Program-made: the position numbers and the translations under genes
Assembly: GCA_029261055.1 (NCBI GenBank)
Contig: JAJDCA010000014.1
Span: 143,984-207,983, forward strand
DNA: 64,000 bases
DNA from: Candidatus Omnitrophota bacterium
GTDB lineage: Bacteria > Omnitrophota > Gorgyraeia > Zapsychrales > Zapsychraceae
Direction: 5' to 3'
Notes under the pieces: generated by a model
Databases searched by the model: none
Seen by the model: the letters and a program-made list of their open reading frames with translations, nothing else
What the model was told of the DNA's origin: nothing
Shown here: positions 1 to 64,000 of the stretch, piece by piece
Position numbering within the stretch: position 1 is the first letter of the stretch
Layout: the number at the start of each line of letters is the position of its first letter

Positions 1-563
1 TGCGTAATCCTCGTGAGACCGTACGGGATTTGTCTGAGTCTGTGATGCGGCAAGTCATCGGTGACAGTTCTGTTTCTGAAGCTCTGACGACGCGTCGTGT
101 GGTCATTAATCAAAAAGCCGAAGAAAAATTGCAGGCTATTTTGGATGGGTACGAAAGCGGAATTCAGATTGAACATGTCAAATTACAGGACGTTGACCCA
201 CCGGAAAAAGTGCAACGTTCGTTTAATGAGGTAAATGAGGCTAAGCAGGAAAAAGAGAAAGTCATCAACCAGGCGAGGGAAGCCGAGAATAAGGTTATCC
301 CCGAAGCTAAGGGAAAGGCTGAGAAAACCATCAGGGAATCCGAAGCCTACGCATTGGTACGTGTTAAAAATGCGGAAGGGGATGCGGCAAAATTTTTAGC
401 GACCTGGGAGGCCTACAAATTTTCTAAAGATATTACGCGTAAGCGTATGTATTTAGAGACACTTCAAAAGGTTATTCCTAAAGCCGGTAAAATTTATGTC
501 TTTGAACCAGGGGCAAATAATATTTTACCCTTATTGAAATTAAATGAAGGAGTTCAACAATGA
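1..563 (+). CDS. hflK: HflK (SPFH/band-7 protease modulator), 5'-partial: the frame is open to the window edge
   Basis: Translation matches the HflK C-terminal region (ETLQKV, KIYVF motifs). Its stop overlaps the hflC start by 4 nt (ATGA), and hflC follows immediately. Confidence 0.8.
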   Translation, partial: RNPRETVRDLSESVMRQVIGDSSVSEALTTRRVVINQKAEEKLQAILDGYESGIQIEHVKLQDVDPPEKVQRSFNEVNEAKQEKEKVINQAREAENKVIPEAKGKAEKTIRESEAYALVRVKNAEGDAAKFLATWEAYKFSKDITRKRMYLETLQKVIPKAGKIYVFEPGANNILPLLKLNEGVQQ

Positions 564-1531
564 ATAAAATAAATAAAATATTACCTCTGATTGTCATTAT
601 TTTTGTTTTGATTGGCTCCTTATTTTTCAGTGGGGCTTTGTACACCGTGGATGAAACGCAACAGGTTATTGTGACTCGTTTTGGTGAGCCAATGGGCCAA
701 GCGATTACAGAAGCTGGATTACATTTTAAAATGCCGTTTGTTGAAAAGGCGACGTATTTTGAAAAACGACTTCTTCAATGGGACGGTGACCCGAATGAGA
801 TTCAGACGCTGGGAAAGAGATACATCTGGGTCGATACCACCGCCCGCTGGCGTATTGTCGATGCTCTAAAGTTTATGCAAACAGTGCGATCTGAGGTTAG
901 TGCTCAGGCACGGTTGGATGACATTATTGACGGAGCCACGCGCGATGTGATTGCCAGTCACAAACAGATCGAGTCCTTGCGTGATACCAACCGGCTGGTT
1001 GAAGAATTTAAAAAAGGAAAAATAAATGATGTTGATTTTGAGGTACAGCAAACCGCATTTGAGGCAATCAAATATGGGAGGGAAGGATTGAGCCGTATGA
1101 TTTTGAAACAATCCTCCAAAGCCATCTCGGAATTCGGGATTGAACTTGTCGATGTCAGGATTAAACGTATTAATTACATTCAGGATGTCCGCACCAAGGT
1201 GTATGACCGGATGATTTCCGAGCGTAATGCAGCAGCCGCCCGTTACCGCTCCGAAGGACAAGGAAAAAAAGCGGAAATTGAAGGGCAGATGGGGAAGGAA
1301 CTCAAGCGTATTCAGGCCGAGGCTTACAAAACAGCACAGGTCGTTAAAGGGGATGCTGACGCCAAGGCTATTAAAATTTACGCCAGTGCCTACAACAAAG
1401 ATCCGGACTTTTATGCGTTTCTTAAAACGTTAGAAAGTTACAAATACACCATCAATAAAGACACCACGCTTATGCTCACGACAGACAATGAATTCTACGA
1501 ACAGTTGCAAGGGGCAGGTAAGGCGCAATAA
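560..1531 (+). CDS. hflC: HflC (SPFH/band-7, FtsH modulator)
   Basis: 323 aa with an N-terminal TM helix followed by a band-7 domain (YTVDETQQVIVTRFGE). Classic hflK-hflC pairing with a 4-nt overlap. Confidence 0.85.
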   Translation: MNKINKILPLIVIIFVLIGSLFFSGALYTVDETQQVIVTRFGEPMGQAITEAGLHFKMPFVEKATYFEKRLLQWDGDPNEIQTLGKRYIWVDTTARWRIVDALKFMQTVRSEVSAQARLDDIIDGATRDVIASHKQIESLRDTNRLVEEFKKGKINDVDFEVQQTAFEAIKYGREGLSRMILKQSSKAISEFGIELVDVRIKRINYIQDVRTKVYDRMISERNAAAARYRSEGQGKKAEIEGQMGKELKRIQAEAYKTAQVVKGDADAKAIKIYASAYNKDPDFYAFLKTLESYKYTINKDTTLMLTTDNEFYEQLQGAGKAQ

Positions 1532-1540
1532 ACGGTTTTT

Positions 1541-4333
1541 ATGAAATCTGATTCTCTCATCATTCGTGGAGCTAAGGAACATAATTTAAAAAATATTGAC
1601 CTCGTCATACCACGCAATAAGTTTGTGGTTGTGACGGGGTTAAGCGGTTCAGGCAAATCTTCTTTGGCGTTTGATACCATTTATGCTGAGGGGCAGCGGC
1701 GGTATGTTGAAAGCCTTTCGGCGTATGCCCGCCAGTTTTTAGAGCAGTTGAAGAAGCCGGATGTGGAATCCATTGAAGGTCTTTCGCCCACCATTTCCAT
1801 CGAACAAAAAACTACCAGTCGCAATCCTCGTTCAACGGTGGCTACTCAGACAGAAATTAATGATTATTTACGTTTATTGTTTGCCCGTATCGGCACGCCG
1901 TATTGTTACAAATGTGGCAAGGTTATTGATCGTCAAACGATTCAGGAAATCGTTAAGCAGATTTTGGTTTACAAAGAAGGCACCGCTTTATTGCTTTTAG
2001 CTCCGCTTATTCGAGGGCGCAAAGGGGAGTATCGCAATATTGCCAATCAAGTCGCTAAGGCTGGTTTTGCGCGTTTAAGAGTGGATGGTCAGATTTATGC
2101 CGTCGAAGATACGATTCAATTGGACAAATACAAAGTGCATCATATTGAAGTTGTGGTGGATCGTCTTAAGATTAAACCGGGCATAAAAAAGCGGCTTACC
2201 GATTCTATTGAAACAGCGCTTCAGACAGGTCAGGGCATCATGATGGTAGATTTTGATGGCAAGTTTCCTGAAAAACTTTTTAGTGAAAAATATGCCTGTG
2301 TAGATTGTGGTGTCAGTATTACGGAGGTGGAACCGCGCACGTTTTCTTTTAATTCTCCCTATGGGGCGTGTCCGGAATGTAAGGGGCTGGGGACCAAGAT
2401 GGAAATTGATCCGGAGCTGTTGGTGCCGGATATTTCTAAGGCGTGGGTGAATGCGATTGCTCCTGCTAAAAAAGGACGGCGGGGATATTTGATGTATTAC
2501 CGGGCTGTGATGAGGGAATTAGCTAAACTTCATAAAATGGATGCGTATGCGCCATTTGAAGAGTTGAATTCAGAAATGAAAAATGTTATTTTTTATGGTT
2601 CCGAAGACGTGATTTTTGGCAAGCCGTACGAGGGGGTGGCTAATTATTTGGAGCGACTATTTATTGAGACGGACAGCAGTTGGCTTAAAGACGAAATTTC
2701 ACGCTACATGTCGGTTTTGCCCTGTCTTGTGTGTAAAGGTTCACGGTTTAGAAAGGAATCGTTGGCAGTAAAGGTTGCAGGAAAGAATATTGCGGAAGTG
2801 ACTTTATTTTCGATTGAGAAAGCCAAAGAGTTTTTTTCTAATTTAAAGTTGTCTAAAGATAAGGCCATTATTAGCGAGGCGATTTTTAAAGAAATTAATC
2901 GGCGCCTGGATTTTTGTTTGAATGTGGGATTAGGGTATTTGACGTTAGATCGTAAAAGTTCCACGCTTTCCGGCGGGGAGGCGGAGCGTATTCGTCTGGC
3001 GACTCAGGTAGGGTCCGGACTGGTGGGGGTGATTTACATTTTAGATGAACCCAGTATTGGTTTGCATGCCAAAGACAATGAGCGGCTTTTATCTACGCTG
3101 CATGCTTTGCGGGATATGGGGAATACGTTGATTGTGGTTGAGCACGATGAAGAAACGATTCGCCGATCAGATTACATCATCGACCTTGGTCCCGGAGCAG
3201 GCGTTCATGGGGGTGAGGTGACTTACAAAGGCACTGTGGCGGGGGCACTTAAATCTAAGGGTTCCTTGACGGGGCAATATTTGAGCGGCCGGTTAAAAAT
3301 TTCCAAACCAACGACACGGCGCGAGAGTGTTAAGGCGAATCAAATTAAAGTTTTTGGGGCTAAAGAAAATAATCTTAAAAATATTACGGTGAGTGTGCCT
3401 TTGGGCACCTTTACATGTATCACCGGTGTTTCAGGTTCAGGAAAGTCGACTTTGGTGGATGAAATTTTGTACAAAGTTTTAGCGCAGAAAATTTATCATT
3501 CCAAAGAAAAACCTGGAAAACATCGTAAGGTTACCGGGGTTGAGCATATTGATAAAGTGATTGAAGTTGACCAATCGCCGATCGGTCGTACGCCGCGGTC
3601 TAATCCAGCGACGTACACAGGGATTTTTAGCCATATTCGTGATTTATTCAGCCGGTTGCCGGAATCTAAAATGCGGGGATACAAACCCGGACGTTTTAGT
3701 TTTAATGTGAAGGGTGGACGGTGTGAGGCTTGCAAAGGAGATGGAATTTTAAAAATTGAAATGCATTTTTTGCCGGATGTGTATGTGGAATGTGAAGTAT
3801 GCCATGGGGCGAGGTTTACGGAACAGACGTTGGAAGTTGAATTTCACGGGAAAAATATCACGGACATTTTAGGCTTGTCTGTGGTGGACGCTTTGGATCT
3901 TTTTCAAAATATTCCACGTGTTAAGAAAATATTGCAGACCTTAAATGATGTAGGGCTTGGGTACATTAAACTTGGCCAACCGGCAACGACACTTTCCGGT
4001 GGAGAGGCGCAACGGGTGAAGTTGGCGAGTGAATTATGTAAAATGGCAACAGGACGGACATTGTACATTTTGGATGAGCCGACGACAGGATTGCATTTTG
4101 CTGATGTGGAGAAGTTATTGGTTGTTTTACAACGGTTGGTGGATAAAGGGAATACGGTTTTGATAATTGAACATAATTTGGAAGTGATTAAGAATGCGGA
4201 TTATGTTATTGATTTGGGTCCCGAAGGAGGCGATCGAGGTGGTCAAGTCATTTTTGCCGGCTCACCGGAGGCTCTCAGTCAACATAAAACTTCTTACACC
4301 GGGAAGTATTTGCTGGAGGCGCTTAAAAAATAA
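1541..4333 (+). CDS. uvrA: Excinuclease ABC subunit A (UvrA)
   Basis: 930 aa with two ABC ATPase modules (GLSGSGKSSLAFDTIYAEGQRRY and GVSGSGKSTLV), zinc-finger CxxC pairs and LSGGE signature motifs. Confidence 0.95.
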   Translation: MKSDSLIIRGAKEHNLKNIDLVIPRNKFVVVTGLSGSGKSSLAFDTIYAEGQRRYVESLSAYARQFLEQLKKPDVESIEGLSPTISIEQKTTSRNPRSTVATQTEINDYLRLLFARIGTPYCYKCGKVIDRQTIQEIVKQILVYKEGTALLLLAPLIRGRKGEYRNIANQVAKAGFARLRVDGQIYAVEDTIQLDKYKVHHIEVVVDRLKIKPGIKKRLTDSIETALQTGQGIMMVDFDGKFPEKLFSEKYACVDCGVSITEVEPRTFSFNSPYGACPECKGLGTKMEIDPELLVPDISKAWVNAIAPAKKGRRGYLMYYRAVMRELAKLHKMDAYAPFEELNSEMKNVIFYGSEDVIFGKPYEGVANYLERLFIETDSSWLKDEISRYMSVLPCLVCKGSRFRKESLAVKVAGKNIAEVTLFSIEKAKEFFSNLKLSKDKAIISEAIFKEINRRLDFCLNVGLGYLTLDRKSSTLSGGEAERIRLATQVGSGLVGVIYILDEPSIGLHAKDNERLLSTLHALRDMGNTLIVVEHDEETIRRSDYIIDLGPGAGVHGGEVTYKGTVAGALKSKGSLTGQYLSGRLKISKPTTRRESVKANQIKVFGAKENNLKNITVSVPLGTFTCITGVSGSGKSTLVDEILYKVLAQKIYHSKEKPGKHRKVTGVEHIDKVIEVDQSPIGRTPRSNPATYTGIFSHIRDLFSRLPESKMRGYKPGRFSFNVKGGRCEACKGDGILKIEMHFLPDVYVECEVCHGARFTEQTLEVEFHGKNITDILGLSVVDALDLFQNIPRVKKILQTLNDVGLGYIKLGQPATTLSGGEAQRVKLASELCKMATGRTLYILDEPTTGLHFADVEKLLVVLQRLVDKGNTVLIIEHNLEVIKNADYVIDLGPEGGDRGGQVIFAGSPEALSQHKTSYTGKYLLEALKK

Positions 4334-6828
4334 TGAATTTTTTAATTTTCAAAAATAATTTATTGCAAAAGTTTAGCATAGTTATTTTGATGCTTTCTTT
4401 TTTGTGTGGATCTGTTGGCCTGTTACAGGCTCAAGAAAATGAACAAGAATTATTCTTGGTTGCGCAAAAGGCGTTTGAGGATGGGTTTTACGACGTGGCG
4501 ATGCGCTACATTAATCAACTTTTGGAACAATATCCTCAAACAGAAAAACGTGTGGAGACCAATCTATTATTGGGGCAGTGTTATTTTTTTAAGAGTCAAT
4601 ATCTTAAGGCCTATGATATTTTTCAGGATACGTTGCAATATGCAAAATTAAAAGATGCTACGATTTTTTGGCTTGGGGAAACATATTTAAAAGGAGCCGA
4701 TTACAAACAAGCAGAACAACATTACCGTCAGGTGATTGATGTTTATCCACATTCAGAATACGCGCCGCAAGCTTATTATTCATTGGGATGGGTATTTTTT
4801 GAGCGAAATGAATTTGTCGAAGCCAAGGAATTATTTCTTAAGTTAATTAAGAATTTTCCTATCCATCAACTTACCGAAGATGCGCTTTTTAAATTAGGTG
4901 AGTCTGAATACAATCTGCAGTCTTACGAAACGACCATTCAATATTTTACCAATTATGTTATGCGCTATCCTCAGTCAAGACGTCATGCCCAATGTTATTT
5001 TTACATCGCGGAGGCGTATTACTATTTGCAGGATGTTTTAACGGCGGTCACATATTACGCCAAGGCCGCCGAAATGGCTTACGACAATAATTTAATTCTT
5101 ATGGCAAGAGTCAGCTTAGGGTGGAGTTATCTTAAGCTTGGGAAGCTCAACTTAGCGCAGGGGCATTTTGATAGTGCCTATCAATTTTCGACTGAAAAAG
5201 GTATTCTGACGGATGATGTTCTTTTGGGGCAGGCTAGTCTTTATGTTGAAATGGGCCAGCACAAAAAAGCTATTGCTTCTTATGGAGAATTGATTGAGCA
5301 GTTTGTGAATAGTTCAAGAATTGCAGAGGCCTATTTGGGGTATGCCAATACTTACTATTTATTGGGAAAATATGCTGCGGCGATTAAATCGTACAAAATA
5401 CTTATTGAAAAATTGTCTGAAGATAAGGGGCGTCCTGAAATTATGGAAAAAGCCTACTTTGGTTTAGCCTGGGCCTATTTAAAAGCCGGCAATATTGATT
5501 CTTCTATTAAAACATTTGAAACAATTAAAGATAAAACACAAAGTAAGACAGTGAAAATCAGTGCCTTGACTCAAATTGGGGATGCTTATCAGGATGTTGG
5601 TCAATTTGAAAATGCCATTGAAATTTATGATAAAATCTTAAGAGAGTATCCGGAAAGTATTTATGTTGATTATGTGCAATACCGTCAAGGTATTGCCCTT
5701 TTAAAAATGGAAAGGATAGATGCGGCCACATTGTCGTTTCAGAGTTTGCAGACAAATTTTCCAGAGAGTCAATATCTTGCGGATGTGAAATATTATTTAG
5801 CGGTGGCCTATTTTACAAAGGAAGATTGGGCCACAGCGAAAAAACAAATTGTAGATTTTATTAATGGCGGATCCGGAGGGAGTGAACTTTTAGCTGAAGC
5901 GAATTACATTTTAGCTTTGTCGTATTTCAATCTTGAAGAATACAATGAAGCACAAAAGATTTTTCAGAAAATTATTCGAAACTACCCCAGTCAATCCGCT
6001 ATGCTTAAGAAGGCTGAGGTCAGTATTGCCAAATGTATTTACAAGTTAGGCGATGTTAAGACTGCTTTAAAAAGGTTTAAAATTTTTATTTACAAATATC
6101 CACAATCAGAAGCCACACAAGAGGCTTTAATGTGGTTGGGAGAACATTATGAAGAAAGCGAAGAATTGAGTCAGTCTCTCGGGTATTACGAAAAATTTAT
6201 TGCAGATTTTCCGGGTAGTGAAAAATTAGGAACGGTTTATTACAAATTAGGTCAAGTTTATGAAGCCCAACAAGAATATGATCAAGCCATCAAGGCTTTT
6301 AAAAAGATTAACGCTGAAAAAGATTCTTCTCTTTTTGCACAGGCTCAGCTTGCGATTGCAAGTATTTTTACAAAAGAGTTAGATCATGAAAAAGCATTAA
6401 AAACATATCAGGATATTATTTTGACATCGCCGGAATTTAAACGAGATGCCTATGTAAAAATTGCTGAAGTTTGGATGGCAGCGAAAGATTATGCTAAGAC
6501 TATTGTTGCTTATCAAAATGCACTTCATTCAGATAAAGGGGAAAGTAAATTCATAAAAGCTCAATTGCAATTTAATATTGCAGATATGTATGAACGTTTG
6601 AATCAACGAAAGGCTAGTGTTGACGAATATCTTAAAATTCCTTACCTTTATCCCGAAGATGTTCCATGGGTTGTGAGGGCTTATTTACGTGTTGGAAGGA
6701 TTTTTGAAGATGATGAACAATGGGAAGATGCAAAAATTATTTACAATAAAATTGTTCAATTTCAGACGGATGAGTTAAAATTTGCTCAGGAACGCCTTGA
6801 ATGGATTGAAAAAAATACCGTGGAGTAA
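4333..6828 (+). CDS. Large secreted tetratricopeptide-repeat protein (831 aa)
   Basis: N-terminal signal-like hydrophobic segment followed by many TPR-like repeats rich in Y/A/L (AxxYYxLG pattern). No catalytic motif is recognisable. Confidence 0.65.
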   Translation: MNFLIFKNNLLQKFSIVILMLSFLCGSVGLLQAQENEQELFLVAQKAFEDGFYDVAMRYINQLLEQYPQTEKRVETNLLLGQCYFFKSQYLKAYDIFQDTLQYAKLKDATIFWLGETYLKGADYKQAEQHYRQVIDVYPHSEYAPQAYYSLGWVFFERNEFVEAKELFLKLIKNFPIHQLTEDALFKLGESEYNLQSYETTIQYFTNYVMRYPQSRRHAQCYFYIAEAYYYLQDVLTAVTYYAKAAEMAYDNNLILMARVSLGWSYLKLGKLNLAQGHFDSAYQFSTEKGILTDDVLLGQASLYVEMGQHKKAIASYGELIEQFVNSSRIAEAYLGYANTYYLLGKYAAAIKSYKILIEKLSEDKGRPEIMEKAYFGLAWAYLKAGNIDSSIKTFETIKDKTQSKTVKISALTQIGDAYQDVGQFENAIEIYDKILREYPESIYVDYVQYRQGIALLKMERIDAATLSFQSLQTNFPESQYLADVKYYLAVAYFTKEDWATAKKQIVDFINGGSGGSELLAEANYILALSYFNLEEYNEAQKIFQKIIRNYPSQSAMLKKAEVSIAKCIYKLGDVKTALKRFKIFIYKYPQSEATQEALMWLGEHYEESEELSQSLGYYEKFIADFPGSEKLGTVYYKLGQVYEAQQEYDQAIKAFKKINAEKDSSLFAQAQLAIASIFTKELDHEKALKTYQDIILTSPEFKRDAYVKIAEVWMAAKDYAKTIVAYQNALHSDKGESKFIKAQLQFNIADMYERLNQRKASVDEYLKIPYLYPEDVPWVVRAYLRVGRIFEDDEQWEDAKIIYNKIVQFQTDELKFAQERLEWIEKNTVE

Positions 6829-6837
6829 AAATTTATT

Positions 6838-6946
6838 ATTAAAGAAGCAAGAGGCAGAGAAGCAAGAAGCAAAGAATTAAGCAAATAAATTAATTTAGTT
6901 TTTGTTTTTTCTTTGCATCTTATTGCTTTACTTCTCTATTTCTTAA
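6838..6946. repeat. Copy A of a dispersed ~100-bp intergenic palindromic element with an AG-rich left arm and a CT-rich right arm
   Basis: The left arm aaagaagcaagaggcagagaagcaagaagcaaagaa and the right arm ttttttctttgcatcttattgctttacttctctatttctt are imperfect reverse complements. Related copies occur at 49670-49782, 50785-50890 and 55084-55178. This copy ends 15 nt before the exbB RBS and ATG. Confidence 0.6.
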
Positions 6947-6961
6947 AGGTGAGGAGAAGCA

Positions 6962-7612
6962 ATGGATACTATTTGGGAAATGAGCGCATGGAAGTTGATC
7001 AAAGCAGGGGGGCCGATTATGGTTCCGATTTTATTGTGTTCGTTATTTGCGCTGACGATTATTGTTGAAAAGTTTTGGTATTTTTTCTTAATTAAAACAA
7101 ATGTTCTTCAACTTAAGCAGCAGGTATTTGACTATTTAAAAAATAATAAGATTCCGGAAGCTGTGGAATTATGTGATGCCAACCGTTCGCCTGTAGCTAA
7201 AATTCTTAAGGCCGGAGTTGTGAAATTTGGGTCTTCTCGAGAATCAATTAAAGAGAATATGGAAGATGTTAGTTTATTTGAAATTCCTAAATTGGAAAGT
7301 CGCTTAGGGGCACTGGCGACCATTGCGCATATTTCTCCTTTGTTGGGGCTTTTGGGGACGGTGACAGGTATGGCGGCAAGTTTTCATACGATTCAGATGA
7401 GGGCGGCATCTCTGAACCCTGTCACCCCAGGCGATTTAGCCGGTGGAATCGGCGAGGCCCTTTTGACGACTGTGGCAGGCCTTATGGTCGCCATTCCGAC
7501 ATTTGTTGCCTACAATTATTGTATCAACCGTATTAATTATTTTGTTTTGGAAATGGAGAGAGGGGCAACGGAATTGGTGAATTTTATGAGCCAGACCGCG
7601 GAGGTAAAATGA
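6962..7612 (+). CDS. exbB: MotA/TolQ/ExbB-family proton channel
   Basis: 216 aa with three TM segments and the conserved C-terminal channel region (GLLGTVTGM...GIGEALLTTVAGLMVAIP). Overlaps the following exbD-like gene by 4 nt. Confidence 0.8.
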   Translation: MDTIWEMSAWKLIKAGGPIMVPILLCSLFALTIIVEKFWYFFLIKTNVLQLKQQVFDYLKNNKIPEAVELCDANRSPVAKILKAGVVKFGSSRESIKENMEDVSLFEIPKLESRLGALATIAHISPLLGLLGTVTGMAASFHTIQMRAASLNPVTPGDLAGGIGEALLTTVAGLMVAIPTFVAYNYCINRINYFVLEMERGATELVNFMSQTAEVK

Positions 7613-8013
7613 AATTTAAAAGGCATGCGAAATTAGAACATGGATTAAAGCAGATTGATATTGCCCCGTTGATTGATGTTATTTTTCAGCTTTTAATATT
7701 TTTTATGCTTTCATCTTCTTTTACGTTTCAATCCGGAATTAGCGTAAAGCTGCCCAAAGCCGTAACAAGTGATATTATCAAAGAAGAAAATTTTATTATT
7801 ACCATTACCGGTGAAAATGTTGTTTACTTCAACGGCGTGATTTCCACGTTAAAAGAATTGAAACAAAAGTTAGATCGGCCTAATATTAAAAAAAGACCGC
7901 TTCTTATTAAGGCTGATCGACGGGCATCTGTTGGGCGTATTGTTGACATATGGGATTTGTGTCGGAATTTAGAAATTGAAAAGATTAACATTGCAACGAA
8001 CCAGGAGAGGTGA
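7609..8013 (+). CDS. exbD: ExbD/TolR-family protein
   Basis: 134 aa with a single N-terminal TM (IDIAPLIDVIFQLLIFFM) followed by a periplasmic domain. Translationally coupled to exbB. Confidence 0.8.
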   Translation: MKFKRHAKLEHGLKQIDIAPLIDVIFQLLIFFMLSSSFTFQSGISVKLPKAVTSDIIKEENFIITITGENVVYFNGVISTLKELKQKLDRPNIKKRPLLIKADRRASVGRIVDIWDLCRNLEIEKINIATNQER

Positions 8014-8441
8014 TGATAGGCCGATCTTTCATCGTTTCATTTTTTTTGCATCTTATTATTTTTAGTGCTTTTATTTTTGTCCTTCCCGCCCGTTTTAATT
8101 TCCCTAAACCTATGTTTGTTTTTTTAGGGCCAATTTTAAAAAGTCAAAATATTGTTGGGCTAGGGGCAAAAGGAAAGAAGGCCAAAATAAATGTCAGTCT
8201 ACGAAAGTTTGTTTATGGGGTTCAGGAAAAACGTGCTTTTTCTGTAATGGGTGTAGACAAGAAATGGGCACAGGCATCTAAGGAATTTATTGATCCCCCT
8301 AAAAGATCCTTAAAGTCATTTTTTGGGATGAACGGACAAACACAACATTCTTTAAAAGATAACAGGAAATCAGATTTAAAGGATATCGGTGTAGATATGG
8401 ATACAACGCCCTATCATCCTCTAAAATTTAATTCGCCATGA
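8010..8441 (+). CDS. Hypothetical membrane protein resembling a TonB/TolA N-terminal anchor; no recognisable TonB C-terminal domain
   Basis: 143 aa with an N-terminal TM (FFLHLIIFSAFIFVLP) and then a Lys/Pro-rich segment. Its position as third gene after exbB-exbD matches where tonB usually sits. Confidence 0.35.
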   Translation: MMIGRSFIVSFFLHLIIFSAFIFVLPARFNFPKPMFVFLGPILKSQNIVGLGAKGKKAKINVSLRKFVYGVQEKRAFSVMGVDKKWAQASKEFIDPPKRSLKSFFGMNGQTQHSLKDNRKSDLKDIGVDMDTTPYHPLKFNSP

Positions 8442-8683
8442 TTAAAATTGACATCGTTGTAGCCATATCGATATATTTATCTTTTACATTGGCGCTTGTT
8501 TTTATTTTCTGGATATTTTATACTTGTAATGCAAAGAGTGTTATGGGAGAAAGTAACTATTTGAAGCAATGTGTTTATTGTACGTATGTTTTTTTTGAGT
8601 ATAAAAAAAAGAATGTACTGATTTGTCCAAGATGTAAGAGTTACATAACTATGGAGAAGGATTACGGTAGTACAAAAAAGTAG
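8438..8683 (+). CDS. Small membrane-anchored Cys4 zinc-ribbon protein (81 aa)
   Basis: N-terminal TM helix followed by CVYC...(17 aa)...CPRC. Overlaps the upstream gene by 4 nt. Confidence 0.4.
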   Translation: MIKIDIVVAISIYLSFTLALVFIFWIFYTCNAKSVMGESNYLKQCVYCTYVFFEYKKKNVLICPRCKSYITMEKDYGSTKK

Positions 8684-8695
8684 GTAAAGGAGATT

Positions 8696-9037
8696 GTGAT
8701 AATGTTAAGACAGTTAAAACGTAATAAGCAAGGGGTAGTTTTTATTACAATTCTTACAGTAATTCTTGGGTTAATGATTTTACTTGTAGGTTTTATGAGT
8801 TTAAACGTGAGTCAAGTTATGATTACAGAAAAAGAAATTGATAGTATTCAAGCAGAAATCGTTGGTTTAGGAGCCCTTGGAAGAGCCTTAGTAAGCCAAA
8901 TGTCTGCGACCCCCGCCAATTTAATCACCTACAATCAGATGATTGGCCAAAAAACATTTGATATTATTATTACTAGAGATACTTCTGGTGGCGGAATTAG
9001 TGGTACTGACATGTTAAGTGTTACAGTAGATTATTGA
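8696..9037 (+). CDS. Hypothetical small membrane protein (113 aa)
   Basis: An N-terminal TM helix (VVFITILTVILGLMILLVGF). There is no prepilin cleavage motif and no recognisable domain. Confidence 0.3.
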   Translation: MIMLRQLKRNKQGVVFITILTVILGLMILLVGFMSLNVSQVMITEKEIDSIQAEIVGLGALGRALVSQMSATPANLITYNQMIGQKTFDIIITRDTSGGGISGTDMLSVTVDY

Positions 9038-9231
9038 TCTTCCTTAAAGCCCTTCTTAAATTTGGTTTAATTTTATTAAAATAATAGAGGATGTTATTGA
9101 CAGAGTACTCCTGGTATTGTCTAATTGTAATGGTATTGTAGAGACAAGGCGGAGCTTCATCTGAGACGTGGCAGCATGATGTTTTTACAGCAAGCATTCA
9201 ACCTGTAGCAAGAGTAAGGTTTTTTTAAAAA

Positions 9232-10752
9232 ATGAAAAAGAGTGAAAAACATTTAGGCGTATTTTGGGGCCATAAATCTATCTATTTGGTCGAATCCTCT
9301 CAGGAAAACCCTCAGAAAATATTTTCTGTTCCTTTTTTCCAAGGTGATCAAGAGCCTATGGGGGCTGATATTTTGGGTGTGGCAGGCTCATCGTTTGCAG
9401 TTTTGATACAAGAGTCTTTACGTACGAATAAAATTTCGCCGTGCACTGTTAATTTATCTTTATCTACGAAGGATATTATTTTTCGTTCTTTTGTCATTCC
9501 ATGGATGTCATCCAGTGAAATTAGAGCCGTGGTGGAATTTGAGGGAAGCAAATATGTTCCGTTTGCTTTGGAAGAACTTTCCTATTCGTACCATGCCAGC
9601 ACATTTATAGACGATGGGACAAAACGCATACGGATTATTTTTGTCGCCATAAAAAAAGATACATTAGAGGAATACATAAAAGTGTTGGAACAGGCCTCTT
9701 TGGAGGTTGATCTTACCGAGCCCGCTTCTTTAAGTCTTATGCGCGCGTTAACACTCAAGAATTTAATTCCTCAAGATCAAACGGTAGCTATTTTAGAAAA
9801 AAGTGAAGTCGCGGGAAGAATTACTATCGTTGATCAAGGCGTTCCCCAATTTGTAAGAGAGGTTTTGTTAAAATCCAGTTCTTCGGATCTTGGGGAGGAA
9901 AATTCAGATGATCTTGCCTTCAATTTTCTTAAAGAAATACGAATATCTTTAGATTATTTTAACCGTCAGGATAAACACCTGGAAGTTAAAAAAATTATTT
10001 TAATCACAGAGAATCCCCCAGAAAGTTTATCCAAATATCTAGAAAGTGACCTTGCCATACCTGTTGTTGCATTTAGTGCACAATCTATTTTGGGGGATGA
10101 AAATTTTAGTGAAATAGACTTTCTTAATGCTTATGGCGTTGGGCTAAATGATGATGTGAATTCACAGGTGGCGTTTTCTCTTTCTCAAAAAAAAATAAAA
10201 CCGCTTAGCTTAGCCGATGTAAGTATTAAAAATATAGCTAACTTTAAAGTTTCGATCATCTCTGTGATTATTTTTATCTTAGTTATTGCCGGTGTTTTTA
10301 TTTTTTCTAACAAAGTCTTGGCAGAGCCTAAAAGCAAAATAGAGGGATTGAATCAAGAATTAGGAAGTTTTAAAGATTTTTCTACAGAAAGCTTAAAAAA
10401 ACAAAATCAAGAAATAAGTTTAAAATTAACGGGTTTTAAAAATGTTCAGATGAGAAATGAAGTGGCCTCTTTTTTAAAAATTATCCCAGGGTTGCTTCCG
10501 GAAGGGACATGGATTAAGGATTTTAATTTGGTTTTTCCTAAAACATCAGAAAAAAGGCTGGCCTTAAATTTTTCTGGATATGTTTATTCAGAAAATATTA
10601 ATGAGCAGTTTAGGGTGGTTAATAAATTATTGGAAAGCTTGAAAGCGAATAAAGGTTTTTCTGAATACTTTGAGAATATTGATCTTAAGAAAATGAATTC
10701 TGAAAGGCTACATAATCATGAGGTAACCTTTTTTAAGGTGCAATGCCAGTGA
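9232..10752 (+). CDS. pilM: PilM-like cytoplasmic actin-fold domain fused to a PilN-like TM and coiled-coil segment (GspL-like architecture)
   Basis: 506 aa: about 330 aa of soluble N-terminal domain, then a TM helix (VSIISVIIFILVIAGVFIF), then a coiled-coil and periplasmic region. It is the first gene of an M-O-P-Q-B-C-pilin cluster. Confidence 0.55.
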   Translation: MKKSEKHLGVFWGHKSIYLVESSQENPQKIFSVPFFQGDQEPMGADILGVAGSSFAVLIQESLRTNKISPCTVNLSLSTKDIIFRSFVIPWMSSSEIRAVVEFEGSKYVPFALEELSYSYHASTFIDDGTKRIRIIFVAIKKDTLEEYIKVLEQASLEVDLTEPASLSLMRALTLKNLIPQDQTVAILEKSEVAGRITIVDQGVPQFVREVLLKSSSSDLGEENSDDLAFNFLKEIRISLDYFNRQDKHLEVKKIILITENPPESLSKYLESDLAIPVVAFSAQSILGDENFSEIDFLNAYGVGLNDDVNSQVAFSLSQKKIKPLSLADVSIKNIANFKVSIISVIIFILVIAGVFIFSNKVLAEPKSKIEGLNQELGSFKDFSTESLKKQNQEISLKLTGFKNVQMRNEVASFLKIIPGLLPEGTWIKDFNLVFPKTSEKRLALNFSGYVYSENINEQFRVVNKLLESLKANKGFSEYFENIDLKKMNSERLHNHEVTFFKVQCQ

Positions 10753-10801
10753 CACTGCGTAACATAAAATATAAATATGTGAATCGAAGCATGAGAGTCT
10801 A

Positions 10802-11407
10802 ATGAATATTAAAGAACTAAGCCAATTTGACGTTAAAGATTTTAAAAATATTGATTTTGAAGAAATTAAGGAGCGTTTTCTTAGCCGGCCAGACTATGCT
10901 ATTGGCGGAACAATCCTTATTGTCGCATTATTTTTGACTTTAACAGTTTACAATAAATATAAATCAGAAAAGGCACATTTAAATCAGCAAATACCTCTTC
11001 TTATTGAAAAATTAGAGGTGGTTGAACATCATAAGAAAATTAAAAAAGAATATGAGGGCTTTGTAAATAGTTTTCCATCTTTTGTTGTTTACGATAAAAT
11101 TATCAATTTATTTTCTAAGATAGCGGCTAAGCACCGCGTTCAAATTACGTCATTTTCTCCAGCTAAACGCGAAGATAATGAATTCATCAGGATGACACAA
11201 GTAACAATGAATGTTACTACAAAAAATTACGATGATTTAGTAAGTTTTATGGAAGCTGTTGGAAATATTTCGGAGGCTCTTAGGCTTACCCATTGGTCTG
11301 GCGGGATGAGGACAGTACAGAGTACTCGCCGGAGGCAACAAACAACAGGTGAAAAAACTATCTGGGCAAATTTTTCAATCGAGGCTGTCCAATTAATTGA
11401 TGAATAA
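10802..11407 (+). CDS. pilO: PilO/GspM-like inner-membrane pilus assembly protein
   Basis: 201 aa with a single TM (AIGGTILIVALFLTLTVY) followed by a periplasmic domain. Position between pilM/N and pilP. Confidence 0.5.
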   Translation: MNIKELSQFDVKDFKNIDFEEIKERFLSRPDYAIGGTILIVALFLTLTVYNKYKSEKAHLNQQIPLLIEKLEVVEHHKKIKKEYEGFVNSFPSFVVYDKIINLFSKIAAKHRVQITSFSPAKREDNEFIRMTQVTMNVTTKNYDDLVSFMEAVGNISEALRLTHWSGGMRTVQSTRRRQQTTGEKTIWANFSIEAVQLIDE

Positions 11408-11822
11408 AATAATCTTTCAATTTTTGATTCTATGTGTGGTATTGTTTATTTCAACAGGGGATGTCCGTGCAGAGAAATATTTAAATCCGTTTAAATCAAG
11501 GTTGCCGGCAATCAAAATACTACCCAAAAAAGGGTTGGATACTACGTCTAGGCCTCATCAGAATGATTTTCGTCCTCAGGGACCTGATAATACTAAGAAT
11601 TTGATTCCGGTTCCACCACAACCGCAACCCGAACTGGAACCAAAGCTAATGCCGGAGCTAACGATTACAGGGCTCATTTGGAATTCGGATCGTCCGCAAG
11701 CGATTATTAATGCAGAAGTTGTAGGCATAGGAGATATTGTTTCAGAAGTGGAAATTATATCCATTAATAAAAAAGGTGTTGCTGTTTCTTTTGATGGCAG
11801 AACAATAACAATAAGTCCATAA
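11400..11822 (+). CDS. pilP: PilP-like periplasmic protein with a signal peptide
   Basis: Signal peptide MNKIIFQFLILCVVLFISTGDVRA, then a Pro-rich linker and a C-terminal beta domain (TITGLIWNSDRPQAIIN...). ATG chosen at 11400 in preference to the TTG at 11397 in the ORF track. Sits immediately upstream of the secretin gene. Confidence 0.45.
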   Translation: MNKIIFQFLILCVVLFISTGDVRAEKYLNPFKSRLPAIKILPKKGLDTTSRPHQNDFRPQGPDNTKNLIPVPPQPQPELEPKLMPELTITGLIWNSDRPQAIINAEVVGIGDIVSEVEIISINKKGVAVSFDGRTITISP

Positions 11823-11903
11823 ATGTTAGGGCTGTAAATTATTTGCAATTTTTTACACTTTTTTAGGTCATAAATTTGGCATTCTTGAAATGAAAAAGTC
11901 ATA

Positions 11904-13508
11904 ATGTGTGACCTAATAAAGTTTATCTGGAGGGATTTTATGAAAATAAAGAAAATGATAAAGCTTTTATTGCCTGCAATATTTTTATCTTTTTTAACCT
12001 TTTCAAATGCGTCTGCTTTGTATTTGGATGATCTGATTTATGAAGTAGATAATTCTAAAAAGATTTCCATGGATTTTAAAAATGCTTTATTAAATGATGT
12101 TTTAAAAATTTTTTCTCAACAGTCGGGATTAAATTTTATTGCGACTAATGATATTTCTGAAAAGACGGTTAATTTGTATCTTGATCAAGTCCCGGTTGAG
12201 GAGGCGTTAGAGCGTATTTTATCTGCAAATGATTTAACTTATGAGATAAAGGCTGGAAGCAATGTATTTGTTGTTAAGGCTTTAGACAAACCGGCCAAAC
12301 ACCTTATGACGCGTGTTTATCATTTAAAACATGCCACCGTCCCGTCTTCAAAATTAAATTCAACATTGTCAGGATTTGACAGTGGTGGTGGATCAGACTC
12401 AGGTGGTGGCGGAGAAGAAGGTGGGGAATCTGGTGGGGGGGAATCTGGTGGAGCTGAAGGAGAAAGTGGAGGTTCCTCCGGTGGATCTTCCGGAGGAGGT
12501 CTTGTCGATGCCGTTAGTGCCATTTTAACGGGAGACGGCAAGATTGTTGAGGACCCCAGGACAAACAGTTTAATTATTACAGATATTCCTTCGATGTTTC
12601 CGATGATTGAACAGACCATAGCTCGGTTAGATACCCGAAATCCTCAAATCCTTATTGAAGCAGAGATGTTGGATATTTCTAAGAATGCCACAGATGAATT
12701 AGGCGCTAAATTTGGGAAAGAGGCTGTAAATTTTCATGGAGCTTCTAAGCAATCGGTATTCCCTTTTGATAGTGGAAGTGTCCTTCGGTCACATGATTTT
12801 GCAACGCCCAAGTATACAGCCAGTAAAATATCTTTCGAAAATCTTAATTTTGTTGTAGAGTTTTTACGAAAGCAAACGGATACGAGAAATTTAGCCCGAC
12901 CGCGTATATTAACATTAAATAACGAAACAGCAGAAATTAATATTAAAACAGATGAGACCATAGGTGTGACGACTACAGCAGATTCTTCTGGTGATGGAAC
13001 CAGCTCTCTTGAGACTGTGGAAGCCGAACGTGCGGAAACAGGTGTTACTTTAAAAGTCACGCCTCAGGCGAATATTGAAACGAGGGAAATCATCATGGCT
13101 ATTGAGCCAAAGGTTATTCAGGCTAGAGCAGTATCAAGTGAATTTGAAGTATTTGGGGCTTTTAAAGATCCTGAAGAGCGCGGAGCCAAGGCTATACTAC
13201 GTGTCAGGGATGGAGATACTATTGTTATCGGAGGTTTGTTACGAACCGATATTAATCAAACAAAAACAAAAGTTCCTCTCGTAAGTAGAGTCCCTATTTT
13301 GGGGATGGCTTTTCGGCATAAAAATAAGACAGAAATACAACGTGAGTTGATTATTTTTATCACACCGCATATTCTTGATGAGGCAGTTGCTTTGCATTCT
13401 CAATCTTCTGACAGTTTTCAGAAGATTGTTCGTGAGCAGGATATTCCAAATAAAAAACTTGATCAAATAAACAAAGATTTGTCGTATATTGAAAAAAATA
13501 GATATTAA
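11904..13508 (+). CDS. pilQ: Type IV pilus/T2SS secretin (PilQ/GspD family)
   Basis: 534 aa with a signal peptide, N-domains and a Gly/Ser-rich linker. The C-terminal secretin domain reads RVRDGDTIVIGGLL...VPLVSRVPILGMAFRHKNK...ELIIFITPHIL. Confidence 0.85.
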   Translation: MCDLIKFIWRDFMKIKKMIKLLLPAIFLSFLTFSNASALYLDDLIYEVDNSKKISMDFKNALLNDVLKIFSQQSGLNFIATNDISEKTVNLYLDQVPVEEALERILSANDLTYEIKAGSNVFVVKALDKPAKHLMTRVYHLKHATVPSSKLNSTLSGFDSGGGSDSGGGGEEGGESGGGESGGAEGESGGSSGGSSGGGLVDAVSAILTGDGKIVEDPRTNSLIITDIPSMFPMIEQTIARLDTRNPQILIEAEMLDISKNATDELGAKFGKEAVNFHGASKQSVFPFDSGSVLRSHDFATPKYTASKISFENLNFVVEFLRKQTDTRNLARPRILTLNNETAEINIKTDETIGVTTTADSSGDGTSSLETVEAERAETGVTLKVTPQANIETREIIMAIEPKVIQARAVSSEFEVFGAFKDPEERGAKAILRVRDGDTIVIGGLLRTDINQTKTKVPLVSRVPILGMAFRHKNKTEIQRELIIFITPHILDEAVALHSQSSDSFQKIVREQDIPNKKLDQINKDLSYIEKNRY

Positions 13509-13556
13509 TAGGAATTACGTAATAATAATTTTTACGCAATTCTCTAAGGAGCAAAA

Positions 13557-15299
13557 ATGGCACATTTAAAATTAGGCGAGATTTTAATTAAGCAAGGACT
13601 CATAACCGAAAATCAGCTTGAAGAGGCCATAGAGATCCAGAAAAAAGATAAAGGGCGTATTGGGGAAATTTTAATTAAGCAGGGGATTATCAGTGAAGAA
13701 AATATGAATGCAGCTTTAGGGACACAGTTAGGGATGCCATATTACACTTCGGATAAACCTGAACTGCTCACGCCTCAACCAGATCAAGGTTTAGAAAAAA
13801 TTGTTCCACCGGATTTTGCCACAAAGAATGGAATTTTACCTTTATCTAAGCAATTGAATTCTTTAACGTGTGCCGTTGTCGATCCATTAGATCTTCTTAT
13901 GTTGGATAATTTAAAAATAATTACAGGTTGTGAAATTAACCCTGTCATTGCTACACGCTCAGCTATTCAAGAAGCAACCAGGGATTTTTACTTTTCAAAA
14001 TCGTCAGATTCAGGAATGCCGACAATGCTGGATAGGGCTGTTGAGAGATCGCATTCAGAAAAAAAGACGGCGGAAATTCTTACACCGCAAAGAAAAACTC
14101 AGGCTACTGCAGAGCTTAGCTTAGATAAGCTTATTGCCCAGGCAGGCGAAGCGCCTGTTATTAAGCTGGTTGATTTAATCATCCGTCAGGCTATTGATGA
14201 AGGGGCTAGTGATATTCATATTGAACCTTTTGAAGATAAAATTTTCTTGCGGTACAGGATTGATGGGCATCTTTACAATATTCCTCCGCCAGCAGCGCAT
14301 TTGCATTTACCTATTGTGTCACGAATAAAAATTTTAGCCAAACTCGATATTGCAGAAAAACGCCTTCCACAAGATGGGGCTATTACGGCTAAATTGGAGG
14401 AGCGATTGGTTGACCTCCGTGTTTCTACGATTCCCACAGTTTGGGGTGAAAAAGTGGTTATGCGTATTTTAGACAAGGGAGCTGTGCCGTTAGAATTAAC
14501 CGGTTTAGGGTTTGACCAAAAACAAATAGATATATTGCGCAAGTCATTGAGTGCACCGTATGGATTGTTTTTTGTCACAGGACCGACAGGGAGTGGGAAA
14601 TCAACTTCTTTGTATGCGGCTGTTAATGAAACGATTGATCCTCGGAAAAATATTATTACGGTAGAGGATCCTGTTGAATATAAAATTGAAGGGATTAATC
14701 AGGTAAATGTTAAGCCAGACATTGGGTTAACCTTTGCAACGGCGCTTAAGGCGTTTTTGCGTCAGGATCCGGATGTTATTATGGTTGGGGAAACGCGAGA
14801 CTTGGAAACAGCTTCTATTTGTGTGCGAGCAGCTTTGACAGGACATTTTGTTTTGAGTACCTTGCATACGAATGATGCAGCCTCAGCCATATCGCGCCTT
14901 ATTGATATTGGCGTCCCTAATTATTTATTAACCCCGTCTTTAGTGATGATTATGGCTCAGCGTTTGGTTCGCAAACTTTGTCCGGAATGCAAGGAGGCTT
15001 ATGAGCCTACAGAAGAACAGCATGGAGGGATTAAATTTAAGAGTGACTTAGTCTATCGTGCCAAGGGATGCGACAAATGTAAACAATCTGGATACAAGGG
15101 AAGACTTGTTGTTGCAGAAGTTCTTTTGGTCAATGATGACATCCGGACATTAATATCGCAAGAAGCAACGTCAGGAGCTATTAAAGATGCCGCCAGGAAA
15201 AATGGGATGGTGACAATTTTTGAATCAGCGCTTAAGTTGGTTGAAAAAGGTATCAGCAGTTATGAAGAGGCCTGTCGTGTTAGTGTTGATGGACAATAA
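13557..15299 (+). CDS. pilB: Type IV pilus assembly ATPase PilB/GspE with an N-terminal MshEN-type c-di-GMP-binding domain
   Basis: Walker A GPTGSGKST, Asp box, His box and a C-terminal tetra-Cys motif (CPECK...CDKCKQSGY). The N-terminus carries two tandem 24-aa motifs, KLGEILIKQGLITENQLEEAIEIQ and RIGEILIKQGIISEENMNAALGTQ. Confidence 0.9.
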   Translation: MAHLKLGEILIKQGLITENQLEEAIEIQKKDKGRIGEILIKQGIISEENMNAALGTQLGMPYYTSDKPELLTPQPDQGLEKIVPPDFATKNGILPLSKQLNSLTCAVVDPLDLLMLDNLKIITGCEINPVIATRSAIQEATRDFYFSKSSDSGMPTMLDRAVERSHSEKKTAEILTPQRKTQATAELSLDKLIAQAGEAPVIKLVDLIIRQAIDEGASDIHIEPFEDKIFLRYRIDGHLYNIPPPAAHLHLPIVSRIKILAKLDIAEKRLPQDGAITAKLEERLVDLRVSTIPTVWGEKVVMRILDKGAVPLELTGLGFDQKQIDILRKSLSAPYGLFFVTGPTGSGKSTSLYAAVNETIDPRKNIITVEDPVEYKIEGINQVNVKPDIGLTFATALKAFLRQDPDVIMVGETRDLETASICVRAALTGHFVLSTLHTNDAASAISRLIDIGVPNYLLTPSLVMIMAQRLVRKLCPECKEAYEPTEEQHGGIKFKSDLVYRAKGCDKCKQSGYKGRLVVAEVLLVNDDIRTLISQEATSGAIKDAARKNGMVTIFESALKLVEKGISSYEEACRVSVDGQ

Positions 15300-15325
15300 G
15301 CTAGTACTTAAAAAGGGAACAAAAA

Positions 15326-16558
15326 ATGCCGAAATTTTCTTTTGTAGTTAAGGATCAAGAGGGGAAAGCTTACAAAAATATTGTCGAAGCTGGGAGTCAG
15401 GCTGAACTCGTTGATAAACTTCAGAAACAAGGCTATTTTATTGTTAATATTAAAGAGCATGGTATATCAGCAAGGCCGCAAAAACCAGTTCAGGCAAATG
15501 TTAAAAAGAAATTTGGTCATACGAAAGTTAAGTTAGAGGATTTGTTAACTTTTTCCCGTCAGATGGCGACTATGCTTGAATCTGGGGTTACATTAAGCCG
15601 CAGTTTAGGCGTTATTAAAGCTCAAGTTGAAAGTCAGAAATTATATAACGTTTTAAATGAGGTGCATGCAAGTATTGAGGAGGGGGGATCATTAAGTCAG
15701 GCCTTGGGAAAACATCCTACAGTTTTTAACCAATTTTGGGTTAGTCTCATAGAAGTCGGTGAAGCTTCAGGAACCATTCCGAGTGTATTAGGAAAATTGG
15801 CTTTTTATATGGAGCAGCAGGCAGCATTTAAATCTACAGTTATTTCTGCTATTATTTATCCCGCTATTTTGTTTGCTGTTTCTATGGGGGCTATCAGTTT
15901 TTTTGCTCTTTTTGTTGGCCCAAAATTTGAAGAAATTTTTATTTCTATGAAAACCGAGCTACCTATAGTTACAAAGGTTTTATTGGGACTCTTTAGATTC
16001 TTAAGGTCAAATTTATTGGTGATTACTGGGGTGGTTATTGGGTTTGTTATGGCGTTAAAGTTTTATATACGGACATATCGCGGAAGGCTTCTTTTTGAGA
16101 AACTTGTATTTCGTTTGCCTGCAATAGGGGAAGTGTATAAACAAATTATTGTTGAGAGGTTTGCTTCTCAAATGTCTCTTTTGATTGATGCGGGGGTGCC
16201 TATTCTTTATGCGTTAGATATTGCGGAAAGACTAGTAGATAATAATGTTTGTGCTCTTATTATTAATAATGTGAAAGAAAAGGTCCGGGAAGGTGAGCTT
16301 CTCATGGCCCCGATGGAGCGGAGTGGATTTTTTCCTCCTATGTGTGTCCAGATGATTATGGTGGGGGAAGAAACAGGAGAATTGAGTAAAATGTTTAAGC
16401 ATGTAGCTGCATACTATCAAGATACCGTTTCGACATTTATGAAGCGTTTTGCCACCATTATTGAACCGCTTATGCTGGTTTTTATGGGGGCCATAATCGG
16501 AACTATTGTTGTAGCTATGTTTATGCCAATGTTCAATCTTTCTCAGATAGGAGGGTAA
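15326..16558 (+). CDS. pilC: Type IV pilus inner-membrane platform protein PilC/GspF
   Basis: 410 aa with two GspF repeats and three TM segments; conserved motifs LESGVTLSRSL and MIMVGEETGEL. Confidence 0.9.
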   Translation: MPKFSFVVKDQEGKAYKNIVEAGSQAELVDKLQKQGYFIVNIKEHGISARPQKPVQANVKKKFGHTKVKLEDLLTFSRQMATMLESGVTLSRSLGVIKAQVESQKLYNVLNEVHASIEEGGSLSQALGKHPTVFNQFWVSLIEVGEASGTIPSVLGKLAFYMEQQAAFKSTVISAIIYPAILFAVSMGAISFFALFVGPKFEEIFISMKTELPIVTKVLLGLFRFLRSNLLVITGVVIGFVMALKFYIRTYRGRLLFEKLVFRLPAIGEVYKQIIVERFASQMSLLIDAGVPILYALDIAERLVDNNVCALIINNVKEKVREGELLMAPMERSGFFPPMCVQMIMVGEETGELSKMFKHVAAYYQDTVSTFMKRFATIIEPLMLVFMGAIIGTIVVAMFMPMFNLSQIGG

Positions 16559-16577
16559 TAAAGTTTAGAAATTAATT

Positions 16578-16606
16578 TTGACATCGCAATATGCATATGG
16601 CATACT
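16578..16606 (+). promoter_or_regulatory. Candidate sigma70-type promoter in the 292-bp leader of the major pilin gene
   Basis: TTGACA (16578-16583), a 17-nt spacer, then CATACT (a 4/6 match to the -10 consensus). Confidence 0.3.
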
Positions 16607-16850
16607 TCAAGTAGAGTAATAAGGGATAAACAAAGGTAAACTACCTGTGAGGGTGGGGCACAAAACTATAGGGTCCCAAGATTAGTGTTGGGATAGCCAA
16701 GTTGCTACCGATAAGTATCGGTGTGAATCATGTGGACCTATTCTACGAAAGAGGTGGAATAGGTTTATTTTTTGGAAGGGAAGAAAAAGAGGACGTGAAA
16801 AGTAATAAAAACACAAATAAACATAAACACAAATTAGGAGGGAAGTAACA

Positions 16851-17279
16851 ATGGAATTGAGAAAATTAAAATCTAAAAAAAGTGGTTTTACATTACTGGA
16901 AATCATCGTGGTTATTATCATTGTTGGTGTTTTAGCTAGTTTAGCTTTACCGCGATTATTTAATACCATTGAACGAGCTCGATCGACAGAAGCATTTACA
17001 TCAATAGGCGTAATTCGTAAATCAGTTGAAAGATGTCTCTATCAAAATAATGCCGCTTTCTGTGGGAATATGACTAATTTAGATCTTCCTGATCCAGGGG
17101 CAATCCCAGGGGCGCATTTTACGTACACTATTGCTAATGTAGCTTTGCCGAACACTGTGACAGTAAAAGCTACACGTCTTGCTAATGTGGATGGTGGTGT
17201 TGCCACAGATTGGATTCAGCTTAAGGTGGATGGTACGGGTATTTTTCGAACCAGTACAACAATTTATGGTGTAAGATAA
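16851..17279 (+). CDS. pilA: Type IV major pilin (class III prepilin signal)
   Basis: Leader MELRKLKSKKSG, cleavage between G and F in GFTLLEIIVVIIIVGVLASLALP with Glu at +5. 142 aa with a C-terminal Cys pair. Confidence 0.85.
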   Translation: MELRKLKSKKSGFTLLEIIVVIIIVGVLASLALPRLFNTIERARSTEAFTSIGVIRKSVERCLYQNNAAFCGNMTNLDLPDPGAIPGAHFTYTIANVALPNTVTVKATRLANVDGGVATDWIQLKVDGTGIFRTSTTIYGVR

Positions 17280-17295
17280 AAAAGGTAAGGGGTCG

Positions 17296-17778
17296 GTGGA
17301 CTATCCATCGATCCCTTATATAAATTTTATGACAAATAATAAATTAAAGATTTCGAAAAAAGGATTCACCTTGGGAGAATTAATGGTGGTGGTGGTGATT
17401 GTGGGCGTCCTTGTGTCCATCGCCGTACCACAATATGGTGCAGCCATTGAAAGGATGAGGGCAGCTGAGGGGATTCAGATTCTAACCTCCTATTTACACG
17501 CTCAAGAGAGTTTTCGGCTAAGAAATGGTGGGACTTATGCCACAAACCTTCAAATTAATCAATTAGATATAATTTTGCCAACAGGTGCTGGAAGCTATTT
17601 TAATGCGCCTACTATCGCTAGTGCTAATCCAATTGTTAGTATTGCACGAAATGGTACTCAAAATCCGACTCCAAATTATGCGCTTACGATTAGTTCAACA
17701 GGGATTGTTTCCTGTAACGATGGAGGTGCAATGACCACTTGTACAAGATTGGGCTGTTCTGCAGGTGTCTGTAATTAA
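17296..17778 (+). CDS. Type IV pilin paralog
   Basis: KKGFTLGELMVVVVIVGVLVSIAVPQY prepilin N-terminus with a 22-aa leader if translation starts at 17296 (RBS aagggg 6 nt upstream). An alternative ATG at 17329 gives a shorter leader. C-terminal disulfide loop CTRLGCSAGVC. Confidence 0.8.
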   Translation: MDYPSIPYINFMTNNKLKISKKGFTLGELMVVVVIVGVLVSIAVPQYGAAIERMRAAEGIQILTSYLHAQESFRLRNGGTYATNLQINQLDIILPTGAGSYFNAPTIASANPIVSIARNGTQNPTPNYALTISSTGIVSCNDGGAMTTCTRLGCSAGVCN

Positions 17779-17808
17779 GCTAAAAATATTGAAGGGAATG
17801 TTAAGATT

Positions 17809-18246
17809 ATGATAATAAATTTTGTGAAAAGAAAGAAAGCCTTTACAATTACAGAACTTATGGTTTCAGTCATCATTATTGGGGTTATTGCTGGATTTGC
17901 GATACCTGATTATTTACGGTCAGTGCGGCGTGCTCATCAACAAGATATGTCTATGCAGCTCACGGCCTTGCATGCAGCGAGTATGATTTATCAATCTCAG
18001 AATGGAACATTTCTTGTAGAGACTAGTTTGCCATTAAATGGAACACCATCTATTAATAACGATTTGGGCATTAATATTATTTCTACAGATGGGACAAATT
18101 ATTCGTACACAAGTGATGGAACTAATTTTACAGCCACAGCAATTTGGAATTTTTCAACTGGCCCAGTAACTTTTCAAGTAGACCAAAGACCTATTTCAAC
18201 AACATCTGTTCCTCCGAATCCTCAATGTACGACAAACTGTTTATAG
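17809..18246 (+). CDS. Type IV pilin-like protein (Ala at -1 of the cleavage site)
   Basis: KKAFTITELMVSVIIIGVIAGFAIPDY: a hydrophobic N-terminal helix with Glu at +5. C-terminal CTTNC pair. Confidence 0.7.
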   Translation: MIINFVKRKKAFTITELMVSVIIIGVIAGFAIPDYLRSVRRAHQQDMSMQLTALHAASMIYQSQNGTFLVETSLPLNGTPSINNDLGINIISTDGTNYSYTSDGTNFTATAIWNFSTGPVTFQVDQRPISTTSVPPNPQCTTNCL

Positions 18247-18271
18247 TGATTTTTGAAGGAAGAAAGAAAAT

Positions 18272-18616
18272 ATGTTAAAAAATTTAAAAAAAGATGGGTT
18301 TTCATCCTTTGTAGAAATTATGATTTCAGCCGTTGTTTTTGCTATTGCTGCGGTTGGAATGTTTTCTATGGTTTCCAAACTCAAACCAAAGGGAGATGCT
18401 TCTGCTAAAAAATTAGAGGCCATGTATGCCGCTAAGAGCATCCTTGATGAGCTTCGTGGAAGCGTGGATGCCCGTACATGGTTAACAGGACCAAATGATT
18501 TATTGCCGGGTGGCGGTGTTCATTCAAAAACAAGAGGTGACGTTACAGTCGAGTATACTGTTACAGATGTTCCCGGTTCAGACCTTCGTCAGGTGAGTAT
18601 GAATGTGATATGGTAA
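18272..18616 (+). CDS. Minor pseudopilin-like protein
   Basis: KKDGFSSFVEIMISAVVFAIAAVG: a prepilin-like N-terminus (G-F, with Glu displaced to +6). 114 aa. Confidence 0.5.
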   Translation: MLKNLKKDGFSSFVEIMISAVVFAIAAVGMFSMVSKLKPKGDASAKKLEAMYAAKSILDELRGSVDARTWLTGPNDLLPGGGVHSKTRGDVTVEYTVTDVPGSDLRQVSMNVIW

Positions 18617-18721
18617 TACCAAATCCATTTATTAAAGTATCCTATTTGAATGGTGCATTTCTCGTTAAAGCGTCGAGAAATACGAAATTAAAATCGGTAT
18701 TATTTAATGGAATTGGTATAG

Positions 18722-19300
18722 ATGAATACTAATCATAAAAAAGCAATGACGCTTGTTGAACTTCTTCTGGCTACAACTTTAATAGGCATTGTTATGTTAG
18801 GCGTTATTGCTGTAACTACCGCAATCAAACAATTTCAACTTTCAGGGGCAGACATGAATATTTCTGCGATGCAAATAACAGGAGCACTCAAACGTATTGC
18901 CAGAGACGCTTCTATTGCCGTCAATTATCCTAACTCACCAGGGACGATTATTGATGCGGGTAGCAATAGTGTTTCTTTTCGTCAGGACCAGGATAGTGAC
19001 CTTTTAACCCAGGCCGATGCCATTTGGGTTATTTATACGGATGGCAGTGATGGGAACCCTCAAACGATCCATAGATGCCAACAGAATGCCCCCAACTCAG
19101 ATCCTGACTTTGGCAATGAATGTTCGCCTGCGAATGCTCAATTTATTATCAACAAAGTCGTTGCCTTTACGCCAGCTTTTGATGCTACGACAGGTTTGTT
19201 TACTGTTGCTGTCACCACACGCAATGACCCGAATAAACCTTTTCATCCCACAAAGAATCCAGAGTTTCAATTAAGTACCGATATCCGATCATATTATTAG
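18722..19300 (+). CDS. Minor pseudopilin-like protein
   Basis: KKAMTLVELLLATTLIGIVMLGV: an N-terminal hydrophobic helix with Glu at +5 relative to an A|M junction. 192 aa. Confidence 0.5.
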   Translation: MNTNHKKAMTLVELLLATTLIGIVMLGVIAVTTAIKQFQLSGADMNISAMQITGALKRIARDASIAVNYPNSPGTIIDAGSNSVSFRQDQDSDLLTQADAIWVIYTDGSDGNPQTIHRCQQNAPNSDPDFGNECSPANAQFIINKVVAFTPAFDATTGLFTVAVTTRNDPNKPFHPTKNPEFQLSTDIRSYY

Positions 19301-19311
19301 AATTTTATTTT

Positions 19312-20052
19312 ATGCACCGTTTTTACTGCCCTGATTCAGATTTTTCATCTTTCCAAATTAAAATTACCCAAAAGGATGAGATTCATCATTTATGCCATGT
19401 TGTGCGGCTTACGCCAGGGGATAATGTTGTCATTTTTGATGGTATTTCTAAAGAGGCAGAGGGGGTAATATTAAACATCACACCTCTAGCTGTTGTTGTG
19501 AAGATTAATTCTATTAAGGAAATTAAAAAAGAAAGTCCATCTATTATTCTGGCTTGCGCGATACCTAAAAAAAGTAAATTTGAAGTTATTATTGAAAAGG
19601 CAACGGAGTTAGGCGTTGATGCTATTATTCCGCTTAAAACACAAAGAACAGAATTTAAGCTAAAAAAAGAGGCCGTGGCCCATAAAAAATGTCGTTATCA
19701 AACAGTAGCCATTAATGCCGCAAAGCAAGCTCAAAGAGTTTCAGTTCCGACGATCCACGATATATCTGATTTTTCTTCAGCGATTGAATATTTAACAAAG
19801 GAGACAGTCGTGTTAATGCCAAGCCTGTTAGGGAATCGCCGGAATTTTTATGAGACCATGGAGGTTATTAAATCTCCAAAAATTATTTCTATTTGCATTG
19901 GTCCTGAGGGAGATTTTACACCGGAAGAATACAAACATGCGCATCAAATGGGATGTATTCCTATCAGCCTGGGTAAAACAGTTTTAAAGGTAGAGACAGC
20001 CGCTATGTGTAGCATGGCCTGTGTTAATACCTATTGGCCAAGAGAAAGATAA
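19312..20052 (+). CDS. rsmE: 16S rRNA (uracil1498-N3)-methyltransferase, RsmE family
   Basis: 246 aa with an N-terminal PUA-like domain and a SPOUT C-terminal domain (ICIGPEGDFTPEE, LGKTVLKVETAA). Confidence 0.8.
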   Translation: MHRFYCPDSDFSSFQIKITQKDEIHHLCHVVRLTPGDNVVIFDGISKEAEGVILNITPLAVVVKINSIKEIKKESPSIILACAIPKKSKFEVIIEKATELGVDAIIPLKTQRTEFKLKKEAVAHKKCRYQTVAINAAKQAQRVSVPTIHDISDFSSAIEYLTKETVVLMPSLLGNRRNFYETMEVIKSPKIISICIGPEGDFTPEEYKHAHQMGCIPISLGKTVLKVETAAMCSMACVNTYWPRER

Positions 20053-22132
20053 TATTGTGAAACAGTTTTTAAAAACAGTAAAACTTGAAAAGATTTTTTT
20101 TCTTTTTATTTTTCTCTTGGGATGGATTATTTACTCCAATACATTTAACAGTAGCTTTCACTTTGATGATCAAATTTTTATTGTTAACAACCCGTCGATC
20201 CGAACCCTTTTTCCTTCAAAAATATTAGATATACTAGCCTTTGGTGAAAAAAATCGTTTTATTGCTTTTCGCACATTTGCTTTGAATTATCATTTTCATA
20301 AGCTTGATGTTTTTGGATATCATATGATAAATTTTATGATTCATTTAATTACATCAGTTTTGGTGTGGTGGTTCGTGAGGTTGCTATTGTCCACCTTCCG
20401 ATGTGAGAAGTTACGACCATATGCCTCTACGATTGCTATTTTTACAGCTTTGTTATTTGTTGCTCACCCTGTTCAAACAGGGGCTGTGACATATATTACA
20501 CAGAGATTTGCTTCGTTAGTGGCATTATTCTATTTGCTGTGTGTGTGTTTGTATGTGAAAGGTCGATGTTCAGAAACACGATTAATCGCATCGTTACATT
20601 TTTGTGGTGCTATCGTGGCTGGCATGTTAGCTATGTTTACAAAAGAAAATGCTTTTACATTGCCTTTTGCTATTTTGATGATTGAATTTTGTTTGTTGCG
20701 ACAAAAAATACACACAAAGAAAGTAAATATGAAATTGTGCGGGGTGTTCGTTCTGTGCGCTTTGTTGTTTGTTTTGATCCTGCAATCACTTTTTCCCTTT
20801 GATTGGTGGTATCATATTTTATTTAATTCTAAAGGGCTTTCAGAATCCCATGATAATGAAATTATTACAAATTGGACGTATTTCTTTACGCAATTTCGTG
20901 TAATAGTCGCCTATTTAAAACTTTTATTTTTTCCCATCGGGCAAAATTTTGATTATGATATTGCGGCTTCCCATAGTTTTTTTGAATGGCCTGTCTTAGG
21001 CTGTTTTTTTATTCTTTTAGGGATTATTATCTATGCTTTAAAAATATTCCAACGCTACCCTTTGGTTTCTGTTGGAATTTTTTGGTTTTTTATAACCCTT
21101 TCTCTAGAATCAAGTATTTTTCGTATTGATAATTTAATGTATGAGCACCGTCTTTATTTACCATCGGTTGGGTTTTTCTTAGCATTTTGTGTTGGATGCC
21201 ATCGCTTAATAGGTAATTATAAAATACGTATTGTTTTTTTGAGTCTAATTGTAGGTGTTTTTTCTTTACTAACCTATCAACGTAATAAGGTTTGGGAAAA
21301 TGATATGACCTTATGGCAAGATGTGGTCAAGAAATCTCCACATAAATCAAGGGCGCATATGAGCTTGGGAGAAGCCTATATGAGGCAAGGAGATGATATG
21401 CAAGCAGTGACCCACTTTAATAAAGCCATAGAACTACATCCAAATGATGATGCTTCTTACAATAATCTTGGGTTAATTGATTTGAAAAATAAACAATATG
21501 ACGAAGCTTTAAGTAATTTTAAAAAGGCTTTGTCCATTAATCCAGATTTAGTTTTCGTAAATAATAATGTGGGGGTGTGTTATTTGATGAAGGGGGATCT
21601 TGATAAGGCTGAACAAGCATTTTTGCGTGCCATTGAGGAAGAATTTGGCTATCGAAAACCATATTATTATTTAGCAAATATTTATGTTAGTCAGGGGAAA
21701 AAGCAAAAAGCCATTGAAATGTATAAAAAAGTTATCAGGAATTATCCTGATGATACGGAAAGTTTATTTGCCTTAGTTAATTTATATTTTGATGAAAAAT
21801 ATTCAACGGAAGCTCTACAAATAGGGCATTTGATTTTAAAAAATGTGAATGATGTAAGCATACTAACAAATACCGGGAGCATATTTGCACAAAATCAGCA
21901 GCATTCTATGGCGTATGAATTGTATACGAAAGCCTTAAAAAAGGATTCCGGTTACAAAAGTGTATATCTTGAATTAGGTAAATTATTAGGCAATAGAGGG
22001 CGTTTTTCCGAAGCGATATCTGTATGGGAAAAAGGGCTTAGGATTACCCCAGGAGATAAGGTTTTGCAAGATCATATTAGACAGGGAAAGGCTTTACTCG
22101 AAAATAGTCTGACAAGTCCGGTAAGTCCTTGA
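20021..22132 (+). CDS. Polytopic membrane protein with C-terminal TPR repeats (PMT/ArnT-like glycosyltransferase-fold N-domain suspected)
   Basis: GTG start overlapping the rsmE 3' end by 32 nt. About 420 aa with ten or more TM helices, then TPR repeats (AHMSLGEAYMRQGD, YNNLGLIDLKNKQYDEAL and similar). Confidence 0.55.
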   Translation: MLIPIGQEKDNIVKQFLKTVKLEKIFFLFIFLLGWIIYSNTFNSSFHFDDQIFIVNNPSIRTLFPSKILDILAFGEKNRFIAFRTFALNYHFHKLDVFGYHMINFMIHLITSVLVWWFVRLLLSTFRCEKLRPYASTIAIFTALLFVAHPVQTGAVTYITQRFASLVALFYLLCVCLYVKGRCSETRLIASLHFCGAIVAGMLAMFTKENAFTLPFAILMIEFCLLRQKIHTKKVNMKLCGVFVLCALLFVLILQSLFPFDWWYHILFNSKGLSESHDNEIITNWTYFFTQFRVIVAYLKLLFFPIGQNFDYDIAASHSFFEWPVLGCFFILLGIIIYALKIFQRYPLVSVGIFWFFITLSLESSIFRIDNLMYEHRLYLPSVGFFLAFCVGCHRLIGNYKIRIVFLSLIVGVFSLLTYQRNKVWENDMTLWQDVVKKSPHKSRAHMSLGEAYMRQGDDMQAVTHFNKAIELHPNDDASYNNLGLIDLKNKQYDEALSNFKKALSINPDLVFVNNNVGVCYLMKGDLDKAEQAFLRAIEEEFGYRKPYYYLANIYVSQGKKQKAIEMYKKVIRNYPDDTESLFALVNLYFDEKYSTEALQIGHLILKNVNDVSILTNTGSIFAQNQQHSMAYELYTKALKKDSGYKSVYLELGKLLGNRGRFSEAISVWEKGLRITPGDKVLQDHIRQGKALLENSLTSPVSP

Positions 22133-22139
22133 TAATACA

Positions 22140-22168
22140 TTGACAATGTATTCGGGCTCAGGTATAAT
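22140..22168 (+). promoter_or_regulatory. Consensus sigma70 promoter of recA with a palindrome overlapping the -35 box
   Basis: TTGACA (22140-22145), an exactly 17-nt spacer, then TATAAT (22163-22168), about 80 nt upstream of the recA ATG. The 13-bp perfect palindrome ACATTGACAATGT (22137-22149; TACATTGACAATGTA over 22136-22150 is palindromic except at the central base) overlaps the -35 box. Confidence 0.6.
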
Positions 22169-22250
22169 TTTTTTCTTTTAAAGGAACCCCACACAAAATG
22201 ATTTCCCCATGGAAAATGAATTGTATTAATAATAGTTAAGGGAGGGTGTT

Positions 22251-23279
22251 ATGGTAGAGCAAAAGAAAGCGGTTGATCTTGATCAGCGCAAAAAAGCATT
22301 AGAATTAGCTTTAACGCAAATTGAAAAGCAGTTTGGTAAAGGGGCCATTATGAAGCTTGATGGCAATGCTGCGGTGAGTATAGATGCTATTCCAACCGGG
22401 AGTATGGCTTTAGATTTGGCTTTAGGGATAGGCGGAGTTCCACGTGGACGTGTCATTGAAATTTACGGTCCGGAATCCTCAGGTAAAACAACCCTTACAT
22501 TAAGCATTATTTCACAGATTCAAAAAATGGGTGGTACCGCAGCTTTTATTGACGCTGAACATGCTTTTGATGCGATGTATGCAAAAAAGATTGGAATCAC
22601 ATTGGATGATCTTTTGATGTCACAACCGGATACCGGTGAGCAAGCGATGGAAATTGCCGAAACTTTAACTCGGTCCAATGCTGTAGACCTTATTGTCGTT
22701 GATTCTGTGGCCGCTTTAACCCCACGATCAGAAATTGAAGGAGATATGGGGGATGCCCAAATGGGGGTTCAGGCTAGATTGATGTCACAAGCCTTACGTA
22801 AATTAACCGCAGCGATTAGCAAATCGAATACTTGTATTATTTTTATTAATCAAATCCGTATGAAAATTGGCGTGATGTTTGGTTCTCCAGAAACAACAAC
22901 AGGGGGACGCGCGCTAAAGTTTTATTCATCGGTACGCATTGATTTACGGAAAATTGAAACTCTTAAAAAAGGCGATACTTTTATCGGTAATCGCGTCCGG
23001 GCAAAGGTCGTCAAAAATAAGGTTGCCGCACCATTTAGGCAAGCTGAATTTGAAATTTATTTTAATGAAGGTATTTCGCGTACGTCTGATGTTTTAGACC
23101 TCGCGGTTGAGCAGGGGATTATTCAAAGAGCTGGGTCATGGTTTTCTATGGATAATGAAAAGATTGGTCAAGGTAAAGAGAATGTTCGTAAGTTCTTAAA
23201 GGAATCTCCTAAGATTTTAAGTAAAATTGAAAAAGATATTTTAAAGAACATAAAAGAAAACGATAATGCAGGAAAATAA
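22251..23279 (+). CDS. recA: Recombinase RecA
   Basis: Highly conserved throughout: [52 protein letters not shown]. Confidence 0.97.
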
Positions 23280-23745
23280 GGAGGCTGTACTCAGTCTTCG
23301 AAAATCTAAGGCTGTCGTTTACCGTTTGTTGAAATATCGTGTACACAGTGAAAAAGAAGTATACACAAAGTTAAAACGAAAAAGCTTTTCGGATCAAACG
23401 ATTGAAGAGACGCTTAAGTACTTTAAAGAATTAGAATTAATCGATGATCGTCAATTCACGAAAGAATGGATTTCTGCACGTCTTAATAAACCTTTCGGAT
23501 TTCATCGTATCCAGCATGAGCTTAAGTTAAAAGGTATTGATGATGGTCTGCTCAAAGCCGAGCTCCATGAGGCTTTGAGCGATTATTCAGAGGTCTCCAT
23601 TGTGCAGGATTTGGCCCAACAGCGCGCAGTGATGTACAAAGGGCTTGATCCCATGAAAGCTAAGCAAAGAATATATGGTTATTTATCCCAGCGTGGGTTC
23701 AGTCCAGAGGTGGTGAAAGAAGTAGTGAGTTTAATAGAATTATGA
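23266..23745 (+). CDS. recX: RecA regulator RecX
   Basis: 159-aa helical-repeat protein immediately downstream of recA, overlapping it by 14 nt. RecX-like repeats ([14 protein letters not shown]). Confidence 0.8.
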
Positions 23746-26402
23746 CTACAAACGAAATTAGACAAAAGTTTTTAGACTTTTTTGCTTCCAAAGGGCATGC
23801 CGTTGTTGTGAGTGATTCCTTGGTTCCTAAAGATGATCCTACCGTCCTGTTTACTACAGCTGGAATGCAGCAGTTTAAGCCTCAGTTTTTAGGGCATATT
23901 GATGAATACACTCGGGCGGCTACATCTCAAAAATGTTTGCGGACTGATGACTTGGATGAAGTGGGGCAAACGAACTTTCATCATACTTTTTTTGAAATGC
24001 TTGGAAATTTTTCTTTTGGGGATTACTTTAAGAAAGAGGCTATTGATTGGGCTTGGGAATTTTTGACGAAAGAATTAAAAATTCCGGCGGAAAAACTTTG
24101 GGTCTCGGTGTACAAAGAGGATGATGAAGCTGAAGCTATTTGGCTTAATGAAATTGGTATTTCAAAAGAAAAATTGGTCAAACTTGGGGATCATAGTAAT
24201 TTTTGGCCGGCTGATGCGAAAGAGAAAGGGCCTAATGGTCCTTGTGGACCATGCTCGGAAATATTCTATGATTACGGCGAAAATAAAGACTGCTCATCAA
24301 ATGTGTGTGATCCTGACTGTGGTTGTGGGCGTTTTTCCGAAGTCTGGAATTTAGTGTTTACCCAATATGAGCGGAAAGAAGGCGGTCTTTTGGAGCCTTT
24401 GCCGAATAAAAATATTGATACCGGAATGGGGTTGGAACGTCTTGTATCTGTTATTCAGGGGAAAACAAATAATTTTGAAATAGATGTTTTTGATCCAATT
24501 CTAAATGCGATTCATAAAATAAAAGAAAACGGTAAATACAAAATAAGTCTTAAAGACGAACGGATTATGGCAGATCATATCCGAGCTGTTGTCTTTGGTA
24601 TTTCCGATGGTGTCGTGCCCTCTAATGAAGGTCGGGGTTACGTGATGAAACGATTGATTGTCGATATTACAGACAAAGCTCTTCAGGCAGGGATAACGCA
24701 ACCAACCGTTTTTCGACTCGTTGATGCGGTTGTCGAGGCCATGGGGCAAGCTTATCCAGAGATTAAAGAAAAAGCGAAAGACATTGCAGGGATCATTCAG
24801 AATATTGAGGCTTCTTACATTAAGGTGCGTAAGGAAAGAATTCCGGAATTAGAAAAAAGAATTAAAGATATTTCAAGTTTACCGGAAGATCAAGCTGCAA
24901 TAATTTTAGGACAAACCATGTTTATGTATCGAGACACCTACGGTTTGACGATACCAACTATTAAGGCGGTCGTAGAATCTGTGAGCATAAATAAAGCCCT
25001 TCTTAAAAAGGCTGAAGATGAATTTCAGAAATTAATGACGGAACAGCAAAATCAATCCAGATCTGCTAGTAAAATGACAGGGGACGTTTTTGTTAATAAT
25101 ATATTAGACCTGGAGGTTCCAAAAACAGAATTTTGTGGTTATGAAAAAATGCAATGTGTCGGTAAGGTTTTAAGATTTTTTAAGAATGACAAAAGTGTGG
25201 ATGAGGTCAATGAAGGAGATCACGTCAAAGTTATTTTGGACAAGACACCATTTTACGCAGAATCCGGTGGGCAGGTTGGTGATACGGGCGAATTGGTTGC
25301 CGGGGAGAACCGTATACAGATTTCAGATACACAAAAAATAAATGATGTTTTTGTCCACGAGGCTATTGTTGAAAAAGGTGTGTTTAAAATAGGGCGTGAA
25401 GTTACCGCTTCTGTTGATGAGGCCCGTCGGTTATCCATTATGCGTAACCACACAGCGACGCATCTTCTTCAGGAAGCTCTTAGAAATGTTTTAGGAAGCC
25501 ATATTCAGCAGCAGGGTTCGTTAGTGGCCGAGGATCGTTTACGTTTTGATTTTACACACCATAAGCAAATAACAAATGATCAGCTTGTAAAAATTGAACA
25601 ATATGTGAATCAATTAATTTTAGCCTGCGATACTGTAGGCATTGAAAATTTACCCATAAAAGAAGCAAAAAAGAGTGGCGCATTAGCCTTCTTTGCAGAA
25701 AAATATGGCAATGTTGTTCGTGTTGTTTCCGTTGGGGGTTATTCCAAAGAATTTTGTGGGGGAACCCATCTGAAGTCGACAGGGCAATTAGGGCTTTTTA
25801 AAATAACAACTGAAGGCGCTGTGGCTCAAGGAATTCGACGTTTAGAGGCAAAGACAGGTGTGTTTGCGTTAGAGCTTTTTACTGAACAAGAACGTCAACT
25901 GATGGAAGCTGCCAGAGTATTAAAATCGCCGGTGACTGAAGTTGTGGAGCGCATTCATGCACAGACAAAGAAAATGAAACAGTTAGAAACGGAAGTAGAA
26001 AATATTCGTTTTGAAGTTATCAAGGATTCTCTAGACACGATCGTTACGGATGCAGAGGAGCTAAACGGGATTAAAATTGTCAGTCATGTTTTTTATGATA
26101 TTGAGATGGGCCTTTTACGACGGGTTTCAGATATCATACGAAAAAAGGTTGAATCGTCTGTCATTATTTTAGGTGCGCGTTCCAAAGAAAATGCCGCTAT
26201 ATTAGTTTCTGTATCGAAGGATATGATTCAAAAAGGGATTCAGGCCAATGAATTGATTAATGATGTTGCGCCATTGATCAATGGTAGCGGAGGTGGCCGA
26301 CCACAATTAGCTCAAGCAGGAAGTCGGGAAGTTCAAAAGGTGAGCGATGCCGTGGAAGAATCAAAACGTATTATTAAAGAAAAAATCGAAACTGTTAAAT
26401 AA
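23742..26402 (+). CDS. alaS: Alanine--tRNA ligase
   Basis: 886 aa with FTTAGMQQFKP, an editing-domain HxxxH motif (TATHLLQ) and a C-terminal DHHA1 domain (GGGRPQLAQAG). Confidence 0.97.
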   Translation: MTTNEIRQKFLDFFASKGHAVVVSDSLVPKDDPTVLFTTAGMQQFKPQFLGHIDEYTRAATSQKCLRTDDLDEVGQTNFHHTFFEMLGNFSFGDYFKKEAIDWAWEFLTKELKIPAEKLWVSVYKEDDEAEAIWLNEIGISKEKLVKLGDHSNFWPADAKEKGPNGPCGPCSEIFYDYGENKDCSSNVCDPDCGCGRFSEVWNLVFTQYERKEGGLLEPLPNKNIDTGMGLERLVSVIQGKTNNFEIDVFDPILNAIHKIKENGKYKISLKDERIMADHIRAVVFGISDGVVPSNEGRGYVMKRLIVDITDKALQAGITQPTVFRLVDAVVEAMGQAYPEIKEKAKDIAGIIQNIEASYIKVRKERIPELEKRIKDISSLPEDQAAIILGQTMFMYRDTYGLTIPTIKAVVESVSINKALLKKAEDEFQKLMTEQQNQSRSASKMTGDVFVNNILDLEVPKTEFCGYEKMQCVGKVLRFFKNDKSVDEVNEGDHVKVILDKTPFYAESGGQVGDTGELVAGENRIQISDTQKINDVFVHEAIVEKGVFKIGREVTASVDEARRLSIMRNHTATHLLQEALRNVLGSHIQQQGSLVAEDRLRFDFTHHKQITNDQLVKIEQYVNQLILACDTVGIENLPIKEAKKSGALAFFAEKYGNVVRVVSVGGYSKEFCGGTHLKSTGQLGLFKITTEGAVAQGIRRLEAKTGVFALELFTEQERQLMEAARVLKSPVTEVVERIHAQTKKMKQLETEVENIRFEVIKDSLDTIVTDAEELNGIKIVSHVFYDIEMGLLRRVSDIIRKKVESSVIILGARSKENAAILVSVSKDMIQKGIQANELINDVAPLINGSGGGRPQLAQAGSREVQKVSDAVEESKRIIKEKIETVK

Positions 26403-26418
26403 AAACTTAATATCACTT

Positions 26419-27642
26419 ATGAAAATTCTTACTCAAACAGGCCCAGGTATTCAGAAATTATACAATCGAAATTTATTTGCCCATAAGAAACATGTTGATG
26501 AGAGGGTTCGTAAGATTGTCGAAGATGTCCGTCTTCATGGTGATGAAGCTGTCATTAAATATACAAAAAAATTTGATAATGTAAAACTCACAGCCAAAGA
26601 ATTAAAAGTTCCTGAGAATGAAATCAGCGGAGCGTTCCAAAATATCACGAGTGATTTTATTGCAGATTTAAAGATGATTATTCAAAATGTGACTTTGTTT
26701 TATAAAAAGCAAAAACAAAAACCGTGTCGCCTTCGCCAAGATGATGGCATTATTTTGAAGGAAAATATTTTACCCCTAGAAACAGTAGGCATTTATATTC
26801 CAGCAGGAAGCGCTCCTTTAATATCCACGGTCTATATGACGGTCGTTCCCGCTAAGGTGGCGGGTGTCAAACGGATTGTTATTGTGACGCCGCCGGATAA
26901 AAATGGACGCATTAATCCATACATTTTAGCGGTAGCAAATTTGTTAAAAGTTAATGAAATTTATAAAGTCGGAGGGGCTCAGGCTATTGCAGCATTAGGA
27001 TTTGGAACCAAACATATTCCAAAAGTAGATAAAATTGTTGGTCCCGGGAATATGTATGTTACAGAGGCCAAGCGGCAACTTTTTGGTTTTGTCGATATTG
27101 ATATGTTAGCTGGCCCATCGGAATTGGCTATTATTGCCAATCGATACAGCAATCCAAATTATATTGTGGCTGATCTTGAGGCCCAAATTGAGCATTTGGG
27201 TGGATTAGCTGTTTTGGTAACGACCTCTAAGAAGATTATTCGACAGATACGTAAAAAGGTACCTAATGCGTATTTGATTTATGCGAAAAATATTGATGAG
27301 GCGATTAGTGTCGTGAATAAAATTGCACCGGAACATTTACAAATTTTGACGAACAATCCATCGGCTGTAGCGAATAAAATTCGTCATGCCGGGGCTATTT
27401 TCTTGGGGCCATACAGTCCGACAGCCTTAGGTGATTATGCCGCTGGGCCAAGTCATGTGTTGCCAACTATGGGAAGTGCTCGATTTTTTTCCGGGCTTTG
27501 TTTGTCTGACTTTATGAAAAAAAGTCATATTATCAGTTATTCAAAACGCGCTCTTGAGAAAGTGAGAGGCCCGATTGAAAAGATAGCCGCTCTTGAAGGG
27601 CTTAAGAAACATTATGAATCGGTAAATATACGATTTAAATAG
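26419..27642 (+). CDS. hisD: Histidinol dehydrogenase
   Basis: Matches the HisD family (IPAGSAPLISTVYMTVVPAKVAGV, GPGNMYVTEAKRQLFG, DLEAQIEH). ATG at 26419 preferred over the ORF-track start at 26347, which overlaps alaS by 56 nt. Confidence 0.9.
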   Translation: MKILTQTGPGIQKLYNRNLFAHKKHVDERVRKIVEDVRLHGDEAVIKYTKKFDNVKLTAKELKVPENEISGAFQNITSDFIADLKMIIQNVTLFYKKQKQKPCRLRQDDGIILKENILPLETVGIYIPAGSAPLISTVYMTVVPAKVAGVKRIVIVTPPDKNGRINPYILAVANLLKVNEIYKVGGAQAIAALGFGTKHIPKVDKIVGPGNMYVTEAKRQLFGFVDIDMLAGPSELAIIANRYSNPNYIVADLEAQIEHLGGLAVLVTTSKKIIRQIRKKVPNAYLIYAKNIDEAISVVNKIAPEHLQILTNNPSAVANKIRHAGAIFLGPYSPTALGDYAAGPSHVLPTMGSARFFSGLCLSDFMKKSHIISYSKRALEKVRGPIEKIAALEGLKKHYESVNIRFK

Positions 27643-27686
27643 TAACATGCCTTGAAGGTGTGTTTACCAGTTAAGGGGAGAGGAAA

Positions 27687-28307
27687 ATGAGTCAACGTAA
27701 AGGTACATTAGAACGTAAAAGTAAAGAAACTGAAATTAAGGCAGAGCTTAATGTTGACGGGACAGGTCAAACCAAAATTAAGACTAACATCGGGATCTTA
27801 GATCATATGCTGGAACTTTTTAGTTTTCATGGGCATTTTGATTTAAATTTAGATGTGCAAAAGGCAGATTTGGAAATTGATATTCATCATACGAATGAAG
27901 ATATTGGAATCGTTCTTGGAAAAGTATTTAAGAAGGCCTTAGATGAAAAAGAGGGGATTCGACGGTTTGGAACTGCTTTTTCTCCTATGGAAAATACGCT
28001 GGGACGATCTGTTGTGGATATTAGTGGGCGAGGATATTTAACGCTTCAAATTGGTGTTCCTGGTGAAGATGTTCCTACGATTAAAGATCAGGAAGACTAT
28101 TCAATGAATTATTTAGAGCATTTTCTGGAATCTTTTGCGCATGGTTTGGGTGCGACTATTAATGTTCAAATTAGCCAGCCTAATGAAGATCTGCATACAA
28201 ATATTGAGACTGTTTTTAAATCTCTTGGATTAGCTATGGACCAAGCGACACAAATTGATACCCGTCGAGAAGGGGTTGTCCCATCGACAAAGGGGATTAT
28301 TGATTAG
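27687..28307 (+). CDS. hisB: Imidazoleglycerol-phosphate dehydratase
   Basis: 206-aa IGPD with the HHxxE metal motifs (IDIHHTNEDIGI, LEHFLESFAH). Confidence 0.9.
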   Translation: MSQRKGTLERKSKETEIKAELNVDGTGQTKIKTNIGILDHMLELFSFHGHFDLNLDVQKADLEIDIHHTNEDIGIVLGKVFKKALDEKEGIRRFGTAFSPMENTLGRSVVDISGRGYLTLQIGVPGEDVPTIKDQEDYSMNYLEHFLESFAHGLGATINVQISQPNEDLHTNIETVFKSLGLAMDQATQIDTRREGVVPSTKGIID

Positions 28308-28907
28308 ATGATTGCTATCATTGATTACGGCATGGGCAATCTCCGCAGTGTGCAAAAGGCTTTGGAAAAAGTCGGGGCACAAACGCTGATTACAGAAAAA
28401 GTTGAGGATATTCAAAGAGCAGATAAAGTTGTCTTGCCCGGCGTTGGGGCTATGCAACCGGCCATGGCCAAACTTGAATCTCTTGGACTCATTGAGCCAA
28501 TAAAACAATCTATTTCAGACGGAACACCTTTCTTGGGTATTTGTTTAGGTTTTCAACTTCTTTTTGAGACGAGTGACGAAGGCGGCAATGTGCAAGGCTT
28601 AGGGATATTAAAAGGCAGTATTAAACGATTTACTGCTCTAAAAGTGCCGCACATGGGATGGAACCAGTTGGATATTCAGGAAAAAGATTGTCCTCTTTTA
28701 TCTGGAATTGATAATTTAGCCAATGTTTATTTTTGTCATTCTTATTTTGTTAATTCAGATAATGAAGATATCATTTTAACTTTAACTGACTATGGAATTA
28801 AGTTTGCTTCGGCTGTTCATAAAGATAATATTTTTGCCGTGCAGTTCCATCCAGAGAAAAGTCAAGAAATCGGTTTAAAAATATTAAGGAATTTTACTCA
28901 AATATGA
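28308..28907 (+). CDS. hisH: Imidazole glycerol phosphate synthase, glutaminase subunit
   Basis: Class I glutamine amidotransferase (GICLGFQLL catalytic Cys; HPEKS). Confidence 0.9.
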   Translation: MIAIIDYGMGNLRSVQKALEKVGAQTLITEKVEDIQRADKVVLPGVGAMQPAMAKLESLGLIEPIKQSISDGTPFLGICLGFQLLFETSDEGGNVQGLGILKGSIKRFTALKVPHMGWNQLDIQEKDCPLLSGIDNLANVYFCHSYFVNSDNEDIILTLTDYGIKFASAVHKDNIFAVQFHPEKSQEIGLKILRNFTQI

Positions 28908-29635
28908 TAATTTTTCCCGCTATAGATATTAAAGAAGGTAAAGTGGTCCGTTTGCTACAGGGCAAATTTGATGAAGTTACCCAATACGGTGAAGATCCTG
29001 TTGACATGGCCAGGCATTGGGAATCCAAAGGCGCACAATGGTTACATCTCGTTGACCTTGATGGGGCTCAAACTGGTGAAATTAGAAATTTAGATGTAAT
29101 CGTCAATATTGCTAAAACTGTGAATATTCCGGTTCAAATGGGGGGAGGCATCCGTACAAAAGAAGATATTGAAAAGTTAATCAATGGGGGTGTTTCCCGT
29201 GTTATTTTAGGAACAAAAATTGTAGAAGATCGAAACTTTTTGAAAGAAATTTTGGATATTTGGAAGGAAAAAATAGCCGTCAGTTTGGATTGCCATAATG
29301 GTATGGTTGCTCAAAGAGGTTGGACATCCACATCAAATTTGAAGGCCACAGAATTTGCTAAAGAGCTTCAGGGGCTTGGATTGACATGCTTAATTTATAC
29401 AGACATTGCGCGCGATGGCATGCTGTCCGGTCCGAATTTTGAAAGTTTGAAAGAGTTATTAGAAACAGTCCAAATTCCTATTATTGCATCCGGTGGAGTT
29501 GCTAATTTAGAGGATATTAAGAAATTATCATCTTTAGAATCCGATGGTCTCATTGGTGCGATTACAGGTAAGGCTATTTATGAAGGGAAGTTAGATTTGG
29601 AAGAAGCCCTTCAACTACTGAACAATGCTAACTAA
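28904..29635 (+). CDS. hisA: ProFAR isomerase
   Basis: [35 protein letters not shown]. Confidence 0.9.
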
Positions 29636-30380
29636 ACGTATAATTCCTTGCTTAGATGTTAAAGACGGCCGTGTCGTTAAGGGTGTTAATTTTGTCGATT
29701 TACGTGATGCCGGTGATCCGGTAGCGATTGCGGAGATGTACGACAAGCAAAAGGCTGATGAGATTGTATTCTTGGATATTACGGCCAGTCATGAAAAACG
29801 TGGTATTATGCTGGATATCGTTAAGCAAACAGCCGAAAAAGTTTTTATGCCTTTAACCGTTGGAGGAGGGATTCGGAATTTGGATGATATCCGGGACTTG
29901 CTCAAAGCAGGAGCTGATAAAATATCGATGAATACGTCGGCCGTTCAAAATCCTGAGCTTATTCGAGAGGCAGCCGAGAAGTTTGGGAGCCAATGTATTG
30001 TCATTGCTGTTGACGGTAAAAAGGTTAATGATAATTGGGAAGTTTTTATTCATGGGGGTCGAACTCCAACGGGTAAAGATGCTATTGAATGGGTTCGTCA
30101 GGTTGAATCTTTAGGCGCTGGGGAAATTTTGCTGACGAGTATGGACTTTGACGGTACAAAGAACGGTTATGATGTTGCCTTGACAGATGCGGTTTGCCAG
30201 GCTGTTAATATTCCCGTTATTGCTTCAGGTGGGGCCGGAAAGTTAGATGATTTTTACAATGTATTTGCTCAAACGCAGGCTGATGCAGCTCTTGCAGCTT
30301 CTGTGTTTCATTATGGTGAATTTTTAATTAGTGATGTTAAACAGCATTTAAGCAAAAAGGAAGTGGAGGTCAGAATATGA
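29625..30380 (+). CDS. hisF: Imidazole glycerol phosphate synthase, cyclase subunit
   Basis: [30 protein letters not shown]. Confidence 0.95.
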
Positions 30381-30730
30381 AAGAAATCGAGAAAATTCAA
30401 ATTACACCGCGGACGATAAAGAAGTTAACGTTTAACAAAGATGGCCTCATTCCAACTATCGTACAAGATTACAAAACCAAAGATGTTTTGATGATGGCGT
30501 ACATGAATTTAGATTCTTTAAAAGAAACGCTGAAAGGTGGAAAGACGTGTTTTTGGTCTCGTTCTCGTAAAGAATATTGGGTCAAAGGTATGACTTCAGG
30601 GCATTTTCAATTTGTTAAGGGCGTGTATTATGACTGCGATTGTGATACCCTTTTGATTAAAGTGCGGCAAGTGGGTTTTCCGTGTCATACATTCAAGAAA
30701 ACATGTTTTTACAGGAAAATTAAAACATAA
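30377..30730 (+). CDS. hisI: Phosphoribosyl-AMP cyclohydrolase (HisI domain only, no HisE fusion)
   Basis: 117 aa: [20 protein letters not shown] and the Cys-rich metal site DCDCDTLL. Confidence 0.85.
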
Positions 30731-32247
30731 TGTATTATCCTTCTCAAAATGAATTTTTGAAATTAACAAAAAAAGGTAACCTTATTCCAGTTTACAAGGA
30801 AATCCTTGGCGACCTGGAAACGCCTGTTTCTGCATATATGAAGATAGCCAAGAAGGCTAAGTATTCTTTTTTGCTGGAGTCTGTTGAGGGAGAAGAAAAA
30901 ATATCTCAGTTTTCTTTTTTGGCTCGCAATCCAGATTTGATTTTGAGAACAAAAGAAGGGGCTGTTGAGATTACACGTTTTCAAAATGGGAAAGCTGTTA
31001 CTCAAAAATATCCCATGAAAGATACCCCGCTTTCGTTCATACGTGAAATTATGCAGCAATATCGCTTTGTCAATATTGACGGCTTACCCAGGTTTTGTGG
31101 TGGTATGGTGGGTTATTTAAGTTATGATGTGGTCCGTTTCTTTGAAAAATTGCCGAAAAAAACAGTTGATGATCTTAAATTGCCGGATACCTTATTAGTT
31201 TTAGCTAAGAATCTTATTATATTCGATCATCGTAATCATAAGATAAAAGTGGTGAGTTGTGTTCATATTGATTCTAAAAGTTCTCAAAAAATACATGCAA
31301 AAGAGTATAAAAAGGCCCTAAAGGATATTGATCAGCTGGTTGAGCAACTAAATCGACCTTTGAGTATTTCTAAAAATAAAGATGGACGAAATGCCTCAAA
31401 ATCGTTAGAATTATCGGTCAAATCTAACCTGACCCAGCGAGAATTTGAAAATATTGTCCGTGAGGCCAAAAAGCAGATTCGGGCCGGTGAAATTATTCAG
31501 GTAGTTCTTTCTCAGCGATTTTGTATTGATTTAAAAACAGACCCGTTAAATTTGTATCGAACCTTACGTGTGTTGAATCCTTCACCGTATATGTACTATT
31601 TGAATTTCGACGGTTTACAGATTATCGGTTCTTCGCCGGAACTCCTTGTGCGATGTGAAGATGGTGTTGTGGATACACGTCCTATTGCCGGAACGCGACC
31701 ACGGGGCAAGGATGAAAAAGAGGATGATTTTTTAGCTAAGGATCTTCTTAATGATCCAAAAGAAAAGGCCGAACATATTATGCTAGTGGATTTAGGCCGA
31801 AATGATTTGGGGCGGGTTTGCCGTAAAGGGACTGTAAAATTATCTGAATTTATGCAAGTTGAAAAATATTCCCATGTGATGCATATTGTTAGTAATGTTA
31901 AAGGGAAGTTAAATTCCGGTAAGGATGCATTTGACGTATTAAGTGCTGCTTTTCCAGCTGGGACAGTATCCGGAGCCCCTAAGATTCGTGCCATGGAAAT
32001 TATTGAAGGATTAGAATCGGTGCAGAGAGGGCCTTATGCTGGCTGTATCGGGTACTTCAGTTTTTCCGGAAATTTAGATACATGCATTACGATTCGTACT
32101 ATTGTGGCAAGTAATAAAAAAGCTTATGTTCAGGCTGGGGCAGGAATTGTCGCCGATTCTCAGCCTAAAAAAGAATATCAGGAAACAATCAATAAAGCCA
32201 AGGCGCAGCTTCATGCAATTCAATTGGCACATAATTTGATAATCTAA
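30730..32247 (+). CDS. Anthranilate synthase component I family protein (TrpE/PabB-type chorismate-utilising enzyme)
   Basis: 505 aa with the conserved C-terminal chorismate-binding region (IAGTRPRG, LVDLGRNDLGRV, GAPKIRAMEII, GYFSFSGNLDTCITIRT). TrpE cannot be told from PabB on sequence here, and no trpG or trpD follows. Confidence 0.8.
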   Translation: MYYPSQNEFLKLTKKGNLIPVYKEILGDLETPVSAYMKIAKKAKYSFLLESVEGEEKISQFSFLARNPDLILRTKEGAVEITRFQNGKAVTQKYPMKDTPLSFIREIMQQYRFVNIDGLPRFCGGMVGYLSYDVVRFFEKLPKKTVDDLKLPDTLLVLAKNLIIFDHRNHKIKVVSCVHIDSKSSQKIHAKEYKKALKDIDQLVEQLNRPLSISKNKDGRNASKSLELSVKSNLTQREFENIVREAKKQIRAGEIIQVVLSQRFCIDLKTDPLNLYRTLRVLNPSPYMYYLNFDGLQIIGSSPELLVRCEDGVVDTRPIAGTRPRGKDEKEDDFLAKDLLNDPKEKAEHIMLVDLGRNDLGRVCRKGTVKLSEFMQVEKYSHVMHIVSNVKGKLNSGKDAFDVLSAAFPAGTVSGAPKIRAMEIIEGLESVQRGPYAGCIGYFSFSGNLDTCITIRTIVASNKKAYVQAGAGIVADSQPKKEYQETINKAKAQLHAIQLAHNLII

Positions 32248-32284
32248 AAATAGTTATCAAATATTTAATTAAAAAGGAGTAATT

Positions 32285-32530
32285 ATGGAAGTTAGAATAC
32301 GATTACAAAGATCAAAAGCAGCAAAGAAGCGTTACAATTACCGTGTGGTAGCTATTAGCCGCTCTACAGCACGAGATGGCCGTCATTTAGAAATTTTAGG
32401 ACATTATGATGCGGCTCAAAAGCCAGCGGCTGTTTCTATTAATCAAGAAAAGCTTGACCAATGGATTCAAAAAGGAGCTCGAATGAGCAACACTGTCCGA
32501 TCATTGGTAAAGAATTTGAATAAAAACTAA
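32285..32530 (+). CDS. rpsP: 30S ribosomal protein S16
   Basis: MEVRIRLQRSKAAKKRYNYRVVAISRSTARDGRHLEILGHYD is the typical S16 N-terminus. Confidence 0.9.
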   Translation: MEVRIRLQRSKAAKKRYNYRVVAISRSTARDGRHLEILGHYDAAQKPAAVSINQEKLDQWIQKGARMSNTVRSLVKNLNKN

Positions 32531-32541
32531 AGGAGTTAAGC

Positions 32542-32832
32542 ATGCCTACAGAACAAGCTGCCGCAGCATCTGCGCAATCTCCATTTTTTCAATATATCCC
32601 TTTTGTTCTTATTTTTTTCATTTTCTATTTTTTGGTTTTTAAGCCGGAAAAAAAGAAGAAAAAAGAACGTGAGGATATGAAAAGTAATTTAAAGAAAAAT
32701 GACCGTGTTGTAACCTCCGGAGGCATTCATGGGACAGTTGTTAGTCTTAAAGAAAAATCGGTTATGGTTCGTGTCGATGATAATGTAAAACTAGAGTTAG
32801 ATAAAGAATCTATCTCAACTGTTATTAAATAA
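32542..32832 (+). CDS. yajC: Preprotein translocase accessory subunit YajC
   Basis: 96 aa with an N-terminal TM and the motif VVTSGGIHGTVVSLKEKSVMV. Lies immediately upstream of secDF, the conserved arrangement. Confidence 0.75.
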   Translation: MPTEQAAAASAQSPFFQYIPFVLIFFIFYFLVFKPEKKKKKEREDMKSNLKKNDRVVTSGGIHGTVVSLKEKSVMVRVDDNVKLELDKESISTVIK

Positions 32833-32844
32833 GTCGGAGGTATT

Positions 32845-35049
32845 ATGACCAAGAATCTTAGAAATAGAGCCCTCATTATTTTAGGTGTTATTGTAGCGGC
32901 TATTTATTTAACTTTTCCCATTCAGAAGCGTATCAACCTTGGCCTTGATTTAAAGGGGGGGATGCATCTTGTCCTTAAAGTCGATACAGAGGAGTTAGAG
33001 GATGATGCTAAAAGTGATGCGGTATTGCGGGCCATAGAAATTCTACGAAATCGTATTGATAGCATTGGTGTGGGTGAGACTGTGATTCAACGTCAGGGTG
33101 AAAATGAGATTCTTGTTCAACTTCCAGGTGTGACAAATCGTGATCAGGCTATTGATTTGATTGGGCGCGTAGCTCAATTGGAATTTCGTGTTGTGGATGA
33201 TGATCCGAATAATTTAAAACAAGCTCTTGAAGGTGACATTCCTAAGGGATTTATTTTAAAATATACCAAGGATGATAAAGAACCTATTCTTCTTAAGGAT
33301 CAGGTTGCGTTGAGCGGGGAAACCATTGCGGATGCCAGTGTAGATTTTGATTCCACCGGTTTTGGACAACCTCAAATTTCATTAAAATTTAATACGCAGG
33401 GGAGCAGTGCCTTTGGTGTGATTACAAAACACAATGTAGGTCGACGATTAGCTATTATTATGGATGATGAAGTTCTTTCAGCCCCAAACATTAATGAAGC
33501 TATTTTAGGCGGGAAGGCTCAAATTACAGGTCAATTTTCTTTTGAAGAAGCTTCTGTATTAGCGTTGGCACTTCGTTCTGGTGCATTACCGGCGCCTATG
33601 CATATTGAAGAAGAGAGAACCATTGGTCCTCTTCTAGGGAAAGATTCTATTAACGCTGGAATTAATGCCACACTTATTGGAATAGCATTAGTCTTTAGTT
33701 TCATGCTTATTTATTATCTAAAAGCCGGTATGGTTTCGAATGTAGCGTTAATGCTGAATCTTCTTTTCCTTTTTGGAGCTATGGGGTTTTTGAATCTTAT
33801 GCTTCCAGAGGCGCAATTAACCTTAACCTTACCGGGTATTGCGGGGATTATTTTAACTTTAGGGATGGCGGTTGATGCCAATGTTCTTATTAATGAGCGT
33901 ATTCGGGAGGAAATTGATAATGGGCGTCCGCTTAAGGCCGCGATTAATAATGGGTTTAATAAAGCCCTTAAAGCCATTGTGGATTCCAACACAACAACAC
34001 TTATTGCCGCGTTTATGCTGTTTCAGTTTGGTTCTGGACCTATTAAAGGCTTTGCAGTGACTTTATCTCTTGGTCTTATTGTCAGTCTTTTTACCTCCTT
34101 GTTTGTCACGCGGACATTATTTAATGTCCTTTTGGATTGGAAGTTATTAAAAAGTCTTCCGATGATGGGATTGTTTTCCGGGTTTAAAATTAATTTTGTT
34201 TCCAAGCGTTATGTTTGCTATGTTATTTCTGCGCTACTTATTGTAGGTAGCATTTATGCATTAATGCAAAAAAAAGATAAGGCTTTTGGAATTGATTTTG
34301 TTGGGGGTCAAATTCAGGAATATCGGTTCCAAAATCCTATTCAGGCTGATAATTTGAGGGAAGCCCTTAAGCAAGTGGGGCTTGATGATGCGGTCATTCA
34401 GCAGTTTGATCAATCTCCTGGGGATGTGATTATTCGTACTTCTAACGATACGTACGATAAAGTCGTGGGGGCCTTTAAGCAAGATTTTCCAGACAATAGT
34501 TTTGAGATACTAAGAATCGAGAAAGTTGGTCCTGTAGTCGGAAAGTCTTTGCGTAAGGCTGCTATATTAGCGATTGTCTTTGCTCTTGGAGGTATTTTTA
34601 TTTTTGTCGGTTTTCGGTTTAAACATTTTGATTTTGCAACCGCCGGCATCATTGCTTTGTTGCATGATGTATTTGTGACACTCGGAATTTTGATTATGAT
34701 GGGCCGTCAAATTGATCTTTTGGTTGTGACGGCGCTTTTGACCATTGCGGGGTACTCGATTAATGATACGATCATTATTTATGACCGTGTACGTGAAAAT
34801 TTAGCCAAAGACAAAAAGATGGGCTTGGCTGATTTGATTAACTTAAGTATTAATCAAACGCTAGGACGGACATTGCTTACCACCATCACCACACTTTTAG
34901 TGGTTGTTACTTTATTTTTACGCGGTGGCGAAGTCTTAAATACCTTTGCCCTGTGTCTTATGATCGGCTTTATTGCTGGAACCTATTCCACCATTTTCAT
35001 CGCATCCCCACTCGTTTTGGCGTGGGAGAAGAAGAAAATAAGAAAGTAA
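32845..35049 (+). CDS. secDF: Fused protein-export membrane protein SecDF
   Basis: 734 aa: a SecD periplasmic domain plus 6 TM (GLDLKGG, LPGIAGIILTLGMAVDANVLINERIRE), then a SecF-like second half (GIDFVGG, LHDVFVTLGI, GYSINDTIIIYDRVRE). Confidence 0.9.
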   Translation: MTKNLRNRALIILGVIVAAIYLTFPIQKRINLGLDLKGGMHLVLKVDTEELEDDAKSDAVLRAIEILRNRIDSIGVGETVIQRQGENEILVQLPGVTNRDQAIDLIGRVAQLEFRVVDDDPNNLKQALEGDIPKGFILKYTKDDKEPILLKDQVALSGETIADASVDFDSTGFGQPQISLKFNTQGSSAFGVITKHNVGRRLAIIMDDEVLSAPNINEAILGGKAQITGQFSFEEASVLALALRSGALPAPMHIEEERTIGPLLGKDSINAGINATLIGIALVFSFMLIYYLKAGMVSNVALMLNLLFLFGAMGFLNLMLPEAQLTLTLPGIAGIILTLGMAVDANVLINERIREEIDNGRPLKAAINNGFNKALKAIVDSNTTTLIAAFMLFQFGSGPIKGFAVTLSLGLIVSLFTSLFVTRTLFNVLLDWKLLKSLPMMGLFSGFKINFVSKRYVCYVISALLIVGSIYALMQKKDKAFGIDFVGGQIQEYRFQNPIQADNLREALKQVGLDDAVIQQFDQSPGDVIIRTSNDTYDKVVGAFKQDFPDNSFEILRIEKVGPVVGKSLRKAAILAIVFALGGIFIFVGFRFKHFDFATAGIIALLHDVFVTLGILIMMGRQIDLLVVTALLTIAGYSINDTIIIYDRVRENLAKDKKMGLADLINLSINQTLGRTLLTTITTLLVVVTLFLRGGEVLNTFALCLMIGFIAGTYSTIFIASPLVLAWEKKKIRK

Positions 35050-35084
35050 TAAATAGAATTTCATTATTAAGTATTCCAAACAAA

Positions 35085-35117
35085 ATGGCCACCTTAATAG
35101 GTGGCTATTTTTTTTTG
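35085..35117 (+). terminator. Rho-independent terminator downstream of secDF
   Basis: 9-bp stem with one mismatch (atggccacc / ggtggctat), loop ttaata, followed by a run of about 9 T. Confidence 0.7.
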
Positions 35118-35232
35118 AATGATGCGCTCTGATGGTGATTACTGTTGGATTATTTATATTATTAAATCGTTAATTTTATAAATTGTCCTTAAAATGGTAA
35201 AATCAATTTAGCCAAGATCAATTTAAAATGAC

Positions 35233-37158
35233 ATGCCTGGTGCGATATCTCAAACTTTTAAATCTCTCGAACTTTTTGTTGGGCAGACGGTTTCGCTTGA
35301 TGATGTATTGAATAATTTAGCGGCTTTTCGGTATCGTAAGGTTCGCAAGGCGATTCGGTCTGGGGACTTTAGTCAGCGTGGGGGAGTTCTAGAAGTTTAT
35401 CCCACGAAGTTTGATTCGCCGGTACGTATTGATTTTGACGATGACAAAATTCGGGCGATTGCGAGTGTCAACATTGCTACCGGCACGTCGATTTGGCAGC
35501 ACAAGATTGTTATTATCCTTCCTAATAAGGCGGAAAAGAAAGAGGTTTTTTCTGCCGATGTTCCTCTAAATAATTTTGTCAATATTCAAGAAGGTGATTA
35601 TGTTGTGCATAATAATCACGGTATAGGGCGATTTCTTGGCATTGAACATGTTGATGTCGGGGATGCTGCGAAAGAACATTTGGTTATTGAATACAAGGGC
35701 GGGGATAAGCTTTTTGTCCCAAAGCATGATATCCGGTTGGTTCAGAAATATATTGGTCTTAGCAAAAGGCCGCCACGACTGTTTAAGTTAGGAAGTAAGG
35801 AATGGAAGCGCATACGGACACAAATTCAAAAACGTTTACAAAAAATAGCATCTGAACTTTTGCATATTCAGGCGGTACGAGCGAGTTTAAAAGGGTTTAG
35901 TTTTTCCAAAGATAATGATTGGCAAAAAGAATTTGAAAAAGGATTTCCTTTTAAGGAAACTCCGGATCAGTTGACCTCCACACTTGAAATGAAATTCGAT
36001 ATGGAGTCTGCACGACCAATGGACCGTCTTTTATGTGGGGATGTTGGTTATGGTAAAACAGAAGTTGCTTTAAGAGCTGCTTTTAAAGCGGTGATGGATA
36101 ATAAGCAGGTTGTGGTTTTGGTACCCACCACAATCCTTGCGGAGCAACATTATTTGAATTTTTCAAATCGTATGAAGAAATATCCTGTAAATGTGGCCAT
36201 GTTGAGTCGTTTTCGGACTAAGCAAGAGCAGTCCGCTACTATTAAAGAATGTTGTGAAGGGCGTGTTGATATTGTCATTGGAACGCATCGCTTATTATCC
36301 AAAGATATTGCGTTTAAAGATTTGGGGTTAATCATTATTGATGAGGAACAGCGTTTTGGTGTTACAGCAAAAGAACGTCTCAAGCATTTACGTTTATTGG
36401 CGGATATTTTGACATTAACTGCAACGCCGATTCCTCGGACGCTTTACATGGCTTTGTCTGGGTCTCGAGATATGTCCGTTATTTCTACAGCCCCTCAAAA
36501 TCGTACAGCCGTTAAGACACATGTTGTTGAATTTGATGAGGATTTGATTCAGGAGGTGATTCAAAGAGAATTAGATCGAAGGGGGCAGGTGTTTTTTTTG
36601 CATAATCGCGTGGAGGATATTACAGTGATTGCGAATACAATCCATCGTTTGGTGCCCAATGCACGGGTTGCGACGGCTCATGGGCAGATGCCAGCAAAAT
36701 TATTAGAAGAGATTATGATAAAATTTTTAAAAGGGGAAATAGAGGTTTTGGTATGCACAACGATCATCGGGTCAGGTATTGATATTCCTAATGCGAATAC
36801 ATTGATTATTAATCGTGCCGATCATTTTGGGTTGGCGGATCTACATCAATTACGTGGACGTGTGGGACGTTCTGAAAAAGAAGCGTATGCTTACTTCATA
36901 GTGCCGCCACGAAAAGTTTTATCAGATCAGGCAAAGGCGCGTATTGAGGCCATTGAAAAATACAGTGAGTTAGGCTCGGGTTTTCAAATTGCTTTTGAAG
37001 ATATGCAGCTTAGAGGGGCAGGAAATCTTTTAGGTCAAGAACAACATGGATATGTCTCCGCTATCGGCTTTGACCTGTATTGCCGATTATTAAAAGAATC
37101 AGTTGAAAATTTGAAGAAAACTAAGTATAAAGTAGGAGATGATTATGAAAAAAATTAA
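35233..37158 (+). CDS. mfd: Transcription-repair coupling factor Mfd, compact form lacking the N-terminal UvrB-homology domains
   Basis: 641 aa. Starts near the RNAP-interacting CarD-like domain (GDYVVHNNHGIGRFLGIEHV...KGGDKLFVP), followed by a SF2 helicase (GDVGYGKTEVALRAA, DEEQRFGV, QLRGRVGRS) and a short TRCF-like tail. The upstream 183 bp is non-coding and contains the secDF terminator. Confidence 0.8.
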   Translation: MPGAISQTFKSLELFVGQTVSLDDVLNNLAAFRYRKVRKAIRSGDFSQRGGVLEVYPTKFDSPVRIDFDDDKIRAIASVNIATGTSIWQHKIVIILPNKAEKKEVFSADVPLNNFVNIQEGDYVVHNNHGIGRFLGIEHVDVGDAAKEHLVIEYKGGDKLFVPKHDIRLVQKYIGLSKRPPRLFKLGSKEWKRIRTQIQKRLQKIASELLHIQAVRASLKGFSFSKDNDWQKEFEKGFPFKETPDQLTSTLEMKFDMESARPMDRLLCGDVGYGKTEVALRAAFKAVMDNKQVVVLVPTTILAEQHYLNFSNRMKKYPVNVAMLSRFRTKQEQSATIKECCEGRVDIVIGTHRLLSKDIAFKDLGLIIIDEEQRFGVTAKERLKHLRLLADILTLTATPIPRTLYMALSGSRDMSVISTAPQNRTAVKTHVVEFDEDLIQEVIQRELDRRGQVFFLHNRVEDITVIANTIHRLVPNARVATAHGQMPAKLLEEIMIKFLKGEIEVLVCTTIIGSGIDIPNANTLIINRADHFGLADLHQLRGRVGRSEKEAYAYFIVPPRKVLSDQAKARIEAIEKYSELGSGFQIAFEDMQLRGAGNLLGQEQHGYVSAIGFDLYCRLLKESVENLKKTKYKVGDDYEKN

Positions 37159-38092
37159 AAAAATAGGATTATCTATCTTTCTTTTTACCTCTCTTTTTTT
37201 AGGGGTATTGTCTCCACATGGCTTGGCCATGGATGATGGTATCATTGCCGTTGTCAATGATGAAGTCATTACGCTTAAAGATTTGCATGATTACATTCGT
37301 CAGACATACATTGGTCTAGTTGCGGAAGGTGTTAGAGGTCCACAATTGAAAGACATTATGCTTGATTTGGAAAAAAATGGCATAAACAAGCTGATTGAAG
37401 ATAAGATCATATTAACGAAGGCTAATGAAATAGGCATGGAGGTGCGGGATAAATTGATTGATCAGCGTGTTGCACGCGTTAAAAGCCGGTATGCGTCAGA
37501 GCAGGATTTTTTGAATTCGCTTATTGAGCATGGGGCCACGGTAACAGATCTACGTAATAAAATTTTAGAGCAATTAAAAATAAAATATGTCATTGATCAT
37601 GAAGTTAAGGCTAAAATTTTTGTTAACCCTCAAGAAGTTACGGATTTTTATGAACAAAATAAAAAAGATTTTTTGAGAAAAGAACGTGTGAATGTAGATT
37701 CTATTTATATTATGACGGATAACGATAAAGCCGGCGCTGAAAAAAAGGCTAAAGAGGCGTTAAGTTTTCTTCAAGAAGGAAAAGACTTTAAAACTATTTC
37801 TGAACAGTATTCTGATACTCCGTCAGTTGGAATCGTGGAGAAGGGACAATTTTTACCGGAGATTGAAGATGTGATATTTGCTTTGGAGGAAGGGCAAATA
37901 TCTTCTTTGGTTGAAGTTGAGTCAGGATATTACATTTTTAAACCCATCGGAAAGATTCCTGCTAGTATTGCCAGCCTCAGAGAAGTGAACGACACTGTTT
38001 TTAATCTGCTTTACAAAAATAAGTTCCGCCAGCGTTTCACCAATTGGTTAGATAAATTAAAAAAGCAAGCGTATATTGAAATTAAGCACTAA
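37139..38092 (+). CDS. SurA-like periplasmic chaperone / parvulin-type peptidyl-prolyl isomerase
   Basis: Signal peptide followed by a SurA N-domain and one PpiC/parvulin domain. The gene order surA-pdxA-ksgA matches the conserved E. coli arrangement. Confidence 0.7.
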   Translation: MIMKKIKKIGLSIFLFTSLFLGVLSPHGLAMDDGIIAVVNDEVITLKDLHDYIRQTYIGLVAEGVRGPQLKDIMLDLEKNGINKLIEDKIILTKANEIGMEVRDKLIDQRVARVKSRYASEQDFLNSLIEHGATVTDLRNKILEQLKIKYVIDHEVKAKIFVNPQEVTDFYEQNKKDFLRKERVNVDSIYIMTDNDKAGAEKKAKEALSFLQEGKDFKTISEQYSDTPSVGIVEKGQFLPEIEDVIFALEEGQISSLVEVESGYYIFKPIGKIPASIASLREVNDTVFNLLYKNKFRQRFTNWLDKLKKQAYIEIKH

Positions 38093-39023
38093 AAAAACAA
38101 TAGCCATAACTCTTGGTGATCCTGGTGGTATTGGGCCTGAAGTTGTAGCTAAGGCTCTCGCAAAACCATCGCTCCGCCGTTTGGCACATTTTCAAATTAT
38201 CGGTGACGAAGCTCCTTATCGGCGTTATTTTTCTTCACAATTTAAGAATTGTTCCTTTGTAGATTGTAAAAGTCTTTCGGTGAAATCTTGGAAAATCGGA
38301 CGCCCAACACGTGTTGGGGCGCGTGCTTCATTAGATTATCTTAATAAAGCCATTGAGCTTTTGAAAAATAAAACTGTTTCTGCCTTGGTCACTGCGCCTG
38401 TTTGTAAAGAATCTATTTGTGTTTTGGATTCGGGTTTTCAAGGGCACACAGAATTTTTAGCGCAGGCTTTTCATACGCCTCATGTGGGTATGATGTTTGT
38501 GAGTCAAGGTTTAAGGACTATTCTTGTAACACGTCATATCCCGCTTAACCAAGTCAGTAAGGCTGTGACATCTTCAAAGGTGTATGAAACGATTGCACTG
38601 ACAGACCACGCCCTTAGGTCTTATTTTGGTATTCAAAAGCCAGTTGTTGCCGTGTGTGGGTTAAATCCACATGCAGGGGAAGGGGGAACTATCGGAAAAG
38701 AAGAAATAACGCATATTATTCCAGCCATAAAAAAAGCACATAAAAATAAGATGAGGGTAGAGGGCCCCTTTGCTGCAGATACATTATTTTCTCCGGAAGC
38801 AGGTTGTTCGTATGATGCTATTGTGGCTATGTATCATGACCAAGGTCTTATCGGTGTAAAAACACAAGCTTTTACAAAACTTGTCAATTTGACAATTGGA
38901 TTGCCTTTTGTCCGTACATCTCCGGCTCATGGAACAGCATTTAATATTGCTGGAACAGAAAAAGCTGATTCGTCTTCTATGTGCGAGGCCATTAAATTAG
39001 CTGTTGAATTATCCGCTTCATGA
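38076..39023 (+). CDS. pdxA: 4-hydroxythreonine-4-phosphate dehydrogenase PdxA
   Basis: ITLGDPGGIGPEVV and HxGxEG metal-site motifs (NPHAGEGG; MYHDQGL). Confidence 0.85.
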   Translation: MKLSTKKTIAITLGDPGGIGPEVVAKALAKPSLRRLAHFQIIGDEAPYRRYFSSQFKNCSFVDCKSLSVKSWKIGRPTRVGARASLDYLNKAIELLKNKTVSALVTAPVCKESICVLDSGFQGHTEFLAQAFHTPHVGMMFVSQGLRTILVTRHIPLNQVSKAVTSSKVYETIALTDHALRSYFGIQKPVVAVCGLNPHAGEGGTIGKEEITHIIPAIKKAHKNKMRVEGPFAADTLFSPEAGCSYDAIVAMYHDQGLIGVKTQAFTKLVNLTIGLPFVRTSPAHGTAFNIAGTEKADSSSMCEAIKLAVELSAS

Positions 39024-39805
39024 AACCTATTACTCCAAAGAAAAGTTTAGGACAAAATTTTCTCGTAAATTCTAGAATACAAGAACGTATTATTGCGGCA
39101 TGTGATTTGCAAACGGATGAAACTGTATTAGAAATTGGGCCGGGTAAGGGGGCGTTAACACAAAAAATTATTGAACAGGTTAAGCTAGTATTAGCTATTG
39201 AAAAAGATAAACGGTGTGTTGATCACCTCTGCGGGCAAATGGAAGGAAAGAGCATCGAAATTGTTCATGCAGATATTCTTGCATATCCTTTTGAAAGTTT
39301 ACAACCCAAGACAAAAATTATTGGTAATTTACCCTACAATATTGCCACACCTATTATTGAAAAATTTTTAAAGCATCGAAAACGATTTTCTGCATTTTAC
39401 ATGACGGTTCAGCTTGAATACGGACAACGCATGGCCGCTAAACCGAATGCAAAAAAGGCAAAGGTGTATGGCGCATTTAGTTGTTTTGTGCAGTATTATG
39501 CAGATGTGAAAATGTTATTTAAAATTAAAAATACGGCTTTTCATCCTGTTCCTAAAGTTGAGTCTTGTTTTCTCAAACTTACTCCTCGAGAGCCGCAATG
39601 GAAGGCTGAGAATGAGGAGTTTCTTTTTCGTTTGATTCGAACATGTTTTAGTCAACGTCGAAAAACAATTTTGAACTCTTTGTCGAGTATTGTAGATAAG
39701 AAAACGATGAAGCCTGTGTTGGGTAAATTACAAATTCATCCGACATTAAGAGCCGAAAATTTAAGTCTGGAAAAATTTGTACATCTCGCGAATGCTCTTG
39801 TTTAA
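39020..39805 (+). CDS. rsmA: 16S rRNA (adenine1518/1519-N6)-dimethyltransferase RsmA/KsgA
   Basis: LGQNFL, EIGPGKGALT, IGNLPYNI. Confidence 0.9.
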   Translation: MKPITPKKSLGQNFLVNSRIQERIIAACDLQTDETVLEIGPGKGALTQKIIEQVKLVLAIEKDKRCVDHLCGQMEGKSIEIVHADILAYPFESLQPKTKIIGNLPYNIATPIIEKFLKHRKRFSAFYMTVQLEYGQRMAAKPNAKKAKVYGAFSCFVQYYADVKMLFKIKNTAFHPVPKVESCFLKLTPREPQWKAENEEFLFRLIRTCFSQRRKTILNSLSSIVDKKTMKPVLGKLQIHPTLRAENLSLEKFVHLANALV

Positions 39806-39921
39806 TTAAGAGCTTGGCCTAAAAGTTATTCTGCCAATCTCCAAAGCGGGTTTAATTCCCCGAGGCTTGCCTCGTTTGTAAAGGCGTAGTTCAATACCTC
39901 GAGGGCTTGCTTCGAGGTAGT

Positions 39922-40389
39922 TTATTCCTTCCACCCATCAAATAGGTGTTTAAGAAATTTTTCTTTATGTAGGTTGAAGGCATGTTGTAAAATTAATTCT
40001 TGGGTTTCCTCCCCGGTGTTGTAGAAAGAAACGCCAATTTGGTTTTCTTTGCCTTCTTTTTTGGCCCAGAGAATATTTCCATTAAGATTAACGGTTGTTT
40101 TTGGTGATAGGTAAACGGTTAATTTAATTTTTTGGTTGGGGGCAAACTTAGTATCTGAAGTAATACAAGCCCCAGCACAACTTAGGTCTTGGGTATAACC
40201 TTCGTACGTTTCTTTGGTTTTGTCTAATTGATAGGAGACAGCATTTTTAACTTCCCATCGTGGAAAATACCTTTGATCAGAATCAGTTGCGGCATTTTCA
40301 TCTGTTTTATGTGAAGACATATATTCCCCCCTTTCTGGAAAAGGTTTGATGATTGTATGAATAGTTAATAAGAAATAAAAAAAAGCCAC
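39922..40389 (-). CDS. PilZ-domain protein (putative c-di-GMP receptor)
   Basis: 155 aa with an RxxxR motif (RYFPRW) and a DxSxxG motif (DLSCAGA) about 30 aa apart. Convergent with ksgA. Confidence 0.65.
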   Translation of the reverse strand: MAFFYFLLTIHTIIKPFPERGEYMSSHKTDENAATDSDQRYFPRWEVKNAVSYQLDKTKETYEGYTQDLSCAGACITSDTKFAPNQKIKLTVYLSPKTTVNLNGNILWAKKEGKENQIGVSFYNTGEETQELILQHAFNLHKEKFLKHLFDGWKE

Positions 40390-40532
40390 AAAACTTTTAT
40401 AACGTTCCGTGGCTATTTTTAAAATAGCATATTAAATTATTGAATGCAAGGTCTATTTAATAAATTTTCTTGTGTAAATGAAATTTAAAGAATCTTGACA
40501 TGTCCTGACGAGGATGATAAAAAAGTCTTATT

Positions 40533-40916
40533 ATGGAGAAAAGAATTTATTATCATGATACCGATGCTGGCGGGGTGGTTTATTACGGGAATTATTTAAA
40601 ATTTCTAGAAGAATCCCGCACAGAATTTCTTGAACAAAAAGGTTTAGATATTACTGCATTAGCCCAAGCAGGTTTTCATTATGCTGTTCGGAAATGTTCC
40701 ATTGTTTACAAGAGTCCGGCAAGGTATGGTGATGTTATTATTTGTGAGGCACAGTTAAAAAAAATAACAGCAGCACAGTTTATCTTTGATCAGAAAGTTT
40801 ATGAAAAAAATAGTAAACGTCTCCTCGTTGAGGCGGAAGTAACCCTCGTTAGTTTGTCTCGGGAATTTAAACCCATACCTATTCCTGCGGAAATAAAATT
40901 GAAACTACATAAATAA
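40533..40916 (+). CDS. Acyl-CoA thioesterase, YbgC/4HBT hotdog family
   Basis: 127 aa starting YHDTDAGGVVYYGNYLKFLEESRTEFL, which matches the YbgC signature. Confidence 0.75.
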   Translation: MEKRIYYHDTDAGGVVYYGNYLKFLEESRTEFLEQKGLDITALAQAGFHYAVRKCSIVYKSPARYGDVIICEAQLKKITAAQFIFDQKVYEKNSKRLLVEAEVTLVSLSREFKPIPIPAEIKLKLHK

Positions 40917-40930
40917 AGGCAGAAAACTCT

Positions 40931-43900
40931 ATGACTAATACGCAATCCAAGAAATTCTATTTTTTTATTTTTTTATTTTTCTTTTTGTCTGGAGCTACAG
41001 GACTTGTATATCAGGTCATCTGGGCCAAATATTTATCTAACATTTTTGGAAGTACAGCGTATGCCCATACAATTGTGTTAGCCGTGTTTATGGGAGGATT
41101 GGCGTATGGAAATTATTTGCTTGGTAGAATTGCAGATCGTTTTAAAGGGAATTTATTGTATTTGTATGGGGTGATTGAATTGATTATTGGCATTTATTGT
41201 ATGTTTTATCCTAATATTGCAAATTTACTGGAGACCGTCTATCAGAATATTGCTTGGCATTTTCATCTTTCATCAACCAGCAAAAGTCTATTGGCGTTAC
41301 AATTCTTTTTTAATAGTGTGAATATTTTTATTCCAACTATGTTGATGGGAGGGACCCTCCCGATTATGGCGAAATTTATTACACACAAGAAGACGGAAAT
41401 TCTCAATAAAATTTCTATCCTTTATTTTATTAATAGTGTAGGTGCTGTTTTTGGGAGCCTTCTTTGCGGTTTTTTTCTCATTCGACTATGGGGGTTAGAT
41501 ACAAGTATTTCCGTTGCTGCGAGTATTAATGTTTTAATAGGGTTTTTGAGTATCGGTATTTCTAAGAGGGGCGGGAGGGTTTTAGGCGCATCGGATGTAA
41601 CCGAACAAACTTCATCCGAAAGAGATGTAGCATTGGAAGAATATAAACCGTCTTTTCGAAAAATTATTATTTTTGCGATTGGGATGAGTGGTTTTGTATC
41701 CATGCTTTACGAGGTTATGTGGATCAGGACATTGACACAGCTTTTCGGTTCGTCAGTCTATTCCTTTTCTCTTGTTGTGGCCGCTTTTATTGCTGGAATA
41801 AGTTTGGGTAGCTGGTGGTTAGCTAAAAATGCAATAAAAATAAAAGAAAAATATTATTTCTTTGGGGTCGTGCAAGCTTTAATTGCCATCACAATGTGTT
41901 TTTGTGTGTTGAGCATTAATCATTTTACTGAATGGGTTTGGTTTTTGTACCAGACTTTTAATACAAGAGAGTTTGTTTATCCCATATTTCTCTTTGCAAA
42001 GTTTTTTCTCGTATTTTTGATATTATTGTTGCCGACATTTTTTATTGGGATCACATTGCCTTTGGCAGGGTCCATATGTGCGAAAAGTCTAAAAATTCTA
42101 GGACGGGACGTAGGTAATGTGTTTTCGATCAATACTTTGGGGGCTCTATTTGGCACCGCCATAGCCGGGCTTATTTTATTGCCCAATATTGGCATTCTTA
42201 ATAGTTTTTATATCGGGATATTGATTAATTTAATTTTGGCGCTAATCCTTTTTCTGAGTTTGCGGCAAAAGAAATCGTTGCGAAATGCTTTGGGTGTTTT
42301 CGTTGTTTTCATCAGCCTATTAATATTTCAGCCGTTAAGTTTAGATAATAACTTGATGTTGACAAGCCTTTTTCGTTACAAAGCAAACGGGCAAATTAAC
42401 TTTTCAGAATATTTTAATTTGATAACGAATAAAAGGAAAATTCTTTATTATAAAGAAGGGCTAAATGGCAACGTTGCTGTTACAAAGATGGGAGATCAGA
42501 AGACTTTGTTTATTAATGGCAAACCAGATGCTTCATCAACTGGGGATATGCCAACACAATTATTGTCAGGACATCTTCCCGCATTATTGCATAAAAATCC
42601 GCGTAAGGTTCTTGTCATTGGTTTTGGAAGTGGTGTAACGGTTGGCGCATTGACGCGGCATTCTTCTATTGAACAAATTGATGTTTTAGAAATTTCTCCT
42701 GCAGTGATCGGAGCTGGAAAATTTTTTAAAGAGGTTAATAATGATTGTCTGAATAATAAAAAAGTTAATGTTATTATTGATGACGCAAAGAATTTTCTTT
42801 CCATAAATAAAGAAAAATATGATCTTATAATTAGTGAACCAACAAATCCTTGGACCGCAGGGACGGCTTCTTTACTGACGGTTGAATCATTTAAACGCAT
42901 TAAAAAATCTTTAAAGGAAGGTGGAATTATTCTGCAATGGTTTCATACCTATGAAATGAGTAATGATTTATTTCGAAGCATTGGAGCGAGTTTTACACAT
43001 GTTTTTCCAAAAGTAAGTGTTTGGCAGCCGGCTAATGGGGATTGTTTTTTCATCGGAAGCATGGAAGGAATCGACGGGAACCCTTTTAGGATGCAAACAG
43101 CTATTCAACAAAATGATGAGGTTAAGCAAAGTTTAAGACAAATCCATGCAGACAATATTTACAGCATCTTAAGTACACAGGTTTTATCTGCTCAAAAAAC
43201 ATATGAATTGTTTTACCGGAAGGCATTATTAAATGAAGACCGTTACCCGATTATCGAATTTAATGCGCCTCGAGCTTTTTTTCTTCGTAAGAGAGTGACT
43301 CTTTTGCAGGAAGCAGATGAACGTATTCATTTTGACAAGGCTAACAGTCTTATTTTGTCGCAGTTTCTTTCCCAAAAAGAATTAAATAATCAAGACATTA
43401 TGGATGTGTATCATTTTATGAAGACATCGAGGGTTTCACTTGTGAACCCTTTTCTTGAACATTATTTAGATACATTACTTTCAATGTCAGAAGATAAAAT
43501 TTCAGAAAAATTATTTCTTGAAATAAAGAAAAATGAACAACAAAGTCGTATTCAAATGTTAGAAAGGCTTAAAGAATTAAAAACGGAAAACCCCAATTCG
43601 TATGCAACTTTTCAGGCTTACCGTAAGGGATTGCAACATGAATATTTAGTGCGCCGTTCAATTTTTTTCAAGAATGAGGAGATGTATCAAGAAATTGAAC
43701 AATTAATTCTTGAGGGGGTAAATACATATCATGAGCATAAATATGAGTTGATCCTTCAGCTAGCAGATTTTTTTGCAGATCAGCATGAATATGAAAAATC
43801 GTTAGAAAAATATTTTGAAATTATCGTTTCAGGGGCACAAAATAATACAACAGAAAATAAAGGAGTTGTGAAGGCTGCTTTATTGAGGGTGAAGGATATG

Positions 43901-44008
43901 AGTTTAAAATACAATGATGTCGGAAGTCTTGTTAAAGTACGTGAATTAGCCGTAAAAATTTTTCCTGATGACGAGCGATTACTTCGGGACATTAGAAAAA
44001 ATAATTAA
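40931..44008 (+). CDS. Large polytopic membrane protein with a spermidine/spermine synthase-like domain and a C-terminal helical domain
   Basis: 1025 aa. About 480 aa of MFS-like TM region, then an aminopropyltransferase/methyltransferase fold (VLVIGFGSGVTVGAL, IDVLEISPAVI, DLIISEPTNPW), then about 300 aa of helical repeats. Confidence 0.75.
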   Translation: MTNTQSKKFYFFIFLFFFLSGATGLVYQVIWAKYLSNIFGSTAYAHTIVLAVFMGGLAYGNYLLGRIADRFKGNLLYLYGVIELIIGIYCMFYPNIANLLETVYQNIAWHFHLSSTSKSLLALQFFFNSVNIFIPTMLMGGTLPIMAKFITHKKTEILNKISILYFINSVGAVFGSLLCGFFLIRLWGLDTSISVAASINVLIGFLSIGISKRGGRVLGASDVTEQTSSERDVALEEYKPSFRKIIIFAIGMSGFVSMLYEVMWIRTLTQLFGSSVYSFSLVVAAFIAGISLGSWWLAKNAIKIKEKYYFFGVVQALIAITMCFCVLSINHFTEWVWFLYQTFNTREFVYPIFLFAKFFLVFLILLLPTFFIGITLPLAGSICAKSLKILGRDVGNVFSINTLGALFGTAIAGLILLPNIGILNSFYIGILINLILALILFLSLRQKKSLRNALGVFVVFISLLIFQPLSLDNNLMLTSLFRYKANGQINFSEYFNLITNKRKILYYKEGLNGNVAVTKMGDQKTLFINGKPDASSTGDMPTQLLSGHLPALLHKNPRKVLVIGFGSGVTVGALTRHSSIEQIDVLEISPAVIGAGKFFKEVNNDCLNNKKVNVIIDDAKNFLSINKEKYDLIISEPTNPWTAGTASLLTVESFKRIKKSLKEGGIILQWFHTYEMSNDLFRSIGASFTHVFPKVSVWQPANGDCFFIGSMEGIDGNPFRMQTAIQQNDEVKQSLRQIHADNIYSILSTQVLSAQKTYELFYRKALLNEDRYPIIEFNAPRAFFLRKRVTLLQEADERIHFDKANSLILSQFLSQKELNNQDIMDVYHFMKTSRVSLVNPFLEHYLDTLLSMSEDKISEKLFLEIKKNEQQSRIQMLERLKELKTENPNSYATFQAYRKGLQHEYLVRRSIFFKNEEMYQEIEQLILEGVNTYHEHKYELILQLADFFADQHEYEKSLEKYFEIIVSGAQNNTTENKGVVKAALLRVKDMSLKYNDVGSLVKVRELAVKIFPDDERLLRDIRKNN

Positions 44009-44029
44009 TCAAGAATCAACATATTCAAC

Positions 44030-44058
44030 ATATTAAGCTTGAGTGTGCACCATAATAA
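44030..44058 (+). promoter_or_regulatory. Candidate sigma70 promoter for gatCAB
   Basis: TTGAGT, a 17-nt spacer, then TATCAT, preceded by a TG that makes an extended -10 (TGgTATCAT). About 50 nt upstream of the gatC ATG. Confidence 0.4.
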
Positions 44059-44107
44059 TGGTATCATAGCGCAAATTTTTTGAAATAGAATATTAAGGAA
44101 AAAAGGC

Positions 44108-44392
44108 ATGATTAGCGACAAGGATGTTAAGTACATTGCAGGGTTAGCCAGAATTCATTTGGAAGATGATCAAGTAACGCATTTGACAAAGGATTTGGAA
44201 GGTATTCTGCATTACATTGAAAAACTGAATAAATTAGATGTGACCCAAGTTGATCCGACCAGTCATGTATTACCTCTTAAGAATGTTTACCGTGAAGATG
44301 AAGTGAAACCTTCCTTATCTCAAGAAGAGGTTTTAAAATTTTCTGTGGAACAACGAGATGGATCTTTTAAAGTACCCAAGGTTATTGAATGA
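44108..44392 (+). CDS. gatC: Glu-tRNA(Gln)/Asp-tRNA(Asn) amidotransferase subunit C
   Basis: 94 aa starting [22 protein letters not shown]. The gatC-gatA-gatB order is intact. Confidence 0.85.
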
Positions 44393-45831
44393 AGCTTAAC
44401 GCATTAACAGCCCACGAAATTTTAGATCTTATCAAGGATAAACAAACGACTCCGCAAGCTGTTTTGGATGAAGTCCAGCAACATATTAAACAGTCTGACA
44501 AAGATGTTCATGCGTATGTGCGGCTTGCCAAAAATTCTAATATTTCTGACGTCTCCGTAGATCAGAATGCTATTCCAATTCCCATTGGTATTAAAGATAA
44601 TATTTGTATTAAGGGCGAAGAAACGACATGTTGTTCAAAACTTTTGACAGGGTTTAAACCCCCTTACAATGCCACGGTGATTGAAAAGTTAAAGGCTTCG
44701 GGGGCGATGTTTGTCGGACATACAAACATGGATGAATTTGCTTTTGGTTCTTCGACGGAAAATTCTTTTTACGGTGTGACGCATAATCCATGGAATTTGG
44801 AATGTGTCCCTGGTGGTTCCAGTGGTGGGTCGGCTGCTGCTGTTGCGGCGAATGAAGCTATTTGGGCGATTGGATCAGATACTGGAGGATCGATTCGTCA
44901 ACCGGCCTCTTTTTGTGGTGTTGTTGGATTAAAACCAACGTATGGTCGTGTATCGCGTTACGGCCTTATTGCCTTTGCTTCAAGTTTAGATCAAATCGGT
45001 CCGCTCACTAAGGATGTGACGGATTCCGCTTTGTTATTAAATATTCTTGCCGGTCATGATTCTAAGGATTCTACATCGGTTGATCAACCTGTGCCGGATT
45101 ACACAAAGGCACTGACAAAGGATGTTAAAAATCTTAAAATCGGGGTGCCTAAAGAATATTTTGTTGAGGGAATGGATGCAGAAGTCAAAGCCTCTGTGAT
45201 GCAATCCATTGAAGTCCTTAAACAATGTGGCGCTCAATTTGTAGATGTTTCTTTGCCGCATACAGAATATGCGGTAGCGACGTATTACATTATTGCTACG
45301 GCTGAGGCCAGTTCTAATTTAGCGCGCTTTGATAGTGTGCAATATGGTTTGCGCCAGAATCCGGCCCAAAAACGCAAGACGACTCTTGTGGATATGTATG
45401 AAGAGTCGCGCAGTGTTGGATTTGGCGAAGAAGCTAAACGGCGAATTATGTTAGGAACCTATTCACTTTCTTCAGGATATTACGATGCGTATTATTTAAA
45501 AGGGCTTAAAGTCAGGACATTGATCAAGAATGATTTTGATAAAGCGTTTGAAAGCGTAGATGCGATTATTACGCCGACCTCACCGACAACAGCTTTTAAG
45601 ATAGGGGCCCGTGCAAAAAATCCTTTAGATATGTATCTTTCAGATATCTACACCATTTCGGCTAATTTGAGTGGCATTCCAGGCATATCTATTCCTTGCG
45701 GATTTTCTAAAGAAGGCTTACCAATTGGGTTGCAGATTTTAGCCAAACCTTTTGATGAAGAAATGTTGTTCCGTATTGCATACACGTTTGAGCAGAACAC
45801 GGAGTGGCATAAAAAGAAAGTTGGGTTTTAA
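44389..45831 (+). CDS. gatA: Glu-tRNA(Gln) amidotransferase subunit A
   Basis: Amidase signature ([25 protein letters not shown]). Confidence 0.95.
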
Positions 45832-45835
45832 TTAC

Positions 45836-45888
45836 GGGCATGATAAATCATGCCCGTACGGGGGGGTGTCATTTGTAGGGGCATGATT
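45836..45888 (+). repeat. Two tandem near-identical hairpins in the gatA-gatB spacer
   Basis: gggcatga-taaa-tcatgccc (45836-45855) and gggcatga-ttca-tcatgccc (45869-45888). The 8-bp stems are identical and they are separated by a G-rich 13-nt linker (45856-45868). Confidence 0.6.
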
Positions 45889-45917
45889 CATCATGCCCTT
45901 TAACGCCATTTAATTTT

Positions 45918-47357
45918 ATGAAATACGAAACAGTCATCGGTCTTGAAGTTCATTTGCAGTTGAGTACAAATACAAAGATTTTTTGTGGTTGTGCAAATAA
46001 GTTTGGTGAAGCGCCCAATACATTGACGTGTCCAGTTTGTTTGGGGCTTCCGGGAAGTCTTCCCGTCGTTAATAAAAAAGTTCTAGAGTACGGTATCAAG
46101 ATAGGTTCTGCTTTAAATTGTAAAATTAATTCTTTTGTAAAATTTGATCGTAAGAATTATTTTTATCCGGATTGTCCTAAAGATTACCAAATTTCTCAAT
46201 TTGATTTTCCTATTGCCTATGATGGCTTTGTTACTATTCCAATGGATGACAATGGAGAGAAAAAAATAACTATTCATCGTGCGCATTTAGAAGAAGATGC
46301 TGGAAAGCTTATTCATGATGCGCAAGCCAATTGTAGCTTAGTGGATTACAATCGAACGGGAACGCCTTTGGTGGAAATTGTTTCAGATCCAGATCTCCGG
46401 TCGCCTCAAGAGGCTTACGATTATTTGCAGGTTTTAAAATTAACACTGCAATATTTAAATGTCTCTGATTGTGATATGGAAAAAGGGAGTCTGCGATGTG
46501 ATGCTAATATTTCTATCCGCGAACAAGGCGATACCAAATTAGGAACTAAAACAGAATTAAAAAATATGAATTCTTTTAAGGCGGTTAAAGTAGCCTTGGA
46601 ATACGAAGAAAATCGCCAGCGGCAAGTTGTCGAAGCTGGTGATCGTGTTGTTCAGGAAACACGGTTATGGGACGATGCTAAAAATATGACATTGGTCATG
46701 CGTAGCAAAGAAGAAGCCCATGATTACCGTTATTTTCCAGAGCCGGACTTAGTGCCGTTTATTCAAGATGAAAAAATTATTGAAGAAATTCGCCAATCCA
46801 TTCCTGAACTTCCTGCGCAAAAATTAGAACGGGTTATTAAGGAATACCAAATTTCAGAATATGATGCAAAGATCATTATTCAGGATGCGTGTTTGGCTGG
46901 TTTTTTTGAAAATTGCACCAAGTATTACAAGGATACAAAGAAAATCTGTAATTGGATGAATGGAGCATTGCTTCAGGAAATCAATAGCCGCAAAACCACC
47001 ATTACAGACATAACATTAAAACCTGAAGACTTTTCGCTTTTGATTAAAAAAGTTGAGGAGGGGCTTATTAGTAATTTAGCCGGCAAAGATGTTTTGAAAT
47101 TTATGCTGGACACCGGAAAATCTGCCGATGTTCTTATTGAAGAAAAAGGATTAGCTCAAGTCTCTGACGACGGAGCTTTAAAAGAAATTATTCAGCAGGT
47201 TATTAGTGAAAACGAAAAAGTCGTTCAACAAATCAAAGAGGGAAAAGATAGCGCTGCTGGCTTTTTAGTCGGTCAAGCCATGAAAAAATCCAAAGGCAAA
47301 GCAAATCCCAAAAAAGTGGGTGAATTGATACGACAAATTTTAAAGGGGGATTCTTAA
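45918..47357 (+). CDS. gatB: Glu-tRNA(Gln) amidotransferase subunit B
   Basis: YETVIGLEVHLQL, and a C-terminal YqeY-like domain. Confidence 0.95.
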   Translation: MKYETVIGLEVHLQLSTNTKIFCGCANKFGEAPNTLTCPVCLGLPGSLPVVNKKVLEYGIKIGSALNCKINSFVKFDRKNYFYPDCPKDYQISQFDFPIAYDGFVTIPMDDNGEKKITIHRAHLEEDAGKLIHDAQANCSLVDYNRTGTPLVEIVSDPDLRSPQEAYDYLQVLKLTLQYLNVSDCDMEKGSLRCDANISIREQGDTKLGTKTELKNMNSFKAVKVALEYEENRQRQVVEAGDRVVQETRLWDDAKNMTLVMRSKEEAHDYRYFPEPDLVPFIQDEKIIEEIRQSIPELPAQKLERVIKEYQISEYDAKIIIQDACLAGFFENCTKYYKDTKKICNWMNGALLQEINSRKTTITDITLKPEDFSLLIKKVEEGLISNLAGKDVLKFMLDTGKSADVLIEEKGLAQVSDDGALKEIIQQVISENEKVVQQIKEGKDSAAGFLVGQAMKKSKGKANPKKVGELIRQILKGDS

Positions 47358-48700
47358 TGACTAAGAAATTTTTTACAGGTATTGCAACCGTCATTGTTCT
47401 TTTTTCTTTAACAACGCTGGCTGTATCTCAAATTGATCGCAAGACAAAAGATGATCTGTATTCTCAAATAGAGCTTTTTAGTTACACGCTTACAACGATT
47501 CAATCTGATTATGTGGAGGAGCTATCTCCGAAAGATCTTATTTATGGATCTTTAAAAGGAATGTTGGCCACGTTAGATCCGCATAGCCAGTTTCTTGATC
47601 CAGACGAATACAAAGAGTTAAAAACAGAGACACGCGGTAAGTTTGGAGGGTTAGGGATTGAAATTTCTATTCGTGACGGACTGCTTACGGTTATTACCCC
47701 TATTGAAGATACGCCAGCTTGGCGCGCAGGGATGCAATCCATGGATCGTATTGTTAAAATTGAGGGCGAGCTGACAAAAGATATTACCTTAGGCGACGCT
47801 GTTAAAAAAATGCGTGGTAAGCCGGGCACAGAAATAACCATCACTGTTTTGCGAGAGTCGGAGGGGGAAATCTTAGATATCACAATTACCCGTGAGGTCA
47901 TTCATATTCAAGATGTTAAGCATACACAAATTCTGAAAGACAATGTGGGATACGTTCGTTTAGCTGAGTTTCGTGAAGATTCAGCTAAAGAATTTCGCAA
48001 GGCTTTAGATGAATTAGATGATCTTGGAGCCGATAGTCTTATTTTGGATTTGCGGAATAATCCTGGGGGACTTCTAAATGTCGCTATTCGTATTACAGAG
48101 GAATTTCTTGGAGAGGGAAAGACAATTGTTTCAACCAGGGGTCGTCATCAAACACAAAATACAGTGACGCTATCCAAAAATCGGAATCATCTTATTGATT
48201 GGCCGATGGTTGTTTTGATCAATGAAGGCAGCGCTTCGGGAAGTGAAATTTTAGCTGGGGCTTTAAAAGATAACCATCGTGCGATTACGTTGGGATCAAA
48301 GTCTTTTGGAAAAGGATCGGTGCAGTCTGTGATTCCTTTGCCGGATGGGTCCGGCTTGAGGCTTACAACCAGTAAATATTTTACACCGTCCGGAGAGTCT
48401 ATTCATGGCAAAGGGATTGAGCCGGATATTGTTGTGGAAAGAATTATTCCTAAAAAAGACGAAAAAGATGAAAAAGAGAAAAAGATCGATGAAATTTTTG
48501 AAGATCTTGAATCGCGTGAGAAAAAAGAAAAGAAAAAGAAAGAAAATGGGGAAGATGATATTACAAAAAAGACAAGAGAAGTTCACGAGCGATTGTTAAG
48601 TGACAATCAAGTCCAAAGCGCGATTAGTGTTTTAAAAGGAATCAAGGTGTTTGAACGGTTTGAAAATATTGAGTTAGGATTGGATGAAGATGAGGGGTAA
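47357..48700 (+). CDS. ctpA: Carboxyl-terminal processing protease (S41 family) with a PDZ domain and a Lys/Glu-rich tail
   Basis: PDZ domain (GGLGIEISIRDGLLTVITP) and S41 catalytic region (LINEGSASGSEILAGALKD; Lys in SFGKGSVQ). The C-terminus is KKDEKDEKEKK...KKEKKKKENGEDD. Confidence 0.9.
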   Translation: MTKKFFTGIATVIVLFSLTTLAVSQIDRKTKDDLYSQIELFSYTLTTIQSDYVEELSPKDLIYGSLKGMLATLDPHSQFLDPDEYKELKTETRGKFGGLGIEISIRDGLLTVITPIEDTPAWRAGMQSMDRIVKIEGELTKDITLGDAVKKMRGKPGTEITITVLRESEGEILDITITREVIHIQDVKHTQILKDNVGYVRLAEFREDSAKEFRKALDELDDLGADSLILDLRNNPGGLLNVAIRITEEFLGEGKTIVSTRGRHQTQNTVTLSKNRNHLIDWPMVVLINEGSASGSEILAGALKDNHRAITLGSKSFGKGSVQSVIPLPDGSGLRLTTSKYFTPSGESIHGKGIEPDIVVERIIPKKDEKDEKEKKIDEIFEDLESREKKEKKKKENGEDDITKKTREVHERLLSDNQVQSAISVLKGIKVFERFENIELGLDEDEG

Positions 48701-48718
48701 TAGGCAAAGTGACGATCG

Positions 48719-49696
48719 ATGGTGATCCTTGGCATAGAAACATCTTGTGATGAAACAGCAGCGGCCGTTGTCAAAGATGGAAAAGAAGTTTTCTCCAATG
48801 TAGTCATGTCCAGCCTGAAAGAACATAAGAAATTTGGCGGGATTATTCCAGAGTTGGCGTCTCGGAGGCAGCTTGAATGGATTCAGACGGTTGTTAAACG
48901 GGCCCTAAAAGTAGCAGACCTTACATTAGACGATATTGATGCTGTTGCCGTGACATCACGGCCGGGGCTGATCGGATCTCTTTTAGTGGGTATTTCATTC
49001 AGTAGAGCTTTAAGTTTTTCTTTGAACAAACCGCTCATTAACGTCGATCACATCAAAGCCCATTTGTATGCAAATTTTTTAAGGCAATCATCTGCGGAAG
49101 AGTACCCACAATTACCGGTTGTGGGGTTGGTTGTTTCTGGCGGGCATACATCTTTGTACCATATCAAGAATTTTGATCAATTTAAACTTTTAGGGCAGAC
49201 ACGCGATGATGCGGTGGGAGAATCTTTTGACAAAGTCGCACGGATTTTAGACTTGGGGTATCCTGGTGGACCGGCCATTGACCGTTTGGCGAAAGGTGTT
49301 CAACCTACCGGGCAGATACGGTTTAAATGTGCTGATTTACCCAAGACGTATGATTTTAGTTTTAGCGGCATAAAGACGGCCGTTCTTTATTACGCTCGTG
49401 ATCACAAAACACAGAAGGATTTTGATGTGGCTGCCGTTGTCCAAGCATTTCAACAAATTGTTGTTTCTGTTTTGGTTAAGAAGAGTATTTATGCATGTCA
49501 AGAATTAAAGACCAAATCACTTGTCGTTGGTGGCGGTGTTGCGGCCAATTCGCTTCTTCGCAAACAACTCATGCACGAAGCAAAGTTGCAGGGCATAAAG
49601 GTATTTTTTCCATCAATGTCTTTATGTATGGATAATGCTGCGATGATTGCGGGATTAGGGTATTGGAGTAGGGAAAAGCAAGAAGCAAAGTTGTAA
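48719..49696 (+). CDS. tsaD: tRNA N6-threonylcarbamoyladenosine synthase TsaD (Kae1/Gcp family)
   Basis: ILGIETSCDETAAAVV, and HxxxH-type metal site residues (HIKAHLYA). Confidence 0.9.
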   Translation: MVILGIETSCDETAAAVVKDGKEVFSNVVMSSLKEHKKFGGIIPELASRRQLEWIQTVVKRALKVADLTLDDIDAVAVTSRPGLIGSLLVGISFSRALSFSLNKPLINVDHIKAHLYANFLRQSSAEEYPQLPVVGLVVSGGHTSLYHIKNFDQFKLLGQTRDDAVGESFDKVARILDLGYPGGPAIDRLAKGVQPTGQIRFKCADLPKTYDFSFSGIKTAVLYYARDHKTQKDFDVAAVVQAFQQIVVSVLVKKSIYACQELKTKSLVVGGGVAANSLLRKQLMHEAKLQGIKVFFPSMSLCMDNAAMIAGLGYWSREKQEAKL

Positions 49697-49782
49697 GAAG
49701 CAAGAGGCAAAGAGGTAAAAAAATAAATTTGATTTTTTGGTTTTTCTCTGCATCTTATTTCTTTGCTACTCTGTTTCTTTAA
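49670..49782. repeat. Copy B of the dispersed AG/CT palindromic element
   Basis: The left arm gaaaagcaagaagcaaagttgtaagaagcaagaggcaaagagg overlaps the last codons and stop of tsaD. The right arm tttttctctgcatcttatttctttgctactctgtttcttt is about 85% identical to the copy A right arm. The element ends at the mgtC RBS. Confidence 0.6.
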
Positions 49783-49796
49783 AGCGAGGAGGAGAT

Positions 49797-50246
49797 ATGT
49801 TTACAGGCACTACAGAAATATTTATTAAAATTATTTTGGCTATTGTATTAAGTGGCCTTATTGGTTTGGAACGGGAGCTTCGTCAGAAGGGGGCAGGATT
49901 ACGGACGCATATCCTTGTAGGTGTCGGTTCAACCCTTATTGTTTTGACGTCATTACATCTGTTTGATATGTACAAGGACGTAACCATTGTCGATCCTACG
50001 CGCATGATTACAGGAATTGTTACTGGGATTGGTTTTTTGTGTGCAGGGACCATTATTCGTTCTGGAGATCAGGTGAAAGGATTAACGACTGCAGCAACAC
50101 TTTGGATCGTTTCCGGTGTTGGAATAGCTGTTGGGGCAGGGCATTACAGTGCTGCCACCGTTGTTTCCAGCATTGTTTGTCTTGTTTTAATTATTGTTAG
50201 GAGTCTTGAAATAAAAATTGCTAAGAAAGTTAGACATCGTCATTGA
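49797..50246 (+). CDS. mgtC: MgtC/SapB-family membrane protein (MgtC domain only)
   Basis: IILAIVLSGLIGLERELRQKGAGLRTHILVGVGSTL with four or five TM segments. Start placed at ATG 49797 behind the RBS aggagg. The ORF-track start at 49737 reads through the repeat element. Confidence 0.75.
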   Translation: MFTGTTEIFIKIILAIVLSGLIGLERELRQKGAGLRTHILVGVGSTLIVLTSLHLFDMYKDVTIVDPTRMITGIVTGIGFLCAGTIIRSGDQVKGLTTAATLWIVSGVGIAVGAGHYSAATVVSSIVCLVLIIVRSLEIKIAKKVRHRH

Positions 50247-50261
50247 GCAGGAGGGTAAACT

Positions 50262-50780
50262 ATGGGATTAAGACATCGAAAACAGTCACGTGAAACTGAA
50301 GAAGATAAGACGATTGAAATTAGTGCTCAGATGCAGGGGTCACTGGTATTTAAAGATCCGATTGATTTGAAGATAAATGGCAATTTTGATGGGAGCCTGG
50401 AAGCCAGAGGGACGGTTACGATTGGAGAAACATCTAGCGTTGAGGCTGATGTCAGTGCAGACAATATTGTCATTGCGGGAAAGATTACAGGCAATATTAA
50501 GGCGAGCAAAATGTTGGTGCTTATGCCAACAGCTGTCTTAAAAGGAGACATTTCGACACCCAAGTTGAATATTGTTGAAGGCGCCATTTTTCATGGCAAT
50601 TGTCAAATGGTGGATGATTTATTAGGGATTGATGAAGTGTCGAGATATCTTGAAATTGACATTAATGAAATTGAAGAGCTCGCAAAATCTGGTCGTATCC
50701 CTGGGTTAAAAAAGGGAGAAGATTGGAAATTTGAACGCAATCAAATCGACAATTGGGCTTCTTCGGGAAAATTGAAATAA
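50262..50780 (+). CDS. Bactofilin-domain protein with a C-terminal excisionase-type (HTH_17-like) helix-turn-helix
   Basis: Residues about 20-120 are beta-helix bactofilin repeats (GTVTIGETSSVEADVSADNIVIAGKITGNIKASKMLVLMPTAVLKGDISTPKLNIVEGAIFHGN). The C-terminus VSRYLEIDINEIEELAKSGRIPGLKKGEDWKFERNQIDNW fits the excisionase-family HTH pattern. Confidence 0.7.
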   Translation: MGLRHRKQSRETEEDKTIEISAQMQGSLVFKDPIDLKINGNFDGSLEARGTVTIGETSSVEADVSADNIVIAGKITGNIKASKMLVLMPTAVLKGDISTPKLNIVEGAIFHGNCQMVDDLLGIDEVSRYLEIDINEIEELAKSGRIPGLKKGEDWKFERNQIDNWASSGKLK

Positions 50781-50784
50781 TAGA

Positions 50785-50890
50785 ATAAAAGAAGCAAAGG
50801 TGTAAAGAGGCAAGATGCAGAGACAAAAAAGTCAGTAGAGATTTTAAATCTTTGCTTCTTGTTTCTTATTCCTCTGCTTCTCTAAAAAAA
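50785..50890. repeat. Copy C of the dispersed AG/CT palindromic element
   Basis: aaagaagcaaaggtgtaaagaggcaagatgcagagacaaaaaa ... ctttgcttcttgtttcttattcctctgcttctctaaaaaaa. Ends directly at the ATG of the following gene. Confidence 0.6.
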
Positions 50891-51193
50891 ATGACGGCAT
50901 CCCAATTCATATCCGTAAGAGAAACAGCCCAAATACTTTCTGTATCTGAGAAGAAAGTGATGGAAATTATTGCCGACCGAAAGTTGCAAGCCTACCGCAT
51001 TGCCAATAAATTTTTACGTCTCAAAAAAGCCGATGTATTGTTTTTGCGTAATTCCGGCAACATCGCCACCGAAACCATGGCTCACGCATACACCTCCTCC
51101 GAAAAAATAAAAGACTTTTTCTATTTTAACGACTTTTACCTACTCTCCGCCGTCTTCGCCAGCGGCTTGCTGTACGTCATATTTTTTACATAA
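50891..51193 (+). CDS. Small tail-anchored protein: N-terminal excisionase-type HTH plus a C-terminal TM helix
   Basis: MTASQFISVRETAQILSVSEKKVMEIIADRKLQAYRIANKFLRLKKADV (HTH_17-like), then a linker and the C-terminal helix LLSAVFASGLLYVIFF. ATG at 50891 preferred over the TTG at 50852, which lies inside the repeat. Confidence 0.5.
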   Translation: MTASQFISVRETAQILSVSEKKVMEIIADRKLQAYRIANKFLRLKKADVLFLRNSGNIATETMAHAYTSSEKIKDFFYFNDFYLLSAVFASGLLYVIFFT

Positions 51194-51283
51194 AATATTT
51201 GGAAATCCCACCAAGTGGCCGTTCTAGGCTGAATATGTTACACTTTTCTTAAATCTTTTAATATTACTAATAGTCTAATTTTT

Positions 51284-54200
51284 ATGAAAAAAATGTGTAA
51301 AATAATCATTTTTCGTGTTTTTGTGTGGTTAATCTTTTTTATCTTTATGGTTCAAGGGATAGGGCCTTTGCCATTGTCCCATGCTCAGACATCTATGCCT
51401 ATCGAAGGTTCTGGTGTGCAAGGTTTACGTTTGGGGTTAACACCAATGTTTACACCTGTTTTGCTTAAAGGGATTAAAATTTTCCCGAGTAATCCATTTC
51501 AGTTTGAGTTTATGGTGGGTGCGGGCAATACGGTTGTGCAGGGTGATTTACTCAAAAAAGAATCATCCCGGCTTGTTAAATACTTTTTAACATCCCTTAC
51601 AGTCCCGGATGCAGATTTGTGGGTTAATCTTTCTCCAGACGAACCAGATCGGATTATTCCCGAGCAATTTGGTCAAACCGAAATGGGACGTGACCTGTTG
51701 GCACAGGACTACAGGCTGAAACAAATCACAGCATCATTGATGTATCCGGAAGATGAGTTAGGGGAAGAATTTTGGGATCAGGTGTATGAGCAGGTGTATC
51801 AAGAATATGGAACAATGAATATTCCGATTGATATGCTTAACAAAGTTTGGATTGTGCCGGAGAAAGCCGTTGTCTACGAGAATGTAGAAATGAACACGGC
51901 ATTTGTGCTGGAATCACGGTTGCGTGTTATGCTGGAAGAAGATTATGTAGGGGAGGGGCTTGCCCCCTCCCGTATTACGGGCAGACGCAAGGCCCGCCCC
52001 TACAGTAATTCTAATAAGATTTCCACCGCAGTCATCCGTAAAATTATTATTCCCGCCATTGAACGCGAAGTTAATCATGGACAGGGATTTTCTAAATTAC
52101 GCCAAATTTACCATTCCTTGATTCTTGCCACATGGTTTAAGCGCAATCTTAAGAAGTCTATTTTGAGTCAGATCTATGTGGGTCAAAATAAAATTACAGG
52201 TGTAGATATCCATGACAAACAAGCGAAAGATAAACTTTACCATCAATATTTAAAGGCCTTTCAGAAGGGGGCATACAACTACATCAAAGAAGATTACGAC
52301 CCGGTTACTCAGCAAATCGTACCCAGGAAGTATTTTTCAGGAGGGATTGAGTTGGCGATGCTTTCTTCAGGAAAAAAAGTTTTTGAGGCATTAGATGCGG
52401 CCATGCAGGTTACGAAAGAAATTTCGGATCAGTTGTTAAAAGAAATAACAGGGAAAACAGCAAGTTTTAAAGTACCTGTAAAGATTCTTCCAGAATCGGG
52501 GAAGGACACAAAAGGGACAAATTTAGGAATTTTTACAGCAAAAAAACAAAAGAAATTTAGAAATATTATTAATCCTAAAAAAGTAAAAACAGCGGAAGAT
52601 TTAGTCCGCATTATTGAGCAAATAAAAAAGGATAATATCCCAAAGGAAAGAAATTATTCCAAATACAGCCGCGTTTTAATAACCGGAATATCCATTCTTT
52701 CGCATGAATTGTACCAGCCATACCTTAATGATTTAGCCCGTATTAAGCTGAATGAGCTTAATACATTGGAAATTGACATCCAGGAATCTGACTTTAATTG
52801 GACAAAAGATATGCTGCATAGATTGCAAGTTTTAGCCAATTTTATCCCAACCATCGAAAATCCTAATGAGGACTTATTTATTGATGTTTTTGCAGGTTTT
52901 ACGGATGAACAGATAAAGATACTAGCAAATTCAGGGGATTTTCTGGATTTACAATTAAGTAAAAATTGTGTGCATCAATGTCTGTTTTGTAATGTTTCAA
53001 AGAATACGATACAAGGGGCCCCACGGCATATGCCATTTTCTCTTGCCATCAAAATAGCAAAGCGGATTCGTCGAGAAGGGCAATCTAATGTAAGTTTATA
53101 TCGGAAGAGCGACCCTTTGCATTATCATGACAAGGTCATTAATGCCACGTATGGTGATGTTGCTAGGCACTTAATTCCACTAGGGTATTATCTTTCTACA
53201 ATAACGCATGGGGATACAGGTGTTTTAGGGGAAGAGAATATGCGAGAAATTGTAAAAAGGTTTCCTCCATCCTTGTGGGGGCTCGAATTTAGTTTAAATG
53301 CTTATTATGCGAATGTAAAAAGGTATGCAATCAAAAAGGTGAATGGTGAAATAGATGCTGCGGAGGATGATGAAGTTAGGCAAAAACTTGTAAAGCCATA
53401 TGTGGATAATTTTGCTTCATTATTAGTAGAGCTTATTCCACAGGTTGAAGTAGACATAAGAGATCTTTTTTATGGTAAAAAAGTCGAGAAAATTTTGGAA
53501 GGGGCTGGTTTGCAGTTTGCGCTATCTGTTGTCAAAGAAATGCAATCTGTGCAAAATAAAATTTGGGAAGATGTCGGTAAAATTGTTTTTGAAAAAACAG
53601 GAAAATATATTCCTGTAAAGCATGATTTTGAATTTACAAGTGGCATTCGTTTTACTTATGATATGGTTTGGGAAAGTGATGCTGTATCATTTTTAAAAGA
53701 GTTAGGTGTTAAGGAAGATATTATTAGAGGCATTAATAAAAGTACACAAAGAGGGTTAGATGATCGTACTGAAGGCGAAAATTTTGTTTTACAGATTAAT
53801 ACAAATGGTTCTTTGTCATTACGAGTTGCAGAGGCTGAGGATCTTCGATTTAGAACCTTTGAAGAAATGTTTACGAGCGCTGATGCGGAAGGATTTCGCT
53901 CTTTTTTAGAGGTTATTAAAATTGTTCTTAAAACAAATTCTTTTAAATTTGATAAACAAATGGATGCAAAAGTATTAAGAAAAGATGTTAGTAAGGGGGT
54001 GCTTAAAAAATTATTTAAGAATGCTCTTAATTCCTCGGAAGATATTGAGAAATTCTTAATTAATAGAAGTTATTTGGTGAAAGGTTCAACACTTCAAACA
54101 TTCCACTATTTTGAAGTATTATTTGGTTTTTTTTATTCTAAAGAAGACATGTTGGCTGATTTGAAAAATAAGAAGTTTGAAGATATGTTTGAGAAATTAA

Positions 54201-54757
54201 AAAAAGTGCCTTTTCCTATTGGGGTAGACTTTTTTGTTAAGTTTAAACAAAAACAGTTTTTAGATAGGTATTCTTACCGAATTATTAAGGATCAGCATCC
54301 AAGATATCCGAGAAATATTAATCAATCAGTTCGTCATTTCAATTTGTCAAAAAATGTATTTTCCTCATTAAGAGAAAATAATCCTCTTGAAATTGAATAT
54401 GAAAAGTTAGAACGCCCGTCATTTATTGATGAAAGCAACCAAACTGCTTTTTATGATTCGGCACTTCTTGCAGACGGGCTTAATGAGAAATTTGGCGGGA
54501 TTGATTTGACTGCGGATAGTTTGCCTTTGCAGGCACGTGGAGAGGGAATTGAGTTTAAGTTTCCTTCTAACAGTAATATTCCTTGTTTCGATGATGACAA
54601 CGACGGTACCTGTGACCGTATTGATGTAGAAGGGCTTGCTACTATGTCCATCACGGGATTTCGGCCGGAGTTTTTTGAAATTGTGCCGGTGAATAGTGTG
54701 TCGGGATGGTTGGGCATTTCAGTGCAACGACCAACCATCCCAGATCTGTCTTTATGA
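51284..54757 (+). CDS. Giant hypothetical protein (1157 aa) with an N-terminal signal or anchor sequence and a central CX3CX2C motif
   Basis: Long uninterrupted ORF. N-terminus MKKMCKIIIFRVFVWLIFFIFMVQG. About 560 aa in: SKNCVHQCLFCNV (CX3CX2C), followed about 40 aa later by SDPLHY, which recalls the radical-SAM GGEPL position. No other family is recognisable by eye. Confidence 0.6.
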   Translation: MKKMCKIIIFRVFVWLIFFIFMVQGIGPLPLSHAQTSMPIEGSGVQGLRLGLTPMFTPVLLKGIKIFPSNPFQFEFMVGAGNTVVQGDLLKKESSRLVKYFLTSLTVPDADLWVNLSPDEPDRIIPEQFGQTEMGRDLLAQDYRLKQITASLMYPEDELGEEFWDQVYEQVYQEYGTMNIPIDMLNKVWIVPEKAVVYENVEMNTAFVLESRLRVMLEEDYVGEGLAPSRITGRRKARPYSNSNKISTAVIRKIIIPAIEREVNHGQGFSKLRQIYHSLILATWFKRNLKKSILSQIYVGQNKITGVDIHDKQAKDKLYHQYLKAFQKGAYNYIKEDYDPVTQQIVPRKYFSGGIELAMLSSGKKVFEALDAAMQVTKEISDQLLKEITGKTASFKVPVKILPESGKDTKGTNLGIFTAKKQKKFRNIINPKKVKTAEDLVRIIEQIKKDNIPKERNYSKYSRVLITGISILSHELYQPYLNDLARIKLNELNTLEIDIQESDFNWTKDMLHRLQVLANFIPTIENPNEDLFIDVFAGFTDEQIKILANSGDFLDLQLSKNCVHQCLFCNVSKNTIQGAPRHMPFSLAIKIAKRIRREGQSNVSLYRKSDPLHYHDKVINATYGDVARHLIPLGYYLSTITHGDTGVLGEENMREIVKRFPPSLWGLEFSLNAYYANVKRYAIKKVNGEIDAAEDDEVRQKLVKPYVDNFASLLVELIPQVEVDIRDLFYGKKVEKILEGAGLQFALSVVKEMQSVQNKIWEDVGKIVFEKTGKYIPVKHDFEFTSGIRFTYDMVWESDAVSFLKELGVKEDIIRGINKSTQRGLDDRTEGENFVLQINTNGSLSLRVAEAEDLRFRTFEEMFTSADAEGFRSFLEVIKIVLKTNSFKFDKQMDAKVLRKDVSKGVLKKLFKNALNSSEDIEKFLINRSYLVKGSTLQTFHYFEVLFGFFYSKEDMLADLKNKKFEDMFEKLKKVPFPIGVDFFVKFKQKQFLDRYSYRIIKDQHPRYPRNINQSVRHFNLSKNVFSSLRENNPLEIEYEKLERPSFIDESNQTAFYDSALLADGLNEKFGGIDLTADSLPLQARGEGIEFKFPSNSNIPCFDDDNDGTCDRIDVEGLATMSITGFRPEFFEIVPVNSVSGWLGISVQRPTIPDLSL

Positions 54758-55069
54758 TTTCTTTTCTAATACTTTTGTCAATTCCCCGCTATTGTGCAGT
54801 TCTATGAGGATGTCACAACCGCCGACAAATTCGCCGTTGGCGTAGAGTTGGGGGATGGTAGGCCAGTCGGAGTATTCTTTAATACCTTCACGAATGTCTT
54901 GGTCATCAAAGATGTTGAATGTTTCAAATTTAACTTTGTATTGGTCAAGGATATCCACCGCCGTTGCCGAAAATCCACATTGAGGAAAGTCGGGTGTGCC
55001 TTTCATGTAGAGAAAGATGGCATTGGATTTGATTTGGTCTTCTATTTTTTGTTTAAGTTCATCGGTCAT
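54752..55069 (-). CDS. grxD: Monothiol glutaredoxin (Grx4/GrxD family, CGFS active site)
   Basis: 105 aa containing FLYMKGTPDFPQCGFS and DILIELHNSGEL. Confidence 0.85.
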   Translation of the reverse strand: MTDELKQKIEDQIKSNAIFLYMKGTPDFPQCGFSATAVDILDQYKVKFETFNIFDDQDIREGIKEYSDWPTIPQLYANGEFVGGCDILIELHNSGELTKVLEKKS

Positions 55070-55083
55070 TGTGTCTCCTTTTT

Positions 55084-55178
55084 TAAAAGAAGCAAAGATG
55101 TAAAGAGGTAAGAGGTAGAGAAAAAATCATGTTGATGAAGCTTTTCTCTGCTTCTTGCGCCTTTGCTTCTTGTTTCTT
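55084..55178. repeat. Copy D of the dispersed AG/CT palindromic element
   Basis: aaaagaagcaaagatgtaaagaggtaagaggtagagaaaaaa ... cttttctctgcttcttgcgcctttgcttcttgtttctt. Lies between the bolA stop and the grx RBS on the minus strand. Its arms are nearly identical to copy C but arranged in a different order. Confidence 0.55.
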
Positions 55179-55182
55179 AACA

Positions 55183-55443
55183 CTAGAATCCATATTGTGT
55201 TTTTACTTCATTCCATTTATTGGGGGTAAACGTCCTTAACCCTAGGGCATGGACGGATTGTTTGAATTCTTCCTTTAAAGGTTTCATGACCATTTGATGC
55301 TGCTTAACAAGAGGCAGGCCTTCAAAGTTGGGGCTGATGACAATGGCTTCAAAATGCTGGCCGTCGTCTTTGGGTTCCATCACATGGGCCGTGGCACCTG
55401 TAACGGAGGATTCAATCATTTGTTTGAGGTCTTCTGACATCAT
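55183..55443 (-). CDS. bolA: BolA-family protein
   Basis: 86 aa with a BolA-like fold signature (IVISPNFEGLPLVKQHQMV...ALGLRTFTP). Adjacent to a CGFS glutaredoxin, its usual partner. Confidence 0.75.
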   Translation of the reverse strand: MMSEDLKQMIESSVTGATAHVMEPKDDGQHFEAIVISPNFEGLPLVKQHQMVMKPLKEEFKQSVHALGLRTFTPNKWNEVKTQYGF

Positions 55444-55477
55444 AAAATATTCCTTTCGAGTGAACCGTACACAAACC

Positions 55478-56425
55478 TCATGCAGACCCCCGAGGTTTGT
55501 GTCTGGTTACAAAGTCAATAACAGTATCTTCTAAACGGCCGTTGTTCAGCCGGTTGATTTCTTGTAAACAGGTAGGGGAGGTGACATTGACTTCGATGAG
55601 ATGATCACCGATTACGTCGATGCCTACAAAGTGCAACCCCAGTTTTTGTAAATGCGGTTTGAGAATTTGAATGATTGCCTCATCCCGCTTGGTTATTTCG
55701 GCGGGCATGGGTTTGCCGCCGGCAAAAAAATTGTTACGGTGTTCATCTTTTGCGTGCACACGCAATACCGCTCCGAGAGGGTCGCCATTAAGAAGAAGGA
55801 TGCGTTTATCGCCTTGGCTGGCTTCAGGTAAACATTGTTGCAGGATAATATCCTGAGCGCCATTGTGTGTTAAGGTTTCGATGATGACGCCAATATTTGT
55901 GTCGCCTTCACGGATACGAAAGATACCTTGGCCACCGTAGCCATTGATGGGCTTGGTGACGATTTCTTTTTCTTCAGATAAAAAGGCAAGGATGTCTGCT
56001 TTATTGCGTGTGATCAGGGTTCGGGGAATGAGCGAAGAAAATTGTGTCACCCAAATTTTCTCATTCGTCGTACGAATACCATTGGGGCTGTTCATGACAA
56101 GAATGCGTTCAGGCAATAAATCCAAGAGCCAGGTATTAAATAAATATTGAGCATCAAAAGGTGGATCATTGCGGATGAATACGGCATCAATGCTGTCTTC
56201 CGTTAAGGTAGCCATTTCATGTTGAATAAAGGGCTGTTCAGCGACTTGCTGGGGTGTGACTTCCGTGCAAGTAAAATGAAGTTTCCCATTTTTTTGTGTC
56301 AGTCCACCATTGTGGCAGGCATACACCTTGTGCCCTTTGCGATGGGCGCCGAGCATTAGAATAAACGATGTGTCTTTCTCCATGATGACGGTATGGAGAG
56401 GGTCCATGAGGAATACAAAATTCAT
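55478..56425 (-). CDS. gshB: Glutathione synthetase (prokaryotic ATP-grasp GshB)
   Basis: Aligns along its length with E. coli GshB: MDPLHTVIMEKDTSF, IRNDPPFD, LITRNKADILAF, GDKRILLLNGDP, VGIDVIGDHLIEVNVTSPTC. Confidence 0.9.
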   Translation of the reverse strand: MNFVFLMDPLHTVIMEKDTSFILMLGAHRKGHKVYACHNGGLTQKNGKLHFTCTEVTPQQVAEQPFIQHEMATLTEDSIDAVFIRNDPPFDAQYLFNTWLLDLLPERILVMNSPNGIRTTNEKIWVTQFSSLIPRTLITRNKADILAFLSEEKEIVTKPINGYGGQGIFRIREGDTNIGVIIETLTHNGAQDIILQQCLPEASQGDKRILLLNGDPLGAVLRVHAKDEHRNNFFAGGKPMPAEITKRDEAIIQILKPHLQKLGLHFVGIDVIGDHLIEVNVTSPTCLQEINRLNNGRLEDTVIDFVTRHKPRGSA

Positions 56426-57726
56426 TTTACATTTTCTTCCAGGCGAATAATTTCTCGATGCGCGGCAATGGCGGCAATACGGGCTAAAATGCGGTAGACG
56501 TCAAAAACATTGACATCATGATGAACTCCGCAGTCACCGTATTTACTGAGATGCGGACACATTTTTTTAAAGACCATGCCTTGGGCATTCAAATTGTCGC
56601 GCTGACCTTTACCGGCATGCGAACGGTAAAATCCACCGACAAGATTATTTTCAATTTGGTAAATGCACGCTTCACTGACTTCTTGTTCGATATTGTAAAT
56701 GGTGGACACCCCTTCCTGCAGAAGGAATCGGTCAATGATTTGTGCGCTTTTACCTTTGTACATCTTGTTACGATTTTTTCGGTTGAGCGTGAGAATATCT
56801 TTGGCATCCTCGATGGGAAGCACGCCCATGCCGTATGTTCCGGAATTTGATTTTAAAACAAGGTAAGGCTTTTCACTAATGTTGTGCTCTTTGTATTTGG
56901 CTTTAATATTGTTCAGTAAATCGGTAGCCGTATCAGCTAAAAGGGTGCGGTCATTTTCTTGATTAATGTTAACGTTGTTTACAACAGAGAATAAGCAGGA
57001 AAAAATCCAAGGGTCAACGTTAAGAATTTTGGCAAACTCTTCGATGAGATCTTTGGTGTGATCGAAATGATGCGACTTAAGGCGCGAATGCCAACCCGCC
57101 TGAATAGAAGGGTAGATCGGCACTTTAGCATTTTTTAAAACATCCGGAATTCCAGTCGTCAAATCATTATTCATGATCATCAAATCAAATTGTTGATGTC
57201 CTGCTTCGTAATCCGCTAAGATTTTTTTGAAACAGTGGATTTTAACGGGATGACCTGTGGCGGTCTCCAATTCAATCGCATGAGCCTTTTCACAAAAGCT
57301 TGGTTGAACGGTTAGAAAGGTTGCGATTTTGACATTGAATCCAGCACGTTCAATGATTTGCTGTAGGATGCGGACGTTTTCCAAATACCAGGCATTACGT
57401 GTGTGCTCTTCGGCAATAATGAGAATATTCTTACATTGCGGCATACGATTAAGGACTGCTTTACGGAGAAATTCGACGGAGTCAGTCAGACCGTGTTCAC
57501 AGAGATTGTTAAATCCGGCGGGAAAAATATTGGTATCCACGACGGCCATCTTAAATCCAGCATTACGAATGTCCACGGAAGAATAGAGAGGGAGTTCTTT
57601 GGCTTCTTCGTACGATTCCAGGAAGCGAAGGATTTCAGCTTGTTTATTTTGGATGCTTTCAATCAGTTGAGGCATCGGGTGCGTTGAATGCAAATGTGAT
57701 GTTTTATTCATGCCTGTATTATCCAT
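56422..57726 (-). CDS. gshA: Putative glutamate--cysteine ligase (compact GshA-family type); assigned mainly from context and size
   Basis: 434 aa, overlapping gshB by 4 nt (translational coupling). It does not resemble E. coli GshA; the call rests on its similarity, from memory, to the about 400-aa bacterial GshA-type family. Confidence 0.5.
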   Translation of the reverse strand: MDNTGMNKTSHLHSTHPMPQLIESIQNKQAEILRFLESYEEAKELPLYSSVDIRNAGFKMAVVDTNIFPAGFNNLCEHGLTDSVEFLRKAVLNRMPQCKNILIIAEEHTRNAWYLENVRILQQIIERAGFNVKIATFLTVQPSFCEKAHAIELETATGHPVKIHCFKKILADYEAGHQQFDLMIMNNDLTTGIPDVLKNAKVPIYPSIQAGWHSRLKSHHFDHTKDLIEEFAKILNVDPWIFSCLFSVVNNVNINQENDRTLLADTATDLLNNIKAKYKEHNISEKPYLVLKSNSGTYGMGVLPIEDAKDILTLNRKNRNKMYKGKSAQIIDRFLLQEGVSTIYNIEQEVSEACIYQIENNLVGGFYRSHAGKGQRDNLNAQGMVFKKMCPHLSKYGDCGVHHDVNVFDVYRILARIAAIAAHREIIRLEENVK

Positions 57727-57783
57727 AAAATAAGGGGATTGTCGAGGCTAAAATGTTGGGGCTAACCGTAAACGAACCAGGTA

Positions 57784-59025
57784 CTACTTGGTTTGTTTGT
57801 GGTTTACAAGTTTTTGCACGACCATGCTGCCGATGGTGTCGCCTTCGACATTGACGGTGGTGCGGATAGCATCAAGGATGCGGTCGATGGGGAGAAGGAT
57901 GGCAATCGCTTCAGCCGGGAGGCCGACGGATTGCAGGACCATCACCATCGTTACCATGCCGGCACTTGGAATGCCTGGTGCACCAATGGCGGCAATGATG
58001 GCGGTGAAAAAGACAACGAGTTGTTGAACAATATTAAGATCAATACCCATGATGTTGGCCACAAAAAGAGCAGCCACGGCTTCGTAAAGAGCGGTGCCGT
58101 CCATGTTAATGGTGGCCCCTAAGGGCAGAACAAATCCAGCCACATCTTTGTCGACTTTTAAATTGTTTTCGACACAACGCATGGTAATCGGCAGTGTCGC
58201 AGAACTTGAACTTGTTGAGAACGCTGTTACGAGAGCTTCACGAATTCCGCCTAAGAATTTTAAAGGGCTGAATTGTGTGACGGCAAACAAGATTGTTGGT
58301 AGAGTTACAATGCCATGAAATAGTGTAGCCCCAATCACGACGGCCATGAATTTACCTAGAGCAGACAGGAGTGTGACGTCTTGTGTCGCAATTAATTTTA
58401 TCAAAAGGGCCATGATGCCGATGGGGGCAATACGCATGATCCAGCCGACCATCATCATGATGAGCTCAAAAAATTCATTGAGAATGTTAAGGATATTTTT
58501 AGCTTTTTGACCAGCCATGACAAGGGCAATACCTAAAAGTAAGGCAAATAAAACGGTGGGTAAAACTTTTCCTTGAGCCATGGCTGCAAAAGGATTCATA
58601 AAGAGATTAGAAAAAAATGTTTGAATGAATTGAGAGAGCGTAACAGAGTCAGCAGAAAATGAGGCCATTGCATCCTGAAATAAAGCAACTTCAAGGCCAA
58701 CGCCGGGTTTAAATACGTTAACGACAATCAAGCCCAGGAGGACAGAAAGGGCTGTTGTGGAAATAAAATACACAAGGGATAGCTTCCAAACACGATCCAT
58801 TTGCGCGTGTGCCCGCAGGTTAGCAATACCCACGGTAATAGAGGTAAAGACGAGCGGAATCAAAATCATTTTTAAAAGATCAATGAAAATACCGCCTGCA
58901 ATTGTGCAGCCGTAAAGCGTGGGGGAGTAGACCGCATGTTCAGCTCCCAAGCGGCTTAAAATTAGCCCACCGAAAATGCCAATTACGGCGCCAGTCAGGA
59001 TTTGGAAGTTTAAGGAAAGTTTCAT
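57784..59025 (-). CDS. Dicarboxylate/amino acid:cation symporter (DAACS/SDF family)
   Basis: 413 aa with eight TM segments and re-entrant loops (SSSSATLPITMRC, GATINMDGTALYEAVAALFVANI). The substrate is not assignable; a TcyP-like cystine transporter is possible. Confidence 0.8.
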   Translation of the reverse strand: MKLSLNFQILTGAVIGIFGGLILSRLGAEHAVYSPTLYGCTIAGGIFIDLLKMILIPLVFTSITVGIANLRAHAQMDRVWKLSLVYFISTTALSVLLGLIVVNVFKPGVGLEVALFQDAMASFSADSVTLSQFIQTFFSNLFMNPFAAMAQGKVLPTVLFALLLGIALVMAGQKAKNILNILNEFFELIMMMVGWIMRIAPIGIMALLIKLIATQDVTLLSALGKFMAVVIGATLFHGIVTLPTILFAVTQFSPLKFLGGIREALVTAFSTSSSSATLPITMRCVENNLKVDKDVAGFVLPLGATINMDGTALYEAVAALFVANIMGIDLNIVQQLVVFFTAIIAAIGAPGIPSAGMVTMVMVLQSVGLPAEAIAILLPIDRILDAIRTTVNVEGDTIGSMVVQKLVNHKQTK

Positions 59026-59134
59026 TCAGAAATGGCCTCATTATTTAATTTCTTTAATGATTTAAAAATAGAATAGCAGTTTTTCTTAAAAGTACAACCA
59101 AAATTCTTACAGTCAGGGGTAATTTGAGTGGGCC

Positions 59135-59172
59135 TAGTTGTGAAATTGCCCTGCGGGGCAACTTCACAAGTC
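59135..59172. promoter_or_regulatory. Inverted-repeat operator-like element, copy 1 of 2
   Basis: TGTGAAATTGCCC-tgcg-GGGCAACTTCACA: 13-bp arms with one mismatch around a 4-bp spacer. Lies in the divergent intergenic region between the DAACS transporter and tolC. Confidence 0.5.
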
Positions 59173-59316
59173 TGTTAAAATTAAATTTTTTGTGTTAAAG
59201 GTGGGGTAGGTTAGGTTTAATTATTCTTTGAATAATGATGTGTCTTTATGTTGCTAAAATCTTGATTTGTACATTTATTCGTCGGTATTTTTAAGATTAT
59301 TTTCATTAGAATTAAT

Positions 59317-59340
59317 AAGTACGTACGCGCGTACGTACTT
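59317..59340. repeat. 22-bp perfect palindrome of alternating purine/pyrimidine
   Basis: AGTACGTACGCGCGTACGTACT (59318-59339) is its own reverse complement; 24 bp if the flanking A/T pair is included. The 16-bp core acgtacgcgcgtacgt is strictly alternating purine/pyrimidine. Confidence 0.7.
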
Positions 59341-59364
59341 TATTGTCGGGAATATGGGGTGGAA

Positions 59365-59400
59365 AGTTATGAAATTGCCCCGTGGGGCAACTTTACAACT
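59365..59400. promoter_or_regulatory. Inverted-repeat operator-like element, copy 2 of 2
   Basis: TATGAAATTGCCC-cgtg-GGGCAACTTTACA, about 90% identical to copy 1 as a direct repeat 226 bp downstream. The core TTGCCC-N4-GGGCAA is perfect in both copies. Confidence 0.5.
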
Positions 59401-59423
59401 AGGATTTTATTGAGATTTATTGA

Positions 59424-59458
59424 AACCGTAAACACACCCCGGGGGTCTGTTTACGGTT
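59424..59458 (+). promoter_or_regulatory. Strong hairpin 44 nt upstream of the tolC ATG
   Basis: aaccgtaaaca-(13-nt loop cacccc ggggg tc)-tgtttacggtt: a perfect 11-bp stem with no T-tract after it. Confidence 0.5.
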
Positions 59459-59501
59459 AGTTTACACTTGACATTAAATTGCATGTAATTAAGATGAAGG
59501 C

Positions 59502-60974
59502 ATGTTTTTTACTAAAAATTTAATTGTATTAATTATTTTTAGCATCATTTTTTTAGGGGGATGGGTTGAAGGGGAATGTGCGGATTACACTCTCTCCCTG
59601 GAAAAAACAACGCAGCTGGCCCTTCAAAATAATTTTGACATTCAACTCGCGAAATACGATGCTTGGATTGCCCGGACGGACAAAAAAGTAGCGGAGTCTA
59701 TTTACGACACTATTTTTGAGGCCGAAGTCCAATACCGTGACAATCAGAAAAAACGCACCTCGACAATCATTGGTACGCAGGCCTTGGACAATGATTACAA
59801 TATTGGACTTTCAAAAAAATTACCTACCGGGACAACACTTGAAGTTGATCTAATGAACAGTCGTAACTTTACAGATTCAGTATTTACTACGTCACCCTTA
59901 ACGCATGATTCGACCTTAGGGATGACAATTACGCAGGAATTAGGAAAGAATTTTTTTGGCCTTCGTGATCGTTGGGGTATTAAGATTGCGTTGGTGGATA
60001 TTGAAAATAGTGAGTACACGTCACTTGAGAAAATTGAAGAAGAAATTTCTGATGTACAGAAGGCGTATTGGGATTTAGTGCTTCAGATTGAACGTGTTAA
60101 AATTGAACAAGACATGGTGGATCAAGCCAAACGTTTGTACGATTTGCATCAGGAAAAATTGAAGGATGGTCTGGTGGAGATGCCGGATGTTTTGGCGTCG
60201 CAAGCAAATTACGAAAAGAGTAAAAATGATTTGATCTTTGCAGAGAATCAAGTGCATGCCAAAGAAAATGTGCTGCGATTGCTTTTAAACATTTCCGATG
60301 ATCACATCCGTATTCTTCCGACAGACACCTTTGCGCTTCCTGAACTCCAAAGGCCATTAGCGCCTACCCTTAAGAAAGCTTTTGAAAACCGTCGTGATTA
60401 CAAGCGGGCGGTTAATGATGTGAAGTCGAAGGACATTCAGCTAACCGTTAAAAAAAATAATTTGTGGCCGGAAATTAATTTAACGGCTTCTTTAGAGCGT
60501 AACGGCCTCGGAGATCATTTTAAACCGGCGGTTGAAAATATTACGAGGGAAGACAATCCAAATTTATTTGCTGGGCTGACCATTAACATTCCATTAGAAA
60601 ATCGTGCGGCGCGCGGAGCAAAGAAAGCGGCTGAATTAGAAAAAGCCAAGACTTTGGTGGCTTTAAAATTGCTTGAACGCAAAATTACCCTTGAGGTTGT
60701 CGATCAAGTCCGTGACAGTAATGTGTTTGCTGAGCTGGCCGACAACAGCGAACACATCGCCAATCTGCAAGCGCAGAAGTTGGAAGAGGAAGGTAAGCGA
60801 TTCCGTCAGGGCCGTTCCGACACAGATACCCTCATTCGTTTTCAGAAAGATGTTGTTCAGGCAAGAGCCGAAGCGGCCGCAGCCAAGCACCGTTACCATG
60901 CCGCGATGGTGGATTTAGAAACCAGAAGCGGGGTGCTTTTGGGGAAGTATTTTGACTTAAGTGCTAAGTGGTAA
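59502..60974 (+). CDS. tolC: TolC-like outer membrane efflux protein (OEP family)
   Basis: 490 aa with a signal peptide and two OEP repeats with coiled-coil segments. Immediately upstream of an RND pump gene. Confidence 0.8.
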   Translation: MFFTKNLIVLIIFSIIFLGGWVEGECADYTLSLEKTTQLALQNNFDIQLAKYDAWIARTDKKVAESIYDTIFEAEVQYRDNQKKRTSTIIGTQALDNDYNIGLSKKLPTGTTLEVDLMNSRNFTDSVFTTSPLTHDSTLGMTITQELGKNFFGLRDRWGIKIALVDIENSEYTSLEKIEEEISDVQKAYWDLVLQIERVKIEQDMVDQAKRLYDLHQEKLKDGLVEMPDVLASQANYEKSKNDLIFAENQVHAKENVLRLLLNISDDHIRILPTDTFALPELQRPLAPTLKKAFENRRDYKRAVNDVKSKDIQLTVKKNNLWPEINLTASLERNGLGDHFKPAVENITREDNPNLFAGLTINIPLENRAARGAKKAAELEKAKTLVALKLLERKITLEVVDQVRDSNVFAELADNSEHIANLQAQKLEEEGKRFRQGRSDTDTLIRFQKDVVQARAEAAAAKHRYHAAMVDLETRSGVLLGKYFDLSAKW

Positions 60975-61035
60975 GAGGTAATTCTTTTTTACCCCTTTCC
61001 CTAAAAATTAGCTGAACACAGTAAGGCTTTAGTGC

Positions 61036-64000
61036 ATGAAACTCGCTCAATTTTCTGTTAGAAATTCTTTACTCATCAATGTCTTGTCGTTGTTTATTCT
61101 TGTGGCTGGGTTTTACAGCATGATGAAGATGCGGCGTGAGGCGTTTCCGCAGGTTAATTACGACATTGTTACCATTAATACCATCTATTCTGGAGCCCCT
61201 ACCGAAGATGTAGAAAAATTAGTCACACTGCCTTTGGAAGAAGAAATTCGCGGCATCAGCGGGATTGACAAGATTAATTCTACATCTGAAGAAGGTATTT
61301 CCTCTATTGGAATTATTTTAGACCCTTCTGTAAAAAATAAAATCAAAGTGGTTAATGACATTCAGCGTGCGGTTGATCAAGTGCGTAATTTACCGGAAGG
61401 CGCGGAAGATCCTGTGGTCTTTGAGCTGGACACACGCGAGTTGCCGATTTTGGAGATTTCGCTTAGTGGGGATGTTTCTGAGTCTGAACGGCGGCTGTAT
61501 GCGGAATCATTAGAAGACAAAATTTTGGAGATTGATGGGGTGGCTTCTGTTAACCGTATTGGTTGGCGCGACAAAGAATTTTGGGTGGAGGCAGATCCGG
61601 ATAAATTAAAACAGAATCATGTTTCGATTCAGGAAATCATGGATGCTCTGCGGACGCGCAACCGGACTATTCCCGGAGGGCAGCTGACGACCCCGACGGC
61701 GGAATTTAACATTCGCACCACCGGAGAATTTACGACTTCTGAAGAAATCGAAGATGTCATCATCCGGGCGAATGATGCGGGTAATTGGCTTAAAGTTAAA
61801 GATGTCGCTCATGTGAAGGATACTTTTGAGGATGAAACACGGATTGCCAAAGTTCGAGGGGAGCGGGCCACGGCCATGGTGGTTGTCAAACGTGAGTTGG
61901 CGGATGCCATCAGTTTAGTGCGCGAGGTGCATCTCACGATTGATGCGTTTAAGCAAAAGCTTCCTGAGGGCATGGATGTGACCATTACCAATGATCTTTC
62001 GTATTACATTAAGCGGCGACTGAGTGTATTAAAAAATAATGGTATCATTGGCATCATTCTTGTTTTGTTAATTTTGTTTATCTTTTTAGATCCTATTCCG
62101 GCTGTTGCCACAGCGCTTGGGTTGCCGATTGCTTTTTTCCTTACCTTTATTGTCATGTCCATCATGGGGGTGAGTATTAATCTTGTAACCATGCTGGGAT
62201 TGATTATTGTGCTTGGGATGCTGGTGGACGATGGGATTATTGTGTCGGAAAATGTGTACAGGTATGTGGAAAGTGGCATGTCACCCAGGGAGGCGGCCTT
62301 GCGTGGGACGAGTGAGGTCATGATTCCGGTGACGGTAACGATTCTGACGACCTTTGCCGCATTCTCACCGCTTTTGTTTATGACCGACATCATTGGTAAA
62401 TTTATCCGGTACATTCCGATTGTGGTGATGGTCGCCTTGGCGGCGTCTTTGTTTGAGGCCTTTGTGATTTTACCGGCGCATCTTTCAGATTTTGTAAGGG
62501 TTAAGGCTAAGAATGCTTCGGGAAAAGTGAAATCGGAAAAAAAATGGCTGAAAGGGTTGGTTAATTTTTACACGAAGACATTAAATGTTGCGTTGCGGTT
62601 TAGGTATTTGGTTTTATTGTGGCTTGTTTTATGTCTGGCTATGGCCATGTGGATCGTAAAAAATAAGATGCAGATTGTCATGTTTGCCGGTGAGGGCATT
62701 GAGTATTTTTATGTGCGCGCTGAGTCGCAGAAGGGAACGCCGCTTGAAACATTGAATAAATTGATTGCGCCCGTGGAGGATTTGATTGCTACGTTAGATG
62801 ATCATGAACTGGATTCTTTTCGGACGTATTTAGGAAGCATTGAGCAGGAGGGCGGGTTTGATCCGAATGTCAAACGGGGTAGTCATTTGGGGCAACTCAC
62901 GGTGTTTTTGACGCCATTACAGAAGCGCAAACGAACTCCGCAGGAAATCATTGATGCTTTACGGCCGGGATTGGAAAAGATTAAGGGGTTTGAGAAATTG
63001 TACTTCTTTTTGCCGAAGGAAGGGCCTCCGACAGGGAATCCTGTTGAGGTAGCGGTTAAGGGGGAAGATTTTGGTGTCTTGCAAAAAATTGCAGACCGTT
63101 TTGTGAAATATTTAGAGCCGGTTGAAGGGGTTTCGGATGTGAACACGAGTTACGATTTTGGTAAGAAGCAGCTACGCGTGGTTGTGGATGAAGCCAAGGC
63201 GAAGAGATATTTTCTAACCGTCGGCAAGATTGCAGCAGCGGTGCGCAATACGTTTCGGGGTGGCGTGGCGACAACCATTAAACCGACGAAGGCGGAAGAG
63301 GAAATTAATGTGTTGGTGCGTTTTCCGAAGGCCTTGCGTGAAGACCTTAAGGCCTTTGACAAAATTCTAATTCCTAATCAGTTCGATAATTTAGTGCCGT
63401 TGAGTTCTGTGGCACAGATTGAAGAGAGCGAAGGCGTTTACAAGATTACACATCTGGATGGCAAACGCGTTATTTATGTAACAGCACAGGTTGACAACAA
63501 GAAGGCCACTTCGCTTGGGGTGAATTTGCAATTACAAAAAGAATTTCAGGATATCGGCCAGCAATATTTAGGGTACACAGTTAAATACAGTGGTGAATTC
63601 GAAGATCAGCAAAAATCGATTAAGAATTTACAGACATCATTTTTATTTGCTTTGGCGGCCATTTTTATTATTTTAGTAGCCATGTTTCGTTCTTTGATTC
63701 AGCCGTTTATTGTGATGATGGCGATTCCTTTTGGTGTTGTCGGTGTTATTTTTGCTTTTTATGCGCATGGACGTCCTTTGAGTTTCTTTGCTTTCATGGG
63801 GCTGGTAGGGTTGACCGGGATTGTGGTCAATGATTCGATTGTGCTGGTGGATTTTATTAATCGTCTGCGTATCCAGGGTAAGGAGCGTCGGGACTCCCTT
63901 ATTGAAGCCGGTCAGATTCGTCTGCGTCCAGTCATCATGACCACGGTCACGACTATTGGAGGGTTGGTTTCCGTAGCTTACGGTATTGGTGGTGGCGACC
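61036..64000 (+). CDS. RND-family efflux transporter (AcrB/HAE-type inner membrane pump), 3'-partial at the window end
   Basis: The frame is open from ATG 61036 to the window edge. N-terminus MKLAQFSVRNSLLINVLSLFILVAGF, then a periplasmic porter domain, then the TM2-6 block (GLPIAFFLTFIVMSIMGVSINLVTMLGLIIVLGMLVDDGIIVSENV). Confidence 0.9.
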   Translation, partial: MKLAQFSVRNSLLINVLSLFILVAGFYSMMKMRREAFPQVNYDIVTINTIYSGAPTEDVEKLVTLPLEEEIRGISGIDKINSTSEEGISSIGIILDPSVKNKIKVVNDIQRAVDQVRNLPEGAEDPVVFELDTRELPILEISLSGDVSESERRLYAESLEDKILEIDGVASVNRIGWRDKEFWVEADPDKLKQNHVSIQEIMDALRTRNRTIPGGQLTTPTAEFNIRTTGEFTTSEEIEDVIIRANDAGNWLKVKDVAHVKDTFEDETRIAKVRGERATAMVVVKRELADAISLVREVHLTIDAFKQKLPEGMDVTITNDLSYYIKRRLSVLKNNGIIGIILVLLILFIFLDPIPAVATALGLPIAFFLTFIVMSIMGVSINLVTMLGLIIVLGMLVDDGIIVSENVYRYVESGMSPREAALRGTSEVMIPVTVTILTTFAAFSPLLFMTDIIGKFIRYIPIVVMVALAASLFEAFVILPAHLSDFVRVKAKNASGKVKSEKKWLKGLVNFYTKTLNVALRFRYLVLLWLVLCLAMAMWIVKNKMQIVMFAGEGIEYFYVRAESQKGTPLETLNKLIAPVEDLIATLDDHELDSFRTYLGSIEQEGGFDPNVKRGSHLGQLTVFLTPLQKRKRTPQEIIDALRPGLEKIKGFEKLYFFLPKEGPPTGNPVEVAVKGEDFGVLQKIADRFVKYLEPVEGVSDVNTSYDFGKKQLRVVVDEAKAKRYFLTVGKIAAAVRNTFRGGVATTIKPTKAEEEINVLVRFPKALREDLKAFDKILIPNQFDNLVPLSSVAQIEESEGVYKITHLDGKRVIYVTAQVDNKKATSLGVNLQLQKEFQDIGQQYLGYTVKYSGEFEDQQKSIKNLQTSFLFALAAIFIILVAMFRSLIQPFIVMMAIPFGVVGVIFAFYAHGRPLSFFAFMGLVGLTGIVVNDSIVLVDFINRLRIQGKERRDSLIEAGQIRLRPVIMTTVTTIGGLVSVAYGIGGGD

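Follow-up and report, generated by a model that had tools for sequence, protein, structure and literature searches.

Four copies of a long, imperfectly palindromic repeat are located at gene junctions in a 64,000-nt stretch of DNA from an Omnitrophota genome (the window, throughout this text), and these copies constitute a repeat family that keeps its hairpin and, at two of the junctions, occupies a site that is empty at the orthologous junction of a related lineage. On balance, the family is best explained as a lineage-restricted set of foldback repeats resembling REP and MITE sequences, which probably affect transcript processing or stability in a generic way, as RNA hairpins between cistrons.

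If this explanation is correct, the elements represent a new bacterial hairpin-repeat family from a phylum without a cultured model, and one of unusual architecture, as the arms are built of arrays of 7/8-nt units and the purine-rich arm always comes first. The family is a marker of genome change that took place recently between close Omnitrophota lineages, and it can mislead gene callers, since the last 9 codons of tsaD overlap with, and are supplied by, one of the copies (copy 2). It also provides a natural setting in which to ask whether the strand asymmetry of G.T pairs in palindromes stems from selection on RNA or from a replication-strand mutation bias. A wider value would follow only if similar unit hairpins found in other phyla form one functional class.

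The Elements and Their Architecture

The presence of four related elements in the window, initially reported in a preliminary description made from the sequence alone, was corroborated by a repeat finder, by nhmmer and by the predicted folds, which agree on their location (Table 1). The repeat finder placed the purine-rich halves in one direct family (D1; also D2 and D8) and matched them in inverted orientation with the pyrimidine-rich halves of other copies (I2-I4, I10 and I17). The core 11-mer AAGAAGCAAAG, allowing up to 1 mismatch, occurs 13 times in the window versus 2.5 +/- 1.5 times in shuffled sequences, a number that was reached in 0 of 100 shuffles, and 10 of these 13 matches fall within the four elements. 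An nhmmer search at maximum sensitivity, using a profile derived from the four copies, recovered only these four in the 64 kb, with E-values between 1e-21 and 1e-24; the match that ranked next had an E-value of 3.3. No additional copy was found in a further 8 kb of the same genome, and dispersal over the whole genome is an extrapolation from the ~72 kb covered in total, in which 3 of the 4 copies are clustered within 5.5 kb.

Table 1. Position and main properties of the four elements and of their arms in the window. Energies are those of plus-strand RNA unless indicated.
Feature	Coordinates	Strand	Context and properties
Copy 1	6838..6948	+	Between TPR gene (stop 6828) and exbB (ATG 6962); paired region 6842-6944; 42 pairs, -30.8 kcal/mol, z -3.1; nhmmer E 7e-22; covariance model 91.4 bits
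Copy 1, purine-rich 5' arm	6842..6892	+	80% purine; units AAGAAGC AAGAGGC AGAGAAGC AAGAAGC AAAGAAT...; Tandem Repeats Finder period 7 and 15 at 6841-6876
Copy 1, pyrimidine-rich 3' arm	6896..6944	+	82% pyrimidine; 6 nt upstream of Shine-Dalgarno site GGTGAGGAG
Copy 2	49668..49784	+	Between tsaD (stop 49694-49696, within 5' arm) and mgtC (ATG 49797); paired region 49669-49781; 45 pairs, -33.0 kcal/mol, z -2.5; Tandem Repeats Finder period 7 and 22
Copy 2, purine-rich 5' arm	49669..49725	+	First part provides the codons for the last 9 TsaD residues
Copy 2, pyrimidine-rich 3' arm	49730..49781	+	Followed by AAAGCGAGGAGG (Shine-Dalgarno site), then ATG
Copy 3	50785..50892	+	Between bactofilin-HTH_17 gene (stop 50780) and 100-aa HTH_17 gene (ATG 50891); paired region 50790-50881; 36 pairs, -40.7 kcal/mol, z -7.2; covariance model 99.4 bits
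Copy 3, purine-rich 5' arm	50790..50833	+	88% identity to the copy 4 arm over 43 nt
Copy 3, pyrimidine-rich 3' arm	50840..50881	+	Followed by an A-run, then ATG, without a Shine-Dalgarno site
Copy 4	55082..55180	-	Between bolA (minus, stop 55183) and grx4 (minus, ATG 55069); paired region 55087-55178; -45.0 kcal/mol (z -7.6); minus-strand RNA -25.1 kcal/mol (z -2.5)
Copy 4, arm purine-rich on plus strand	55087..55130	.	Tandem Repeats Finder period 7 and 8
Copy 4, arm pyrimidine-rich on plus strand	55135..55178	.	

The arms were originally characterized as AG-rich and CT-rich, and this composition holds (5' arms 80-82% purine, 3' arms 77-82% pyrimidine, separated by a short A/T-rich loop); they are not merely AG-rich, however, but consist of tandem, alternating 7- and 8-nt units (AAGAAGC / AAAGAGGC; also AAGAGGC and AGAGAAGC). 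Autocorrelation of the eight arms shows peaks at lags 7, 8 and 15 (0.44, 0.47 and 0.55, respectively, versus 0.39 in shuffled arms), and Tandem Repeats Finder detected periods of 7, 8, 15 and 22 inside copies 1, 2 and 4. The units are degenerate, with 68-85% matches, and each array of them has an inverted counterpart with which it pairs; the G+C content of the elements is 27-34%. Two sub-families can be distinguished, one formed by copies 1 and 2 (79% identity over 119 nt, loop included) and the other by copies 3 and 4, which are most alike in the 5' arm (Table 1); the loop sequence is not kept between them. Because the element is a palindrome, the purine arm comes first on both strands, and among the sequence-distinct variants of the window and of related MAG loci 11 purine-first unit hairpins were counted against 0 true pyrimidine-first ones, a polarity that is only weak evidence of function as it is inherited within one family.

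Each element ends within 20 nt of the ribosome binding site or start codon of the next gene, as had been pointed out, the distance from the element end to the start codon being 16, 15, 0-1 and 15 nt for copies 1 to 4. A 7-codon ORF with its own Shine-Dalgarno site and ATG lies in the arms of copy 3; small ORFs were rejected as a general feature of the arms, being present in this copy alone.

Folding and Conservation of Pairing

As plus-strand RNA, all the copies fold into one long imperfect stem-loop, as the preliminary description had envisaged, with stems of 36-45 pairs, paired regions that span 92-113 nt, and folding energies that no shuffle equalled (Table 1). The corresponding single-stranded DNA hairpins are weaker (-13.5 to -18.5 kcal/mol versus -31 to -45 kcal/mol for RNA; z about -1 to -4) and differ little between the two strands, which mildly favors RNA as the level at which the structure matters.

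Covariation in the four copies alone is uninformative because the arm sequences are too conserved: RNAalifold predicted 24 consensus pairs with a compensatory change in 1 of them and a covariation term of +0.19. A larger set of 37 model-aligned rows, which correspond to about 19 elements from several MAGs with both strands of each counted, shows pairing in 89.9% of the cells versus 86.0 +/- 0.5 in shuffles and both-sided changes in 19 of 24 pairs versus 9.2 expected, in an alignment that was fitted to the structure and for which maintenance of the palindrome at the DNA level would give an equal signal. When the pairing partners were slid, pairing dropped to 49-67%. The complementarity of the arms thus exceeds composition controls and is more than drift of low-complexity AG/CT sequence, the outcome against which the original proposal had been set, and the hairpin is therefore a real property of the family.

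Strand Asymmetry of the Wobble Pairs

Several arm mismatches had been read as G-U wobbles formed only in plus-strand RNA and, on this basis, as an argument for a structured RNA element. A plus-strand excess does exist, but it is weaker than claimed. Minimum free energy folds of the plus strand contain 24 G.T pairs versus 1 A.C mismatch, a count that is inflated because folding favors G.T, whereas an unbiased comparison, in which each 5' arm is aligned with its reverse-complemented 3' arm, yields 18 G.T/T.G versus 8 A.C/C.A. The plus-strand RNA folds better than the minus-strand RNA in 4 of 4 copies, by 4.6-20 kcal/mol. The largest gap belongs to copy 4 (-45 vs -25 kcal/mol), whose flanking genes are on the minus strand, and in the mRNA of these genes, the very transcript that the wobble argument had assumed, the wobbles would be C.A mismatches, which makes the argument internally inconsistent. 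Since this copy resides in a minus-strand operon, the excess is no proof of a role in RNA.

The favored strand is the mRNA strand in 3 of 4 copies and the G-rich strand in all 4, with a GC skew of +0.04 to +0.27 throughout the window; the G-rich strand is presumably the leading strand. As the favored strand is also the G-rich one, C-to-T mutation bias is a confounder, and all the wobbles of copies 3 and 4 can be written as plus-strand C-to-T changes. At the loci of other MAGs, where gene strand and skew strand coincide, the favored strand matches them in 11 of 18 cases; among the 9 with an energy gap of 5 kcal/mol or more, the number is 7. The asymmetry is equally compatible with selection on the sense RNA and with replication-strand mutation bias; copy 4, a single case, points to the latter.

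Gene Context and Orthologous Junctions

The window has a G+C content of 33-45% and carries nearly all its genes on the plus strand, with co-directional spacers that are mostly 0-50 nt long. Spacers that contain an element measure 100-133 nt, or about 5-25 nt once the element is subtracted. The flanking gene pairs have housekeeping functions and are mutually unrelated (TPR protein/ExbB, TsaD/MgtC, bactofilin-HTH_17/HTH_17 and BolA/Grx4).

Two of these junctions could be compared with orthologous ones. The TPR-exbB spacer, of 133 nt in the window, is reduced to 14 nt (TAAGAGGAGAAAATACTATG) and is empty in a vent MAG (L188) whose ExbB is 84% identical; it measures 28 nt at two further loci (L193, L194), and four others (L189-L192) have unrelated spacers with ordinary hairpins. 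The bolA-grx4 spacer, of 113 nt in the window, is likewise empty and only 20 nt long in the same vent MAG (L224), which shares the gshA-gshB-bolA-grx4 synteny with a large convergent gene alongside, while another relative (L225) has 70 nt of unrelated sequence at this position. At both filled sites the element follows the stop codon and precedes a Shine-Dalgarno site, which the empty site already possesses. Filled and empty orthologous sites, as known for MITEs, were thus found at the exbB and grx4 junctions.

A covariance model of the family (R1) detected no copy in about 85 kb of sequence from the relatives at the exbB and grx4 loci, and in 1.1 Mb of other metagenome loci no copy was retrieved by covariance model, nhmmer or blastn with the exception of one locus (L129). 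In 74 metagenome loci matching a neighboring gene product of 1157 aa, the N-terminal domain alone was common, and neither synteny nor, with very few exceptions, elements were observed. Gain of the copies in this lineage is more parsimonious than their repeated loss.

Copies in Other Genomes and Mode of Spread

When one genome per species was scanned for the two-arm pattern, more than 111 loci were recovered, including loci in the Omnitrophota MAGs UBA10147, NC_groundwater_1970 and STB_166 and in a MAG labelled as Pseudomonadota (L043, L058). The elements of these MAGs are 73-92% identical to the window copies, and the similarity is confined to the element. The carrier MAGs span 38-55% GC; in UBA10147 and similar genomes, of 53-55% G+C, the elements stand out at 32-36% G+C. 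Two copies from different loci of UBA10147 (L023 and L051) share 88% identity over 163 nt with unrelated flanks, and 85% identity over 82 nt was found between L029 and L058. Throughout, similarity between copies stops at the element edges and extends across the loop within them (e.g., copies 1 and 2). Since the similarity is edge-limited and the flanks are unrelated, the comparison indicates that a defined DNA segment was probably copied, as opposed to having grown independently at each site. In some MAG copies, such as L044 and L023, the unit arrays run on as unpaired CT runs, and additional CT arrays are present in some UBA10147 copies.

Regarding the machinery of spread, no transposase or RAYT was identified among the 20 window ORFs scanned against Pfam, and no cognate insertion sequence was seen in the portions covered (72 kb of this genome and, for other MAGs, 8-kb pieces). 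The single ORF that stands alone on the minus strand (39922-40389), considered as a candidate RAYT or transposase, encodes a PilZ protein. AAAG is found at both ends of copies 1 and 2, where it also forms the end of the palindrome and belongs to the Shine-Dalgarno context; the four window copies show no clear target-site duplication, the relatives being too diverged for a base-exact comparison.

Near-perfect hairpins made of octamer units, with the general form (T)CACGCAAAG-(NNGCAAAG)n-loop-(CTTTGCNN)n-CTTTGCGTG(A), occur in Chitinophagaceae, Chlamydiae, Blastocatellia, Flavobacteriales and Chloroflexota of 60-67% GC, in a set picked by our own search pattern. It seems quite unlikely that the Omnitrophota elements are a degenerate branch of a phylum-spanning, purine-first class of GCAAAG-type 7-8-nt units with one shared RNA-level function. 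Such a function could be that of a bidirectional terminator or processing signal independent of a U-tract, or that of a register-shifting docking array for a ubiquitous single-strand binder (such as S1 or a cold-shock protein). If there is one class, the fixed order of purine and then pyrimidine arm would be its functional signature.

Biological Role and Alternative Explanations

Each copy is an imperfect palindrome of ~95-115 nt whose arms are degenerate arrays of 7-/8-nt purine-rich units and their complements. According to the explanation that we favor, copies would have been added by a putative copy-and-paste process after the lineage split from its nearest sampled relatives, and would persist only where they are harmless; in this compact and strongly strand-biased genome, such a place would be the very short stretch that separates a stop codon from the following Shine-Dalgarno site. 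Being placed inside or between co-directional transcription units, the elements are most likely transcribed, and the RNA would adopt an extended intercistronic stem-loop of 36-45 pairs, which could serve as a processing site for a double-strand-specific (RNase III-type) enzyme and/or as a barrier to 3' exonucleases, with the predicted outcome that the stability of the flanking cistrons is uncoupled, as occurs with Correia, ERIC and REP hairpins. The weaker hairpin that copy 4 would form in its own mRNA fits poorly with a role exclusively at the mRNA level.

The elements were also proposed to act as attenuators or regulators in the 5'-UTR of exbB, mgtC, the HTH gene and grx. Such a cis-regulatory RNA for the downstream gene (attenuator, thermometer, riboswitch-like leader or translational coupling) would be in line with the strong RNA folds and their conserved pairing, with the plus-strand excess of G.T over A.C, with SD-like GAGG motifs in the 5' arms and anti-SD-like CU tracts in the 3' arms, and with the precedent of TAACTGA repeats upstream of start codons (PMC4679880). 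It would also be suggested by the 0-16 nt that separate each copy from the Shine-Dalgarno site or start codon, although this closeness is forced because the element-free spacers are only 14-20 nt long. The proposal is not sustained by the orthologous exbB and grx4 junctions, which are empty in the closest relatives found and do not display the conservation upstream of orthologous genes expected of a gene-specific leader or riboswitch, nor by the loops and unpaired parts, which differ between the sub-families. In addition, the downstream genes have no common function, the real Shine-Dalgarno site is outside the main stem and is not sequestered by it, Rfam provides no match and the fold of copy 4 is poor on the strand that carries its downstream gene, all of which make regulation of this kind very unlikely. 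The elements were also weighed as a bidirectional attenuator or terminator without a classical U-tract, in which the inner stem would form first and the U-rich outer 3' arm (CUUGUUUCUU) would provide a weak hybrid. This would explain why the purine arm is 5' on both strands, and similar hairpins of other phyla are often located between convergent genes (L003, L004, L039, L069, L083); the 11 to 0 polarity count, in turn, is no independent evidence since polarity is inherited within the family. Termination is hard to reconcile with window copies placed within what appear to be operons (bolA-grx4, TPR-exbB) and immediately ahead of Shine-Dalgarno sites, as the downstream gene would be silenced; a terminator consensus is missing from the elements and the genome has ordinary hairpin-plus-T7 terminators, so that this activity is regarded as highly unlikely.

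Two further explanations were weighed. At the DNA level, a cruciform or single-stranded hairpin that serves as the recognition site of a recombinase or transposase, RAYT-like or otherwise, or that takes part in replication, would account for a strand asymmetry that follows the replication strand: all four copies, copy 4 included, favor the G-rich and presumably leading plus strand, the wobbles of copies 3 and 4 can be derived from C-to-T changes on it, and presence/absence together with edge-limited similarity implies mobility of DNA. Such mobility is compatible with an effect at the RNA level, however, and the weak single-stranded DNA folds, alike on both strands, do not favor a DNA hairpin; no candidate enzyme is encoded nearby among the window ORFs scanned, and copy 4 is the sole informative case, given that gene and skew strands coincide in the other MAGs. 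We consider this explanation unlikely. Local growth devoid of function or mobility, by slippage of SD-like purine units of 7/8 nt and template switching that perfects quasi-palindromes, would be consistent with the degenerate tandem units of periods 7, 8 and 15, with the arrays that extend as unpaired CT runs in the copies L044 and L023, and with covariation in 1 of 24 pairs (+0.19) when the four copies are analyzed by RNAalifold. Against it, unit order and loop are common to copies at unrelated sites (copies 1 and 2; L023 and L051), identities of 73-92% recur in MAGs of 38-55% GC, and arm complementarity surpasses composition controls; the probability of independent growth is accordingly judged very low. 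A lineage-restricted foldback repeat family whose copies probably act as intercistronic hairpins thus stays as the preferred explanation.

Comparison With Known Repeat and RNA Classes

The elements had not been recognized as any known riboswitch or Rfam family, and this was borne out: Rfam 15 gave no match at the gathering score, either in the window or in the 18 loci scanned, and the region 49.5-55.4 kb, scanned by E-value, yielded only sub-threshold, generic hairpin matches to plant miRNA/snoRNA models. Promoters and terminators were discarded, as neither a sigma-70-like promoter nor a stem-plus-T-run was found inside the elements; they do not have the features of intrinsic terminators, their stems being 27-34% G+C, and a canonical hairpin-plus-T7 terminator is present elsewhere in the genome (L223, 4890-4930). 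A link to phages was rejected because both arm orders occur at chance level in viral contigs (16 and 12), which contained no unit hairpins, and a link to plasmids because BLAST searches with copy 4 and a Chitinophaga hairpin gave no match. The literature searched on the raw motifs returned nothing relevant. TIGR arrays, CRISPR and attC sites were considered and dropped, being unlike these elements in period, context and partner genes.

Correia/NEMIS elements of Neisseria and the enterobacterial ERIC/IRU sequences are about 100-150 nt long, have long inverted arms, are found near genes with which they are co-transcribed, and show presence/absence polymorphism between relatives; as proposed substrates of RNase III or RNase E, they alter the stability of the flanking cistrons, which their hairpins, like those of REPs, uncouple. 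The Omnitrophota elements have no sequence relation to them, neither a duplicated target (TA or other) nor an IHF site or promoter was recognized in the Omnitrophota copies, and their arms are low-complexity unit arrays instead of unique terminal inverted repeats. They do agree with MITEs in being short (<300 bp) and non-coding and in having terminal inverted repeats.

The comparison with REP/BIME sequences made initially stands in the broad sense of dispersed, palindromic intergenic repeats, but the elements do not belong to the defined REP super-families, from which size and tag separate them. REPs are palindromes of 20-40 bp that carry, unpaired at one end, a GTAG or CGTC tag (Di Nocera et al., 2013, PMC3733652). 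Both groups are dispersed, non-coding, palindromic, intergenic and species- or lineage-specific, are plausibly transcribed into RNA hairpins, and are placed between co-directional genes (in other phyla, convergent genes). The elements described here differ in forming hairpins of ~100 nt and 36-45 pairs composed of 7/8-nt units in purine-then-pyrimidine order, in lacking a consistent tag (GTAG occurs only at copy 2, inside tsaD, and neither tag at copies 1, 3 and 4) and in that no RAYT was seen among the 20 window ORFs scanned.

Dispersed intergenic blocks of purines and pyrimidines with potential for non-B-DNA are shared with BoxC and the intrastrand triplex sequences (Holder et al., 2015, PMC4666352). 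Triplex formation was rejected, as three blocks are needed and the window copies have two, interrupted by C or G every 7-8 nt. Direct repeats of the TAACTGA heptamer occur just upstream of start codons in Beggiatoaceae, Cyanobacteria and Bacteroidetes, and S1, Csp and CsrA have been suggested as their binders (PMC4679880). These and the cyanobacterial STRR sequences resemble our elements in their units on the 7-nt scale, their intergenic position a few nucleotides from the start codons of unrelated downstream genes and their patchy distribution across phyla; they differ in repeating a single heptamer exactly, in direct orientation and with no inverted partner array, whereas the Omnitrophota units are degenerate and always paired. 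The combination of degenerate 7/8-nt arrays, an obligatory inverted partner array and purine-first order was not found in Rfam or in the literature searched. The nearest analogues in behavior are REP/BIME sequences and hairpin MITEs, and the nearest in architecture are the tandem heptamer repeats.

Tandem-unit hairpins in other phyla and in related genomes

The two-arm pattern scan, run on one genome per species, recovered long, near-perfect hairpins whose arms consist of tandem 8-nt units, NNGCAAAG / CTTTGCNN, frequently with (T)CACGCAAAG ... CTTTGCGTG(A) as boundaries. The hairpins are intergenic in every case, several of them lying between convergent genes, and all have the purine-first order. 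Their hosts are Chitinophagaceae, Chlamydiae, Blastocatellia, Flavobacteriales and Chloroflexota, the last with G+C contents of up to 67%. Twelve or more of the 111 matches to the pattern are such hairpins, a count which is no measure of frequency as the set was picked by the search pattern; despite this selection, their taxonomic breadth is real. Neither an Rfam family nor a paper on them was found.

MAGs that bear relatives of the four window elements, including the Omnitrophota MAG UBA10147, also hold sequence-distinct hairpins of like architecture built from different units, namely GTAGAGAG/GTAAGAGA, GCAAGG/GCAAGGAG and GAAGATGG/GAAGATAG (in L044, L051 and L018), which are purine-first and intergenic like the elements. 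In UBA10147 the elements themselves are compound, with a pyrimidine-unit array that runs far past the paired region and a conserved flank, TTGGGCAT(A/T)NCTTAAAAG, that is part of the repeat. The ATG within this flank mimics a start codon on the opposite strand, and the flank can be a source of false ORF starts.

Coordinates of hairpins, palindromes and genes (window positions unless a locus is named)
Feature	Position	Strand	Remark
8-nt-unit hairpins, set 1	L004 4967-5050; L077 558-660; L081 7715-7808; L084 5249-5322
8-nt-unit hairpins, set 2	L094 6509-6616; L089 5833-5949; L015 2626-2682; L038 8-66
8-nt-unit hairpins, set 3	L068 1162-1220; L046 982-1064; L050 2146-2229; L074 3782-3840
Sequence-distinct unit hairpins	L044 1565-1662; L051 3650-3726; L018 903-1040
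Compound elements, UBA10147	L023 3052-3209; L051 1353-1513; L044 201-360; L044 5372-5500
TTGTGAAATTGCCC(C/T)G(C/T)GGGGCAACTT(C/T)ACAA palindrome	59136-59169; 59365-59398		two copies in divergent spacer 59025-59502
ACCGTAAACACACCCCGGGGGTCTGTTTACGGT-like hairpins	59425-59460; 55460-55512
GTACGTACGCGCGTACGTAC	59320-59339		perfect 20-bp palindrome
GGGCATGAT..ATCATGCCC	45836-45859; 45879-45898		twin hairpins
1157-aa protein gene	51284-54757	+	weak Radical_SAM match, N-terminal ~360 residues
c-di-GMP-I riboswitch	16625-16709	+	RF01051, 49.7 bits (gathering score 35)
PilZ gene	39922-40389	-	lone minus-strand ORF
Small glutaredoxin gene	L224 5487-5723; L225 5432-5683		78-83 aa

Strand bias and other features of the window

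GC skew is very strong and positive throughout the window (+0.04 to +0.27 in 2-kb windows, 1-64000), and the plus strand carries almost every gene from 1 to 54.7 kb; mutation bias is therefore a confounder for any strand-asymmetric signal. Besides the four elements, the window has repeated small palindromes that are richer in G+C and may represent either operators or another family of repeats.

In 74 metagenome loci the N-terminal ~360 residues of the 1157-aa protein have counterparts with 41-59% identity, and some contigs carry two or three paralogues. These residues appear to form a widespread, uncharacterised domain; no conserved synteny surrounds it among these loci. In relatives the gshB-bolA interval holds an additional small glutaredoxin gene, absent from the window, where just a 34-nt spacer with a hairpin is left (55443-55478). 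The c-di-GMP-I riboswitch is preceded by PilM, PilO, secretin, MshE-type ATPase and GspF genes and followed by a cluster of N-methyl (pilin-like) genes.

Follow-up and report, generated by a model that had tools for sequence, protein, structure and literature searches.

A Ton/Tol-family motor module with a TonB-derived adaptor lacking the TonB C-terminal domain, frequently encoded next to type IVa pilus genes in Omnitrophota

We describe a five-gene module from an Omnitrophota genome that combines an ExbB/ExbD-family stator with p143, a short single-pass membrane protein that, by profile comparisons, descends from a genuine TonB, with the C-terminal domain lost. Two further small membrane proteins, p81 and p113, complete the module, and a gene for a large tetratricopeptide repeat (TPR) protein lies upstream. 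Tentatively, and at slightly less than an even chance, we read the five genes and the TPR gene as an autonomous Ton/Tol-family envelope motor of Omnitrophota with a Tol-like role in maintenance or assembly. The features of the window, by which we mean the whole 64,000-nucleotide stretch that was analyzed, are given in Table 1.

TABLE 1 The motor module, the upstream TPR gene and the type IVa pilus genes, in window positions
Feature	Position	Strand	Details
Periplasmic TPR protein, 831 aa	4333..6828	+	TIGR02795, TPR_6 matches
ExbB/TolQ-family stator subunit	6962..7612	+	216 aa; PF01618
ExbD/TolR-family stator subunit	7609..8013	+	134 aa; PF02472
p143, TonB-derived (by sequence) single-pass adaptor without TonB C-terminal domain	8010..8441	+	
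p81, membrane Cys4 zinc-ribbon protein	8438..8683	+	81 aa
p113, minor-pseudopilin-like membrane protein	8702..9037 (8696 if GTG start)	+	
Promoter-like TTGACA-17 nt-TCTAAT	9098..9126	+	In 195-nt gap before pilMN; read from sequence
Type IVa pilus assembly cluster, whole	9232..16558	+	
PilM-PilN fusion	9232-10752	+	PilM_2, 45.4 bits
PilO	10802-11407	+	28.7 bits
PilP	11397-11822	+	
Secretin PilQ	11904-13508	+	Secretin, 126 bits; STN, 35.7 bits
PilB	13557-15299	+	T2SSE, 454.7 bits; MshEN, 58.6 bits
PilC	15326-16558	+	T2SSF, 178.9 bits
c-di-GMP-I riboswitch	16625-16709	+	RF01051, 49.7 bits
Terminator-like hairpin	16732-16768	+	
Five pilin/pilin-like genes	16851-19300	+	N_methyl in 4 of 5

All five module ORFs are present on the + strand between window positions 6962 and 9037, and because their orthologues are kept in the same order at >20 independent loci from metagenomes or MAGs, we regard them as real genes and not chance reading frames. 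A prior sequence-only reading had recognized here an exbB/tolQ-like gene, an exbD/tolR-like gene, a TonB-anchor-like protein, a membrane-anchored zinc-ribbon protein and another small membrane protein. These identities were borne out by Pfam matches for ExbB and ExbD and by sequence features for p143, p81 and p113. The same reading held that the genes are translationally coupled by 4-nt overlaps, which is correct for exbB/exbD and for p143/p81 (each with a common ATGA). The exbD/p143 overlap is 4 nt if p143 starts at GTG 8010 and 1 nt if it starts at ATG 8013, where the public gene call (P0001, 142 aa) begins. The coupling does not extend to p81 and p113, which are separated by a 12- to 18-nt gap with an AAGGAG ribosome-binding site; for p113, ATG 8702 (111 aa) is a likelier start than GTG 8696 (113 aa).

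Stator assignments were well above the Pfam cutoffs: ExbB matched PF01618 at 102.2 bits (cutoff, 22.9) and ExbD matched PF02472 at 87.0 bits (cutoff, 25.4), and the transmembrane Asp of ExbD can be read from the sequence within an APLIDVIF motif. The best NCBIfam match of ExbB was TolQ (TIGR02796, 107.2 bits, under the equivalog cutoff of 221), the ExbB model TIGR02797 scored 69.1 bits (also under cutoff), and in the PDB search TolQ scored 46.6 bits versus 40.3 bits for ExbB. The TolR equivalog model gave 54.4 bits, under its cutoff of 127.3. Among the matches listed, ExbB is 74 to 84% identical to its 119 closest database clusters, whose source names, where given, are Omnitrophota or Omnitrophica; ExbD is 60 to 82% identical to its orthologues. 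The two subunits are conserved about as well as UvrA and PilB (67 to 84%), with p143 at ∼30% identity. We dropped a dN/dS comparison with the closest relative (L098) because synonymous sites were saturated (pS, 0.52 to 0.75) and the ratios were not meaningful; amino acid identities alone were therefore used, and, judged by them, ExbB and ExbD are under strong constraint. The contig scan with a single ExbB query yielded five loci only.

The p143 protein has one N-terminal transmembrane helix carrying an S..H pattern that is read from the sequence. Within 24 family members, H13 is invariant and S9 occurs in at least 90%; both residues align with S16 and H20 of E. coli TonB. Next to the membrane is a KPxFxFLGSIL motif, of which FLG is invariant in the family alignment, and the C-terminal end carries a conserved PYKPLRL-type peptide in which P-L is invariant. 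AF2 modeled a helix at residues 2 to 19 with pLDDT of >90 and left the remainder disordered, with no folded domain, so that the tail of ∼110 aa is predicted to be disordered. The family was found only by profile, a word-based search with p143 alone having returned p143 itself, and it comprises 438 representative clusters of uniform length (∼145 aa) without a Pfam model, all of them too short to hold a TonB C-terminal domain. Searches of p143 against Pfam and NCBIfam gave no match. The sequence-only reading had described the 143-aa protein as a TonB anchor without the C-terminal domain, and the HMM check came out as it predicted: neither TonB_C (PF03544 / PF13103) nor TolA was matched at an E value of ≤1 in p143 or any of the 24 family members (0 of 24 with either domain).

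The case for TonB ancestry comes from deeper relatives, in which the genes at the same position encode 206- to 260-aa proteins. Three of these third-position genes contain TonB_C (50.7, 39.6, and 53.6 bits; cutoff, 24.6), and a profile of the long forms had TonB structures as its sole matches in the PDB, a search in which the profile of the short p143 family found nothing. The N termini of the two forms are homologous, as hhalign of the short p143 forms against the long TonB forms gave a probability of 96.4% and an E value of 1.3e-9. In the joint alignment, the C-terminal PYxP of p143 falls on the PxYP motif of TonB.

The p81 protein consists of one N-terminal transmembrane helix followed by a C-terminal C45-x2-C48...C63-x2-C66 arrangement. 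The four cysteines (45, 48, 63, and 66) do not vary among 18 orthologues, those beside full-length TonB included, and the zinc ribbon is predicted to face the cytoplasm; searches against Pfam and NCBIfam placed p81 in no known family. After p81, 14 loci encode a highly conserved 68-aa winged helix-turn-helix (wHTH) protein, DUF2582 (51.6 bits). The 14 comprise relatives with the long TonB form together with contig fragments from those lineages, and the gene is absent from 13 of 13 loci with the short TonB form. By gene content, the TonB C-terminal domain and the neighboring DUF2582 gene appear to have been lost together in the clade of the window.

We describe p113, which has a single hydrophobic N-terminal transmembrane helix, as minor-pseudopilin-like, of the GspK/PilX/ComGG type, with a predicted N-terminal helix and small beta domain. 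In 10 of 13 family members, the hydrophobic alpha-1 helix and the next helix align with the first ∼60 positions of T2SS_GspK model NF037980 (best E value, 8e-7), and 6 of 13 match ComGG. The best GspK match among p113 homologues reaches 28.9 bits, under the cutoff of 130, and two homologues score 20 to 22 bits against PilX_N, under the cutoff of 25.5. Like GspK, p113 lacks Glu5; it differs from GspK in being only ∼110 aa long without the large GspK body, with all scores under cutoffs, and from minor pseudopilins in being encoded with the motor, apart from the other pilin genes. The window's own p113 had no significant pseudopilin match, and the N_methyl motif gave no match in it. Its AF2 single-sequence model (long helix and hairpin; pLDDT of 63.5, low confidence) had no Foldseek match in the PDB at an E value of ≤0.001, only noise, and a family profile searched against the PDB found nothing. 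In one locus (L004), an in-frame fusion joins p81 to p113. We downgraded this fusion as Rosetta-stone evidence, since in the relatives L092 and L095 p81 and p113 are overlapping ORFs in different frames; its absence from both means that it could be an assembly error.

The upstream TPR protein has a hydrophobic N terminus and ∼10 TPR modules of the YbgF/CpoB and BamD types. It scores 256.7 bits against TIGR02795 (tol_pal_ybgF; cutoff, 90.1), a sum of 10 repeated partial matches, and 239.7 bits against TPR_6, with BamD and generic TPR models scoring similarly. With 831 aa and 10 repeats, and with generic TPR models scoring as well, it does not look like an orthologue of YbgF. In all loci with enough upstream sequence except L029, loci without pilus genes included, the gene directly upstream of ExbB encodes a homologue of it.

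Downstream, the module is followed after a 195-nt gap by pilM/N-pilO-pilP-pilQ-pilB-pilC, a gene order that the sequence-only reading had reported correctly. The promoter-like site in this gap was passed over by the scanner, whose rule requires A as the second base of the −10 hexamer. In most relatives the equivalent gap is occupied by an HTH_17 gene that heads the pilus cluster, found upstream of pilMN in L004, L005, L007, L010, L011, L013, L015, L016, L018, L019, and L095. From these sequence features, we propose that the pilus cluster is a transcription unit separate from the motor module.

The adjacency itself is kept by 16 of the 21 related loci that were informative: in these, the pilus cluster lies immediately downstream of the module over ExbB identities from 83% down to 49%. 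In the other five (L025, L027, L033, L037, and L092), the module is intact and the pilus cluster is replaced by other genes (tRNA and rsmE, CutA, nucleotide-sugar genes, or peroxiredoxin), showing that the motor module is separable from the pilus genes. Two of these loci, L027 and L092, keep p113 with the motor. Distant ExbB relatives (31 to 44% identity) have no pilus genes nearby. Nearly all loci also have uvrA in the same syntenic block, and many have panC, HPPK, and Asp dehydrogenase genes there; since these genes are equally syntenic, the conserved pilus adjacency says little about function.

As the sequence-only reading had stated, no TonB-dependent receptor, tolB, or pal gene was recognized near the module: none was seen among the other ORFs of the 64-kb window (translations mostly inspected by eye, with Pfam run on selected ORFs), and none occurs in the 8 kb past its 3′ end. 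Both tolB and pal are also absent from all related loci examined, as is TolA domain III.

Compared with the E. coli-type Ton system, the module shares ExbB and ExbD domains in a tightly coupled exbB-exbD-tonB order, a third gene for a single-pass protein with the Ser-x3-His transmembrane signature that is common to TonB and TolA, and deeper orthologues of that protein with a true TonB_C. It differs in the absence from p143 of a folded domain that binds TonB boxes and of a Pro-rich rigid spacer, in the absence of a nearby TonB-dependent receptor, and in its constant zinc-ribbon, pseudopilin-like, and large TPR partners. Likenesses to Tol-Pal include the best ExbB score against TolQ, the TolA-like Ser/His helix of p143, the YbgF-type periplasmic TPR gene in the cluster, as cpoB is in tol-pal, and the high, housekeeping-like conservation of ExbB and ExbD. 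However, all TolQ and TolR scores fall under the equivalog cutoffs; we found neither TolB nor Pal, nor TolA domains II and III, nor a YbgC beside the module, with no TolA-related Pfam or NCBIfam match in p143 to the long helical domain II or the C-terminal domain III; and the TPR protein is encoded upstream and is large, whereas CpoB is small.

The PocA-PocB-TonB3 proteins of Pseudomonas aeruginosa (polar organelle coordinator) are comparable by description, as an ExbB/ExbD/TonB paralogue set that is tied to type IVa pili and not to nutrient import. The Poc genes are split over two loci and do not lie beside pilMNOPQ, and TonB3 retains its C-terminal domain. [quoted passage not shown] P. aeruginosa tonB3 scores in a twitching screen (PMC6321873), and TonB2 is reported to be involved in natural transformation of Acinetobacter baumannii (PMC8811193). 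A zinc-ribbon or pseudopilin-like partner is not described for PocAB-TonB3. In Myxococcus, the TolQR/ExbBD-type stator AglRQS serves a gliding machine that spans the envelope; its TonB-like single-pass partners are GltG and GltJ, both of which carry TonB_C-like domains. The analogy to AglRQS drawn by the sequence-only reading stands as far as the shared stator family, and it is generic only, with no Glt-type genes present here.

A dedicated pilus accessory motor resembling PocAB-TonB3, in which an ExbB-ExbD-p143-p81-p113 complex would use proton motive force (PMF) to help assemble, localize, gate, or retract the neighboring type IVa pilus, is possible though on the whole unlikely; its targets might be the secretin N0/STN domain or p113. 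The pseudopilin-like last gene and the adjacency in 16 of 21 loci over deep divergence fit a pilus-linked role better than a purely Tol-like one, but the block is also conserved for uvrA and further genes of unrelated function, the module persists at five loci that have no pilus genes beside it, and distant ExbB relatives have none nearby. Similarly, p113 resembles GspK/PilX-type pseudopilins and stays with the motor in L027 and L092, yet the window's own copy has no significant match to them, and the in-frame p81-p113 fusion of L004 is missing from L092 and L095. Short or divergent TonB C termini occur mostly in pilus-adjacent lineages among the loci examined, and the P. aeruginosa and A. baumannii precedents are consistent with a pilus motor; the pilus cluster is nonetheless headed by its own HTH_17 gene in most relatives or, in the window, by the promoter-like site. 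We rejected the STN domain of PilQ as a sign of TonB contact because STN/N0 is general to secretins and nothing specific. The suggestion of the sequence-only reading that a PMF-driven motor might energize pilus or secretin steps is partly supported, with the adjacency conserved and with p113 and the PocAB-TonB3 precedent pointing to pili; it is weakened by the loci without adjacent pilus genes, by the other syntenic genes, and by the promoter-like site and HTH_17 genes before pilMN. A more specific form, which we consider improbable, is a Ton-type motor rewired into the type IVa pilus, in which the p143 peptide would engage the secretin N0/STN domain, PilP, or p113, p81 would complete the complex, and PMF would aid gating, retraction, or PilQ uptake.

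We doubt strongly that the motor energizes a nutrient transporter of the outer membrane, encoded elsewhere, through the short C-terminal peptide of p143. Deeper orthologues are canonical ExbB-ExbD-TonB sets with TonB_C, and the retained PYxP aligns with PxYP of TonB, but the folded domain that binds TonB boxes is absent from 24 of 24 members and from all 438 clusters. A ∼500-aa signal-peptide protein with a terminal aromatic residue precedes the module in L026 and L033, yet this gene is absent from every short-form locus, and no receptor gene was recognized, mostly by eye, in the window or the 8 kb past it. Such ∼500-aa proteins upstream of ExbB (L026, L033, L045, L081, and L091) remain a lead only as TonB-dependent receptors, because one alone, from L026 or L033, has a weak, sub-threshold match to the barrel end of TonB_dep_Rec (18.3 bits). 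A preprint on 176 complete Omnitrophota genomes, moreover, reports no canonical receptor/sus architecture flanking giant-protein loci (10.64898/2026.06.07.730766). Trans-envelope signaling, in which the motor and p143 would sense the state of the envelope and relay it via p81 to a cytoplasmic DNA-binding partner, loosely analogous to FecA-FecR-FecI, seems very improbable. The partner may be DUF2582 in relatives, lost or replaced in the window's clade. This reading would account for a p81 that, with its predicted cytoplasmic zinc ribbon, is invariant beside TonB in all lineages, for the conserved wHTH after it in 14 loci, and for the joint loss of DUF2582 and the TonB C-terminal domain; however, ExbB and ExbD are very strongly constrained in a clade without DUF2582, no sigma or anti-sigma domain is present, p81 belongs to no known family, and the whole proposal is inferential.

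We return to the autonomous, Tol-like envelope motor. Ton and Tol motors are reported to pass PMF-derived force to outer-membrane-associated partners (PMC12215075). In the Omnitrophota module, ExbB and ExbD would make up an inner-membrane stator driven by protons, and p143 would be the force-transmitting adaptor, probably coupled to the stator through its Ser-x3-His helix and FLGSIL motif. Its disordered periplasmic tail of ∼110 residues would present the PYKPLRL peptide at the end. Because the globular domain that binds TonB boxes is lost, the module cannot act as a classical TonB on TonB-dependent receptors; the short C-terminal peptide may instead pull on or remodel a different envelope partner. 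By analogy with TolA-CpoB, the most likely candidate is the always-adjacent YbgF/CpoB-type TPR protein, and the outcome would be a Tol-like motor for envelope or outer-membrane maintenance or assembly. In this scheme p81 would serve as a constant accessory in the inner membrane, its zinc ribbon facing the cytoplasm; p113 would be a pseudopilin-like protein transcribed with the motor, and the pilus cluster would be a usual, not a necessary, neighbor.

Ton and Tol motors have been understood through folded C-terminal "hands," in which TonB_C binds TonB boxes and TolA domain III binds TolB. This Omnitrophota lineage appears to have reduced the adaptor to a transmembrane helix with a disordered tether and a motif of seven residues, with ExbB and ExbD constrained like UvrA, and to have extended the motor operon by genes for a zinc-ribbon membrane protein and a pseudopilin-like one. 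No Pfam or NCBIfam model reaches its cutoff for the p143, p81, or p113 family, so that all three are unannotated in hundreds of genomes, and the literature searched made no mention of an Omnitrophota motor beside pilus genes. An active module would show that delivery of PMF-driven force does not require the canonical C-terminal domain, and it would be a minimal natural system for asking what a stator needs. A role of type IVa pili in the attachment of epibiotic or predatory Omnitrophota has been proposed (PMC10066038), and the adjacent motor is therefore a specific candidate, open to test, for supplying additional energy. If the rewiring into the pilus were true, it would mean a PMF-driven accessory pilus engine in ultra-small, possibly host-attached bacteria.

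The sequence-only reading had placed an ExbB-ExbD-TonB-like motor directly upstream of type IV pilus genes, and Pfam domains, ORF order, and junction sequences agree with its gene description. Five genes make up this module, encoding ExbB, ExbD, a TonB-derived anchor (p143), a Cys4 membrane protein (p81), and a last product, p113. The 4-nt overlaps claimed throughout hold from exbB to p81 (ATGA at exbB/exbD and p143/p81; at exbD/p143, GTGA or, if p143 starts at ATG 8013, the 1-nt overlap TGATG); p81 and p113 do not overlap and are separated by an 18-nt spacer carrying AAGGAG, with the ATG at 8702 the probable p113 start. The downstream type IVa pilus cluster carries PilM_2, PilO, Secretin plus Secretin_N and STN, T2SSE plus MshEN, T2SSF, and N_methyl pilin domains (Pfam). 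ExbB is 74 to 84% identical to the best 119 database clusters listed, and every source name given there is Candidatus Omnitrophota or Omnitrophica. Of five genome loci retrieved with ExbB, four were Omnitrophota MAGs. No tRNA or rRNA was found in the 64-kb window.

Features of the window and of related loci (L handles) retrieved by ExbB-based searches
Feature	Locus	Position	Strand	Details
uvrA	window	1541-4333	+	
TPR protein	window	4333-6828	+	831 aa
ExbB	window	6962-7612	+	PF01618, 102.2 bits (Pfam)
ExbD	window	7609-8013	+	PF02472, 87.0 bits (Pfam)
p143	window	8010-8441	+	143 aa
p81	window	8438-8683	+	81 aa; one TM helix; C45xxC48...C63xxC66
p113	window	8696/8702-9037	+	113/111 aa
PilM-PilN fusion, PilO, PilP, secretin, PilB, PilC, five pilin-like genes	window		+	begin 195 nt past p113
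PilQ insert	window	12376-12528		~45 residues, Gly/Ser/Glu-rich, low complexity; residues ~158-208, between STN and Secretin_N (from translation)
c-di-GMP-I riboswitch and terminator-like hairpin	window	16625-16768	+	RF01051, 49.7 bits; directly upstream of first pilin gene (16851)
Multi-pass membrane protein	window	20021-22132	+	703 aa; C-terminal TPR repeats; just past pilins and rsmE
PilZ gene	window	39922-40389	-	
YbgC-type thioesterase-like gene	window	40533-40916	+	by eye; 30 kb from module
1157-aa ORF	window	51284-54757	+	radical-SAM-type CxxxCxxC motif (CVHQCLFC), by eye
TolC-like OEP gene	window	59502-60974	+	117.2 bits; AcrB-type pump gene next, beyond window
Homologue of 703-aa protein	L002	8124-9968		38% identical; between TPR gene and exbB
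Riboswitch	L003	19656-19741		RF01051, 64.1 bits; upstream of pilin gene
p81 plus pseudopilin-like protein	L004	3080-3649		single in-frame 189-aa ORF
p81 and pseudopilin-like ORFs	L092	6422-7010		separate, overlapping out of frame
p81 and pseudopilin-like ORFs	L095	1408-1960		separate, overlapping out of frame
DUF2582 protein	L015	12181-12387		
DUF2582 protein	L027	11832-12038		
tRNA	L027	12982-13054		
tRNA	L025	8882-8954		
~500-aa signal-peptide protein	L026	8221-9753		aromatic last residue; between TPR gene and exbB
~500-aa signal-peptide protein	L033	8484-9980		aromatic last residue; between TPR gene and exbB
ComEC (Competence + Lactamase_B)	L040	892-3123		directly upstream of exbB-exbD

Used as a single query, p143 found no homologue beyond itself. 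Its family was built stepwise: a profile of six positional orthologues recovered 24 proteins, and a profile of those, searched against 1.84 billion proteins, matched 438 representative clusters (313 at E <= 1e-10), nearly all 130 to 175 aa long and aligned end to end. The absence of a TonB C-terminal domain, noted from the sequence alone, was borne out, as none of the 24 members has any Pfam domain, TonB_C included. In their TM helix, an invariant His is spaced four residues from a Ser that at least 90% of them share. Periplasmic conservation is limited to a juxtamembrane FLG(S)xL motif, which follows a near-invariant Pro next to the membrane, and a PYKPLRL-like C-terminal heptapeptide with invariant P-L. 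AF2, run on the family alignment, predicted a TM helix at residues 2 to 19 (pLDDT above 90) and a disordered remainder, with a slight confidence bump at the C-terminal motif. Decay to a pseudogene was ruled out, because hundreds of clusters retain the length and motifs and a 4-nt overlap joins the gene to p81.

A metagenome scan with the ExbB alignment yielded 80 loci, with ExbB identity from 73% down to 31%. At 40 to 57% identity, the gene in the TonB position encodes a longer protein of 206 to 260 aa. TonB_C scored above the Pfam cutoff in three of these long forms (L026, 50.7 bits; L033, 39.6; L037, 53.6) and matched weakly in two others; the divergent C-termini in L015, L016, L018, L019, and L020 gave no TonB_C match in Pfam. 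A profile of ten long forms hit 11 PDB entries, all TonB C-terminal-domain structures (best E = 6.7e-4), and hhalign matched the short family to the long forms over the first 54 columns (96.4% probability, E = 1.3e-9). A joint alignment that included an E. coli TonB sequence set the short-form PYxP on the PxYP at the entry to the TonB C-terminal domain, a correspondence that is only suggestive because a global aligner can force ends. Position and sequence thus indicate that p143 is an orthologue of TonB whose folded domain was secondarily lost.

Gene order was compared across all loci by blastp and tblastn with the window proteins and by precomputed Pfam calls. The invariant core is TPR, ExbB, ExbD, TonB or its derivative, and p81; the TPR protein lies immediately upstream of ExbB wherever enough upstream sequence is available, except in L029, with one extra gene between the two in L002, L026, L033, and L081. 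A highly conserved winged-helix protein of 68 aa, DUF2582 (51.6 bits; 55 to 84% identity between loci), follows p81 in 14 loci, namely the long-form relatives plus short contig fragments from those lineages, and in 0 of 13 short-form loci, the window among them; DUF2582 and the TonB C-terminal domain were therefore lost together. CutA comes after DUF2582 in L020, L021, L022, L025, L026, and L032. The ~500-aa proteins, found in loci that retain canonical TonB_C, may represent a small outer-membrane partner lost along with that domain; the one in L033 has a sub-threshold match to the TonB_dep_Rec barrel end (18.3 bits). The 703-aa protein family moves around in the neighborhood, as its placement differs between the window and L002. 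ExbB relatives at 31 to 44% identity lie in ordinary ExbB-ExbD-(~300 aa) contexts, with no pilus genes nearby. A distant metagenome group (L040, with homologues in L052, L057, and L062; ExbB 37 to 40% identical) shows a recurrent adjacency of a competence gene and a Ton-type stator.

Adjacency to the pilus genes proved frequent and not universal: of the 21 informative related loci, 16 show it (L002-L005, L007, L010-L013, L015, L016, L018, L019, L026, L095, and L098) and five do not. In those five, the genes after the module are a tRNA and then rsmE, which follows the pilins in the window (L027); CutA, rhodanese, and a tRNA (L025); unrelated genes (L033 and L037); or NTP-transferase, epimerase, and NeuB genes (L092, a short-form genome). 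The tRNA at the pilus-cluster position in L025 and in L027, where the order is pseudopilin-like gene, tRNA, rsmE, suggests insertion or deletion of the whole cluster in one piece.

All 18 p81 orthologues examined keep the four cysteines and TM helix, including those beside full-length TonB, and p81 matches no known family in Pfam or NCBIfam. Positively charged residues are in excess past the helix, pointing to a zinc ribbon on the cytoplasmic side. A p113-like gene occurs downstream in the short-form clade, the L015-L019 group, and L027. Of 13 family members, 10 align with the N-terminal ~60 positions of the NCBIfam model T2SS_GspK (best E = 8e-7, 28.9 bits against a cutoff of 130), six match ComGG, and two match PilX_N just below cutoff; the window's own p113 has no significant match to pseudopilin models. 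At the family level, p113 is thus a predicted GspK/PilX-type minor-pseudopilin-like protein. The joined p81-pseudopilin ORF of L004, to which L092 and L095 are related, reflects either a genuine fusion or misassembly.

Translational coupling links the module genes, and a scan found no terminator-like site between p113 and pilMN. The 195-nt gap contains a promoter-like TTGACA-17 nt-TCTAAT (by eye), and in most relatives the pilus cluster opens with a small HTH_17 gene. Two transcription units are the likeliest arrangement, with read-through conceivable. Pilus expression looks controlled by c-di-GMP at several levels; alongside the riboswitches and PilZ gene, PilB has a c-di-GMP-binding type MshEN domain.

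ExbB-ExbD and TolQ-TolR stators are known to turn the proton gradient into force on single-pass TonB or TolA, which combines a Ser/His-signature TM helix with a periplasmic end that grips an outer-membrane-associated partner (PMC12215075, PMC8928145). In the module, the motor-side elements are all present and strongly constrained, and the classical hand is absent. ExbB and ExbD are 67 to 84% identical across loci in which UvrA is 73 to 78% and PilB 66 to 77% identical, and the juxtamembrane motif of p143 is probably its ExbD contact. The 831-aa TPR protein, the only periplasmic protein always encoded with the module, has repeats of the YbgF/CpoB and BamD type (TIGR02795, 256.7 bits over 10 stretches). 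TPR grooves typically bind short extended peptides, and E. coli CpoB, encoded in the tol-pal operon, binds TolA. Because of this constant association and these precedents, we tentatively favor a Tol-like motor that maintains or assembles the envelope or outer membrane independently of the pilus cluster, in which the p143 heptapeptide would be a putative ligand of the TPR protein, as in TolA with CpoB. Against it stand the lack of TolB, Pal, or TolA domain III in the window and the related loci, TolQ and TolR scores below cutoff, and the pseudopilin-like gene in the operon.

That last gene, which even L027 and L092 keep beside the motor, would instead fit a motor dedicated to the pilus, as would the frequent adjacency and the precedent of Pseudomonas aeruginosa PocAB-TonB3, whose ExbB, ExbD, and TonB paralogues are required for pilus expression and/or localization (PMC5285504, PMC6321873), and for which a TonB3-PilQ N0 contact has been proposed (PMC5285504). 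This reading has real support, and we rank it second, as rather unlikely. Adjacency alone is weak functional evidence because gene order is strongly conserved across this lineage in general: many of these loci share the arrangement of uvrA with panC, HPPK, and Asp dehydrogenase farther upstream (the window has hflK/C-like genes in place of the latter three, by eye). A classical import system is improbable given the absence of TonB_C, and a signaling device acting through p81 and DUF2582 is speculative and slightly more improbable still.

The main Omnitrophota survey covers type-4a pili and an F-type ATPase adjacent to them, with no mention of ExbB or TonB found in its main text (PMC10066038). 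In a 2026 preprint, TonB-domain proteins come up solely among genes flanking giant-protein loci (10.64898/2026.06.07.730766). A Ton/Tol-family motor, possibly linked to pili, is a known kind of system; what appears to be previously undescribed is that loss of the TonB C-terminal domain is conserved, that a zinc-ribbon protein is a constant partner, and that the operon includes a pseudopilin-like member.

Follow-up and report, generated by a model that had tools for sequence, protein, structure and literature searches.

A phylum-conserved consensus promoter overlapped by a non-conserved palindrome at recA of a Candidatus Omnitrophota bacterium

Introduction

In a stretch of 64,000 nucleotides from a Candidatus Omnitrophota bacterium, hereafter called the window, recA is preceded by a sigma-70 promoter whose -35 hexamer lies within an inverted repeat. 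A first-pass annotation of this sequence put forward that the repeat may be a lineage-specific SOS operator and alternatively considered that it may come from the self-complementarity of the -35 region. The question is therefore whether recA is under the control of a repressor in this organism or is driven by a housekeeping promoter that happens to be symmetrical.

Established systems provide models for both cases. In E. coli, recA is likewise transcribed from a strong sigma-70 promoter, with the LexA box as a dyad overlapping the core promoter, and the Gram-positive Cheo box (GAAC-N4-GTTC) also places an operator at the promoter of this gene. In bacteria without LexA, such as Chlamydiae and Epsilonproteobacteria, recA promoters are unregulated. 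Bacteroidetes possess non-canonical LexA-like repressors with the motifs GGA-N5-TCC and CTAA-N5-TTAG, which were defined by their recurrence upstream of several SOS genes in many species and confirmed by EMSA (PMC8565304). They are a precedent for S24-peptidase repressors that are specific to a phylum and act on new palindromes in lineages that were thought to be devoid of an SOS response (PMC8565304).

Results

A consensus sigma-70 promoter precedes recA

The annotated exact match to TTGACA-17 nt-TATAAT upstream of recA was confirmed (Table 1). All twelve hexamer positions agree with the consensus, the spacer falls within 17 ± 1 nt, and the promoter is placed on the same strand as recA with a leader and a Shine-Dalgarno sequence between them, the distance from the -10 hexamer to the recA ATG being about 82-83 nt. 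This is the single 12/12 match on both strands of the window, and none was present in 100 dinucleotide-preserving shuffles; with one mismatch allowed, two matches were found where 0.76 were expected in 64 kb. The perfect promoter is clearly non-random. An independent Logan assembly, a 21-kb contig (L001) that falls within the window, carries the identical sequence; this contig was the sole match of an exact-protein look-up with RecA, and the same look-up with HflC, UvrA and an 831-aa TPR protein gave no record. A divergent promoter on the minus strand was also considered and rejected, as the mirrored TTGTCA lacks a -10 partner at 16-18 nt, where TACCGG is read.

Table 1. Coordinates of the recA promoter, the overlapping palindrome and other features of the window
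Feature	Position (nt)	Strand	Remarks
hflC	560-1531		
uvrA	1541-4333		begins 10 nt after hflC
pilM/pilO genes	9232-11407		
c-di-GMP-I riboswitch	16625-16709	+	Rfam RF01051, 49.7 bits (threshold 35 bits), E=1e-06
Run of small ORFs	16851-19300		
Last small ORF	18722-19300		N-terminal methylation (type IV pilin-like) motif
rsmE	19312-20052		
Gene for 703-aa membrane and TPR protein	20021-22132	+	TGA stop 22130-22132, 1-2 nt before the palindrome
Perfect 19-bp palindrome AATACATTG-A-CAATGTATT	22134-22152		9-nt arms, 100% complementarity, 1-nt centre (repeat finder)
-35 hexamer TTGACA	22140-22145	+	read from sequence; TT.ACA columns invariant and G in 90% of ten Omnitrophota recA upstream regions
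17-nt spacer	22146-22162	+	first 7 nt are the outer part of the right palindrome arm
-10 hexamer TATAAT	22163-22168	+	invariant in 10/10 aligned promoters
-10-to-start-codon region	22169-22250	+	putative transcription start ~22175 and leader of ~75 nt, placed from the -10 position
TTTCCCC box	22202-22208		~40 nt upstream of the Shine-Dalgarno sequence
Shine-Dalgarno sequence GGGAGGG	22241-22247		3 nt before the recA ATG
recA, 342 aa	22251-23279	+	Pfam PF00154 RecA E=5.8e-136, plus RecA_C
recX, 159 aa	23266-23745	+	Pfam RecX_HTH1/2/3; overlaps the recA 3' end by 14 nt
alaS, 886 aa	23742-26402	+	Pfam tRNA-synt_2c E=4e-173; overlaps the recX stop
Mfd/TRCF-like protein, 641 aa	35233-37158		UvrB-interaction, CarD_TRCF_RID, DEAD and Helicase_C domains
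gatA	44389-45831		
Hairpin, 12-nt arms	45833-45858		stem GGGCATGAT
Hairpin, 9-nt arms	45879-45898		stem ATCATGCCC
gatB	45918-47357		
Sodium:dicarboxylate symporter gene	57784-59025	-	
Hairpin-forming repeat, 23 nt	59142-59164		GAAATTGCCCyGyGGGGCAACTT
Perfect 24-bp palindrome AAGTACGTACGCGCGTACGTACTT	59317-59340		divergent intergenic region
Hairpin-forming repeat, 23 nt	59371-59393		GAAATTGCCCyGyGGGGCAACTT
Outer-membrane/RND efflux gene	59502-60974	+	
Outer-membrane/RND efflux gene	61033-window end	+	

The recA gene is probably co-transcribed with recX, and alaS probably belongs to the same operon, as judged from the overlapping reading frames. The order recA-recX-alaS is kept at the Omnitrophota loci L083, L086 and L090, and L087 and L088 keep recA-recX. 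A wider order, rsmE-recA-recX-alaS-hisD and onwards, is common to the closest relatives L083, L086 and L090 and partly to L087 and L088.

The gene for a 703-aa protein, with a hydrophobic, polytopic N-terminal half and TPR repeats at residues 430-600, is situated between rsmE and recA in this lineage only; in the relatives the recA promoter comes immediately after rsmE. A conserved TGATAAT in front of the -35 hexamer marks the exact end of the insertion, and the TGA stop of the inserted gene is part of this sequence. The idea that the protein is a regulator of the RNPP type with helix-turn-helix and TPR domains was discarded, because a polytopic membrane domain without a helix-turn-helix makes up the N-terminal half.

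Within the recA leader, the TTTCCCC box shows no variation among six Omnitrophota sequences (window, L083, L086, L087, L090 and L091), although the leaders range from ~75 to ~225 nt in length. RNAalifold predicts a weak five-pair interaction of the box with the Shine-Dalgarno region, without covariation. The box could serve as a translational control element or as a protein-binding site. A search of the whole window against Rfam gave no match at the recA leader or promoter, its single match being a riboswitch elsewhere, which is described below.

The palindrome stands out by its position

The 13-bp and 15-bp palindromes reported initially are located where they had been placed, and the perfect dyad is longer, comprising 19 bp centred on the A of the -35 hexamer (TTG-A-CA). 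Palindromes with arms of at least 9 nt and loops of at most 4 nt occur at four loci in the window, compared with about 2.2 per 64 kb in a first-order Markov simulation. A palindrome with 9-nt arms is thus not unusual by itself and is notable solely for its position over the recA -35 hexamer. Allowing up to three mismatches, the window contains four copies including the recA site, against 4.6 expected, and the other three reside within coding sequence; a second copy above chance is therefore not present in the 64 kb at this threshold.

Relatives keep the promoter without the dyad

In a collection of 5.8 billion proteins and among the genome-collection matches listed, the closest RecA proteins all stem from Candidatus Omnitrophota/Omnitrophica, and the nearest one apart from the protein itself is 83% identical. 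An alignment of ten recA upstream regions was built from the window and nine distinct Omnitrophota relatives with 67-83% RecA identity, of which L002-L005 came from the genome collection and L083, L086, L087, L090 and L091 were obtained via exact-protein look-ups. The exact sequence TTGACA-17-TATAAT is present in seven of the nine relatives; L003 has a spacer of 18 nt and L004 has TTTACA. Invariant blocks are confined to the two hexamers, the G of the -35 element reaching 90%, and these are kept at orthologous loci while the flanks diverge. Since the hexamers are the sole invariant blocks and the consensus is exact in 7/9 relatives, the promoter is an ancestral feature that selection maintains throughout the phylum. 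The 3' part of the spacer is still recognisably homologous (TTCGGGCTCAGG in the window, TTCGAGCTCATG in L087 and TTCGGGGTCATG in L091).

The palindrome, on the other hand, is found in none of the nine relatives, not even in the closest one, whose RecA is 83% identical. When the arms are compared around the common centre, nine of nine positions are complementary in the window, six in L087, L090 and L091, five in L003 and L004, four in L002, L005 and L083, and three in L086. The inner ATTG/CAAT arms are the AATTGACAAT context of the -35 hexamer that all share, and the outer AA/TT pairs are also found in the closest relatives, which leaves just three lineage-specific pairs, 3-17, 4-16 and 5-15. 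A de novo search for dyads common to the ten upstream regions returned ATTG-N-CAAT alone, plus TGAC-N12-GTCA in three close sequences. The alternative origin of the palindrome that had been considered, namely the self-complementarity of the -35 region (TTGACAA), fits these data better than an operator, as the inner arms are conserved promoter context. The comparison thus establishes the identity of the promoter and its conservation as well as the non-conservation of the dyad.

Seven differences separate the 39-nt promoter from that of the closest relative, L091, and five of them fall on palindrome positions 4, 5, 15, 16 and 17. The columns of these five substitutions vary among the relatives, too. 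At the six outer palindrome positions the match rate in the relatives is 0.35, and by our own calculation the chance of gaining three extra pairs from an ancestral 6/9 state is about 0.26^3 to 0.35^3, that is 2-4%. Such a coincidence is suggestive of function, although it falls short of compelling evidence where a single site has been flagged out of many windows.

Searches for LexA, its motifs and further copies of the dyad

As stated in the first-pass annotation, the window does not contain lexA: tblastn with E. coli and B. subtilis LexA sequences detected no homologue in the window or at the other Omnitrophota loci and yielded matches only at the proteobacterial loci L012, L065 and L074. The assertion that the palindrome differs from the E. 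coli and Cheo-box consensi is equally correct, neither pattern being matched. Within 300 nt upstream of recA, none of the ten Omnitrophota loci contains an exact match to any of 12 LexA patterns, two of which are the Bacteroidetes motifs (PMC8565304). In a control set of 74 recA loci from outside the Omnitrophota, the same patterns revealed boxes appropriate to the taxon at 16. The scan works and is insensitive, so that the result of 0/10 in Omnitrophota constitutes weak negative evidence.

Among these controls, boxes of the E. coli type were found at the recA loci of Alteromonas, Pseudoalteromonas and Steroidobacter, whereas the dyad of the window is not conserved in its relatives. The Cheo box is plain at L021, L034, L035, L042, L069 and L075; all ten Omnitrophota upstream regions lack a GAAC/GTTC element. 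At L082, a recA locus of low G+C content from outside the Omnitrophota (RecA match P0002), CGAACAAAGGTTT directly follows the -10 hexamer at about 9112-9124; it departs at one position from GAAC-N4-GTTC, the Cheo box, and was used as a positive control judged by eye. To our knowledge, none of the operators of Fur, NsrR/Rrf2, PadR, CopY/BlaI (TACANNTGTA), PlcR, 434, Deinococcus RDRM, HexR and NrdR matches the palindrome in sequence and register.

Further copies near DNA-damage genes, which the first-pass annotation had looked to, did not turn up in the 64 kb. The exact 19-bp dyad occurs at 26 places in public metagenomes, in contexts unrelated to that of the window: 18 lie within long open frames and the others are in eukaryote-like or non-coding sequence. 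None of them adjoins a RecA, LexA, UvrA, RecX or Mfd homologue, and no protein is shared with the window. By our own rough estimate, this number is close to the chance expectation. The 15-bp core has at least 120 matches in viral contigs alone and is thus common and uninformative. The apparent co-transcription of uvrA with hflKC, as annotated, agrees with the arrangement of the genes, uvrA following hflC at a distance of 10 nt without a promoter gap of its own. Our literature search retrieved nothing relevant that links LexA or the SOS response to Omnitrophica, Omnitrophota or Velamenicoccus; the co-mention of LexA and Omnitrophica concerns unrelated magnetotactic bacteria.

Other elements in the window and among the search matches

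The c-di-GMP-I riboswitch is situated upstream of the run of small ORFs, which itself follows the pilM/pilO genes. Together with the pilin-like motif in the last of these ORFs, this arrangement suggests a control of pilus or pseudopilus expression by c-di-GMP. In the intergenic region between the divergent symporter and efflux genes, the perfect 24-bp palindrome is flanked by the two hairpin-forming repeats; as an operator candidate it surpasses the palindrome at recA. The 86-nt gap from gatA to gatB holds two hairpins that have one G+C-rich stem in common; they could represent copies of a palindromic repeat, or a site of processing or attenuation inside the operon. The Mfd/TRCF-like protein has about half of the usual Mfd length of ~1150 aa. 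Furthermore, the search pattern matched a metagenome contig unrelated to the window (Ga0209636_10282142, L229), in which two 18-bp palindromes, TTGTCAAT-GT-ATTGACAA, are positioned 30 bp apart at about 1112-1165, directly upstream of an ORF for a small membrane protein. The pair looks like a tandem operator.

Discussion

We consider it rather probable that recA-recX-alaS is headed by a phylum-conserved, strong housekeeping promoter and that the palindrome over its -35 hexamer is probably fortuitous. According to this explanation, the site would be the main sigma-70-type promoter of the three genes, its perfect consensus having been inherited from an ancestor and maintained by selection across the phylum. 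RNA polymerase holoenzyme would bind strongly and start transcription at about position 22175. The core of the palindrome, ATTG-A-CAAT, would be nothing else than the conserved AATTGACAAT context of the -35 hexamer, the outermost AA/TT pairs would derive from the A-rich upstream sequence and the T-rich spacer, and the three remaining pairs (3-5 with 15-17) would have arisen in this lineage in the sole columns of the promoter that vary freely. recA may then be expressed constitutively at a high level, with no repression of the LexA type at its promoter. RecX is an established inhibitor of RecA in other bacteria and, by analogy, the co-transcribed RecX may moderate RecA activity post-translationally. 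Bacteria devoid of LexA likewise combine a housekeeping recA promoter that lacks a conserved operator with regulation at the protein level by RecX; in contrast to them, the absence of lexA refers here only to the readable sequence, namely the 64-kb window and the other Omnitrophota loci.

The coincidence of 2-4% calculated for the three additional pairs counts against a fortuitous origin and is not negligible as evidence for function. It speaks for the less likely but live alternative that the palindrome is a lineage-specific operator on which a dimeric helix-turn-helix repressor bound to AATACATTG-N-CAATGTATT would block the access of RNA polymerase to the -35 hexamer, rendering recA-recX inducible, possibly by DNA damage. 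A perfect 19-bp dyad centred on the -35 hexamer of recA occupies the textbook position of a repressor, and all five substitutions relative to L091 raise its symmetry. The promoter is otherwise maximal in strength, and perfect-consensus promoters are often repressed. Moreover, the lineage-specific TAC/GTA pairs are 11-12 bp apart, a spacing typical for half-sites of dimeric helix-turn-helix proteins such as CTGT-N8-ACAG; as for the E. coli SOS box, the half-site spacing is therefore compatible with a dimeric repressor. Yet the dyad is kept in none of the nine relatives, the substitutions reside in columns that vary freely in all of them, neither a second site nor a regulator gene is present within 64 kb, the known LexA motifs tested do not match, and the exact copies in metagenomes stay at background level in unrelated contexts. 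LexA motifs are normally stable at the level of class or phylum, and recA is a core member of the regulon. As the repressor, some other regulator or an S24-peptidase repressor of the non-canonical kind would come into question; canonical LexA recognising a new motif is the least likely candidate. The last of these is disfavoured because LexA control of recA and the LexA motif are normally conserved beyond the divergence sampled here, and we regard LexA itself as an improbable repressor of this site. Unlike the E. coli box CTGT-N8-ACAG, which the palindrome does not match, the site is accompanied by neither lexA nor a second box in the 64 kb, and its TACA...TGTA half-sites are opposite in orientation to the TACTGTAT...ATACAGTA of E. 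coli. In poorly studied phyla, LexA-like regulators that recognise new motifs continue to be discovered (PMC8565304). Compared with the Bacteroidetes motifs, however, the present case consists of one site in one genome with a different sequence. Since no relative is closer than 83% in RecA identity, an operator acquired recently would not become apparent by comparison, and lexA or a second site could reside elsewhere in the genome, beyond the 64-kb window, which covers part of a source contig of 321 kb (321,631 bp). That this species has recently gained a repressor-controlled recA, with a dimeric regulator on AATACATTG-N-CAATGTATT for which a non-canonical S24 peptidase or a damage sensor of the XRE type is conceivable, appears unlikely to us.

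The close succession of the TPR-protein gene and the palindrome, which begins 1-2 nt past the TGA stop, raises the further possibility that the symmetry acts in RNA, where it would form a hairpin at the 3' end of the upstream mRNA or terminate it. The predicted fold of positions 22110-22190 indeed gives a stem of 7 bp, rich in A/U, that closes a 3-nt loop. Shuffled sequences, however, fold no worse, averaging -13.8 kcal/mol where this region has a minimum free energy of -11.7 kcal/mol (z=+0.69), the stem consists almost entirely of A-U pairs and is not directly followed by a U-tract, and a terminator scan reported nothing at the palindrome. We regard this explanation as extremely improbable. 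For the SOS operator originally proposed, it can be stated that a dyad does overlap the promoter of a core SOS gene in the form of the 19-bp palindrome over the recA -35 hexamer, while conservation and the motif tests that were run do not lend support: a described LexA motif is matched neither in the window nor in the nine relatives, and arm complementarity at recA drops from 9/9 to 3-6/9 in the latter.

For the most part, the finding is ordinary: a housekeeping promoter in front of recA. The perfect TTGACA-17-TATAAT at recA of Omnitrophota indicates that the canonical sigma-70 promoter code is in use in these uncultured bacteria, and the recA promoter offers itself as a reference promoter for the annotation of Omnitrophota genomes. 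As the ten promoters do not share an operator, it is suggested that recA may escape classical SOS control in this clade. If, on the other hand, the palindrome were an operator, it would be one half of a new regulator-motif pair in a phylum without a characterised damage response, and a repressor-controlled recA would, for the first time, point to a DNA-damage regulon in this candidate phylum, one that has its own new operator motif.
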